The position numbers and the translations under genes were made by a program. The notes under the pieces were generated by a model. It saw nothing but the letters and a program-made list of their open reading frames with translations, made no database searches and was not told the DNA's origin. From NCBI RefSeq assembly GCF_964204865.1, contig NC_135260.1, positions 20,336,001 through 20,400,000 on the forward strand: a stretch of 64,000 nucleotides of DNA, read 5' to 3'. Source of the DNA: Styela clava (Eukaryota). Below are positions 1 to 64,000 of the stretch, piece after piece. Every line of letters starts with the position of its first letter. Position 1 is the stretch's first letter.

Positions 1-1139
1 ATATTATTTTACACACTCCCGATTATTAGATGTTCCTGTAACCTTGATATATATGTGCCGTTATGCTTCATTCCATGCCAGTAGTAAATTTTTGTTAAAT
101 ATTTTGGCAATGTACGCACCTTGTTGAAAATTTGCGATACGCATGTTTTAATATCATGACATGTACGAATAGTTGTAAGTTTTGTATTGTAATTTGTATT
201 GTAGTTCTGTCAGTTTGTTAAAATAAGTTCTGTTCAATTAGCGATACTTACATCAGGAATTTTCATATTGAAATGTGTATCTCTTTGTTTAATATTTTTG
301 GTCTTATTGGGCGTTGACTTATCGAGAAAAGTTGGATGACTTTGAAAGAAGCTTATTGGTTTTGGATGAATTATGTCGTATAATTAACGAGTTATCAATT
401 AACTAGTGATGGGACACACGGTGTCGCTATGGAGTAAGAGCGGATGAATCGAAACCGCAGTTTCTGTTTTGGGAGTTCCCCTAACTTTCGATCGATAAAT
501 TTTGGCTCGATTTTTTTGGTACGTCGCGCAATTCAAAATAAATATGTAAAATATACATATAATAAATACTTAGCGACGATTTGTGAAGATGTCGCTGCGA
601 TCATGACACTCGCTGATAATACCGCCTACTTTGTCAGTTGATAATAATTTTTCCATTGCGCAAAATATTCAATTTGAGGCCGATTCGAGCATTTTAAAGT
701 GTCTTTCCATAATAATTTCGTTCAACATATTTCGCAATTGCGTCGACTTACGTTAAAATAAAAGCACTTCTACTGTAGATATGAAAATACGTGGTGAGCT
801 GCACGAATAAATCCAGCTTTTTGATTCGTATTTTTGCGATCTTGCGAATTTATTAAATTTGAGCTAATATATATTGCAATTCCAATGAGTATGATTTATT
901 AAGTACAATAAATGCAGATATTAATAAATCAAAATATTCGGGAGAAAAGTCGGGTGCGGTCTCGTCGGTATATAACGCCGAAAATTATTTTATTTTGCCC
1001 GGAACTGGAATCGCCGTTATCTATCGTCGTACTTATCTATTTCAGCAAAGTTTAACTTGACAGACTTTGTATGGTGTCATGTTTTTCATTTACTCACCTA
1101 GAGTGATAAGTAAAGTTGTTCAAAAACTGGTGCAACATT

Positions 1140-1760
1140 ATTTTGGCTCTGTTAATTTAGTTTAAAAGGTATTTGATATTTTTATACTCTATCCAACTGT
1201 AGTAAAATTATGCGTGAAATTTAGAAATTAGTAATATATATTACTAAATATTCCAAATCTAATTTGCATATTAACTCCCCAAAGAGGTCAAGTTTATTTT
1301 ATCATTATCTGAAAGGTATTTTTATACTCTATCCAACTGTAGTAAACTTATGTGAAGCAAGTCTTCAGAAAATAGTAATATATACTACTAAATATTGACC
1401 AAAAAAATCCTTTCGAACTTGGCAGAGGAATATTTCAAAGCTAATTTGCCTATTAACTCCCCAAAGAGGTCAAGTTTATTTTATTATTATCTGAAAGGTA
1501 TTTTTATACTCTATCCAACTGTAGTGAACTTATGCGTGGCAAGTCTTTAGAAAATGGTAATATACATTACTAAATATTTACTGAAAATAAATCATTTCAG
1601 ACGTAGCAGAGCGCTAATTTGACATTTCAAAGCTAATTTGCATATTAACTCCCCACAAAGGTCAAGTTTTATTTTTCATTTTCAGTAAGGTATTGTTATG
1701 TTTCGTTCAACTATATTAAACTTATACGTGGCAAGTCTTCAGAAAATAGTAATTTTTGTT
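1140..1760. repeat. Degenerate tandem repeat, ~150-190 bp unit, about 3.5 copies
   Basis: The motifs AAAGGTATTTTTATACTCTATCCAACTGTAGT and CTAATTTGCATATTAACTCCCCAAAGAGGTCAAGTTT recur, with units starting near 1165, 1312, 1495 and 1688. Confidence 0.8.
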
Positions 1761-1836
1761 TGTGAATTTCGAGAGCACGAAATGTAATATTGTTAGTAAA
1801 TCCTCTTTATGTCTTCTATATCATAGCCTACTTGTT

Positions 1837-2184
1837 GCGCGGCGGTGTGGCTCAACGGGCTAAGCGTTAGGAATACGCTCGCCACCGCACCTCTAACTAC
1901 TCTGCGTGGGTTTGCAGGTTCGAATCCCATGCAGGGATGGTTATGTGTGAGAGGATTGCTGGACTCCTCGCCGTCGTTGGGTGGTTCACGTAACCGCTGG
2001 TCGGTTACGGCTTCCTCCCCCACCAAGTCCCTGCTTCCGAAAACAAACAATACAGTAAAACTAATCCCATACCCGACTTGGAATGGTAACCGGACGAGAG
2101 GCCGTGGTTCGCCATATGGATAAGCCGTCTTATCGGCTTTCCTCTCCCCTGGGATAAATATGTAAATCCTGTCCTATCCTATCT
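1837..2184 (+). mobile_element. tRNA-derived SINE, apparently full length
   Basis: A-box-like TGGCTCAACGG and B-box GGTTCGAATCC in the head, GC-rich body, (ATCCT)n-like tail. 3' fragments of the same sequence lie at ~7318-7455, ~28316-28441 and ~57992-58120 (-). Confidence 0.8.
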
Positions 2185-2666
2185 TTTTCATTTACCTAAA
2201 CAAAGTACAGTTTTAAAAATAGTTATTAATGTCAATTTCCATCGGAAATCCAAGTTTTTGCTCGTGGTTATTTACCGTCCTCTAGTGTTTACGCATATTT
2301 TGCGAGTTCTCAGGTCTTCTGTTGGTGCGAAAAGTTACTTTGGCCCACAATTTTATTTTCGAGTTTCAGAGGCTTTCGTTCAGTTCAGATATTTTTGTAA
2401 TGAATAATATGAATTGCTGGATAATACTGAATGATGTTTACGAATATATTTGTTTATTATATGTAACTATGTTCTATGATTATTATTTTTTCATCGTTTA
2501 TTTATTTTTACAAAACTGTTATGAATCCATAGCGTGAAAAAAAAAACAGATATTTTTGTAATGCGAAGTCTTGTTCAAAACTTTGCTTCAGATTAGCTAA
2601 AAAAGGGTAAGAGGTTATCGGGAATACAATAAGGAAATGTGGACACAGTGGCATTTTGTTGTAGGG

Positions 2667-3880
2667 CAGGGTTGTCAAACTCGTGAGTCTTCGTGGGCCG
2701 CATTGCGTTTTGGGAATTGCGCATACAGGCATAGGGCCACAAACAGTTTTTCATTTATTTTGATAATGCATACTTTGAGCATATAGGTTTAGTTTGTAAC
2801 CAATAGTGCGATGCAATTGAACAGCTGAGTGAAGTTTTGTTATTTTCTTAAATTTTGAATGCCATTTAACTTACATATCAATTTTTGCATTTCACTATTA
2901 TTGCAGTATTGCAATTTACTTTATTTATTACAAAAAATCATAAATTTTTATGTACAACTATCCAAAACATTTTTGAATAAAGTTTTGATAAGGAAAGAAT
3001 AATACATACACTAAAATGACCTAATCTAAATATTTTGACCTAAAATTTACAAAAATACTACAGAATAAACTCAATGTTTTACATATGTCCTGACGTTTGG
3101 CATCTCTTTTGTGCCATTACCTTACTAATATCAGGCTGAAATGATTTTACAGTACCAACTCGAGTTCACATGATCATCGGTTAATCTGTATCGTTGAGAA
3201 TGTTTGATTAATTTGAGTAATGCAAAAATATTACGTTCATCATTCAATGTATAGATCAGTAAACAAACAAATGACTGACTTTTCGGACCAGATATTTATC
3301 GCCACATTTCCTACTATTACATGGCATAGGAACACATGAGTTATGATTGATATTGAGTTTTAGTATCTAGGTAGTTGTATAATTATATATAAATACATAA
3401 AAATTTTCTGTTCGAAGTTGATTATTAAATTTGTCCTATTGACTGCTGAGCTTATTCTGATAATGGTTACTTATATAATATTCATTCATTATATGGAAAT
3501 GTGACAAATTAAACAATGTGCTTTAGAATTTTGAGAAATACAGAAATATTGCAACCCCCATTTTTTTCAAAAATGCCACCTTCTTCATGTACTTTGCGTT
3601 TCATTTAAGTTTTTTTTTTCAAGTATTCTTTTGTTAGCTTTAGGTGTATCCATGATTGGGGCAAATTGAAAACAAAAAATCTTTAAATTTTCCAAAACTA
3701 CTTTCAGTAAATTGTCGTTTTCTGTTTGAATAATCAATTTTACTCTGAAAAGTTTTAAAAATGAATTACATTTAGATAAAAACTTACAAAATTTCACAAT
3801 TATTGTTAAGCGTTCGAGGGCCGCATTGAAAGTTCTCTGGGGTCGCATGCGGCCCGCGGGCCGCAAGTTTGACACCCCTG
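2667..3880. mobile_element. Non-autonomous hAT-type element
   Basis: TIR CAGGG(T/G)TGTCAAAC...GTTTGACACCCCTG. A second, inverted copy lies at 48738-49955. TSD is not clear here. Confidence 0.8.
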
Positions 3881-3909
3881 CTCTAGCCCACAATTTTGGT
3901 ACCCTAGCC

Positions 3910-4218
3910 CAGGGCTACTCAACTGGCGGACCGCGGTCCGAAATCGGACCTTTCGGGTATTCGATTCGGACCGCGACTAATTCTTTATTTTGGATTATTA
4001 GCCCCACTTTTGAAGTTTCCTTTTATAAAATCACTTTTATAGGTTTAAATATATATATGAAAAGAACTCTAACGCCATAATAAACAATCTTATATAGCTA
4101 ATAATCATTAGTCTGTCTAGGAAGTGCGTGTTTAAATATAATTTCTGGAAAGTCCGGACCCAAATAGTTTTGAAGTTTTGTATGCGGATCTTCGGATAAA
4201 AATAGTTGAGTAGCCCTG
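3910..4218. mobile_element. hAT MITE
   Basis: TIR CAGGGCTACTCAACT/AGTTGAGTAGCCCTG with a perfect 8-bp TSD CCCTAGCC. Confidence 0.9.
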
Positions 4219-4765
4219 CCCTAGCCCACAATTTCGATTACCCTAGCCCACATTCTGGTTATGCCAACCGACATTTCTGTTTAGCGGTCGTCACATTTGA
4301 TTGTGTGGATTGGTTTGGATGTAAAAGAACATGTTATTATTCCCGTAGCTAAATTTCTTAGGTTCCCTTGCTTAAAATCCGGTAATCACTGTAAATATAT
4401 GTATGATTAACCCTCTGATCACCATGCGATTGTGGGCTGGCAAATTGTGGGCTAGAGTAACCCGTATTTAGGTCTACCTACCATTGAATAATAGTGCTGT
4501 AGTCCATTGCAGTATTACAAAGATTTAGTCCATATGAGTAAAAGTGTAAGTGTAATCGATTTTATGAGAAGTAATAGAATAAATATGTACCGTTATAACG
4601 GCTCAGCACCATACGATGGTCAATGGCGATGTGCTCGTTAGGGTGATTTGAATAAATAGATCGTACAGGCACTTTATTTTTGATGACGAGGTTCTGACTG
4701 AGTTCCTTTCAAAGTTCAAAATGATTGTCCAGAGATGTTTATTGTCAGATTGTTGAGTCAAAAGT

Positions 4766-4828
4766 TGGTGAAATAGTAGTCAAATAATGGTGAAATAGTA
4801 GTCAAATAATGGTGAAATAGTTGTCAAA
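4766..4828. repeat. 21-bp minisatellite, 3 copies
   Basis: TGGTGAAATAGTAGTCAAATAA-type unit repeated three times. Confidence 0.8.
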
Positions 4829-5872
4829 CAGTAATCCGGTAAAATACAGTGCTATTACACAGAAGGGACCAATAATAACTATACTGAACAGGAAAATAGA
4901 CTTATATTATGTAAATTTAAACTACGCCTAATTACTAATACCGAAAGCCCCCCGATTGAGTAAGATACAAATTGATACGTCCTACCTCCAAGCGGCTCAC
5001 GCCGAAAGAGATCCCACCAATGCCAAAATGGTCAGGGTTCAATGCCCTAAGTTACCGTTGCCAGTTTAGTTACAATAAGAACAGTCACTGTTTAGAATCA
5101 TGGCCCCTACAACCGTACCGGTACCCGTACTGTATGACAGTATGATGTCAAAATGCTGAAATGGGCAAACATTCTGACATTATTGACATATGACATATAT
5201 GACAAACTTGTAAAAAAAATCGCATTGGGAAATGATAATTATCCGTAATTCAAATCTTGTAACCTGCAATAGTATTCACAATTGTATATTGTATTCCTTA
5301 TAAAAATTTGGGAAATTAGATTCAATTATATGTTACTATGGAAGATTTTGCCCTTGAAAACAAAACCAGAGATGAAAAGAGTAGCAGGGATGAAATATTT
5401 TTATTATGCAATAGAGAACCTGAGTTTGTGTCACATATTTTCATGTCTTGTGAATTCACAACATGGGTGATATTTGAGTCCAGTGCATCTTTTTGAAATG
5501 AAGTAACTGTACCAAACAATCGAAACACATTTTGTTACGAATCATCACAAAAAATGTCAATTATATCAAAATTTCTACATTTCAGGCCATTTTGCAGTTT
5601 GTGTAAACGATCAAAAACCTGGGTGAAATTTTAACGTTTTCAATGAAATGAATGCAGTCCGATAAAATTCAAGTGTCTTTTGATATAGAAAATACAAAAC
5701 AATTACTTTTACTGCACTTTTTAAAAAATTCATGAAATTCAACATTTGCTTGAAATGGCCCACAAAAAGACTTCGTTAGTCGTTACTCATTCAATTTTGT
5801 GTATACAGCAGGTATAGCAGTACATTGTGTTATAAACCGGTAGTGTGCATGATACAGTGATAATACGCTAAT

Positions 5873-7171
5873 ATGGCAGTTGCAATGACAGCCTCTGATG
5901 AGAAGGGTATTAACAAGGACATGGTACAGGATTTCAAAGTCTCAAAGGAAAATGAACTGCGATTTGAAGTTGAAGCAAAAGAAAGAGTTAAGCTTGAGCT
6001 TATGGATGGAATTGCTGAAATCTTTGGTACTGAACTTGTAAGAACCAGGTCATATATATTTGAATCATCGTCCAAAATTGCTGTTTTCACCTGGTTCGGA
6101 TGTTCTATAAGATTGACAGGCAAACTTGAAGCTGCATATGTTTCAAAAGAGACTCCGATGACGATTTATCTTAACACCCATGCAGCTGTTGAGTTAATGA
6201 GAAGGAAATCTCAAGCTGAAGAATTGAGAGGGCCGCGAGTGTTGGTTGTTGGCCCTCAAGATGTGGGCAAGAGCACATTCTGTAAACTGTTATTAAATTA
6301 CGCCACACGCATGGGAAGAAAACCAACTTTAATCGATTTGGATGTAGGTCAGGGTGGAATATCTATCCCAGGCACCATAGCTGCTCTTACGGTTGAAAGA
6401 CCATCTGACCCTGTTGATGGTTTTGATACCAAGGTACCACTTGTTTATCATTTCGGACACACATCACCAAATGGGAATTTAAAACTCTATGAAGTGTTGA
6501 TTTCAAGAATTGCAGATGTGTTTAATGCAAAAAGTGAATGTAATTTAAATGTAAGAGCAAGTGGATGTGTAATTAACTCGTGTGGATGGATCAAAGGACA
6601 AGGCTATAACTGTATATTGCATGCGGCTCAGTCTTTTGAGGCTGATGTTGTATTAGTTCTTGATAATGAAAGACTTCACAATGATCTTAAGCGAGACTTA
6701 CCAGAATTCGTTAATATAGTTCTTTTGCCAAAATCTCCTGGTGTTGTAGAACGATCTCGCGAATTGCGTAGAGATCACAGGGAAGAACGAATCAAAGAAT
6801 ATTTTTATGGACCCAATAAAATATATTTCCCTCATGCGTTTGATGTGAAATTCTCTGAAATCTCAATTTTCAAAATTGGTGCTCCTGCTTTGCCAGACTC
6901 TTGTTTGCCATTGGGAATGGAGGAAGACGATACACAAACCAAACTTGTACCAGTGAGACCACAAAGAGATTTAGTTCATCACATATTGAGTCTAAGCATG
7001 GCTGAATCCTTGGAGGAAAATCTTGTTGAAACAAATGTTGCCGGTTTTGTTGTTGTAACTGGTGTTGATCCAGAGACTGAGACACTGAGTGTGTTAGCTC
7101 CAGCTCCATATCCTTTACCGCGAAGACATTTTCTTATCATGGATATTAGATTTATTGATATAAACAAGTAA
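5873..7171 (+). CDS. CLP1: Polyribonucleotide 5'-hydroxyl kinase Clp1 (mRNA cleavage factor II / tRNA splicing), intronless CDS
   Basis: 432-aa ORF with N-terminal ELRFEVE and AEIFGTEL, P-loop [22 protein letters not shown] and C-terminal NVAGF...LAPAPYPLP motifs typical of Clp1. Confidence 0.96.
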
Positions 7172-7317
7172 CATTCTAAATTTAACTAATCTAAAACACC
7201 TTGGCTAGTTGTGTTCTGGCCTCAGGTGTTGGAATTTTAGTTGGATAACTACCAGTATGTGAGTATATGAGTGAAGATTACTCATCTATGTCTATTCTCT
7301 GAACTCAAGTTCATGCT

Positions 7318-7455
7318 ACCGAAAACAAATAACTAACTAAATCCCATACCCTACATGGAATGGTAACCGGACGAGAGGCCGTGGTTCGCTATATGGTTAA
7401 GCCATCTTATCGACTTTCCTCTCCCCCGGGAGAAAATAGATAAATCCTAACCGAA
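7318..7455 (+). mobile_element. 5'-truncated copy of the SINE at 1837-2184
   Basis: Close match to 2038-2170 (ATCCCATACCC...GGTAACCGGACGAGAGGCCGTGGTTCGC...TTTCCTCTCCCC). Confidence 0.8.
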
Positions 7456-8437
7456 CCATAAACAAGAGGCCTTTGTTTGCCACATGATTGAGCTTCCCCA
7501 TTGACGTGTGGATTCCTGTGGAATATATATGAAAGTCCCATCCAATATAGACTACTGCTACTGGTAGTTGACATCATATGTAATGACATTATATATGACA
7601 ACGCCTAAATTGAATAAAAGAATACACTCAGTCATTTGCAATATTATGAACTTCCCTGCATTCTGCAAATAAACTTGGCGTCATACTCAGTAAACTGGGG
7701 TTTTTTTAAACATGTTGGAATCATTGGTGCTGTAGCAAACAATACAGGTTTCACAAATGTTTTTATTGCCCATTGAATTGCAGTAATAAATAATGGCCTC
7801 TGGATTTCATCATCATGATGAAACACATTTAAATAGACTTGATGTATCTGGGAAAAATATTCTAGAACCTTGTTTTTCTTTAGGTTGTAACTCTGTAAAG
7901 GTTACATTTGTTTCATTTTCTATTCACATGGTTTTGTTGATAGCTGTTTCTTCACGTGGCCTTTGTGTGACTTTTTAATGTCTTCCTTGAAAGCCGAATT
8001 ATTGTGATACTGAATTTTTCATCCATTTTTCAAGATAAGATTCTATTTCTATGACAATGAAAGCCTTTTCAGAAAGTTTTAATTGAATGTATGTGGTAAT
8101 TGATTTGACTGAGAGTTTCAGTTTATTAGTGAAGCCTGTTTTCAGTAATGTTGTTAAGTGACTGCTTTGATCGAATTTTGCAGTTGTATCAAAAGGTTTC
8201 AATACAGGTTATTATTGATGTTGTTATCAATCGCTCAATTCATAAAATATTTTAAAAACTTTTGAATATTTTTTATCATATGACTTGAATATGGGTATTG
8301 TAACAACAGTAGTATAGGACCATTACTTTGGTGTTTGTGAATGTTCAAAACAAGTATTTCTATCTTCACAATGCTTTGTTGTTTTATTTGTTTGCAGATT
8401 TAATAAAAAGTAATATTAAATTAGCCCTGTCTCTAAA

Positions 8438-9592
8438 ATGTATAAAGAATCTGGTCCATCTAACTTTGCAATAAATATCTTCAGTATGCAAGGACATAAA
8501 GTACTAGTTGATGTTCAAACAGACATGTCCATCGAATCTGTGAAAAATGAAGCTGTCAAAAAACTTTCAAATATGCGGGGCAGTGGATTTGATAACACTG
8601 CAGAATACACACTAGTATGTGCAGTGGGACAATGTAGACGTTTGTTCAACAAAAACACCATAAAATCTGAGAATTTGACTGCCGCTGATATTCTTCTGTT
8701 ATACAATGTTCAAGAACAAAGTAGTAAAGATCCAGGAGTCCCAACCAGATCTATTCCAACAATGCCAGGAATAAAGAAGGCAACAGAAGGTTTAGTAGCT
8801 CGAGGGAAATCAGTCGGCGAAGCTGCGTCATCTGCTAATTCTGCTACAGGCACACTTGAGCAAACTTTTCGTAAGATATTGCTCACTTTGCTTGACCTTT
8901 CTTACAAACTGATGTTTTTTGATGAAGAAGCTGATGGATTGTTTTGTTCTAAAAGTAAAACATTGAATCTGGTGGATCCTAGTCTCATTTCTTCACTGAC
9001 TGCGATGGGATTTTCTGAAGCAATGGCCTGCAAAGCTTTAAGAGTGAATCAAATGGATATGGAAGCTGCCATGGATTGGCTGTTACACAATCCTGAAAGT
9101 AGAGAGGAAAGTGCGATGGACACCGATACGGAAACGGATGAAAATGAAACCGAGGATAAGGATGATGATAAACATTCCGCAAAACGAGTGAAAAGACGCC
9201 TTGATGCTTGGCGTAAGAAAAATCAGCGTTTACAGCCAAGCAATGAACATATAACAATACTTGTAGGCATGGGGTTTACCAAGGAAGACAGTACTCAGGC
9301 GCTTAAACTTAATGGAAATAATCCAAGTGCTGCATGTGACTGGCTTTTAGGGGATAGGAAGGTTCCAGATGATGACCCAAATGATGGCTTAGCTCCTGAC
9401 AGTGAACTGTATAAAGCAATTGTCAGTAATCCCACAATACATATAGGGTTACACAATAAAAGAGTTTTGGAAGCCTTAGAAGACATGCTTGAAAATCCCT
9501 TGAGGAGACACAATTGGGCAAATGATTCGACTGTAGGTTCTGTAATTCTACAAATATTAAAGCTTTATCATAAATATTCCAATTCTGGTTAG
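8438..9592 (+). CDS. UBAC1: Ubiquitin-associated domain-containing protein 1 (KPC2-like), intronless CDS
   Basis: 384 aa: N-terminal ubiquitin-like region, FRKILLTL helix, two UBA domains (MGFSEAMACKAL...AAMDWLLH and MGFTKED...AACDWLLGDR) and an STI1-like C-terminus (NPTIHIGL...EDMLENP). Acceptor-like TTTGCAG at ~8397 upstream of the ATG. Confidence 0.9.
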   Translation: MYKESGPSNFAINIFSMQGHKVLVDVQTDMSIESVKNEAVKKLSNMRGSGFDNTAEYTLVCAVGQCRRLFNKNTIKSENLTAADILLLYNVQEQSSKDPGVPTRSIPTMPGIKKATEGLVARGKSVGEAASSANSATGTLEQTFRKILLTLLDLSYKLMFFDEEADGLFCSKSKTLNLVDPSLISSLTAMGFSEAMACKALRVNQMDMEAAMDWLLHNPESREESAMDTDTETDENETEDKDDDKHSAKRVKRRLDAWRKKNQRLQPSNEHITILVGMGFTKEDSTQALKLNGNNPSAACDWLLGDRKVPDDDPNDGLAPDSELYKAIVSNPTIHIGLHNKRVLEALEDMLENPLRRHNWANDSTVGSVILQILKLYHKYSNSG

Positions 9593-10476
9593 CATATTAT
9601 GACATGAACTTCTCTTGAATATTTTGCTGATATTGAAAATGTCCGAATTTGCTCTTATATTTCTGTATTGACGCTGAGAAAATATAAAATTTTGTTTTAT
9701 TAATAAATTTAAACCACACAATGCTTCAAATTTAGCTCCCTGTTTAATGGCTTTGGAGTGTATTAGCCAATTATTTTTGTATATCCTTCCCTTGCCATAA
9801 GTCATATTTTTGAACTGAGATTATACCTTAGAGTTGTTTTATAACTGATTTTTATACCATGGAGAGGAAATCCGATTACATTGTCAGTGTCAAACCAAAT
9901 GGCAAGCCCACGACCTCTCGTCCGATTATCAGTTCATGTTAACGGTATTCATTCGTTTCAGACTTATACTTGCGGTGTCAAGCGTGTTTCTAATGCTCAG
10001 CACGATGCGTCATACCGCTGAGTATTTGCTCGGACCACAGGTAAGTAATATTAAAATACCTTGTGTTCTCTTCATATTGTTAGGTCATAGTCTTAAGGAA
10101 ATCACACACTATCATTCTGTAGCTTCTTACATTCTAGAGGTTGCGTGTGGGTGGCCGTTATTTAATGGTTTTCTATGGCCTTGCGCGACTTTGGGGCTGC
10201 ATGCAACCTTGATCGAAGCGACTTCTATTAATAAAAAGTTGGAGTGCGGAAGAGACTTGTGTATGATTCTTTTCTCATTTTCAATCTGCCGTTGTTAAAT
10301 ACCCCCCCAAAATAAACTTCAGACACTCGTGCTTATTTTTGGCTCTAGGTCGATGGCAACCCTGCCTATAATCGATCGAGTCCATTCACTAAATCAGTCG
10401 ATGAAACTTGAAGGTGGTGCGTCTCTGTCCCATTGTATAAGTTTCACGTTATGAGATAACGAGAGTCTGTTACCCC

Positions 10477-11503
10477 TAGGGATGGGACGAGTCCGGCATT
10501 ACAGAGATTCGACGAATCCGAGTAATAGGTCAAGGACTCGAATCGAATCTGCCGAGTTCGTGACGTCATAATGGAAAAGCAGAAAAACGTGTTTTTGACC
10601 ATGCTACAGCATCATGCTCTCACAAACATACGTCGTAGCTCATATTTTTTGCCTAATGGTCCCGCATACAGCTGTTGAATCATTTTAAATATATATTTTT
10701 TCTCTTTTCTGGCGGCCATAATACAAACGTAAACGTGGGTCAATGTGCGCCTTGGCTGTGAACTGGATTTCCAGCCCACCTTGCGTCAATTCTGGGCGGC
10801 TATTCAGAAATTCTTACATGTCAATATGAAAAATAAAAAGCTTTCGACTACAATACTTTCCCATAATTCCAGATATTTCTAGCCGTAAATTTACTATGTC
10901 GTGTGCGCAATTGGTAGAGAAATGCCACTCGTCGTCAATACAATGTGGTACATCTGCTTGCAATTTAGTAGTTCATATAAACGTTCTGAAACTCTCCATG
11001 ATTTCCATTGCCTTTTTAGCGAAAGGATTGCACGCAATAAACTTGATTTAATTAAAAGAGGTATTGATGAGATTCCACAGTGGGTTGATCTAGGGCATGT
11101 TTTATTTTTACGTGAATCAAAAATATTGCAATAACACATATTTTATTGTGTACCACATGCATACCAAAAAGGATAGATAGTTTGAAGGCGACTGGCGCAA
11201 CATCATTGTTATAAGCGACCAATAGTTTTTAACTTGCGTTATATTATCCGGATATCTGTCGTCGTTTTATTAGGAGTGTTTATAATGCACACGAGGGATA
11301 TTGTTACAGATCCAACCTTGAATTTTAACTAGTTAAGGTATGTAGTGGGATTTATAGAGGCAAAAGAACAAACATAGGCGTAAATTAGTAAAAACAGAAT
11401 TGATTATAGACTCGGTAAAAATGACGTGGCCTCGAAATCGAATCCGAGTCCAAAAATGCCTGGATTCGACTCGAATCCGGATCCGAATCCCGGCCCACCC
11501 CTA
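10477..11503. mobile_element. Non-autonomous DNA element with TAGGGATGGG-type TIRs (hAT/Ac-like)
   Basis: TAGGGATGGGACG...CGGCCCACCCCTA termini and subterminal GAATCCG/GACTCG repeats. No clear TSD. Confidence 0.6.
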
Positions 11504-12279
11504 GTAATTTCAATGCGAATATACGGTGCACAAACAATTAGGATGAAATCGTAATTGGCGGTTACAGACAGGAGATAATAAAAAAGATTTTAAGCGCGTT
11601 GAAACTCGTGTCACTGAATTTCAATATTGATACTCGTTGATGATTACTCCCTTATATTATAACAGTGTTTCTCAACCTGGGTCTAATGAACCCCCGGGGT
11701 TCGACAAAAGCACTGTGAACTTTTGTATTATGAAGTATTTCTATTTTCGAGCCAATTAAATATGTAAAAATAACTATTATTTGAGGCAGATATTCAAATT
11801 TCAACATTCAGACAATTCATATAATAGCTTATTTATGTGTAGTATTGCGTAGATAAATGTTTTATAGGACCTGTCAATGAGAAACGTCACGCGCTTTTTT
11901 AGATGCTTTCTGACCTCAAAGTGTCTAAGGTTGTTATTACTAACCTCGGGGTTTTGAACCTGAATATTTGCTTAAACGCCATGTTATTTATAACCTACTA
12001 ATAAAACTAGCGGACCTTGAATATTGTGTATTGAACTGCAGGTCCTTTCTCCTTGTTTACTTTCTACTTCGGATCCGTATGTGGTATTTGCCACAAGGAT
12101 GCTTGAATGAGATAGTATTAAAGTGACAAGTGAAAATAACATGATCTCTTTCAACGAAATAGTAAGTTTATTTGTGAGCTTTCGTCAGATCGTGGTCTAA
12201 CTTCTTCAAACATTACAAGATATGACTTAATCAAACAGCAATAATGATGACAGCAATTATTGTAGTTTGATTAAGTCAT

Positions 12280-12768
12280 GGACCTTTCCCCGACCTTTGA
12301 CCCCCGAAAAAAATTCTTCCTATACTTTACCATTGCAAAATTTTCGGGGCTATTTTAAGAGCGCTTTTGCGAGTTGGCGCCTGTAAAACGGGGTATGTGT
12401 TTCAAACCATCATTATGATTCATCGCACACAACAATCTGTTTTTTAAAAGTACCGGTAAAGAATTTTAGCCTAGTCTATCACAGCTATTTCTACACTAAT
12501 TTTTTATTACTGCAATTCAATTTAAATTCATAGGAAGACAGAGTGATCATTGACTTATCTGAAGTTTCCGAAACACAACAGAAAACTAACGAATAGAGTT
12601 TAAAAACGCGAAAACGAGGTAATGTTTACGACCACGTTTGAAAATCTGTCTGAGTGAGAAAAGTGTCTGAGCGGATGCAAGTGGAGCATTGTTACGTCAC
12701 TTTTCGCATCTTGCTGATCGGCCAATGTCACGAAGTAAACAAGAAAGTCGATGCTCGGGAAAAGGTCC
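12280..12768. mobile_element. TIR element flanked by AT dinucleotides (ISL2EU/PIF-Harbinger-related MITE, tentative)
   Basis: TIR GGACCTTT(T/C)CCCGA. A highly similar inverted copy lies at 40951-41448. Both are flanked by AT. Confidence 0.7.
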
Positions 12769-13422
12769 ATATCTTGTATTGTTTGAAGAAGCTAGATCAT
12801 GATCTACGGAAAGCTCACAAATAAACTTACTATTTCGTTGAAAGAAATCATGTTATTTTTACTCATACTAATAAAACGTAGCTCAATTTTACGAACAAGT
12901 TATTAAGTGTACAAAATTGATTGGGAAATTAGGGCACGTTTGAATTTCACTAAATGGTAGAATTTCCAGAACCGAATATTTCAGGGCGGAGCTTCAAGTA
13001 AAAATATCATCACCCGTCGACGACTTTAATATAGCGCTTAGCCGGTTTTACATATCGTATCTTTGTTTCTGTGAAACAATGAGCAAATGCTTTTATAACC
13101 ATCTGACGGCAGGTATAAATCTGTGATGTGTAATATCTGAATCATATGCTACATAAAAATTTGATAACCTTTTTTTAATAAGGTGAACAATGCAATTTGC
13201 AACCACTGAAATTGCAATGCAATTGATTAAATAGTTGAAGAGAAAAACCAATTTTTATTACAATGACATACTGACAGAAGAGTAACAACAACTCCATAAT
13301 AACAAAACGTTCCATAGGTCCATTTCGTGTCCGATGAACTCTTACATCAAAACCCATTTCATGTTCATTACAATCGGAAAATAAAATACGACTGACCGAA
13401 GCGTTATATATATATATATAGG

Positions 13423-13907
13423 CAGTGGTGGGATTCAAATTTTTTGTCAGCCGGTTCCATCATAAAAGACATGTTTTTCAACCGGTTCTGTTACAAAAAG
13501 TCATATTTTTTTAGCAAATAAACTGATTATTTTTAATTACTTCCCAATTAACATTTTAAAATAATAGTTAGGTAAGCATCCTTCTGTCAAAATTAGCATA
13601 GAAATTTTTGATGATGTTGAGGATCGTCTATGTTGCTGTATATATTATATACTCGTTGATAATGAACTTAAAACCTGAAGGTGTATGATCTACTGAAAAC
13701 ACATGCTTGAATGTTGATATTCTATAACAATGCTGTTATACTATATTAAAAATAAACACAAGAAATCTTTATCAAAGAAAAAAAAGTTCACTGAAAATAA
13801 ACTTTCGCAGTTTTTACATCAAATATTTCCAACCGGTTCGCTGATCTTCCAAAATTCCGTGAAACGGTTCTATAGAACCGGTGCGAACCGCCTGAATCCC
13901 ACCACTG
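13423..13907. mobile_element. hAT MITE
   Basis: TIR CAGTGGTGGGATTCA/TGAATCCCACCACTG with a perfect 8-bp TSD TATATAGG. Absent from units 2 and 3. A short relative lies at 62182-62303. Confidence 0.9.
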
Positions 13908-14945
13908 TATATAGGCTATTGTGTTTTCACGCCTGTCCCTCAAACAAACCCTGCAAAGTAGCGACTGAGCTAGAAAGTGCCATTGTTTGAAAGAACTTGA
14001 TTCTATCTATAATCCTACAAACCACAATGCTTACCACTGATTTTCATGTCAGGATTTACTTAAAAGTAAAGCTTCTTATATTTTTAATTAAAGTATGGCT
14101 TATATGGCATTATACAGAATAAATCCGAGAACTTCTGTGAAGCGAGCGATGTATTTGTGTCGTCTTTATTGTTATTATTTTCCGTATATATCAGCAATAA
14201 AAATAAGTTACCGATTAGCTCCTAATTGTAACGTAACTTCTAAAATTAGAAAATTTACCAAAATACGCTTGTTATTTGCACCAACCCTAAAAAAAATAAG
14301 ATCAGGTGTAAAATACGAAAGGAATCGAAGAGTTTAACCAAGTAATATACAGGCAATTCTTCACCAGAATCGCATAGTTCAATAATATTTGTTTTTCAAT
14401 TGACGTTGGTTACATAAATGCTGCTATTGTAGAAGAAATGGCTACATCACCAAAATAGTTGCAATGTATATTAATACCAGGTAGCATTCTGGACTCAATG
14501 TCGCCGAAAGAAAGATTCCACTTTGGTTTATTTTGTCAACAGATGAAAAGACACCCCGACCAGTTGAACGAACACTTGTCAATGCTATTAGATTGGTAGG
14601 TCTTCTTATTATAATTTGCATGTAAACGAATAATAAGTACAAAGTACAGATAAACAACTGACGCAAGTTTCATTTGATTCCGACATTGAAAAATCTATTT
14701 TTAGAAGAATAAAAAGGCATTTGTTCATGAGTTCTGATGTCGCACCTATTGACGAAAATTCTATAAATTTAGCGAAAATTTACCGACAACAATTGAGGTT
14801 TTGAAACTCACCATTTGAGTAAAAATATGGTTCTCAGTGTTTGAGGAACACCGCATCACCACATTGACGTCATACCCATTTGATTGTAGTTAATGGATAT
14901 TTCTATGACATGCTTCCGGAAATAATACAAGTGTTTTGTTTCAAT

Positions 14946-15148
14946 GGTGACCGTACATTTGAACCCATGTACATTTGAACCCATGCGTATATCCACGGGT
15001 TCAATCTATATGCGGGTGCTAAAACCCATGGGTTAGGATTAGTATGGGTTTAACTATCCGTGTAACAAAAAAAATTCCATAGGTGCAATAGCATACAGGT
15101 GCAATTGTCATGGGTTCAAATGTACGTGGGTTCAAATGTAATGGAACC
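14946..15148. mobile_element. Mutator-like MITE
   Basis: Inverted TACATTTGAACCCA repeats at both ends and a 9-bp TSD TGTTTCAAT. Empty sites in units 2 and 3. Confidence 0.8.
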
Positions 15149-15861
15149 TGTTTCAATACATCGAACTTCGAATGTGTCAACTCCCTCAGGTCGACCGTCA
15201 CAATATGGGTTGCCGTCAGGGACAAGCATTTTTGTATCTCATGTTATTCAACAATCTCCATTTAGGTATCGTTAGGTCTCAACGATATTAGATGGTAGAA
15301 TACCCATTGGATTCTACTTATGTTCGAAGACGTCGCTGAGACAATTTGCTTGCAGTCAAGAACCGTTTGCTTTCCGCATCAGTCCCCAATATTATTCAAC
15401 ACTTTTGGAAATAATTTGAAAATATGTAGTAATTCTCTTGCATAAAATATCCTGACCCAGTTATTTTTCAGCGAGAAGATCTTGCAGCAAGCAATACTAT
15501 TATATTCTTACCTTAAATATCTGAATCTCAAAGATGCAGTCTGAAAAGTCTTTGACGAGTTTATTACCCATTACGTTGAATGCCACGGTCAGTGTTATGA
15601 CGTTATTGAATGGCTTTTTAGTTTAATTTATGAACGATTCCTATAATTTGTGGTGTTTTAAGCTTTATAACATGCGCTATACATAGTAACCTTTTTGAGA
15701 AGAATTAATTCAGCAAACCTTAATCTATTTGACGGAACTGACCTCAAAGTAACGTTAAATATAACCATTTGTCTCCAACTTTAACCAACGAATGATTAAA
15801 TTCTTAATAAAGATATTATGAAATCTTATTTTTTCGAAATAATCGAATGAGCAAGATATAA

Positions 15862-15867
15862 TATAAA
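15862..15867 (+). promoter_or_regulatory. Putative TATA box of secreted-protein gene copy 1 (equivalents at 24178-24183 and 37366-37371)
   Basis: TATAAA in all three copies, followed ~90 nt later by a conserved donor G|GTATGT (15957, 24273, 37462). An acceptor TTA(T/C)AG lies just before the ATG, implying a non-coding first exon. Confidence 0.55.
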
Positions 15868-15969
15868 TAGCGCTGCAAAAACTTTGGCATCAACAAACTC
15901 GTAGAAAACAACGTACAAAGCAACGAAAACAGAGACAAGAGAGAATTGTTAATTGGGTATGTTTTAATA

Positions 15970-16394
15970 CAGGGGTCGGCAACCTACGGCCCGCGGGCCG
16001 GATCCGGCCCGCGACGCTTCACTGAATTATAGTAACAAAACAGCTGTTTTGAAGATTATTTTTTTAACGTAACAGTATTTATTATGAGACACGTGCAGAT
16101 TGAATTATATTATAATTTAACAAGTATAAAATCCACAATTACTCGTTTAATGAGCCTATAATTTAATGATGATAATTAGACAAATGGCACCAAAACTCAG
16201 AAAGGTTGATGCTAAGATGCAATGCATCGAGGAAATAAAATCCATATTCTATTTGAGAGATGTATCACTGCTTGATTTTTTTTTTAAAAAGTATCATTCC
16301 TTCGGTTTTCAACTTTCTAAAAATATGTGAGGCACGCCAATGACTTGCAACCCGTAATTTTGTCCCGCGAGCGAAAAAATGTTGCCGACCCATG
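15970..16394. mobile_element. hAT MITE in the putative 5'-UTR intron of copy 1
   Basis: TIR CAGGGGTCGGCAAC/GTTGCCGACCCATG. TTTAATA is duplicated around it. Empty site GTATGTTTTAATATGTAGCC in units 2 and 3. Confidence 0.8.
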
Positions 16395-16785
16395 AAATTT
16401 AATATGTAGCCATGCAGGCCTATGTTCAATATTGTATCTGTCTGTTTTCTCGCAGATACATTTTTCGGCACAACTTGCAACTCCATTTCAAATAGAGCAA
16501 CCTCATTTTTTTTATAGCGAAGCAATTATCGATATTATAATCGTATACTCACTGGAATATATGCAGCGCTTTCCTTTGTTTATGACAGCAGTCGTCAAAT
16601 TGACGACAGCTTTTCAATCCGAGAATCGGGCTATCCTGGTAGGTATATGACTGCTCAATTACCACTTGTCACCAATTACCACTTGGGCTACTATTCAACT
16701 ATATTTGCAATATATATATATATATATATCAATTTTAAACGACTGATTTTGAAACAAGTTCTAATTATAGCTAGATAGATTAAAG

Positions 16786-18226
16786 ATGAACGTGGCAACA
16801 ATCTATCTACTTCTGGCGACAATTATGTTTGGAATTGAAGCAGCTCAATTTACTCAACTTAAATGTTTTCAATTTCGCTACAAATTGGGACAGCAGCGAT
16901 GCAAACCAGGTAAGATTTTTTCCTTCTAACAGAAAATCCTATTTATGATGAATAGGTTGTTTGTTTCCATTTTCCAAAAAGTACATTCACTACGGCCCAG
17001 GTACTTGTATAACTAGGATAATACTAAAAGCTGACCACACGTCCCGGTTCAGCCGGGGCAGCTTGACGAGAGTAAATGTCCAAGGTTAAGGCAGAATGAC
17101 AGTCATAAATATATCCGATACTAATATATACAAAATTGTTTTCTGTTTTTTTAACGTGTGCAGCCCATTTATCACTGATCCCATTTATCACCATATTGTT
17201 ATGTCATATTTATGATATTTTCAATATTTAAGTCAATTTAACATATAACGTCGACTTTAATGCCGTTTAAAGAAAGTTCTTGTGTTCTAATGAGTTGTAT
17301 ATTACTAATATTCATAAGAACTAAAAAATTTCCAAGTCTTGGAATAAAACCGCCCAATGTCCCGGTTTTTCATTCCGCATATCTGGTAAGCCCAATCAAA
17401 GGTAAAACACATGTGAATTTGTGTTTCACAAAAACCATTCCAAACACTGGTTTGTTGTTACAGAAAAAAGTTTCAAAGGTGATTTAGTACCATGCTACAA
17501 CTTATGTAACAAAGAATTGGTTAAATTTGAAGATTGTAATGAATATCCTGCTAATATGCATTGCTGCGTTCACGACTGCAGATGTGTCATCAGAGGAGGT
17601 GGGTACAAACAATAAGACAACAACTGATATCATCTCACTTAAGAATATACCTATATTCATGGGACTTGAAAAGTAGATAGAAAGCATGAAATAACATGGC
17701 AAAACTTATTCTTCTGCATTCCATTCCAGCCGGATTTGTTAAAATTCCACAAAACTACACGCTTTCTCTCGACGACGAAAAGATATCGCAGTGGATGAAG
17801 ACCGGAGTAGAAGAAGGATGTGAGTCAAAAAACAAATATTCTTCATCAGCAAAGATGACTGAGTCTGAAAATACCAAGACAAACCTGAAATTACCTATTG
17901 ACAAGCAAGATAAATATGCAATAATACAAGACGTTCAAACAACAGCAACAGCTACCGGATCAAGCGATAACAAAGAAACCCGGAACTCATCCATTGCTAG
18001 CCAAGAGGGAACTTCAAAAACACCAGAAGAAAAAGGCCCAGATAAAACAACTACCGCAAATACTGTACAAAGCAAAACGAGCACAAAAACAGAGGCAGTG
18101 AAGACGTCCGCGGCCAAATGTGCTACAAAAGAACATATCTTATCGCGAATTGCAAGTAAAATGACTGGAATATTCAAGCAGATGGGTGTTGGTTGGGAAA
18201 TGAAAGTCAACGATGGATGCAATTGA
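16786..18226 (+). CDS. Uncharacterised secreted cysteine-rich protein, copy 1 (251 aa; exons 16786-16909, 17464-17598, 17730-18226)
   Basis: GT-AG introns, both phase 1, join into one open frame: MNVATIYLLLATIMFGIEA signal-like N-terminus, then AQFTQLKCFQFRYKLGQQRCKPEKSFKGDLVPCYNLCNKELVKFEDCNEYPANMHCCVHDCRCVIRGAGFV...GCN. The structure is conserved in three copies. Confidence 0.85.
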
Positions 18227-18378
18227 AGGCACTTGCTACATTGTCTGTGAAATCTGAATATTCAAATTAATTCTATGTTTATGTCGTTCAATGTTAATTT
18301 CCTATCTTAAATAAAACTCACTAGTAGAACTCACTAATTGTCGAACCCCAAAGGATAGAGAGAAAAAAACTATCAAAT

Positions 18379-18787
18379 AACAAGATAAGCGATGCCCAAA
18401 TATGTGGACACGAAATAGTACGGGTATGTTGTCTGTAACTGTAGCCCCCGGGTACCATACCGCAGTATTTACGACTTCGTAGGACCTCAAGATAGATCGC
18501 TAATGCGAAGCCGGAACCGCCACAACGGGCGGGATTTTTTATTTGATGACGTCACCTCACACAAAAAACGAATCCGAGAGGCCACCGTAATTTTTGAAAT
18601 ACATAAAATGAAAAGCCCTCCAGCGAAAAATGCAATGTTTAACTATTGAAAATTAAAAGCGATTGATCCAGTAGTTAACGAGGAAATCAATATTTCTCTA
18701 CGGTCGCAACAAGCAGAGGAAGAATTCTAACAACATGATCCACAACAACATAATAACAAAACGATTCATTGTCCATTTCGTGTCCAA
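18379..18787. mobile_element. Interspersed repeat with subterminal inverted repeats (Helentron/DINE-like, tentative)
   Basis: TGGACACGAAAT near the 5' end and ATTTCGTGTCCA at the 3' end. The 3' motif CATAATAACAAAACG...CGTGTCC also occurs at ~13300, 20830, 28090 and 35220. Confidence 0.4.
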
Positions 18788-19479
18788 TTATCAAATGAAG
18801 AGTTTTATTTTTTACCCTAATGAAAAGAGCTCGTATTGAAACAAAGGCCTGTTTTAGATAATTATTTTGTTGTTTATTTTGTATTCTTTATCAAAATACC
18901 ACTCATATCGCCGTGAAACTACGGAAAATGATGCGTTTTGGCAACTGCACACGCTGCCGGAGTAATAGTTTCAAAAATATGCTTCGACTTCCACTGGCAT
19001 CTCGTCGCTTTGTCGCCAAGTTAGTACCTACACCAAAGTTATAAAAAGAAAAGTTTAACAGTTCATTCGAGATATTAGGGAGACGATTAATGTGAACATG
19101 GCAAAAACTCACGAAACATATCTCACCGATCTCCCAAACACGGCTGCATCAACGATATATACGACTGTTGAGGTCATTAGAGTCAGTTACCATCCAAACA
19201 CAAATACATACATACGTGTCTGCAAGGCAATTGGGAATTTGCATAGCAAGTCAGGGCCACGTATATATTTATATATCGTTATAATGGTTAAATTAATCTC
19301 ACAAATTTGCGTATACTAACCATATGACAGAAAAAGGGCAAGATAGAAATTAACTTTCGACAATCTATCATATATATCCAAATTGTATTACCTTGGTTTT
19401 GTTTAGAAGTAATTTAGATATAATATATTTCGTGAATTGAAGTTTGAATTTTTTATATAAATATGTTTTGAAATTGCCG

Positions 19480-20000
19480 AGAATATCATTCCAATCTGAG
19501 TCGCATAATTTTTTTAGACTTTCGAGCAAATTTAAGATTTGTTCGTGAAATAAAGAATACCTCACTAGAGCGTGTATTATACGAATGGACACAGATTTCC
19601 ACAATCAGTAAGGTGTATCGAAAGCCTCGAGCAACATGTTATGAATAAATTCAAACATTAATTTCGCAACTTTATAAATATACACATCGTTTAATTTTAA
19701 AAGATGCATATGTTTATAAATGGGACTAATACTATGACGCAAATGAGTATTAGTCAATAACTCTAAGAGCTCTATTTTGTTAAATCGGCATGAGTCTGCT
19801 TTCACAAGCACGACAGACCCAAGCCACAATTCCCTATTGCAGGTGGAAACAATATAGCAAAAAATAAAATTTCGCATCACTTTTCAGGGAGAATTTTTTT
19901 TATCCTTGTCATGATTTCCACCGTCCTTGACAATTCCATATTTAATTGGTTGACGTGGTCGTTCGAATTAAGTTTGGTATTTAATAAATACAGTTCGGAC
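19480..20000 (-). mobile_element. Degenerate LINE (CR1/L2-like) ORF2 3' remnant, also present in units 2 and 3
   Basis: Fragments LNSNDHVNQL..LSRTV.IM.RIKKILP, FYFPLQYGIVAW (unit 2) and LLKLNDVYIYKVAKLMF are typical of the region after the RT domain in LINE ORF2. Frameshifted. Confidence 0.65.
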
Positions 20001-21927
20001 CAGTAAACTTGGAGTTGGATTGGGACTTCTATTTCCTTATTATTATAGAAATAATTTATTAATTGCACTTGCGTATTGTCTCGTAGAACTCGTGACACGT
20101 CGGTCAACAAAAATTAATGATTGTTCCAGACAGATAATCGATAAACCATAGTAAAGCAAAAAATGGTGCAATCAGTAGTCTTCGTCTTGAGGTGCTCAAT
20201 GTTCTGAATATGTGTGCTGAGATTACCGCGTCAGATATCTGCCAATTTCACGACTTCTTTGCGAGAAAACCCAAGTACAATCAGACAAGATAGATTACGA
20301 CGTGAGTGAACGCTGGTCTCTGATTAATAAATTGGAAACCCGGAATACAAAAATTGTCGCATGGCGTCGAAGAGTCGGAAACCGAATCCTGTTATCGGAT
20401 TATTTTGTTTCCGGATTCTCGGGATTCGGTATTCTGAATTGCCCATGACACAGTATATAGTATACCAATGGAACTCCAACTTGTATACATTGTGTCATTT
20501 GTACTGCATGCTATAATTTCTCACAAGTGCGTGCCCCCTTGCCACTTTGTACCTCGTCTAGCATTTCTCCCGTTTGCTGGGCGAAACGTTATAATCCGAG
20601 ACACGAGACGTATAGCCTACTTCATAACCCTGATCTCATAAATCATTGTAAATCTGAAATGTATTTTTGGTCATCGTTTTGGGTGGATTCATCACAAAAA
20701 TATGAAGTCATGTTCTGAATGTAATTAGTCTGCTTCACAAATTTGAAAAAAAATATATGAAGAGAAAGCGATTTTTTTTCCTAATAACAATCTGGAAAAA
20801 AAAAAGAGTTCCAACAGTAACATAATTACAGAACGTTTCATAGATCCATTCCGTGTCCAATAAACTGTCACAACAAATACCTTTCATGATCATTGCAATT
20901 GCAAATAAAATACAACCCACAGAAATGTTATATATTTAAATATACATACCGTATTTTTTCACGCCTGTCAGCCCCAACAAACTCTACAAAGTAGGGACTG
21001 ATCTAGGAAGTGACATTGTTTGGAAAGACCGGATCCTATCTATAATCCTACAAACCACAATGCTTCCCACTGATCTGATCTTCTTGTCAGCATTTATTTA
21101 GAAGTAAAGCTTTTTATAATTCTAATTAAAGTATGGTTTACATTACATTATACAAAATAAATCCAAGAGCTTTAGTGAAGCAACGTATTTCGTGTCGCCT
21201 TTATTGTCATTATTTTCCGTATATATCAGCAATAAAAACAACTTACCGATTAGCTCCAAATTGTAACGTAATTTGCATTTTAGCGCAAAACCTGCACACT
21301 TAAAACCGACAAGTATGCGGTGTCACTGTCATTTTCAAATTGCAATTTCAAAAATAATTTCTTGCTCAAAAAAAAGTCACAGGAACTAAATAAAATAGTG
21401 GTTCTCAGACAGTGTTAACGAGGTTGATGGTTTAATTAATATTATAAATAACATAAAACATCAACAATTATTATTCAAAGCGTACATAATTAAGAGCAGT
21501 AAGTTCTAAATTAATTAACGAGCAAAATGAGAAAATTCCCTAAAATACGCCTGCTTTTTGCGCCAACCCTAAACAAATAAGACCAGGTGTGATATACGAA
21601 AAAGGGTTTAACCAGGTAATATATATGCAATCTTTCAACAGAATCGCATATTTAATAATACTTGTTCTTCAATTGACACGTTGGTACATAAATGCTGCTA
21701 TTGTAGAAGAAATGGCTACATTTTCAAAATAGTTTTAATGTATATAATGAGTAACAGATTGCATATTGGGCGCAATGTCGCCTAAATAAATATTCCACTT
21801 CGGTTTATTTCGCCAACAGATGAAAATCCTCCCTGACCAGGTGAACAATTGTCAAAGTTATTGGATTTTAGTAGGGGTTCATGTTATAATTCGCATGTAA
21901 ACGAGTGACAAGTACAAAGATATAAAC

Positions 21928-23164
21928 CAGTGGTTCCCAACCGCCGGTCCGCGAAGGTTTTTTGCCGGTCCGCGAGAAATTTCATTTTGTTGTTTTTCTA
22001 CCGTCTAAATCGCTTTACCGAAGCCGAAAAGACGAACTTACGTTGGTTTATTACCCAATTTCTCTCCCGCCGTCATATTGCTGTTTGACACGAGCGGTAT
22101 GATCCGGCGACGTCTTGGCCCCGGTGTAATTACACTTTTCGCTTTTTCGGTTCCGATTGATGGCGAAAGCGCTCCGTCAAATCTCGCAAGATTCAGAAAC
22201 CTGAAAATCAACATGCGGGCTTTTTCCGTTTTGCATGCTTTTTTGATCAATATTACCATCCAAATAAAAGGTTATGAATATTTCTTTGTTAAAACCAGAA
22301 AACTGTCAAGAACAGTATAATATTCCAGAGCTTCACCATGACACCCAGCGAGATATGAACTTGACCCTTCAGGTGGTCACGAAACGCGCAACAAAGCGTG
22401 GGCCGCTGAGATATTTTCCGGGTGATGCACAGCATGGTTTTGAGCCCGGTGCCAAGTTAGCAACGACTTTATCATTGTAATGTAAATTCATTTTGTTTGG
22501 GGCGTCGATCAACTGCATGATGAATTCATGGGATTGATATGATGAACCCGATGAAACCTCTACTTTACAGTCCAGGTTTATAAAAGAATCATTGTTAAAA
22601 TTCATTCTTGAGCTCTCTTGATAACGAATACCCATCGCTTAGTAATCGAGCAATCAAACTGTTGTCTGAATTTTTCAACCAGTTACTTCTAGCTTTAATT
22701 ACAACGAAGCAAATAAACTGACTGTGATCCGCTGCAGAGCTACGTGTTGCAAAACTATTTTTGATGCCTCGTTTGCAATCCTGTGTTAGAAACGAAACAG
22801 CAGCAAAATTAGCACTTGAGTTAATTGTGTTTCTACATGATTTGGCATGTACATGTTTTTTATGCGATATGTGTGCCTCTTCACGCATGATGGGTGACCA
22901 GCACCGCATTTTATTACGCAAACATATGTTATTATTTTATGTTCCACCCATTTCAATTTTTGGCCGGCACAATATTTGATAATTTTTCCTCATGTGAAAT
23001 GGTTTAAGTGTACCTTATTTACCCGTAAAAGCGTAGTGATTGCCCGACATTACGCAGATATAGGTTATTATTTTCTGTTCCACTCATTTCAATTTTTGTC
23101 GGTCCGCGAGTACATTTTATTTGATTTTACCGGTCCGCCGGGATAGAAAGGTTGGGAACCGCTG
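21928..23164. mobile_element. Non-autonomous hAT element
   Basis: TIR CAGTGGTTCCCAACC/GGTTGGGAACCGCTG with a perfect TSD ATATAAAC. An inverted relative lies at 32184-33234. Confidence 0.9.
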
Positions 23165-24573
23165 ATATAAACTACTGACGCAAATTCCATTGGATTCCGA
23201 CATTGAAAAATCCATTTTTGGGAGTATAAAAAGTCATTTGTTCATAAGCTTAGATGTCGCAATTAATTCTATGAAGCGAAAATTTACCAACAACAATTTC
23301 GGTTTTAAAACCATTTGAGTAAAAATATGGTTCTTAGCGTTTGAGAAACACCGCATTATCACACTGACGTCATACCCGTTCAATTGTGTGGTTACTGGGT
23401 ATTTCTATGACATGCTTATGCTTCAGGAAATAAGACAATTGCTTGTTTCATTACAACTTCGAACGTGACAACTCTTTCAGGTCCACCGTCACAAATATGG
23501 GTTTCCGTCAGGAACAAGCATTTTTGTATCTCATATAATTCAACAATCTCAATTTAGGTCGTAACGATATTAGATGGTAGAATACCCCTTGGATATACTA
23601 CAATATACAGTCTACGTATGGTCGAAGACGTCGCTGAGGCAATTTACTCGCAGTCAAAAAACGTTCGCTTTTTGCGTTCAGTCCCCAATATTATCCAACA
23701 CTTTTGAAAATAATTTGAAAAATTGTATTAATTCCCTTGCGTAAGATATCCTGATCCATGTATTCTTCGCGAGAAGATCTTGCATTAGGCACTACTAATA
23801 CAACATTACTTCAAATGTCTGAATCTTTAAAGATGCGGTATCAGACGTCTTCGACTAGTATATTACTTTTACGTTGAATGTCATGGTCAGTGTTGTGACG
23901 TTATTGAATGGCATTTTTAGTTTGAATAATGAACGATTCCTATAATTTGTGGTGTTTTAAGCTCTATAATCATTTAAACTCTATATCATGCGCTATAAAT
24001 ACTGACCTTTTTGAGAATAACTAATTCAGCAAACCTTAATCCATTTGACGAAACTGACCTCAAAGTGACGCTAAATATAACAATTTGTCTCCCACTGCAA
24101 TCAACGAATGATTAAATTCTTAATGAAGATATTATAAAATCTTATTTTTTCGAAATAATCGCGTGAGCAAGATATATTATAAATAGCGCTGCAAAAACTT
24201 TGGCATCAACAAACTCGTAGGAAACAACGTACAAAGCAACGAAAACGGAGACAAGATAGGATTGTTAATTGGGTATGTTTTAATATGTAGCCATGCAGGC
24301 CTATGTTCAATGTTGTATCTATCCGTTTTCACGCATCCGTTATTGCTATTATAGTCGTATACTCACTGGATCCATAAGTGCATTCCTTTGCTTTATGACA
24401 GCAGTCGTCAAATTGCCGACAGCTTTTCAATCCGAAAAGGGAGCTATCCTGGTATATGACTGCTCAATTACCACTTGTTACCAATCACCACATAGGCTAC
24501 TATTTGCAATATATACTAATTTTTAAACTATTGATCTTTAAACAAGTGCTGATTACAGCCCAATAGATTAAAG

Positions 24574-26012
24574 ATGAACGTGGTAACAATCTGTCTGCTT
24601 CTGGCGTCAATTATGTTTGGAATTGAAGCAGCTCAATTTACTCAACTTAAATGTTTTCAATTTCGCTACAAATTGGGACAGCAGCGATGCAAACCAAGTA
24701 AGATTTTTTGATTCCAACAGGAAATCCTATTTATGATGAATAAGTTGTTTGTTTCCATTTTCCAAAAAGTACATTTACCACGGCCTAGGTACTTGTAGAA
24801 CTAGGATAATACGTAAATACCGATCATACGTCCAGGGACAGCTTGACAAAATCGGGACCGTCCCGCTCGGTGGAATCAAATGTCCAGGGATATGGCAGTT
24901 ATAAATATATCTGATATTAATATCTACAAATATTTTTTTAACGTGGGCAGGCCATTTATTTATCACCATATTGTTATGTCATAATTATGATATTTTCAAT
25001 TTTTACGTCAATTTAACATATAACGTGGTCTTTAATGCCGTTTAAAGGAAGTTCATCCAATGTGTTGAATATTACTAATATTCATACTAACTAAAATACT
25101 TTCCAAGTCTCGGAATCGAACCAAGATTTGCCCAATGTTCCGGTTTATTGTTTCGTATATTTGGTAAGCCTAATCAAACGTAAAACACATGTGAATTTGT
25201 GTTTCCTAAAAACCATTCCAAACACTGGTTTGTTGTTACAGAAAAAGGTTTCAAAGGTGATTTAGTACCATGCTACAACTTATGTAACAAAAAATTGGTT
25301 AAATTTGAAGATTGCAATAAATATCCTGCTAATATGCATTGTTGCGTTCACGACTGCAGATGCGTCATGAAAGGAGGTGGGTATAAACAATAGGACAACA
25401 ACTGATATCATCTCGCTCAAATATATATATATATATATATATAACGGACTTACAAAGCACGAAGTACAAAGCATGCAATAACATGGCAAAACTTATTCTT
25501 CTGCATTCCATTCCAGCCGGATTTGTTGAAATTCCCCAAAACTACACAATTTCTCTCGACGACGAAAAAATATCGCAGTGGATGAAGACCGAAGTAGAAG
25601 AAGGATGTGAGCCAAAAAACAAATATCCTTCATCAGCAAAGATGACTGAGTCTGAAAATACCAAGACAAACCTGAAATTACCTATTCACAAGCAAGATAA
25701 AGATGCAATAATACAAGACGTTCAAACAACTGCAACGGCCATCGGATCTAGCGATAACAAAGAAACCCGGAACTCATCCATTGCAAACCAAGAGGAACTT
25801 CAAACACACCAGAAGAAAAAGGCCCAGATGAAACAACTACCGCAAATACTGTACAAAGCAGAACGAGCACAAAAACAGAGACAGTGAAGACGCCCGCGGC
25901 CAAATGTGCTACAAAAAAACATTTCTTATCGCGAATTGCAAGAAAAATGACTGGAATATTCAAGCAGATGGGTGTTGGTTGGGAAATGAAAGTCGACGAT
26001 GGGTGCAATTAA
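24574..26012 (+). pseudogene. Secreted cysteine-rich protein copy 2 (exons 24574-24697, 25242-25376, 25517-26012), with a 1-nt deletion near 25795 giving an early stop at 25887
   Basis: Exons 1 and 2 are intact with conserved splice sites. CAAGAGGAACTTCA here versus CAAGAGGGAACTTCA (copy 1) and CAAGAGGAAACTTCC (copy 3). The ancestral frame resumes to GCN-stop at 26012. It could be a truncated gene or an assembly error. Confidence 0.75.
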
Positions 26013-26546
26013 TGGCACTTGCTACATCGTCTGTCAAATCTAAATTTTCAAATTAATCCTATGTTTGTGTCGTTCTATGTAAATTTCTTATCTTAAAAGT
26101 ATCGTGGGACTAGCCGTAAATATGATTTGAGCTTTTAAAAATACATATTGATGACAAGAACAGAATCAAGTTGAAGACATCGACGTTGTTGTAAACTTCA
26201 CAAATTGTGCACACAGCAATACACGTTGTTAAGCAGTCGATGAGTTATGCTGCATTTATAATTTGCATATTTGTTGAAAGTGGATTTTCTTGTTTGTGAA
26301 ACAAATCCAACGATAGCGTTTATAGAATCAATACCCTCTTATCGGCACTGGTACTGTCTTGTCCGAAGCAAAAGTCCGGTTTGGTTCGAAATTTGGCCAA
26401 ATCGAGTCGCCGATATAAATATGTCACTCCGCATTTAAGTCAATTCCTTGTTTTAGTTTATGTGTATTCCGAAGCCGGAACCGCCACAATAGGCGCAATT
26501 TTTAATTTGATGATGTTACCTCACACAAAAAACGAATGCCATAGAT

Positions 26547-27914
26547 CAGGGGTGGGCACAATTTTTTAGTATAAGAGCCGCATGCTGCAAGTCAAAGCTT
26601 AAGAAGAGCCGCAGAATATTATTAAAATACCATGAAAAAATAAAAATAATTGAAGTACCAAGATTGCTGATTATGAAAATTTGACAATGATAAATTCAGA
26701 ATCAGTTCCGGTAAAAATATATTGTTCAAAATGTTATTGCAAAATCGTATATTCAATGTCATCCAACAAGTGCGCAGTTGATGCTGTTTTTCTTTATGAT
26801 ATCTCAAAGTAGAATTTGCATATCGAGCACTGAAAATTTGTCACAAAAATAACATTTAATAACGGAATCGGGTTGTACTGAAATACTTCCATATGTCCGA
26901 AGCACGCTGCATATCTTGTACAGCAGAGTGATCATGAAACTATATCGATTTGTGAATAATTATAGGGGTTACGGGATAAGATCACGCGAAATTGCTTTGT
27001 TATTATTGTGACGTAACATGATAAAATTATAAATTATCACGTCAAATGTCACGCTGTGGTTAACCGGTTAATTTTACCCGCATAACGGTTAAAGTGTTTT
27101 CCCTGAAATACCCAGCCCTAATTACGAAGCCATATCAGGAGACTTGTGTGTTCCCATCATTTCTGTAAGTTTTCGAAAGTCTGGGCGATATGTAGTCAAT
27201 GCGGTACGAATCAATTCTGTCACATGTACATTTGTTACAACCTACACGAAATTTTGATATTATGAGGTTCATTGCTGAGACTAACGACTCACAGCAGTAT
27301 GTTGTGCTAAAAATAGGAAGGATCCGTACACTAGCCAATTTAACTTCAGGGTATTTATCGTGTGGTACCTGCCAAATGATAAGATAAATTACTGCTGTCT
27401 TTTTAGTAACAATTTGAACTCATTTAATTTGTGTTTCCTTATAGCTGATTTACGAGGGTAGTCTCGTAAGAAGTTTTCATGATTCGTTTCATGGTGCCGT
27501 TTAACATTGCTGACTTTATTCTGACTTAGTAGCTTATGGCAGATTGAGCACAAAGGTTTATTCTCCTGACTGGTAAATGCGTATTCTTCTTCCCATTCTG
27601 ACTTGACAACTCTGTTCTCATATCGCACAGTAACTTAGATTAACTGACCGCAATCAAGCTGCAATACCGCCGACGCATTAATAAACATTGACCATTTTGA
27701 CGAAAGATTTGCTGACTTGACTGACTTAAATTCAAAATTCAACGCTACAACGATTTTCATACTAAAACATAATTTGTCCTAATCACCGACGAAAACTTCT
27801 TCACAACTTTTAATTAATTAACAACAGTTTGCATTACAGTTTTTCTCTTAGTTAAAATTTGGATAATAATTTATGTTAGCGAGAAAAGCCGCACAAAAAG
27901 TGTGCCCACCCCTG
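26547..27914 (-). mobile_element. Internally deleted hAT transposon (SPIN/GTF2IRD2-like transposase remnants)
   Basis: TIR CAGGGGTGGGCACA with a perfect TSD CCATAGAT. N-terminal zinc-finger fragment (WEEEYAF...PLCSIC...NVKRHHETNH, 27389-27628) directly abuts a C-terminal dimerisation fragment (IFSTTYCCESLVSAMNLI). Confidence 0.92.
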
Positions 27915-28315
27915 CCATAGATAAAGTCTACCGACATTTTTGAAATAAATAAAAGCAATAGCCATCTAGCGAAAAATGCAATGTTCAACCATAAAATTTT
28001 AAAGCGATTGGTCCAGTAGTTAACGAAAGAAAATTTTTCCATACGGTCGCAGCAAGAAGAAAAATACTAACAACGTGATCAACAACAACATAATAACAGA
28101 ACGATCCATATGTCCACTTCGTGTCGAAGTATCGCATATAAAGTTTTATTTTTTTTACTTAAAAGAAAACAGCTCGTATTAAAACAAACCTATTTAAAAT
28201 GATTATTTTGTTGTTTCTTTTGTATTCTTTATTAAAATACCCCTCATATCGCCTTGAATCTAAGGTAAATGGTGCGCTTTGGCAACTGCACACGCTGCCA
28301 GAATGACGCATGCTT

Positions 28316-28441
28316 CCGAAAACAAGTAACAGGCTAACAAATCCCATACCCGACCTGGACTGGTAACCGGACGAGAGCCCGTGGTTCGCCATTTAAGCCG
28401 TGTTATCGATTTTCCTCACCCATATGTAAATCCTATCCTAT
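28316..28441 (+). mobile_element. SINE 3' fragment
   Basis: Matches the 3' half of the 1837-2184 SINE, including the GTAAATCCTATCCTA tail. Confidence 0.75.
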
Positions 28442-29200
28442 TTCAAAAATGTAAAAAAAAGTTGCATCGTCGCCAAGTTAGTACATAACCAAAGTTATGA
28501 AAAGAGATTTTAACAGTTCATTCGCGATATCAGGGAGACGATGATCAGTGTGAACATGCCAAGAGAGTCACGAAACATATTTCACCGACCACCGAGATAA
28601 AACAACTACCGCAAATACTGTACAAAGCAGAACAACCACAAAAACAAAAAATCGTGAGGAAATGAAGGGCCACATATATATATTCAGTAATTTATTTTTT
28701 CACCAACCATGCTGAAGGTACACACTTACAAATTAGAATAAATTATATATGGAAAAATGGCATTCCAGGGTGAAGGGACACACGGGAAACCAATAAATGG
28801 TTATCGAGCAGTGGTACCCAAAAAAGTCTAACAGATCATTAGAAAAAATGTCGAACAATATATTAAAAGTGATAAAAAACACTATACATGTCTAGAGTCT
28901 CTAGACGACCTGATATATCCAGCAGTCGCGTGTTTCCACATAATGAAAACGACTACTAGCACAGTCAGTTGAGGTAACCAAGAAGATTATATTAATCTCA
29001 CAAATTTGCATATACTAATCATCAATCAAAAAATCCATATGACAGAAAAAAGGCAAAATAGAAATTAAATTTCGACAATCGAACAATAGGCTATATATCT
29101 ATTATATATATCCAAATTGTATTACCTTGTTTTGTTTAAAAGTAGTTTAGATATAATATATTTCGTGGATTAAAATTTGTATTTTTTATATGAATATATA

Positions 29201-30348
29201 GTAGGTCGGGGTAGTTCGGACACCCGGGGTATGATGGTCAGTCAAAATAAAATCCTCCTACTAGCGACACCTCGCGCTTTTTCGTCGCTCAAAACGCATC
29301 GCGTGAAAGAGCGACATCATGCGAACAACGACAGAACCAAGATTTTACATTTCAGGCTCGATAACTTACAAGGCGGTGCTTTTTGGGGAAGGGGTGTTTC
29401 TGTTGGGACAGAAAAACGTCAAATTATAGAGTCCCATGGTGGCGAAGAATAATTTTAGCCGGAAAAGTCTGCGAACTCGGTTCTATTTTGTTTATTTGTT
29501 GAAAGTAGTTGCATTAGATCGAATAAATTCTTTAGCAGACTGCCAGTACTCATTTTTGGGTTGGCAGGGTCACTTAAGAGGTAGGGTGGATTTTGAGTGG
29601 GGGAGGGGGGAGGATTTTTTTCAATATAGTCTGTTGGGAATGTCAATGGGCCGTCGTCATCGAAACTTATAAATAATTATTTTTTGATACTAAGTACCCT
29701 TTTACAACAAAGATCAAAAGCACACTCATCGCCATATTTATATTGGATCTCTTAGAAGTTAAGCCCGGCGTAAAATTTCATCTTACCCCGTCAAATTATT
29801 TTTTCCATATGCGTATAAAATACGCCCAAGGTTATGCCAAGAAATTACAAAATAAATACTTCTAGAGGTAGTCCATGTAAAGAAGATATAAAAATTGCAG
29901 TTGAAAAAGCGCAAACTAAATTTTAAATTTCTAGTTTTCCTAAAACTGTTCAAACTCTTTTGAAAATTGCCCTGTTATGTCCTTTATGGGGTAAGACGGA
30001 CATACTTTTTGATATGCAAGAAAAGTGATCTGTTTAAAAAAAATTTAAGAGACATAATCCTGGGCCATCTAGGCGTTGATCGAAATCTTATGACCGAAAT
30101 CCTAGACACCATCAAGTTAATTTTGGTGTGTGTCCGTCTTTCCCACAAAGTGTCTAACTTACCCCGATATTTTTTTAGCTGAAAATCGGGCGTAAATTCC
30201 GATTCGTTGCTATGGCAACAATGTGCAAATGTGGCAAGATAGCTGGAGGGTGGGTGCATGAATCAATAGTAGAACGAATGCAGCTGCGACATTATTTGAA
30301 GAGTTATTCAAAATAACTTATTAGTGGGTCCGACTTCCCCCGACCTAC
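29201..30348 (+). mobile_element. Pogo/Tigger-like deletion derivative
   Basis: TIR GTAGGTCGGGG.AGT.CGGAC/GTCCGACTTCCCCCGACCTAC flanked by TA(TA). Remnant MPRNYKINTSRGSPCKEDIKIAVEK at 29834 resembles a psq-type HTH N-terminus. Empty site in unit 1. Confidence 0.75.
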
Positions 30349-31282
30349 TATATTTTGAAATTTCCAAGAATATCATTCCAATCTAAGTCGCATAATTTTT
30401 AAAGACTTTCGAGCAAATTTGAGATCTGTTCGTGAAATGAAGAATACACCACTAGCTGCTGAAAGTGTATTGTACGAATGTAACACATATAGCCACAATC
30501 AGTAAAGTGTATCGAAAGCCTCGAGCAACATGTTATGTATGAATTCAAAAATCAATTTTGCTTTATAAATATACACATCGTTTAATTTCAAAAGATGCAT
30601 ACGTTTATAAATGTGACTTATACTAAGTTGCAAATGAGTAATAGTCAATAACTCTAAGAGCTCTATTTTGTAAAAACAGGCGGGGGTATGGCATGAGTCT
30701 GCTCTCACAAGCACAGTCCCAAGCCACAATTCCATATTGTAGGGGGAAATAAAATAACGAACAATAAAATTTCGCATTACTTTTTAGGGAGAATTTTTGG
30801 TACTCCTGGAGCGGTGTCTCCAAAATGTCGTGTCCCACTTGTCCCACGTGTCCCCCTTGTATCACGTGTCCCACTTGTACCACGTGTCCGACTTGTACCC
30901 TTTTCACGTTTCTCGCTTATTATCGATATTGTTTGCTTCATATCTTTTGAACTAATACAAAATCGCATTATTTTCTATGTACTAAAAATAAGTAAATTTG
31001 ATGTAGAATAAAAATATTTCTACTTCTAATGTGGGATATTTTAGAAACTCGCAATTAAATAGCTTAGAAATGCCCCTTTTCACGTTCCTCGCTAATTATC
31101 GACACTGTTTCATTTGTATCTTTTGTACTAATATGAATGCGCATAATTTTCTATCTCATAAAAATAAGTAAATTTATTGTACAATAAAAATACTTCTACT
31201 CCTAATGTGGGATATTTTAGAAAATCGCAGTTGAATTGCGGTGTCTCCAAAATGTCGTGTCCCACTTGTCCTACTTGCCACT

Positions 31283-31547
31283 TGGTACACGTGGGACGAA
31301 TGGTACACGTGTTACATGTGGGACACGTGGTACAAGTGGGACACGTGTTACATGTGGGACACGTGGTACAAGTGGGACACGTGGTACAAGTGGGACATGT
31401 GGTACAGGTGCGACACGTGGTACAAGTGGGACACGTGGGACAAGTGCGACAAGTATGACAAGTGGGACACGTGGTACAAGTGGAACACGTGGTACAAGTG
31501 GGAAGAGTGGGACACGTGGTACAAGTTGGACACGTGGTACACGTGGG
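31283..31547. repeat. 18-bp minisatellite GGGACACGTGGTACAAGT (9-bp sub-period)
   Basis: Directly visible array of roughly 14 units. The inverted form lies at 30830-30900. Confidence 0.9.
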
Positions 31548-34246
31548 CAGTGTTCCCTCTAAGAAACTTTCACACTGCGCAAATGTTGTTTTTACTGAGC
31601 AAGACTGTTTTAACGCTGAACAGAATCTTAAATTATTTGCAAACTTTGTGAAATGTTACAGTAGTAGCCTATTATTTATTATCGGAATGCAAAAGAGCAC
31701 ACATTTAATTTAAATAGCTTCTCATTGTTTTCGTGCTTTTCCAACGTTTATACACTTTGTCCATGTTTGTTGTGTTTACTGCTGAATCAAGTGACAATCA
31801 TCCAAAGTACAATACTTTATGTACAATCTCGACATTTTTGTTGTTGAAATATCAATGCTTTCATCAACTATCAGGGTATGAAAAATTTTGTTTGTCTTAT
31901 GCTTTGTAAGATCTTTTCCCTGGCGACAGAGTCTATGCTCTTCAAAAATTCAAAGCCCTAATTTTTGCTTCAACATGAATGTGGCAATTTAATGTATTTT
32001 GACACACGACTATTCATTACCTTGCGGGACAATATTGATGAATTTAGCTTAACACGTGGTAGAACACTATCTATGTGAGGCTCTATTTCAAAATTTCACT
32101 CTCTTCAGCGGTAGGTATTGCGGTGAGAAAGTTCGAACAACCTCTTTCTTCCACGTTTCGCTTCTGAGTTAATGCAACTAGTGCAGTGGTTACCAACCTT
32201 TCTAACCTGACGGACCGGTTAAATTAAATAAAATGTATTCGCGGACCGGCAAAAAGTGAAATAGGTGGACACACAAAATAATAACATATATTTGCATAAC
32301 AAAATGCAGTGCTGGGCACCCATTTCGCGTAAAAAGTGCACTCAGAAAACACTTCACATAAAAAACATGTACACGCCAAATCATGTACAAACACAATTAA
32401 CTCTAGCGAGTATTTGCTGTTGTTTCGTTGCCAATACAAGATTGCAAACGAGACATAAAAAAGGTTTTGCAACACCTAGCTCTGCAGCAGCTCACAGTCT
32501 ATTTCTTTGCTTCGTTTTAAGTAAAGCTAGCGATGATAAAGTTTTTTCGTACAAGTAAGTGGTTGAATATTTGGACAACAGTTTGATTGCTCGATTACAT
32601 AGCGATGGGTATTCGTTATCGAGAGAGCTCAAATATTGTGACAGTGATTCTTTTATTAATCTGGACTGTAAACTAATGATTTTATCGGGTTTATCAAATT
32701 ACCTCTGCAGTCGATCGAAGCCCCAGACAAAATGAATTTATAATGATAAAGTAGTTGCTAACTTGTCACCAGGGGGTCCTGCTGTGCATCATCTATGAAA
32801 TATCTCAATGCTTTTGTTGCACGTCACATGACCACCTGCTGGGCCGCAACAAGTTCATATCTTTCTGGATTCCAAGGCATACTCTGTAATATTATACAGT
32901 TATTGACTGTTTTCTGGTTCAAACGAAGAAATATTCATAACCTTATATTAATGAAGAAAAGCATGCAGAACGGAAAAAGCACGCATGCTTATTTCCAGGT
33001 TTATGAATCTTGCCAGATTTGACGGAGCGATTTCGCGATGAATCGGAAACGAAAAAGCGAAAAGTGTGATTACACAGTAATATGACGGCGGAAGAGAAAT
33101 GCGTAATGAACCAACGTAAATCCGTCTTTTCGCATTCGATAAAGCGATCGAGACGGCAGGAAATCAACAGAACGAAATTTCTTGCTGAACGGCAAAAAAG
33201 CCTCGTGGAACGGCCCGGCGGCTGAGAACCACTGGTCCAGTGCGTCAATATGCGTCAACAATTTTCTGATTTGAATGGCGTTTTAGATCGTCAACTTCCC
33301 ATTCCCAACCACGATTTGCCTTTTCAAATCACTATTAGGTGCCACTTCCCGACAAACTTTGCAGATTATCACATTCCTTGACGCGGAATAGCGATGAATT
33401 TCGGAAAGTTTAGAAGTTCTGTTTAACTTTAACTACGGGTATCACGATTGCAAATTAGTGTCAAACACTCCACTGTTGCATTTAGCCATTCCACTTTAAA
33501 ATCAATGTTCTTATTTTCAGCCATGCTACCCGGAATATACATTTTACTCACACGTCAGATAAATAACACTAGTATATTGGTTTTATTTAATAAACCACTC
33601 ATTCTAGTGACCTGCTGAATATTAAAACGCTTAAAACCCTTTTAGTAATTTCAGGTGAAACATACTTATTATATAACATCGGTATCATTCAGTATAACCT
33701 CATGGTCACGTGTGTCACAATCTGAAGATTCAAGAGCCGACGGGGCTAGCACTCGCTTAAACTCAGTCCTCCCTCAAATCCCAACTAGTTTAGCCCAGCC
33801 ATAAGGCTGCGAGCGAGCAACCAACAAATTTCCTGTAACAAACAGTGGGCACCAGCTTTGCAACATTTGAAACCTATTAAATTCTAAACCTTCTATATCT
33901 CCATCTGTATTGACTACACTATAGGGACAATAACAAGATTTTGCCGGGTCGACAACACGAAATTCAAAGCGCACGATGAAAATTTCAAAATGCGGCACCG
34001 GCTCACCGGCATACAGAAATAATGTACTTGAGAGCTTGACATACACGTGTTTGACATCACAATGACCAGTGGTCACCAAAATACGCGTGAAACATAGAGC
34101 GAGCATTCTAGTTAAGGGTTAATAAATATGACATATGAAATAGGAGCCACGTTTTGAAAACGAAATTGCAACTGCGCGAGAATGAGATTGTACTGCGCAA
34201 ATGTTCTGTTGGCACTGCGCAGTTGCGCAGCTTAGAGGGAACCCTG
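31548..34246. mobile_element. hAT element nested in the foldback element
   Basis: TIR CAG(T/G)GTTCCCTCTAAG with an 8-bp TSD CACGTGGG/CACATGGG. Confidence 0.8.
32184..33234. mobile_element. hAT element of the 21928-23164 family, nested and inverted
   Basis: TIR CAGTGGTT.CCAACC/GAGAACCACTG. Internal sequence is homologous to the reverse complement of 21928-23164. Confidence 0.85.
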
Positions 34247-37200
34247 CACATGGGACAAGTGAGACACGTGGTACAAATGGGACACGTAGGACAAGTGGTA
34301 CACGACATTTTGGAGACACCCCTCCTGAAGTATGCGCACCAAGATGTCGCATAACCTGAAGCCTAAACTGGTACACAACCTGAGTTCAGGTTGTGCGCCA
34401 TCTTGGTGCGCATTTTTAGCCTTGTCAGGATTTACACCGTCCTTGACAATTTCAGATTTGATTGGTTGACGTGGTCGTTCGAATTAAGTTTGTTATTAAT
34501 AAATACAGTTTGAACCAGTCAAAGTAAACTTGGACTTGGATTGGGACTGCTATTTCTTATTATTATAGGAATGATTTATTGATTGCACTTGCTTATTGTC
34601 TCGTAGATCTCATGGCACTTCTGTCAAAAATTAAAGATTGTTCCAGTCAGGTAATCGGAAAATCATACTAAAGCTTTAAAAAGGTGCAATCGGTAGTCTT
34701 CGCCTTGAGATGTATTCAATGTTCTGAATATCAGTGCTGAGATTATCGCGTCTGATGTCTACAGCTTTTACGGCTTACTTGCGAGAAAATTCAAGTATCA
34801 TCGGACGAGAGAGATTACGAAGTGAGTCAACGCTTGTCTCTGATTAATAAATTGGAATCCCGAAATACAAAAATTGTCGCACGCCGTCGAAAAGGCGGAA
34901 ATCGAACCCTGTTATCGGATTCTTTTGGATAAATTGCCCATAACACAATATAACAAGTGGGACAAGTGCGTGCCCAATTTGTACCTCGTCTGGCATTTCT
35001 CCCGTTTGCTGTACAAAACGTCATAATGAGACACGAGACGTAGACTACTTCATAACCCTAATCTCATACATCATTGTAATTCTGAAATATACTGTTGGGT
35101 ATCGTTTTGGGCAGATTCATCACAAAAATATAAAGTCATTTTGTATATCTAACAAAAATATATGAAGAGAAAAGCTATTTTTCCACAATAACAACCGGGA
35201 AGAAAAGTACCAACAATAACATAATAACAAAACGTTCCATATATCCATTCCGTGTCCAATAAACTGTCACAACAAAACCCATTTCATGATCATTACAATT
35301 GCGAATAAAATACAACTTACAGAAACGTTATATATATATATATATACGGTATTTTTTTCACGCCTGTCACCCCAAACAAACTCTGCAAAAGCAAGTGATC
35401 CAGGAAGTGCCATTGTTTGGAAGGATCGGATCCTATCTATAATCCTACAAACCACAATGCGTCCCACTGATCTGATTTTCATGTCAGCATTTATTTAGAA
35501 GTAAAGATTCTCATAATTCTAATCAAAGTACGGTTTACATTAGATTATACAGAATAAATCCAAGAACTTTAGTGAAGCAAGGTATGTGTATCGTACAACG
35601 TATTCGTGTCGTCTTCGTTGTTATTATTTTCCGTATATATCAGCAATAAAAAATAAGTTACCGATTAGCTTCTAATTGTAACGTAACTTGCATTTTAGGG
35701 TAAAACCTGCACTCTCAAAACAGCCAATTATGCAGTGCCATATGTTATATAAAGTAGTAAATTTCAATAGCAACTTCAAAATTATTTTCTTGTTCAAAAC
35801 AAGGTCACAAGAACTTAGTGAAATAGTTGTTCTCCGACAATGTCAAAGAGGTTGAAGATATAATGAATATCAAAAATAACATAAAACATCAACAATTATT
35901 ATTCGGAGCGTAAAAACTCTAGATAACAAGTTTTAAATTAATTATTGGGCAAAATTAGAAAATTTCCTAAAATACGCTTGGTAATTGCACTAACCCTAAA
36001 CAAATAGGACCAGGTTTAAATACGGGAGGAATGAAAGAGTTTAACCAAGTAATATACAGGCAATCCTTCATTGTATAGTATAGTATAATAATATTTGTTC
36101 TTCAATTGACACGTTGGTTACATAAATACTGCTATTGTTGAAGAAATGGTTACATTACCAAAATAGTTGCAATGTATATTAGTAACAGATAATATATTGG
36201 ACGCAATGTCGCCAAAATAAATATTCCACGTTGGTTTATTTTGTCAACAGATGAAAATCCACCACGAACAGGTAAACACTTGTCAAAGCTATTGGATCAG
36301 TAGGTCTTCATATTATAATTTGCATGTAAACGAATTATAAGTACAAACATATACTGACGCTTATTGCATTGGATTCCGACATTTGAAAATCTATTTTTGG
36401 GAAAATAAAAATGCACTCCTTCATGAGCTCATATGTCGCACATGACGGAAATTCTATAAATTTATCGAAAATTTACAAACAACAATTGAGGTTTTAAAAC
36501 TCATCGATTGAGTAAAATATGGTTATCAGCGTTTTGAGTAACACCGCATTACCACACTGACGTCATACCCGTTTGATTGTGGTTACTGGGAATTCCTATG
36601 ACATGTTTATGCTTCCAGAAATAAGACAATTGCTTTGTTTCATTACATCAAATTTTGAATGTTTGTACTTTTTCAGGTCGACCATCACAAATACGGGTTT
36701 CCGTCATGGACAAGAACTTTTGTATCTGATATTATTTAGCAATGTCCATTGAGGTCTCAGCCTGGTTCCTCAATATAAACTATATTATACGGTAGTATGG
36801 CCATTGGAGATACTCCAATATACATTTTACGTATGTTCGAAGAAGCCTCTGGATCAATTTGCTCGCAGAAACGTTTGCTTTTCGTTTTCAGTTCGCCAAT
36901 ATTATCCAACACTTAGAAATAATTTGAAATATTGTAGTAATTCCCTTGAGTAAAATATCCTGACCTAGATATTTCCCCGCGAAAAGATCTTGCAGTAGGC
37001 ACTACTAATAATACAATATTACTTTAAATATCTGAATTTCTAAAGATGCAGTTTGAGAAGTCGTCGACTAGTTTAATACCGTGAAGGTCACGTCAGTGTT
37101 GTGACCTTGTTGTATGGCTTTTTAGTTTAGTTTATGAACGATTCCTACAATTTGTGGTGTTTTAAGCTCTATAACAGGCGTTATTCATAGTGAACTTTAT

Positions 37201-37832
37201 GAGAATAATTAATTCAGCAAACCTTAATCCATTTGACGAAACTGACCTCAAAGTGACGCTAAATATAACCATTTGTCTTCCACTGTAAGCAACGAATGAT
37301 TAAATGCTAAAAGATATTCTGAAATCTTTTTTTTTTTTTGAAATATTTGAGTGAGCATGATATATTATAAACAGCGCTGCTAAAATTTTGGCATCAAGAA
37401 TCTCGCAAAAAAACACCGGAGAAAACAACGAAAGCAGAGGCAAAAAAGGATTGTTAATTGGGTATGTTTTAATATGTAGCCATTCGGGCCTATGTTTAAT
37501 ATTGTATTTATACGTTTTCACGCAGATTAATTTTTCATCACAATTTACAACTAAGTTTCAAATACTTTTAAATGAACAACATCTTATATCGAAGCAATTA
37601 TCGATATTATAGTCTTATAATCACTGGATACTTATCCAGTGCATTCCTTTGCTTCATGACAGCAGACGTCAAATTGACGACAGCTTTTAATCCAAAAAAC
37701 GGGCTGTCCTGGTATATGACTGCCCAATTACCACTTGTCAAATTAGGCTACTAGTTAATTATTTGCAATATATATCGATTTTTAAACGATTGATCTTTAA
37801 ACAAGTGCTAATTACAGCCCAATAGAATAAAG

Positions 37833-39294
37833 ATGAACGTGGCAACAACCTATCTACTTCTGGCGTCAATTATGTTTGGAATTGAAGCAGCTCAATTTAC
37901 TCAACTTAAATGTTTTCAGTTTCGCTACAAATTGGGACAGCAGCAATGTGAACCAAGTAAGGTTTTTTGATTCCAACAGGTAATCCTATATACGATGAAT
38001 AAGTTTTTTAATTCTATTTTCCAAAAAGTACATTTACCATGGCCCAGGTACTTGTGAAACTAGGATAATACGTATAACCTGACCATACGTCCCGGTTTAG
38101 CCGGGACAGTTCGACAAAATCGGGACCGTTTCGCTCGGTAGACTTAATGTCCAGGGTTACGACAGAATGGCAGTCATAAGTATATCCGATATTAAATATA
38201 AAATTGTTTTTATTTTATTTTTTGACGTGTGCAGCCCATTTATCACTTTTATCAACGTAATGTTATGTCATAATTAGTATATTTCCAATATTTACGTCAA
38301 ATTAACATAATAACATCGGCTTTATTGCCGTTTGAAGAAAGTTCTTGTTTTCCAATGATTGTTATATAATTAATATTCATACGAACTAAAATTAAGTCTC
38401 GGAATTGAACCGCCCAATGTCCCGGTTTTTATTCCGCATATCTGGCAATCCTAATTAAACGAAAAACACAAGTGAATTTGTGTTTCATAAAAAACATTTC
38501 AAACACTGGTTTGTTGTTACAGAAAAGGGTTTCAAAGGTGATTTAGTACCATGCTACAACTTGTGCAACGAAAAATTGGTTAAATTTGAAGACTGCGATA
38601 AACATCCCGCTAATATGCATTGCTGCGTTCACGACTGCAGATGCGTCATCAGAGGAGGTGAGTACAAACAATAACACAACAGCTGATATCCTCTCGCTTA
38701 AATTAAATATATATATATATACAACGGACTGAAAAGTAGGAAGCATGCAATAACATGGCAAAACTTATTCCTCTGTATTTCTTTCCAGCCGGATTTGTTG
38801 AAATTCCTCAAAACTATACACTTTCTATCGACGATGAAAAATTATCGCAGTGGATGAAGACCGAAGTAGAAGAAGGATGTGAGCCAAAAAACGAATATCC
38901 TTCATCGGCAAATATGACTGAGTCTGAAAATACCAAGGCAAACCTGGAATTACCTATTCACAAGCAAGATAAAGATGCAATAATACATGGCGTTCAAACA
39001 ACAGCAACAGCCATAGGATCAAGCGATAACAAAGAAACACGGAAATCACCCATTGCTAGCCAAGAGGAAACTTCCAAAACACCTGAAGAAAAAAGCCCAG
39101 ATAAAACAACTACCGCAAATACTATACAACGCAGCACGACCACAAAAACAAAAAATCGAAAGGCAGTGAAGACGTCCGCGGCCAAATGTGCTACAAAAGA
39201 TCATATCATATCGCGATTTGCAAGAAAAATGACTGGAATATTCAAGCAGATGGGTTTTGGTTGGCAAATGAAAGTCGTCGAAGGGTGCAATTGA
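37833..39294 (+). CDS. Uncharacterised secreted cysteine-rich protein, copy 3 (254 aa; exons 37833-37956, 38523-38657, 38789-39294)
   Basis: Same exon sizes and phases as copy 1 (donors GTAAG and GTGAGT). All 12 Cys are retained. There is a 3-codon insertion in the linker. Confidence 0.85.
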
Positions 39295-39692
39295 TGGCAC
39301 TTGCTACATCGTCTGTCAAATCTGAATTTTCCAATTAATTCTATGTAAATTTCCTATCGTGAAAGTATCGTTTGACTAGCTGTAAATATGATTTGAGCTT
39401 TTAAATACATATTATCAACAAGAACGGAATCATGTTGAAGACATCGACGTTGTTGTAAACATCACAAATTGTGCACATATTTGCTGAAAGTGGATTTCTT
39501 GTTTTAGGCGTAAACAAATCCAACGATAACGTATGCAAAATCGATACCCGTTGTCGTCACTGGAACTGTTTTGTCCGAAGAAAAGGTGGTTTGGTTCGAA
39601 TTTGGCCAAATTGAGTCGTCGATATAAATATGTCACTCCAATTGCTAATATGAATTGATTCCTGTCTTTAGTTTATATATATTTCTCAACGC

Positions 39693-40146
39693 GGGTCTAG
39701 TATAGTTTAGTACCACAAGTACTTCCAGTTGACGTATCAAAACGAATTTTGCCTATGTTATTCCTAACCCTCATCTGACTATGCCATCCAAAAATTACGT
39801 CGATACGACGTCACAAACACGTCATAGGGCTTGCCAAAGTACAATTACGATCGCCTGAAATGGCATCTGCGCCGCCGATAACGAACTCGCTCACGCCGGC
39901 GATCTCTCTCCTATCGTGATCGTTATGACGGGAAAACGAAAGAAATAGCTTACTCGATTTCGGGTGATCATCTGCGCGTTTTGGACGACCATCCGCATAC
40001 TTTGGTGGGCCTTATTACGCCAATGTGACGTCAAAATGACGTAATTTTTTGGTGATGTAGTCAGGTGGGGGTTAGGATTGGCATATGCAAAAATTGTTGA
40101 GCCAGGCCAACTAGAAGTGCATGTGGTACTAAACTATACCAGACCC
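39693..40146. mobile_element. MITE with long TIRs and an 8-bp TSD (Merlin- or Mutator-like)
   Basis: GGGTCTAGTATAGTTTAGTACCACA/TGTGGTACTAAACTATACCAGACCC termini with TSD CTCAACGC. Confidence 0.85.
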
Positions 40147-40950
40147 CTCAACGCAATGGCAGTAGAACTCACTAATTGTCGAACCCCAAAGTGTAGCGAA
40201 GCAAAAAAGTTATAACAAGAGAGCGATGCTCGAATATATGGACACGAAATAGTACGGGTATGCAGTCTGTAACAGTAGTCTACCGGTACCATACCGCAGT
40301 AATCACGACTTCACAGGAACACGAGATAGATCGCTAACGCGAAGCCGGAACCACCACAAGGGGCGCAATTTCAACAGTTCATTCGAGATATCAGGGAGGC
40401 GATTAGTGTGAACAAGGCAAGAGAAATCACGAAACAGATCTCACCGACCTCCCAAACACAGCTGCATCAACGATATATACGACTGTTAAGGTCATTAGAG
40501 TCAGTTATCACCCAAATACATACATACGTGTCTGAAGGGCAGTTGGAGATTTGCATAGCAAGTCAGGGCCCCATATATGTTTATATATCGTTATAGGGGT
40601 TAGATTTATCTCACAAATTTGCATATACTAATCATTACGCACAAAATCCATATGACAGAAAAAAGGCAAGCTAGAAATTAACTTTCGACAATCGATATCT
40701 ATCAAATATATCCGAATTGTATTACCTTGGTTTTGTTTAAAAGTAATTTAGATATATATAATGTTTTCCGTGGATTAAAATTTGAATTTTTTATAGGAAT
40801 ATGTTTTGAAAGTCCCGGGAATATAATATTATTCCAATTCTGGGCCCCATAATTATCATAGACTTTTGAGCAAATTTAAGACATGTTCGTGACATAAAGA
40901 ACTCACCACTAGATGCTGAGCGTGTAGTATACCAGTGTTTCCCAACCTAT

Positions 40951-41448
40951 GGACCTTTCCCCGAGCATCGACTTCCTTGTTTACTTTGTGACATTGGCCA
41001 ATCAGCAAGATGCAAAAAGTGACGTAACAATGCCCCCTTTTCGCATCCGCTCAGACACTTTTCTCACTCAGACAGATTTTCAAGCGTGATTGTAAACATT
41101 ACCTCGTTTTCGCGTTTCTGAACTCTATTCGTTAGTTTTTAGTTGTGTTTTGGGAACTTAAATAAAAATCAGATAATTCAATGATCACTCTGTTTTTCTA
41201 GGAGTTTTAATTTAATTGCAGTAATAAAAATTAGTGTAGAAATAGCTGTGATAGACTAGCCTGAAATTCTTTACCGGTACTTTTAAAAAACAGATTGTTG
41301 TATGCGATGAATCATGATGATGGTTTGAAACACATACCCCATTTTACAGACGCCAACTTGCAAAAGCACTCTTAAAATAGCTTTGACAATTTTGCAATGG
41401 TAAAGTATAGGGAGAATTTTCCGAGGGTCAAAGGTCGGGGAAAGGTCC
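40951..41448. mobile_element. AT-flanked TIR element (inverted copy of 12280-12768)
   Basis: GGACC...GGTCC termini, inserted into CCTATGGG with duplication of AT. Confidence 0.8.
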
Positions 41449-41894
41449 ATGGGTCGCGGCCCAAAGCTGGGACGCCTGAAAGTTCTTTTGGTTCGCTTGC
41501 TTTTTCAACAAAACCCTAAATATTATTGATGTATTTTCTAGTAAATTTTATTGTTTATTTTGTATTTGGTATTGAAGTGTTGCTCAATAGTAATTTTATA
41601 TGGGGGGAGTATCACAGCGTAAAACCGATAAGCATCTATTTTGTTTAATAAAACTATGCAACGATTTCAAAAAATCGCTGAAGACAAACAAATAATAATG
41701 TTGGAGCTGTTGAAATAATTAAATAGATAATGATGAATTATGTAAAAATAATTGTCCTTTTTATATAAGTCATTTGATTTTACGACCACAGATGCACTAC
41801 ATGCCGTTTAGTGTTTAAGCATATCCTTGGGTCGCAAGTTCTTACGAAACTCATTTTTTTACAAAATTTGTGTCGTTGAAAAAGGGTTGGGAAC

Positions 41895-43918
41895 CAGAGG
41901 CGTAGCTTAGGGGGGGCAGTGGGGTACATATGCCCCCGGGCGCCAAGGTACAGGGGCGCCAAAATGGGGCTGGCAAAAATTTCACAACAAAGGTAAAAAA
42001 CGGTCACAAGCAAGATCGCACCGGCGGCAGACATCTAATCTTAGTACATGGCAAACTGCACACTTGGTCAGACCACTTACGACTGCCGACGTCATCACGC
42101 ACATAGCACGGTCAGATTTCCATCGTAATTACATGGCCGAAAAAATTTGGCCGGAAAACAAAGCAAAATTTGATTTGGTAACGTTAGGTAACAAAATGCA
42201 CCGGGTTAATTACGTGGTTCTGTATCGTTAAGTTCTTGCCTGCGCACTCGGATGTAAGTTGATATTAGTTCTGTGCTGGAGACAAATGGAAACGGAATTT
42301 GGTTGAATGATGTTAATACATGTTTTGAGTAATACGTGGATTGTATTTTGTTGTCAAAGTACCGTACTTTGCGGCAGAGTTACATAAAATATATTATACT
42401 GTGCTAAAAGACCTCAATGCCGTTTTCGACAATTCGTCGAGATTGCACAGATTTTGCAAATCTCTACCACACGGACATCAATGGCCACGAACTTTTCACC
42501 GAAGTTGGAGATTGCAGAATGCTGCTCAGTAACAGAACTGTAGATCAACCAGAAACTCCTTCGGCTCTTCTTGGTTTTATTGTGTCTTTTGGAGACGACG
42601 TTTTATTCAATCTGCGAATTTCTCTACAAATTTTGTTAACAATATCAGTTTCAATTGCAAGCTGTGAACGGTCTTTCAGCAGATTGAAACTTATTTTGTC
42701 GTATTCGCGTGCATCAACGGGACAGGATCGTCTCCGTGATCTTGCATTTCTAAGTGTTGAAAGAGAAACATTGGAAAAAAACAGATTTTGTTGACGTGTT
42801 AACCAGTTTACGACAGTGAAATTGAAAAAATGAATTTATTTTAGACTATGTAGATCATCTTTGACAGTAACTGAGTGGGACATATGCTCTATTTTGTATA
42901 GCTTTGCTTCTTCTTTAAATAAAATGTTCCATTAAAATTTGAATTTACATATACATATATTTTTGAATAAATAATAAAATATATAAATACATATAAATTT
43001 GAATTTACATCGTCACGCTAATAACCGAATTGCGTAAGTCATTTTGGGCGGTTTTGAATTTTTCATAAAATAGGTATTTATGTAATGCTGCGCACCTGTC
43101 TGTTAACTCAGATTTTATTTTAAGAATTCCGAAACCCATAAAAATAGAAATTTTGTATGATATGCAAATTTGTTCAATTGTTCCGTCATAATGAATTATC
43201 ATGGTTAACGCAGGACTATTGTGACGTCACAAAGGCAAAATAACCTAGGCGAAGGATTTTCGAGTTTTTGCATCTCAGATTCTAGCTTAGCGCTAATAAT
43301 TTTCAATTTATGCTACTGTATAGGAAGGCGTGCACTTGTGATATTTACTGTCTGAGTCCAATTCACCTTGGTTGACTTTTATATAAGAGTACATTACTGT
43401 TTTATTCTTTATATTTAACTTTAGTCTTATTTCGGTGATGTGCAGAGCGTGTTATATTGATGAAATATATATTTTTAAACATAAAAAATAATGTAATTGA
43501 AACAGATTAGCTATTTTGGGGATTTTGGATTGTTTGGTTTTCAGGACTGGTACATATAGACAAGTTGCAAAATTGCGTATGTCCTCTAGCCATAGACACA
43601 TTTTTGCCTAAATCACAGTGTGCCAATATGACGTCACATGACTGCGTCATACAAATTAACTTAAATCCGGCTACGATCAAAAAGTTGAACTATGGCAAAT
43701 TAAAGACTCTCAATGGCATAGCAATATCATTAGGAAGTTTTTTTACGTTTTTCTCAACACAGCTAAAAATGACTTACGCAATTCGGTTATTAGCGTGACG
43801 AAATATAATTTTTTTTACATATACAATTAAATGCAATAGAAAACATGATTAAACGTGGGGGTCGGGGCGCCAATTTTATATTTTGCCCCGGGCGCAAAAT
43901 ATGCTGGCTACGCCTCTG
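41895..43918 (+). mobile_element. Deleted hAT (Tip100/Zaphod-like) element with a C-terminal dimerisation domain remnant
   Basis: TIR CAGAGGCGTAGC/GCTACGCCTCTG with a perfect TSD TTGGGAAC. ORF 42417-42794 reads LQILLTISVSIASCERSFSRLKLILSY.R.S.GQDRL..LA.LSVE. Confidence 0.92.
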
Positions 43919-45218
43919 TTGGGAACCATTGTATTATACGAATTGGACACAGATAGCCACAACCAGTGAAGTATGTATCGATAAGTCTACATAAGTCGGC
44001 ATAAGTCTTTTCACCAGCAGAGCCCCAAGCCACAATTCCATATCGTAAGTGGAAATAAAATAGACAAAAATAAAAGTTCGCACTACTTTTAGGGAAGTTT
44101 TTTTTTCATTATTTCCACCGCCCTTGATAATTTCGAATGTAATTGGTTGACGTGGTCGTTCAGATTAAGTTTGTTATTAATAAATACTGCAAAGTTTTCA
44201 ACAGAATCATGTACTTTCAAGCTCGAACCATTCAAGGTAAAATTGGAGTTGGAGATTGGAACTTATTTTTATTATTATAGGAAGGATTTACTCATTTAAT
44301 GTAAAACCAAGCATGGCATATCTGTCAAAAATTACAAATTGTTTCATTCATGTAAATTGTAAAGCTTTAAAACGTAAAAATGGCGCAATCAGGAGTCTTG
44401 TATATTTCAATTGTACTGCATGCCATAATTACTCATTTCTAATGTGTGGCCCATCTGTACCTAGCCTAGCATTTCTCCAGTTTGCTTTTATACCTTAACC
44501 CGTTCCACATATACATGGCCGAAACGTCATAATGAGACACGAGCGTGGGACAAGGGGGATACATGTGGGGAAATTGATACAAATGTGTGACAAGTGGCAC
44601 AAGACATGTTCGAGACACCATGTCTCTGAAACCCTGGTAAGCGATCATGCACATATTACAATAATCGGTTGTTAAGTTTAATGTAGAACAGTGAAATATA
44701 CAGTACTGACAATATCTCGACTATATGTTTGAGATAGATTCAATAAAAAATGCCATATTTGCATAGTAAATATGAAAATAAATGTGTATTTTGATGTGGA
44801 ACTGACACAATATACATAAGCGCAAAGACCAAAGGGACAGTTGGCCTGTGGGGCCTAATCCATGAATAAGTGAGCGCCACATACTAATGATCAAGCATAA
44901 ATTATGTATTTAAGAAAATATGCCTTGTACTACAAAAAATAATTCTTAATATCACAAAATGAGCACCATTGATTGCCATTTTGAAATTCAGAGTGGCTTT
45001 ATACTTACCAAATATAGCAACAAATAAAACCTTGCATTCGTTATTCATGAATTATCGTTCATATTGTTCAAATGATGATCAATCAGCCTCAGTCCTGGTG
45101 AATATTAAATTTCCCAATCAATACTCATGAAAAACACAATACAAAAAAAATAAAGAGTAGATCACAAATTGCGATCCATTGAAAGAAAATTTGTAAAATG
45201 ATGTTCGTTCAATCCAAT

Positions 45219-47249
45219 TTATTGGAATTTCAAATGATCACTTTTGTTCTGTTTCAGACGATACATTGCCAAGTGAGGAATCAGGACAGTAAAAGCATTC
45301 AACACAATGAAAAATTCAACATTACTGACAATGTGAAATTCCATCGGAGTCCTACTTGAAGTAGCGGCCATTACATAACAAAATACACCCTGAATAAAAG
45401 GAAAAATTTAAGAAATTGAAACAATCAGCGCAATTACAAATTCAAACATGACTTCTCACCTGTGCCATTGCACCAGATAAAGCTGTTGACAAATCCTCTG
45501 CCCATTTTCCTCCTCCTTTAACTAATGCATAAATCAGAATCACCTGGATATTCAAATGAATATAGGATACAAATGAATATCAGTTGGAAGCAAAAGGCTT
45601 GGCCACATATTTTCTACTGATGGTTAGGATATACAGCAGTGAAAAGTGGCAACTTTTTCTATTTCATTTGTGTGAGTGACAGTGACCCATTTTCCCAATA
45701 CCACTGATACCCTTATATTGTTTTTCCCATTATTGCAGTTGAATAAAAGTGACAATTTTATACCCAAACTCAAAAGGGGTGATATGAAAGGACAAGTTTT
45801 TCTGACCTTGATATAATATATACTACCGGTATATGTGGTCAAATAAGCCACCTCTTACTTTAATTCAGATACCCATATTATTCATAGTTACATTTTGGTG
45901 TGAAACATGTAATATACAGATTAATTTAATTATAAGTTTTTTTGTGGTCATTTACACAGTCTAATATATGTACAACATGCAATTAAATACCATCTAAAAG
46001 AAATAATATTGCATTACTACCTGAGCTGGTAAGCAGTAAACAAAATTGAAAAGACAATGCAATGCTCCAAACTTAGTCGGATTTAACAGATAAGGTTCAT
46101 ATTCCTTAACGTAATAAACAATCATTGGGAAAGGAGATCCAAGAGCAGCAAGACCTCGAATGAAACCAACTATATTTGATGCAAACAAAACTCCTATTAC
46201 AAAGATGTCGAATGCTCCTATCGATTCTGATCTAAAAGAAACATAGAAAAAAATTTATTGTATGGCTTATGCATTTGGTTAGTTTGGGGTTTTATATTTT
46301 AGATGCCTGATGTTGGCTCTTTGTTAAAATTGGAACCAACTTCACTTTAGAACGCAGATGATGATGTAGGCCATGATGAATAACCCGCAGTCACAGGGTG
46401 ATTAATAAAGTATTTGAGTTGTTTAATCGAAAAAGTAGCATACGCCAGTATATATGAAAATATTACTCTATACCAATGCAGTTAAAATGAAGAAAAGAGG
46501 AGTCACACGAAGAAAAAAAACATTTTAGATAACTAGAGCTTTGATCAATATGATTTAGTATTTACACCAAACTAGTTAGAACTCGTACATGTTACAGCCA
46601 TTTACCTCAATTCAGCAGGAGGATATTCTTGTACAGGTGAATTTTCGTGTTGAGGTAATTTTAATAAGTATATAAGAGCACAGAATGGAAATATTATGTA
46701 AGGAATGTTGAGGAAAAAAGCAGGATGAATATCATTCCCATAACTTCCTACAATCATTCCAGTAGTGGCAACAAACAATCCTGCGATTATCGAACCCATA
46801 CAGTAAATGCCATAACTTCTGTAGTCCTGTTTGTTGTCATATTTGTAAATAATAGTAAGATATAGTAGGTAGTGAACAACTGCATTCCACATATTGATAT
46901 AAATTCCAAATGAAGTGTTTAGATAGGGTTCCCCACTTTTCAAATACCAATCCATGTATCCGTCGATGTATCCAAGATTTTCCAGACATAACACAAGGTC
47001 TGCAACATATGACCAAGAAAAAAGACAGCACATATAAAAGAACCAGTTCCTCTTATGTGTTCCCAGATTGTCTTCATAAACTGACGGTAAAAGCTTGCGT
47101 AAAAGTATTGCTAAGCCAGGAATGAATATGACACCAGCTAAAAGCATTGCAAGTGGATTTCTTATAATTGAAGTTGATCCAACAATATATAGAAGTCCCC
47201 ATTGTGATTGGGACACAAGAAATACAACAATAGTTCCCTGAAGATTCAT
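45219..47249 (-). CDS. TM6SF1: Transmembrane 6 superfamily (EXPERA-domain) protein, 369 aa; exons 47249-46606, 46231-46021, 45543-45460, 45389-45219
   Basis: Motifs FSWSYVADLVLCLE, YLKSGEPYLNT, WNAVVHYLLYL, FFLNIPY, FIRGLAALG, YEPYL and GAMAQ. GT-AG sites with consistent phases give 1110 nt. It is likely co-orthologous to vertebrate TM6SF1 and TM6SF2. Confidence 0.88.
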
Positions 47250-48737
47250 ATTATTATCAATAAAACGATGATCGCCTGTGATGCAGTGATGTGAGAAACA
47301 CAATAATACATGATAATACCGTAGTTTGTATAATGAACTTATAATCTCTGAATACCATTCTCAATAAAATAATATTAAAACAGTAGTGAGTAATATTCTC
47401 AAAAGACTCTCAACATTTCTAATTGATTCCCAATAAATTTCCAGTTTTATGTTTCAATTCTGCAATTAATAAACATAGTATTAAAATGAATTTTGCAATT
47501 CAGAATAGGAGATTGGACATTTTAATAAGATGAATATCATGCACACGATGACAAGATCAATAATTCTATATTACATACACAATCCATGGCATAAATCTTT
47601 CTACACTTCTAGCAGCATTATTCTAGGCTCTATGTAAAATTGATATTTATTACGCTTTTGGTTCCATTAAAACACCAGGTGTACGGTAACTGGTAAAACT
47701 ATCTATAAACATAATTCAAAGCAGATAGTTCGGATAGCAGAGCCACCGTCAACGCTCTCTCAAATATTCCCCACATCAGTGCAGGCGTGCAGCACAACAA
47801 CCACCTCCTTACCTGGCCTTCGATTTCTAAATAGTCAACACGAATCGGTGAATACCCTAGCCAGCCACCTAGTGGGTTGCAAGGCTCAATATATCCCGGG
47901 TAGGCAATGTTTCAAGTCTTAATTAGATATTAGAACCTTGGTTGGCGCTGCTCGGTAACTAAGTTGTGTGCTCGCAATTTCCATAATCAACATAACAGAC
48001 GTTTAAATAGTTGATAAAAACAAAATAGACAAAACTAATTACAGCATCAACAGAGCGAACAACATTTTAAATAAGAATTAATCGTACAGATTTGCCCACC
48101 AAAATATATTAAAGTAACTAAAATACGAACAAACGCAAACACACATACCGGTACATCTGTACATACGATCACGAAGAAATAATGAAATTAGAAGAGAAAA
48201 AAAATACACATGAGGAATATTACTAAGTGAAAAAAAATATATATATAAACTAATGCAAAAAAAATTGCCACTCCAAAATTAAAAATATATTTTACCAAGC
48301 GGAAATTCTAAAAAGACAATGTGGTCACGCTTTCTGTGAACATCCGATGGAACGATTTTGGTGAATAAAATAAAGAAACTAACACTTTATTAATATCTAA
48401 TGAAGAATATTTGGAAAAAAAATCAGATCCAAGTCTTTTCAATTATTGTACAATGCCCATTTGGGCAATTAATAAAATATTTTAGTCACCTTTTATTTAC
48501 TGTAACTCATCATAGTTATGAAATACTTCCTTATTATTGTACATTTGTACCTTGTAGTTTGTAACACCTATTCTCTGAAGACTTCCACCTTCACTCAATC
48601 CCACATTTCCAATGCTTGATATTGCCAGTTATCACCCTAATACAAACTGGGAATCATACGTGTTCACCCCTATATCGTTCAACACCGACAAAATCACTCA
48701 AATTACGTGAATCTCATCATCTGACCATATTCTAGTG

Positions 48738-49955
48738 CAGGGGTGTCAAACTCGAGGCCGCATGCGGCTCCATAGACCGTCCAATGCGGCCCAGAGACGG
48801 TCCAATGCGGCCCTTAACAACGCTTAACAATAATTGTAATATTTTCCTAGAAAACGACAATTTACTCAAACTAGTTTTGGAGAAATTTTTTTTTTTTCGT
48901 TTTCAATTTGTTCTACCGGTAATTATGGATACACTTCAAGCTAGCAGAAGACTACTTGAAAAAAAAAACTTCAGGGATTAAATGGAACGCAAAGTACATG
49001 AAGATGGTGGCACTTTTGAATAGAAATAGAAGTTGCAATATTTCTGCATTCCTCGAAATTCTACAGCACATTGTAATTTGTCACATTTCCACCAGCACAA
49101 TGGAAGAATATAGTATATGTGCACATTATGTGGACTAGAATACGCTCAGCAGTCGATATGACAAATTCAAAGATCAACTTCGACCATAAAATTTCATGTG
49201 TTTGTATATTTTTATAATTATAAAACTACCTAGTTACTAAAAATCAGTATCAATCATAATTCAAGCGGTCCTATGTCACGTAATGGTATAAAATGTCGCG
49301 GGAAATGTCTGTTCCGAAAAGTCGGTCATTTGTTTGTTTACTGTTCTATGCATGAAATGATAAACGTAATATTTTTGCAGTACTGAAATTAATCGAACAT
49401 TCTCAACGATCCAGATTAACCCATGATTATGTGAACTCGTAGAGTTGGTACTGTTAAATCATTTCAGCCTGATATTAGTAAGCTGGTGGCACAAAAGAGA
49501 TTCTAAACGTCAGGGCATATGCAATGAAAAAATATTGAGTATATTCTGTAGTATTTTTGTAAATTTAGGTCTATACTTTAGATTAGGTCATTTTTAGTGT
49601 ATGAATTATTCTTTTCTTATCAAAACTTTGTGTAAAAATGTTTTGCATAGTTGTACATAAAAATTTATGATTCTTTGTAATAAATACAGTAAATTGTAAT
49701 AAAAGTGAAATCCAAAAATTGATATGTAAATGGCAATTGAAGATTAAGAAAATAACAAAACTTCATTCGGCTGTTTATTTGCATCACAAATTTGTCACAA
49801 TATATGTCACAAATTACACCCATATAAAAATATGCTTCAGGTATACATTATCAAGATATATATATATATATATATATCAAAAACTGTTTGCGGCCCTTTG
49901 TACAATTTCCAAAATGCAATGCGGCCGTCAAAAACCCACGAGTTTGACACCCCCG
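48738..49955. mobile_element. Non-autonomous hAT element (inverted copy of 2667-3880)
   Basis: TIR CAGGGGTGTCAAACTCG/CGAGTTTGACACCCCCG with a degenerate TSD TTCTAGTG/TTCCAGTC. Confidence 0.85.
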
Positions 49956-50277
49956 TTCCAGTCAATAATAACATCAGATCACTACCTAAATACGTTGATG
50001 ATCTAGTTGAATTGTATTCAAAGTTCTATTCTTCTCCCCATATTGGTGCTTCGAGTGAGACCAAGATTGAGAGTGGGGTAGCGTTTTATAATGTTGACAT
50101 CCATTAGCCTACATGAAAAACAATATATTTGAATTACCAATTATCCAAGAATTCAATATATATCATTTCCTCCCTTTGGCGATATGTGGGTCGAGATCAA
50201 GTGATATCAACCTAAACTTCCAGTGCTTCATCATTGGTGTTATTTACAGCCATCCGAAAAACATGGTATCATCAATT

Positions 50278-51067
50278 TAGGGATGTAAGTTTCGAATATT
50301 TTCATTTTGAATCAGAATGTTCCGATTCACATATTTCCGAATCCGATTCTATTTAGTATAACATCATGTTATCTTTAACTTTCTTTATATAACATTTGCA
50401 ATATCTGCAAGATAAATTGTGATTAAATGATATTGAACTAAAGAATGAGTAAAGTAAAAAAAAACTTCAATGGATTCATCAAATACCCAATAGGGATGAG
50501 GAAATTTATTAAATAAAGATACACTCGGTTACATATTTACATTTTATCACTTAAATTTTCGTCTGCAAACAAAACCGGACGTATATTGATCGTTTCTACT
50601 GATATCGACCTTTGAAATTCATCCAAATGATAAACACTGGTTAAATGTTCTTTAGTATGATTTGCGCCATAATTTTATAGAAATCGATAATTAAGAGGAA
50701 AACATCGCAGACCTTTGTTTTAATAAGACATACTGTAGGGATATTGCTATAATGATATTATAAAGGTATCCCATAGAAGCCATATTTGTAAAAATTTGTA
50801 ACAATTTCAAGTAGCCCAACAAAATTACGCGACATAGTTATTCTGAAGATGTGACCCATATAAAAAAATAACAATCCCATGAGTGTTAAGACTCGGGAAA
50901 TGCTGCAAACGCAAGAAAAATGAACAAAAAAACGACTTTGGCCGATGCTGGTGTTATTTGTATTATTATTTTTTATATATAGATTCAAGCCGTTTTTTCT
51001 CAAATTGCTTCGATTTGATGTTGATTCGAATCGCTTCGAATTCGAAACTCTGAAACTTACATCCCTA
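50278..51067. mobile_element. MITE with TAGGGATGTAAGTTTC TIRs
   Basis: Perfect 16-bp inverted termini and subterminal TTCGAAT/GATTC repeats. AATT lies on both flanks. Confidence 0.75.
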
Positions 51068-51544
51068 AATTTATAAATATCCAATAGGCGCTAATCTATT
51101 ATTTCATGAAACCCCATAAGAGCTGATCGTTGATAATCATTTACTGGAGAACTGGTTTACTGGTTTTACTGGTACTCCAGAAACTGACAATGTCAATCTT
51201 TTTATATTAGTTGATTCCAATTTCGCCTTACTTGACAGTTGACACCCATGATAATGCCACTTCCAAATATAATTTGAGTTGAAGTGTAACAACTATATGA
51301 GCGTTTTTTATTGCAAAGAAAATGTTAATAGCTGTTGAAACTTTTCTTGGCCATTAAAATGCTCAATAAATAAACACGCTCCATTACGACCCTTATCGCG
51401 CAAAGGAAACAAACTTTTTTTAAACCTTGGATCACCAGGGGAAGTCGAAAGTTGATTAAACATTAAACACAAAATTATTATGTTTGAAAAAAGCTCCTGA
51501 AGGGTAATGCAGTTCAACGTTTCCACTTCAAAAAGTATAAACAC

Positions 51545-52665
51545 ATGTTATCACATTTACAGAGGACATCGAAACAAATGTACTATCGTACTATCCTCGG
51601 AAACAACTGAGGTGATGTAAAACGCACGTGGAAAACCGTCAACGGCATTATTATGATCAAGTCCAGAGATGAAACATACATTTCAGAATTGAAACCTCAG
51701 TGACTGACCCATTCGTGATCGACAGCGAATTTAATAAATTCTTTTCGACAATAAGAAAGAATCTTGCAGATAAAATCCCACATAGCTCAAAATCCTGCAC
51801 CAACTTCTTGGGTGCTCCATTGCAAAACCACTTTTTCTCGATTTCCCTTTTTCCACGGAAATTATGCAAATAATTTTGAATCTGGAAAAAGGGAAGCGGT
51901 TGGGCCTGATGGTATTTCATCGTTTTTTCTGAGAACTGCTGCTGATATAGTATCACCAGCACTAAGAAATTTTTTCAATCATCATTTATATTAGGTATAT
52001 TCTGTGCTTCTTTTTTAAAGATCGCTAGAGTGGTACCAATAAATATTTCAAAATTGTAAAAAAAAGATCGCTCAAATTACAGGCCAATTTTCATCCTACC
52101 ATCCATTGGTATCATTTTAGAAAAACTATTACATAAGAAATATCTTAATTTTTGTACAAATTGGATTTTAAACTAATTCAACCAGCCATGCTATTCTTGA
52201 TTTAACTTCGTTTATTTATGATAAACTGAACAATGAAGAGTTTTTCTGCTGTATTTTTCTTGATTAAAAAAAAACTTTGAAACTGTCTATCATAGTTTTC
52301 TTTCCCATGAGCTTAGTTAGACAATATGGTTACCGAGGTGCTGCAGGCAACCTATTATGTGACTATTTGTCCGGTCGTTTTCAATTTGTATAGGTGAATT
52401 CTCACATAATGTCACCGTCCCTCATTCATTGCGGAATTTCTCAAGGATATGCATTAGGACCACTTGGATTCTTGATAACAATTAACAATTTGTCTAACAG
52501 CTCAAATGCTCTTTGCCGACAATGCATGCCTGTTCGACAGTGCGAAAGAATCAATCTCAGTCCAAGACAAGGTGAACACCGAAATAGATAGGGTGTATGA
52601 TTGGATGACATGTAACAAATTCACATTGAATGTTGTTGATAAATCGAAAGTGATGATATTTTGCT
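51545..52665 (+). mobile_element. Degenerate LINE reverse transcriptase (CR1/L2-like)
   Basis: Frameshifted motifs KRTWKTVNGII, AVGPDGI, KIARVVPI, NYRPI.ILP, HAILDL...CCIFLD and GISQGYALGPLGFLITINNL. Confidence 0.85.
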
Positions 52666-55316
52666 AAGGATACTAATTTTGTTCGCCTTCTTTACATCAA
52701 GTTGTGTACATGGACGGAAGCCTATGTGCAGGGGGGTATATTCACTTGGCTAACATAAACAGTCCCCGAACTCGTAATAGAACTTTAAAATAAGGATTTT
52801 TTTTTATAACGAATTTGGTTTTTGAACAAAAATTTTTTTAGTTATATGTTCGACTTCTTTCTATTCAACCTGTATCAAAGTTGGACATTATCACATGTGT
52901 GACTGCTCGATAACCAACATTGTTTTTTTTCGCGTCTCCCCCACGTATACCAATTATCTCACGTGTCCGACGTATCCCACTTGCCCTACGTGCCCCACTT
53001 AATCTACACCTGTCTTTAATACTTCGTTTTTCCTTATTCGAAATATATATCGAAAAAGTATTCAGCTGCATAAGATTATATAAATTTTGATGGACTATAT
53101 GCACGAATTAGATGGGGCAATTTTAAAGATGTGGAAATTGGTGTTAAGGTGAACTATACCCGATCCAACTGAGTATTGTAATTACTATTTATAACAGATA
53201 TTTTTCTATAAAAAAAATTTGAATGGGGATACTTGCATTTTACAGCTATTCTGGCTATTGAATTAAAAAATTATCCGTGTCCGAGTACATGATGATATGG
53301 ACAAGATGATTTTGGTAAATAAACACTTAATGCAATTTCAACGACGACCAATATAGAGATATGAGTATAATGTCGATTGAATCGAAAGTTCACTTATGAA
53401 TGAGGCATTAGGCATAGGAAGAAAAAGCACATGTTGAATGAATTGTACGTGGCAAAAAAGTGATAAAATTATCAAATATACTTACTTACTCATTACAGTT
53501 TTATTTATTACACAGATCAAACACCGCAATTCCTTGATCATGTGCGCAAGCGCCTGCAGAAAATACCATAATTTGTTCTATAAAAGCGTTGAGGTGCAAC
53601 TTTGCATACGTACTAGGTTGCAAACCAATTTACGGTACAATTGATTCAAGTACTTTAAAGTTTAAACTGTTAGCATTGATTCTAATGACACGTCATTTCT
53701 GCATTTGGATCACAAATATATACCAATTTTTATGTTCTAGCTAGAATACCTACGTGTTCGTCAGGCTAAAATAATGACCACTGTAAACAATCCAGATGAT
53801 ATTTATATCTAATCGGATCGGTACCGGTATAGGCGATAGAAGCGGTATATATATCTCTAATGACCGATACCGGTTCGCGGACCAGCGATTGGGAACCACT
53901 GACTTATACAGACAGTTTGCGAAGTAGGGCGGTAGCTAGAGAGTGGGTGTTGTAACAGGGGTAAGGGCGGAGTATACAAAACTGTTTGAAGGCCCTACAT
54001 GTTTTATGGGTGTATAAATAGAGAACACACAACACACTCAGTATATATACATAAAAATAAAACTTGATACCATATAAAAAGGTTGAGTTGAAATAGTAAA
54101 TGTGCGTTTTCTTATGCAGTATTATAGGGAATAGTAGGGCGATAGTGTTCTTATTAAAAGTAGATTATAGTTATTCAAGCAAAATGTGAATCATATAAGT
54201 TTTGGTAAAACTTCAGTGATATTTATCAAATTCTTAGGTGTTCTTGATCATTGTGAAAAAGGCAGCCAAAAGTGATAAGAAAAAACTCAGTAATAGGCAT
54301 TTCAACAAAACTTATCATGTTCGCATTTTGATTAGAGGAGAAGAGAGGAATAAAAGTATAATTGAATGGAGGGTCATAAATTATAAAAAAGGGTAATGTT
54401 ATCATGTCGTGAATTGTCCAAATTGAATAGCCGTAAAACAAATAATAGAATAATTTATTCTTCTGGCATAAAAGAAGGAATATATTCGATTCAGTGCAAG
54501 GAAATATTGAAGAAAAGAAAATGTCTAGCATGCTACTGTAACAAAAACATTGTCCCTATTGTTAGCTGCATTTGAATCTGATTCACAATCTTTTAACCTA
54601 AATTTCTGTTTTCTCTAAATTGCCGATGAACTCAAATTACCGTATGCGGTCGTATCGTCACCATCCAGTCATCTACCGAAAACTTTTGATGCATTTATTT
54701 TGTTATTATTATCATCATTTATATATATATTATGTGTTTTCTTGTTTGACACAACAATAAATTTTCTTTCTCTCTTTCTTTCGTGTTGTAGTTTTTTGAC
54801 AGTTGTTCCACATTCAAACAATTTATTGTTGTCCCATTCGGTATTGAATTCGTCTTGAAAAATAATATTCGAAGCAAACATGAATAATGTTCAAAACAGA
54901 GAATTTGATTGCTTACGCTTACGCTCCAAGTTTGATTATTTGATACCATTGGGTGGGGAATTCCTGCTTTTGCTCATATAATGAAATGAATTCTTGCTAG
55001 ATAATTTTACTAACGAAATGTTCAAAAAAAATTCTTTATTTCTACTGTTTGAACTTGAATTCGCTCACGTAAGACGGAACTTGCTTATTGTAGCAAGGTA
55101 ACACCATGGTACATGGTTAAGGTAAATAGTCATCGCGTAGTAACCTATACTCTTCAAATAAGTCATCATCATTTTCTCGACATCCTCTGTCGAAAACTTT
55201 TCTAATGAAACGGATGCAAACACTTTGAAATTTTTAACAATGGATGTTTGGCGATGAACGTGAGTTGCAGTAAAATATCGATGATGACTTTCTATTAGGG
55301 GTGGTATAGAATAGAT

Positions 55317-55987
55317 GAGGGCTTCCCAAACTAGGGGCCGCGAAACGAATTTTAGGGGCCGCGAAGAGAACACCAAATTTGAACGAAGTACTATATTTAT
55401 TGTACTTTTTCAGTCTCTTGATTCGAAACACAATTATTAAAAATTGTGTAAAACAAAAATTTTACGATTCCGAGTTAATACATCTTCATACCGTGTTTCC
55501 CCGAAAATAAGACAGTGTCTTCGATTTTCTTTCGAAAATAACACTAGATCTTATTTGTGGGGGATGAAGAGAATAACAAGATTTTTTAATATACAAAGAA
55601 TGAATACCGATTTCCATTTACCTGTTTAATAGAATGTTTTCATTTAAAATAACTGCTAGATATAGATTATTAAAGTAGAAAAGATTTCTCGCTATCGACT
55701 AGGACTCAGTGGTTCTCGAACTTCATTGTATTGTGACGCCCTCCAAAAATATGCTCAAGTTGAGACTTCCCGTGAAAATACGTATGAGATACCTTTCAAT
55801 AAAAGACCTTTATTGCAATGAGTTTTATATAAACGAGCAAACAAAACCTAACGACATTCAGTGAAATCACAAAATCATATCAAAAATGCATATTTTGAAC
55901 TGTTTAGCATTATTAACTTAATCAAGGGCCGCGAAAAATTTTAATATATCAAAAGGGGCCGCGAGCTCAAAAGTTTGGGAAGCCCTG
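55317..55987. mobile_element. hAT-type MITE with internal fragments of other repeats
   Basis: AGGGCTTCCCAAACT/AGTTTGGGAAGCCCTG termini with subterminal GGGGCCGCG motifs. Confidence 0.7.
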
Positions 55988-57991
55988 CTATACAGAACCA
56001 AGAATTCCATTGGCCTACACAGTATTTGCAGTATATATTTAAAATCGGCTTCATTTATATATTAATTATGATAATCTCTCAATAAATCCTAATTGGATAC
56101 CAACATGTGGTTCAAATTTTCATCAACCAAAGACGGAAGAAGTTGTCACAAGTTTATTGCATTCAATTATTTACTTCATACTACCTGCTTTTGTTAAATT
56201 GCCTTCAAAGTACTGCCCGGATTGTAAATCGCGTTTTTCTGTGTTTGTTTTATTATTTTTTTGGTGGGCGGGCACGTACATTGTACGCTTTTTAACTTTA
56301 TTTTGAGTTTAGCCCGTCTCCTCCCAGATATCTCTGCATTTTGTTTTGTCCGTTTAGTTTTTGTATTGTTTATGTCCGAGAACCAAAATAAATGATTGAT
56401 TGATTGTTTGCTACATTTAAATTGTACCGAATTGCTGTTTTTTTTTTGTCTAATTAAGCATGATAATAAAATTAGAATATTAATACAGTATCCCCTATCT
56501 CCTTTTCGAGCTCGAGAAGATCCAAATGAACCCATTCGCTTCGAACGGGGTCAACGATCTTTCAAAGGTTGTCCACACGGTTACGAAACATACGCAAGAA
56601 ACCTAGCGAGAACCAGTTTCACGCCGTTGTTGCTGGTATATCTGCTGTATGATTGGTTCATTTCAAAAGTATGCGCGGGTTGTTATGTATTTCAGTGTCT
56701 CGGTTTCAGAGAAGTTCAAATTCATCAGGTTACATCAGAATTATTTAGATAAATTGTAAATTAGCAACGAATTATTAATAATTAAATGTTTGAATTAACG
56801 TTATAAATATTATGGTGAAGATGAAAGCCACCCAAATATACCCTCACCAAATCTTTCATCATGAAGCTCTGTTGTAACATAACGTAACATTGGCTCACTC
56901 GACTGTGCCTCCCGTCTGGTTGGTCGATTCCGAGGGAGTTGGCTCTTGACTCGAGGTCGAGTTTTCCAGAGTTGTTTACATTCGTATGCTGGCTTGCGTG
57001 TTTTAACTTCTGAGTTTGTTAGAGTGAATAGCCTAGGCCCTAGATCATTATTCTGGCAACTCTATTTAGTATATAAAAAAATAAACTTGACTATACTAAG
57101 CGACATGTTCGTTTTTTACGGACTGATAAGATAGGATAACTGTATACTGGTATGAGTCTATAACTATACCGGTAAACTTCATTTACTGGTTTGAAATTTT
57201 TGTGATTTATTAGACTATAGCCTAGTTACCGTATTTATTTCATTCCAATATTGCTGTATTACAAGGAAGCAAGAAGAGAGAAATATTATTGTGTTTTTAC
57301 TCACCTATAAGTTATAACTTATTTACTTATGTATAAAATTTGATTACAAAAAAACTCGGTTACCGGTAGGGTGGTGCGGCCAGTCTGCGGACGATTTCAT
57401 TCAAACCATTATAAAATAAAAACTAATATTTCTAACCCGTTAATTTTTTCACCTTAGCTGCATTGGCGTTTATTGTAGACGCTAAACCTCGAATTAACTT
57501 TCTACAACCAGGGGTTAAAGCTATACAAACCACCAAAGTACGACACTCGGAAGACGTATTTGCGACCAAACAACCAGTGTGCGACCGCGGATTTCAAGCC
57601 TTGAACATCGCTTATGCTGCGTTGAGACTAGAACATACGCAGCCATGCGTGGAAAAATTGGGCTTTTTATTGCATTTCTGACCGTCATAGCCTATATTTT
57701 AAGAACACGATTATTTCAAACATACCTCGTCAAATTATAAACAAAGCATCGCATCACAGCAATCAAACAGACAAAAACACGGTGATTGCAAATTGGTCGA
57801 CAAAGATATTATCAACGTATTGGAAATGCGCACCCCCCTATTCCCCCTCTTTTAAATGTTAAAATGCGAAACTTTAAAGATGGTTAAAAGAAACACAACT
57901 TTACCCACCTGCCAGGGACTCTGCTCAAATATCAGAATATACTGATATAGCCTACTAAGAAATTGTGATATGTTAAAATCATTCCTTTTCA

Positions 57992-58120
57992 TAGGATAGG
58001 ATTTACATATTTCTTCTGGAAGAGAGGAAAGAAATGCGATAAAACAGCTTAACCAAATAGCATACCACAGCCTTCCTCCGGTTACCAGTTCATGCCGGAT
58101 ATTGGATTAGTCAGCCAGTT
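57992..58120 (-). mobile_element. Diverged SINE 3' fragment
   Basis: ATAGGATAGGATTTACATATTT...CCGGTTACC is the reverse complement of the SINE tail. Confidence 0.65.
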
Positions 58121-58672
58121 ACTGTGGTAGCAAACGTAGTTGGGAATTTGAAAAACTTTGCCTTGCTTATTCTTTTTATGTTAACGAAATTAAATTTTTT
58201 TCATTTATTGGTATCAATTTCCATATTAATAGCTGTATTCATTAGGATATATTACTGTTGATAATTGGAAACTGGATTTAACTTTAAGAAGACCAGAAGA
58301 CTTCTTGCAGTCTGATAACAGTTGGATATAAATTTTGGATTTAGGATCGAATGAAACCAATATTTTACTTTCGTTTCTTTGTCAACTTTTTCACTGTACA
58401 TCATGAACTTTCCATCGGAGTTACTAGAGTTTAAGAACCTTCAAGACAATGCGTTGCTTGTGAAATATATTTTATCAAGAGCTGCTATTGTTGGAAGTGT
58501 GTACGCATTTTCAGGCGACGTGGTTGTGCCCTAGCGCGTTTCACTAGCCAAAAGACTTGAAAGACAATCAATTAATAAACTATAATTGTGACCTCAATAC
58601 ATTTGTCTATATCGATATCACTATTCTTTTTATCTTGGATAATAAGCAAAAACATCAGAAAACGCTACAATC

Positions 58673-60646
58673 ATGGATAGCATACTGGTGGGTTGGTTTA
58701 AGTTGCATTTGTTATACTAATAACCAATTGTTATAGAAATATTTTGGTTTGATAAATTCAATTTCATTAAGCATGTAATATAGAATATATCCAGATTCTA
58801 GAAAATATTTTTCAGTTATCTTTATTTATATATATCAGTAATATATATTATATTTCATTCTCTTTCAGGCAAGTCCACTCGTCAAGTCTTTTCTTGCGGG
58901 CAGCCTCAGTGGAACATGTTCCACATTGTTGTTTCAACCCCTGGATCTTGTGAAGACAAGACTGCAATCTGCCGCTGTTGCATCCAGCTTGGCTGGATCT
59001 CAGAAACTCGGCATGATGCAAACGATGAATTGCATCGTTAGAAATGATAGAGTTATTGGTTTATGGAAGGGATTCCAGCCAGTGAGTATAGCGATATAGG
59101 GCTGGCTGTTGTAAATTTTTTCTGCATTTCGATAAATTAAAAAACTTTTTTTTTTCAGTCAATCTATCGATGTGTACCAGGTGTGGGGATGTATTTCAGT
59201 TCTCTACATGCTCTCAAAAGTCACTTTTTTAGGTAACAGTCTTTAATTACTTGAGAAAATTAATACTTGGACCCAGAGTGCTGGCTGAATACTAGTATTT
59301 CAACAGTCATTTTATATATTTAATGAATTTTGAACTGATATTTAACTGAATTGTAAATTTAATTTGTTACAGAGATGCAAGCCCAACTGCGTACCAGTCA
59401 TTGCTACTAGGTGCAACTGCTCGCACCATAACAGCTACAATACTTATACCATTCACAGTGGTAAAAACACGCATTGAGGTAGGTTGCCATATTTAATTTA
59501 TTTACCTGGTTATAATGTTGTCGCTGATTGTTTCATTAATTTTCAGAGCGGAAATTTTAAATATACAGGCGTTGGGAATGCTCTGCATAGCATCTACACA
59601 CTCGAAGGTCGCCACGGATTAGTTTCGGGGTTATCTGCAACTCTTATAAGAGATGCACCATTCTCCGGCTTGTATCTTATGTTCTACAACAAAGGAAAGT
59701 CAATAATGACTGAAAATGGTAATTATTCAAATTATTCATAATGTAATCAATAATGTATATTCTGTTGTCCGGGCTTGGTAATACTTAAATACATTGAGAG
59801 ACTGAATAATCATTTAATCAATAGTTGTCATTACTTGTCTGTGCCAGTGATTAAATCAATATATTTGGTATGTGTTAACAGGAAATGGCAGCTGCACGAT
59901 GCATTTTATCTGCGGCATAGGTGCAGGAGTCTGTGCGTCTGTACTGACTCAGCCTGCTGATGTAATAAAAACTCAGATGCAAGTTAGTGAAAACAAAAAT
60001 TCACTCAAAAGAACTGTAATAAAAGTATACAATGTAAGTTTGGCATTGAAATATATTTCCGTTATATTGCAGTTTGTGTCTCTGCAATATTATGTATACA
60101 TTCTTTTTATTGCTTTCAATCTGCATTTTGGTTCAAAGAAATTTGATCCACTCTTCTAGTTTTTTTACATGTGGAATCAACTCTGTGAAAGATTCAGAAA
60201 ATGATAAGTTCAGTTTGCATACACCACAAATTAACACAAAAATACGCAAGAACCTCATATAACAATGTCCTTGTCTGTACATTTATTGCCATTTGTTTCA
60301 AACTAGTTTACAAAGAAAATTTCTTTGGAAATAATAAATTAAAGTATTAAACTCAATTTTTTGCAATCATATAAGTAGATATTTGTTAATTTACCAAAGT
60401 AAATAATAAGAACGATTTCATTCCAAAAATATCAATCTCTGTTCTTATCTTAGGTTGAAGGTTTGAGAGGATTTTTCCGCGGACTCACACCGAGGGTGCT
60501 GAGGAGGACGCTGATAGCAGCAATGGCATGGACTGTTTATGAAGAGGTTTGTTTTTAGTCTTTTCCTTAGAGTAATCATTTTACTCAATGATATGGTAAT
60601 ATGTCTTTTATTTCAGATCATGAGATGCCTACATTTGAAGACCTGA
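58673..60646 (+). CDS. SLC25A38: Mitochondrial glycine transporter, 284 aa; exons 58673-58687, 58869-59081, 59159-59232, 59373-59478, 59547-59718, 59882-60033, 60454-60546, 60617-60646
   Basis: Three carrier repeats ([43 protein letters not shown]) plus [13 protein letters not shown] and [18 protein letters not shown]. All introns are GT-AG and phases are consistent (855 nt). Confidence 0.93.
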
Positions 60647-62181
60647 TGGGTTTTGGGATTTGTGTATGCTACGTTATTTTGTATATATATTTTTTTTATT
60701 ATATTTGCATTTTCATTTGCTCTTACTTTTTGGGTGAAATGGTATTAACTTGTTTCTTTTATATTTTGCATTTGATTTACACTTACGTTTCCTACAAGTT
60801 TATATATGATTCCCAAATATTTTTAGTGCAATAGCGCAGGGATTGGTTTTGAGTTTGTAATCTCTTTGTGTGAGAAGTTGAAGAAAAGTTTAATGGTCAA
60901 CTTGAGCCTTTTTGTTTGTGTTTATGCATAGTACCCATGAGAAGCTGAATTGGTTGCTTATCCATAATTTTGTTTCTTTAAAGTCTGGCATTCTTAGTTC
61001 CTTTCTACATGTATGTTTTTTGGTAGAGAGCACAAATTGATGGGGCTGACTCTCCTTTTTTCTTTCTGTATCACATTTGCAAAGGAAGGACATAATACTA
61101 CTTTTATAAAAACGGATGCTGTTAATTTTGTTCTTGTTTGTTATCTCTGATCTTTTTATTACATAATTTGCAAAGCTGTTAATTTAATAGATAAGTAACA
61201 TATTAAACACTCAGACCCGCTTCTGGATTTGGATTAATCAGTTCAAACCAATTATCTCATCTAGATTTTCAAATCCCGTTTAACTGCTAGTTTATTATTA
61301 TTATTGTTCATTATATGTACTTGAAGATGTACTGATATCTGCAACATGCAGATATTTCGATACATCAATATGTGTTAATAATGTATGCACATACGGACTT
61401 CCTATCTCTTTGACCTCAATTTTCTCCAAATTAAAGTAGGGTCAAAATTTTCATATCTCAAAATATTTCCAAAAAAGTACTGGTGCTCTGATTTGACTTT
61501 CTGATAACATATCAAGATTTGTATATATTTAGAGATGTTTTGATGACAATATCATCAAGATTTCCATATATAGATGTGTTTCAGTACATCTATGAATGTG
61601 GAACTCTGAGTGGTGTGTGCGCCATGACTCTACAGCCTGCCACAGTGGCAACATTGCCTAAAAAGCTTGGTTTTCTTTTATATTCTTCCCAGCGTGGTAT
61701 TTTTTTAGATAGCTCTTTACAATGTAGCCTAATCAATTAAGTCATTGACTTGTGTTAACCGAAAACTAGTAAACTGTTTGTTCAAATATAGATTTGACTC
61801 AGTGTTTTTGCTGAATTCCTTTACAAAACTGCTCTGAAATACCATATTTTGTTGCTGGAACTTTTTCGGTCACTTAGTTTCTGCAAGTTCACCAAAATCA
61901 TCCTTTGCATCCTTTCCAAAAAAAATTAAAATATTAATGTATTACTAATAGAGAGAGAGTAAGCAACTATAATGACATGCTAAGATCTATATGTGGATGC
62001 ACTGCTTTGGTGATATCTTTTGATTACTTCATTATTGTTATTCATTTTTGCCTTCGTGCCCATTTGCTCTATTTGAAGCAAAGGAAAGATTTCTTGTAAA
62101 ACTTGTATTGTTTGAAATACTCTTGATGATGGGACTTAGGATGTTTGTTTTTCACTTTCTTTTAATCTCATTAGTTAGAAC

Positions 62182-62303
62182 CAGTGGTGGGATTCAGTGG
62201 ATTCGCACTGGTTACTGTCAATGTTCTGTTTGTAACGGAACCGGCTGAAAAATATAACTTTTGTAAAGAAACTGACTGACAAAAAATTTGAATCCCACCA
62301 CTG
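62182..62303. mobile_element. Short hAT MITE related to 13423-13907
   Basis: TIR CAGTGGTGGGATTCA/TGAATCCCACCACTG with GTTAGA on both flanks. Confidence 0.8.
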
Positions 62304-63936
62304 GTTAGATAGAACGTAGGTGAGGCAGACATAGAGCAGTGAGATTTAACATTGTTTGTGTATAAAAAAATATTCCTCAAAAGATATCGCCAAGCTGATT
62401 GTAGTTGGAGTCACCTAATGACGAATTGCCAAGTTGTATGCATGAAGAGGCGGGGCAGACCTGCTTCACTCAACAAATAACAGGCCAAATTAACGTCCAA
62501 ATACTATCAATCAATAAATATACCGGAAATTATATTTAAAATGAATTAAGGCAGTGTGATACTGAGGTAGAAAATAGGTTATGGGAATATATATTATAAG
62601 TTAATAAAGGTTCAAGTAAGGTTTTTTGTAGTCGATCGCTGGGGTCAGTTCAAATTTATCATGTATGATCCTTCGGTCTACAAGTCTTGTTGATGTAAAC
62701 ATCTTTTATGTTGAATTGGTTAGCTGTTGAATTGATGATCACGACATCCTGAAAAACAAAAATAAATCTGCGAGTAGAATATTCAATGATTGCATATTAG
62801 GAAACGACAAAGGGCTACCCTACACTTTTGAGAAAAATTCATTAACTTGAGTAAATATTAATTATTATATCTATCACTAGCCTGCTAGTTGTAAGATCTG
62901 AGGAAGAGGAAATTGTGGTTGGCACACAGAGGGAATTGTTCACAAACCCTGCAAAAGCTCTCACTGTTGGTCAAACCACACTAATCATTCACATGTTGGG
63001 CATTATCTATAAAGCAAAACCTTGACCGAAGATGAAAATTTCCGTATACACACAGGACACAGAATAGAATAGCACAGCAAATTAAAACGAAGTAGAGAAT
63101 CCAATATAGCTCAACTGGTCGCCTAATTACAATAATAGATATAGGAGCTACTTTATCCCAATTATAAGTCTATAACCATCATATAGAATTACACCACTCA
63201 AATAGAGAACAAATATCATGTATGTGTTATATCAAAAACCCAACATTGAAAAAAAAAAAAACATGCAGATGTCAGAATGTGAACAGCAATTTCAGGAAAA
63301 TCTTTATGCTACGTATGTTGTAGAACCCGATAACTTAACTGCTTGTTCAACCGTAATTATCAGTTTCTTCTGGGACAATAGCAATATAATGGCTGTTCAA
63401 TATTCTCATGAAAAAAAGTTTGTGCAAATGAGGAACTTTGAAGTGAACTTTCTGTCATGGTGTTTCTTTTGGGGTTCGATACGAAAAAGTATATTATATC
63501 AGTGTGGTATAAGAATATATATATATATTAGAATAAAGAACATGATTATCAATTAGCATAGCCGGCCAATGATCTTATTTAGTAATGGTTCTCTCCAAAC
63601 ATCCTTGAAATAGTTCACTCTGAACGAAGCTTAAAATTAAATTTCAGTCAGAATTAAATATTCTTGGTGCACATACTTTCGGAGCACCGACTTTTTATCA
63701 GCGCCAGCCTACATATCAGACCAAGCATAAAATGCGAATGTCGTCTCGCTTTAACTCCGTCAATTACGTCTATAAAATTAAAGTTCAAGATAATAATGAA
63801 CATAAAGCCGGGGTTTGTTAATAACGGTTTCAGCCAGAAAGTATTATCTTTTTAATATTTAGGGAAATAATGTTTCACAATAGTAGTCGGTTGATCGATT
63901 ATTTTTATCGAAATTAATTGATTCATGGTATTTTTG

Positions 63937-64000
63937 GGGTGTCTCCAAGATGTCGTGTCCCATTTGCCCCACGTGTCCCACTTTTACCACTTGTACCACG
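63937..64000. mobile_element. Left end of another Mutator-like foldback copy (runs off the window)
   Basis: GGGTGTCTCCAAGATGTCGTGTCCCA... matches the terminus at 30812. Confidence 0.7.

Follow-up and report, generated by a model that had tools for sequence, protein, structure and literature searches.

In matrix and glue proteins such as lubricin/PRG4, insect peritrophins, Drosophila Sgs3 and cnidarian minicollagens, a low-complexity spacer lies between Cys domains; in proteoglycan 4/lubricin, a mucin region is flanked by somatomedin B and hemopexin domains. Signalling and immune proteins also include examples with such a spacer. Small Cys-rich families are recognised by characteristic motifs: L-x-C-x2-C at the N-terminus and CC-x4-CN at the C-terminus of Ly6/uPAR domains, CC-x3-C-x3-C in WAP domains, a C-x3-C-x2-C end in ShK domains, and CC-x3-C-x8-C in the insulin/relaxin A-chain, where dibasic sites flank the connecting peptide. 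Penaeidins pair a Pro-rich domain with a Cys-rich one, and styelins and clavanins are helical peptides made by Styela clava (PMC10608444). The house matrices of an ascidian relative contain some proteins without similarity to known ones (PMC3390340).

The window analysed here is a 64,000-nucleotide stretch of the S. clava genome. It carries three tandem genes of a family whose members share one design: a predicted signal peptide, a ~100-aa Cys domain (the head), a spacer, and a helical tail with two Cys. The family has the signal peptide, disulfide-type ends, variable Thr/Pro/Lys-rich spacer and gene amplification in common with lubricin/PRG4, peritrophins, Sgs3 and minicollagens; however, it lacks somatomedin B, hemopexin, chitin-binding and collagen matches, and the likeness is architectural only. 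With Ly6/uPAR proteins it shares predicted secretion, a small Cys-rich domain, a CC pair and, in the window copies, an LKC start, but neither the C-x2-C start nor the CC-x4-CN end (16 of 16 sequences) nor a Pfam match. Its D/N-C-x5-8-CC-x3-C segment resembles the C-terminal half of WAP, although it ends C-x-C where WAP ends C-x3-C. In common with penaeidins, styelins and clavanins are a Pro/basic region plus Cys-rich domain and, in the window copies, an amphipathic helix; the family differs in being 3–6 times longer, in Cys order and number, in having the helix between two Cys, and in lacking a release site.

Three spliced genes in the window

The sequence-only reading had proposed three collinear spliced copies, with coding exons of 124, 135 and ~500 nt and phase-1 introns. 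All three are present at the proposed positions with these exon sizes, and each of the six introns has GT-AG borders and lies in phase 1 (Table 1). The three-coding-exon structure is confirmed, but an additional 5' non-coding exon precedes it in copy 2 (joint from 24272; donor GT at 24273, acceptor before 24559), and a matching donor is also found at 15956 and 37461.

Table 1. Features of the three window copies
Feature	Position	Strand	Details
Copy 1 coding exon 1	16786..16909	+	124 nt; signal peptide (residues 1-20), Cys1, Cys2; joint in X1, X3
Copy 1 coding exon 2	17464..17598	+	135 nt; Cys3-Cys9 including CC-x3-C-x-C motif; read joints
Copy 1 coding exon 3	17730..18226	+	Cys10, 99-aa spacer, tail Cys11-helix-Cys12, stop
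Copy 1 putative poly(A) signal AATAAA	18310..18315	+	contig ends 18309 (X1), 18329 (X4)
Copy 2 5' non-coding exon, 3' part	24229..24272	+	X5 joint with 44 letters on exon side
Copy 2 coding exon 1	24574..24697	+	joint in X4
Copy 2 coding exon 2	25242..25376	+	model and read joints
Copy 2 exon 3	25517..26010	+	frameshifted; early stop at 25887; RefSeq P0003
Copy 3 coding exon 1	37833..37956	+	RefSeq P0018 match
Copy 3 coding exon 2	38523..38657	+	RefSeq P0018 match
Copy 3 coding exon 3	38789..39294	+	RefSeq P0018 match; end of 254-aa product
Three tandem duplication units	13229..40932	+	~13.2-20.4, 20.5-34.9, 35.0-40.9 kb; self-BLAST

The predicted junctions were compared with contigs from four public runs (three studies), which cover copies 1 and 2 and skip the introns at both; a tool guessed these runs to be RNA, none is recorded as RNA, and the joints coincide with GT..AG. 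Specifically, copy 1 intron 1 (554 nt) is spliced out in contigs of runs X1 and X3, and intron 2 (131 nt) in contigs of X1, X3, X4 and X5, while the copy-2-type introns are absent from contigs of X4 (544 nt) and of X4 and X5 (140 nt). Because read contigs skip the predicted introns, the gene structure is not a product of chance. The junctions of copy 3 are those of the RefSeq model. In all three copies a second possible exon-2 donor lies 4 nt further downstream and would yield a 91-aa product; no use of it appears among the joints listed from read contigs.

The three models are letter-identical to RefSeq P0016 (LOC120347062), P0003 (LOC120347690) and P0018 (LOC120347698). Since RefSeq lists these S. 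clava proteins as uncharacterised, copies 1–3 are spliced genes that are annotated yet undescribed. These entries and their paralogues bear no family, domain or functional assignment. No paper grouping or naming the S. clava family was found in the literature, and a search by the LOC ids of six genes returned no papers. One idea considered was that the family may correspond to the endostyle genes CiEnds1/HrEnds2; neither name occurs among the papers listed for it.

Copies 1 and 3 encode products of 251 and 254 aa, each with 12 Cys, consistent with the proposed ~250-aa protein. Copy 2 departs from this proposal: a single base is absent near 25797 in this assembly, and the frameshifted product of 209 aa loses the last two Cys. 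Its tail segment is still readable in another frame, up to ~26010, and an intact allele is present elsewhere (P0001; 166/178 residues identical to window copy 2). The Cys spacing in the window copies is 11,12,3,9,8,0,3,1,34,~100,32, as claimed earlier. The duplication units take in several kilobases of upstream DNA, are ~74–86% identical and are interrupted by repeats (self-BLAST). The neighbouring genes are, as proposed, UBAC1-like (Pfam) and TM6SF-like (PDB match, E 3e-30).

Family size, architecture and selection

A search for further paralogues gave 27 exon-2 matches genome-wide in S. clava. The family is thus expanded, but not only locally, with matches on three contigs in four clusters. 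The C18 array contains 14 copies that are 98.7–99.3% identical over 9–19 kb, 11 of them full-length and three broken; elsewhere, broken copies are window copy 2, a copy just upstream of the window and an exon fragment on C14. The C18 array is an amplification without diversification. Paralogues only 25–41% identical to the window type are intact and keep all 8 core Cys. Three divergent homologues (fragments) occur in records outside S. clava, and one of them, P0035, has the tail and a basic Lys/Pro spacer as in the family; strict species-specificity of the family is therefore not supported. A further candidate, P0036, presumably a subtilase-type protein, matches by its Lys-repeat tail only and was dropped. 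A horizontal origin was also considered and rejected. None of 8 pattern matches was confirmed in prokaryote genomes, and of four viral and three metagenome loci, the four inspected were treated as chance: three are antisense to a long phage ORF, and one is a short frame without a signal peptide or matching exon structure.

Proteins of the family are 180–346 aa long. An N-terminal hydrophobic stretch is found in all 14 aligned full-length members (it is weak in the N-truncated P0005), and no mature 19-residue window in these 14 exceeds a Kyte-Doolittle value of 1.0. We infer that the proteins are probably secreted; by hydropathy, they have no membrane anchor. All 14 also have 8 invariant head Cys and the terminal Cys. 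Ten of the 12 Cys are family-wide; Cys1, missing in half of the family, and Cys4 form an optional pair. Because Cys1 and Cys4 are present or absent together, they would form a disulfide.

The spacer is a low-complexity segment of 39–198 aa, rich in Thr/Ser/Lys/Pro (13–30% Ser+Thr). Outside the cluster of the window copies it is strongly basic. Net charges lie between +16 and +62 for the 8 proteins of C18/C19 and between −1 and +6 for the 6 of C14, and the window copies are a derived subgroup with a charge-neutral spacer. No furin site is conserved at the spacer ends, and dibasic sites are found in 2 of 16 sequences after Cys10 and in 0 of 16 before Cys11. The tail of the window copies is amphipathic (moment 0.53–0.66; above shuffled sequences, p 0.000–0.028) and cationic (net +3 to +4). 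Tail amphipathicity is not significant in the seven C18 proteins tested (p 0.34–0.81).

Conservation is highest in the head, with 85/98 and 89/98 residues identical among the window copies. Between copies 1 and 3, its dN is 0.056 and its dS 0.326 (dN/dS ~0.17; Fisher p 2.5e-5), compared with a dN of 0.104 and a dS of 0.110 for the spacer (p 1.0). With intron divergence (0.136) as the yardstick, the ratio is ~0.4 (p 5e-4), indicating milder purifying selection. Selection on the Cys domain is purifying rather than diversifying.

Comparison with known families and folds

The earlier description of the protein as unassigned is borne out to the extent that no known family was found in Pfam or PDB, although RefSeq had already annotated it as uncharacterised. 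No Pfam family is above cut-off in 15 members or the three outside homologues (for 4 of the 15, matches were listed to E 10, and for the other 11 to E 1). A weak match to DUF7772 (E 0.044, one of 15 proteins) was not reproduced in the genome and was dropped, and an Extensin-like match, also in one of 15, reaches 24.5 bits in P0013 against the Extensin_1 cut-off of 105. PDB sequence searches gave no match with P0001, only compositional matches to histone H2B/zuotin (E 2.5 or worse) with the full profile, and a 13-residue chance match to PLD3 with the exon-2 profile. Beyond the family and the three outside fragments, the ~100-aa domain is unmatched in Pfam, PDB and 1.84 billion representative proteins.

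Motif tests were equally negative among 16 sequences. The L-x-C-x2-C start and the CC-x4-CN end of Ly6/uPAR are each found in 0/16, as the sequence-only reading had anticipated in rejecting that fit; all 16 have CC-x3-C-x-C, and the Ly6/uPAR/toxin profile is not among the Pfam families listed for 15 proteins. The WAP core motif (0/16, no Pfam WAP match), the ShK end (0/16, no PF01549 match) and the insulin/relaxin A-chain motif (0/16, with the few dibasic sites given above) are likewise missing. An ESM Atlas lead to ShK for P0008 has a score of 0.81, and shuffled proteins score as high in one third of cases; P0001 gave no usable match in ESM Atlas. Somatomedin B and hemopexin are absent (Pfam) from P0011 and P0015, which were named after proteoglycan 4 in earlier versions, and the older RefSeq names of three C18 genes, 'proteoglycan 4-like' and 'repetitive proline-rich cell wall protein 1-like', mirror composition only.

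AlphaFold2 models with 14 and 23 sequences have mean pLDDT of 41.7 and 40.1, too poor to judge a three-finger beta fold; both low-confidence models contain a helix in the tail. On these models Foldseek (no matches at E up to 10) and VIA (best Z 2.5, head barely covered) are uninformative about the fold.

Possible functions

From the functions listed earlier, either matrix/adhesion or defence may apply. The interpretation we favour, with about an even chance of being right, is that the family is an extracellular structural binder or cross-linker in tunic or mucus. The predicted disulfide-bonded head and the two-Cys helical tail would serve to anchor molecules or link them together, with the low-complexity spacer as an extended tether, glycosylated or charged. 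The spacer would carry O-glycans, and basic spacers would bind anionic glycans or cellulose; no carbohydrate-binding domain was recognised in 15 members (Pfam). For the window copies this argument from charge falls away, because their spacers are neutral, and an electrostatic-cement model is weakened by the low sulfated-galactan content of the S. clava tunic (PMC7540406). Many near-identical copies would reflect selection for dosage.

The cationic amphipathic tail of the window copies fits a defence peptide equally well. A secreted innate-defence protein, in which a polycationic spacer and/or the tail helix hits or agglutinates microbes and the head binds a microbial surface, is unlikely overall, though it is the foremost of the alternatives. 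The amphipathic tail of the window copies, where both structure models place a helix, would suit such a role; the majority of members are strongly basic, defence families typically show birth-and-death with broken copies, and penaeidins (mixed-domain) and S. clava styelins and clavanins provide precedents (PMC10608444). However, the C18 tails are not significantly amphipathic, no conserved processing site would release the tail, the proteins are much larger than those peptides, and amino-acid changes are not in excess in the head. Very unlikely is a role as a secreted signalling ligand or its precursor. Here the head and tail would co-fold by disulfides and the spacer would be discarded as a connecting peptide or would retain the protein in the matrix, as in insulin/relaxin or heparin-binding growth factors, consistent with conserved ends around a spacer that varies freely in length and evolves neutrally and with basic spacers that could bind sulfated glycans; the missing A-chain motif, the lack of conserved dibasic or furin sites, the absence of a ligand-family match (Pfam, PDB) and the 14 near-identical copies, unusual for such a gene, argue against it.

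Mostly passive duplication, with one functional secreted gene type in unstable repeat-rich regions and many copies redundant or decaying, has a slimmer chance still. The units do carry kilobases of flank and many repeats, and broken copies occur in the window, just upstream of it, on C14 and in C18, but the deep intact paralogues retain their 8 core Cys, copy-1- and copy-2-type transcripts are present, and the explanation accounts for copy number, not function. Least probable of all is a role in self/non-self or gamete recognition, part of the earlier proposal, in which paralogues or alleles would supply the specificity. The family is multicopy, taxonomically narrow and predicted to be secreted, and alleles of copy 2 differ; purifying selection on the Cys domain argues against allorecognition, and the conserved head, the homogenised near-identical copies of the largest expansion and the absence of a membrane anchor by hydropathy disfavour recognition in general.

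An extension of the favoured structural reading, decidedly improbable in itself, is that the head represents a novel disulfide-rich fold which binds cellulose or tunic glycan and that the family is an animal counterpart of plant extensins, with basic Pro/Lys rods, linked through their two-Cys tails, bundling cellulose fibres and contributing to the hard leathery tunic found in this sea-squirt group.

Invertebrates commonly have taxon-restricted secreted families, and an unnamed one is therefore not by itself surprising. This family is well defined. It has a ~100-aa unmatched conserved domain and what would be a natural on/off disulfide pair, and its recent 14-copy array points to selection for quantity. 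To our knowledge, tunicates are the only animals that make cellulose, and their cellulose-organising proteins are poorly known. If the family organises cellulose, it would be relevant to tunic hardness, fouling and cellulose biomaterials; a role in defence would make it a new ascidian antimicrobial design.

Gene structure and surroundings of the three copies

Copies 1, 2 and 3 each consist of three coding exons joined through GT-AG introns of phase 1, as the sequence-only reading had proposed for three collinear genes with exons of 124, 135 and about 500 nt. The window corresponds to G000:C14:20336001-20400000. Placement of the copies between other genes is also confirmed: CLP1 and a UBAC1-like gene precede them, and a TM6SF-like gene follows. 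The three copies are held in three tandem duplication units, which include kilobases of flanking DNA. The first copy of an interspersed repeat in the second unit is matched by many divergent contigs of the compared runs.

Features of the cluster and related loci (window positions unless a contig of the S. clava assembly G000 is named)
Feature	Position	Strand	Description
CLP1	5864-7171	+	one long open frame, coding part apparently intronless
UBAC1-like gene	8420-9592	+	one long open frame, coding part apparently intronless
Copy 1	coding start 16786	+	coding exons 124, 135, 497 nt; 251 aa, 12 Cys
Copy 2	coding start 24574	+	coding exons 124, 135, 371 nt; 209 aa
Copy 3	coding start 37833	+	coding exons 124, 135, 506 nt; 254 aa, 12 Cys
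Interspersed repeat, two inverted copies	21926-23164 and 32184-33236		1.1-1.2 kb, inserted in second duplication unit
Short degenerate-unit array	30801-34332		repeat unit of about 9-18 bp (31240-31550); resembles a nested non-autonomous element
Inverted stretches related to the array	30801-30899 and 34247-34332		another copy at the window's end
Imperfect palindrome	39693-40146		450 bp, directly downstream of copy 3
hAT transposase dimerisation fragment	42408-42791	+	Pfam E 7.8e-7
TM6SF-like gene	46602-47360	-	
Mitochondrial carrier gene exons	58842-60600	+	PF00153
Second TM6SF-like gene	L032:3010-3666 = G000:C14:20259010-20259666	+	far end of C14 cluster
Long ORFs	L027-L028 = G000:C14:20296110-20312853		between minus- and plus-strand halves of C14 cluster; apparently similar to LTR-retrotransposon gag/pol
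14-copy array	L037-L043 = G000:C18:14349650-14409150		

Contigs of four of 15 public sequencing runs (X1, X3, X4 and X5, presumed to be RNA) were compared with window 16400-26300, which covers copies 1 and 2. Intron 1 of copy 1 is skipped by contigs of X1 and X3, intron 2 by contigs of all four runs, and copy-2-type introns by contigs of X4 and X5; one X1 contig spans all three exons of copy 1 with zero mismatches. The joints coincide with GT..AG. The predicted junctions, for which an RNA-seq check had been proposed, are seen in these contigs for copy 1 and for the copy-2 type. A joint from 24272 reveals a 5' non-coding exon, and an identical donor lies upstream of copies 1 and 3. Separately, an X3 contig joins the copy-1 acceptor (16770) to sequence resembling 21745, with a counterpart upstream of copy 1 near 14470; this gene probably has an alternative to the first 5' non-coding exon.

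The models of copies 1, 2 and 3 are identical to RefSeq proteins P0016, P0003 and P0018 (LOC120347062, LOC120347690 and LOC120347698), and the genes are thus annotated but uncharacterised; copy 1 carries three RefSeq accessions with one identical protein. A literature search found no description of the family, and supplementary expression tables of S. clava papers may hold the tissue answer.

In copy 2 a single base is missing near 25797, and the product ends early, at 209 aa. P0001, an earlier RefSeq version of its gene, is intact at 251 aa; 68 of its last 71 residues match the shifted tail of copy 2, and 63 match copy 1. An X5 contig spans the frameshift position gap-free; within its span P0001 and copy 1 differ at 8 codons, and at 8/8 of these the contig departs from copy 1 as well. 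The frameshift is therefore either an allele or an assembly error.

Distribution of the family

Each of five queries (three own exon-2 sequences and two outside proteins) gives 27 exon-2 matches in the S. clava genome. Contig C14 carries 7 of them and C19 has 1, while C18 has two groups, one of 5 (12.81-12.85 Mb) and one of 14 (14.35-14.41 Mb). This search for further paralogues, suggested earlier, qualifies the proposed local expansion: the three window genes are tandem, but the family is spread over three contigs. On C14, three minus-strand copies upstream of the window are intact (191, 217 and 224 aa) and the copy immediately before the window is broken; this contig also carries an additional exon fragment. 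The C14 cluster, with minus-strand genes at one end and plus-strand genes at the other, is flanked by inverted TM6SF copies, possibly reflecting an inverted segmental duplication. In the 14-copy C18 array, genes are paired on alternating strands, the pattern recurs about every 9.15 kb, and core identity is 98.7-99.3%; 11 copies are full length, two have 166 aa and one 139 aa. The array either arose by amplification very recently or is in part an artefact of assembly.

Among 1.84 billion representative proteins, a profile of the family matched 12 (E up to 0.001): eight family members, three Logan fragments and one compositional match. The Logan fragments are only about 30-50% identical to the S. 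clava genome, with breaks at family intron sites. The family thus occurs in at least one other organism, which does not support a strictly species-specific reading of the lineage specificity first supposed. Homologue searches, in libraries assumed to cover Ciona and similar proteomes, returned no named protein from another species.

Protein anatomy and evolution

In all 14 members of the alignment, a hydrophobic N-terminus is followed by a head of about 100 aa that contains 8 invariant Cys and a CC-x3-C-x-C motif, then by a Ser/Thr-rich spacer of 39-198 aa, and last by a tail with 32-38 residues between two Cys. Hydropathy finds no membrane-spanning segment in any mature protein. The 12 Cys noted in copies 1 and 3 are present, but Cys1 and Cys4 are not constant across the wider family: both occur in 15 of 32 proteins and both are absent from the other 17, never one alone. 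Because the tree explains this distribution with a single change, it counts as one event, suggestive of a possible Cys1-Cys4 disulfide. Cys4 is also absent from both outside exon-2 fragments.

Between copies 1 and 3, the head is constrained (dN 0.056, dS 0.326; p 2.5e-5); the corresponding dN and dS are 0.104 and 0.110 for the spacer, and 0.114 and 0.052 for the tail (few sites, p 0.68). Measured against intron divergence (0.136), head constraint is milder, still significant (p 5e-4). Head dN is below dS in 15/15 non-independent pairs among six C14 copies.

No Pfam family exceeds its cut-off for members or outside homologues, and a PDB sequence search finds no relative. The motifs defining Ly6, WAP, insulin and ShK are each absent from 16/16 proteins, in keeping with the earlier remark that the Ly6/uPAR likeness is loose and the spacing unfit. 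Older names such as 'proteoglycan 4-like' reflect composition only.

Possible roles of the family

Judging from architecture and evolution, there is perhaps an even chance that the proteins are secreted and bind tunic or mucus in a structural role. The conserved head and tail would act as anchors or cross-linkers, the freely evolving spacer as a tether between them, and high copy number would supply quantity. This reading is weakened because the spacers of the window copies, as elsewhere on C14, are neutral, and because sulfated galactan is reported to be low in the S. clava tunic (PMC7540406).

Spacers outside C14 are strongly basic, up to +62 with Pro/Lys repeats, which fits a defence protein. 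So does the tail helix of the window copies, which is amphipathic and cationic; the helix is predicted in two structure models (both pLDDT <42), and amphipathicity is not significant in 7/7 C18 proteins. The lack of a release site and of diversification does not fit a defence role, which is the next most probable reading but rather unlikely. A signalling precursor is improbable, passive duplication slightly more so, and a recognition factor the least likely.

The family is real, expressed and annotated yet undescribed, with a Cys-rich domain that is not assigned to a known family. It follows the familiar design of a secreted protein, in a variant hitherto undescribed.
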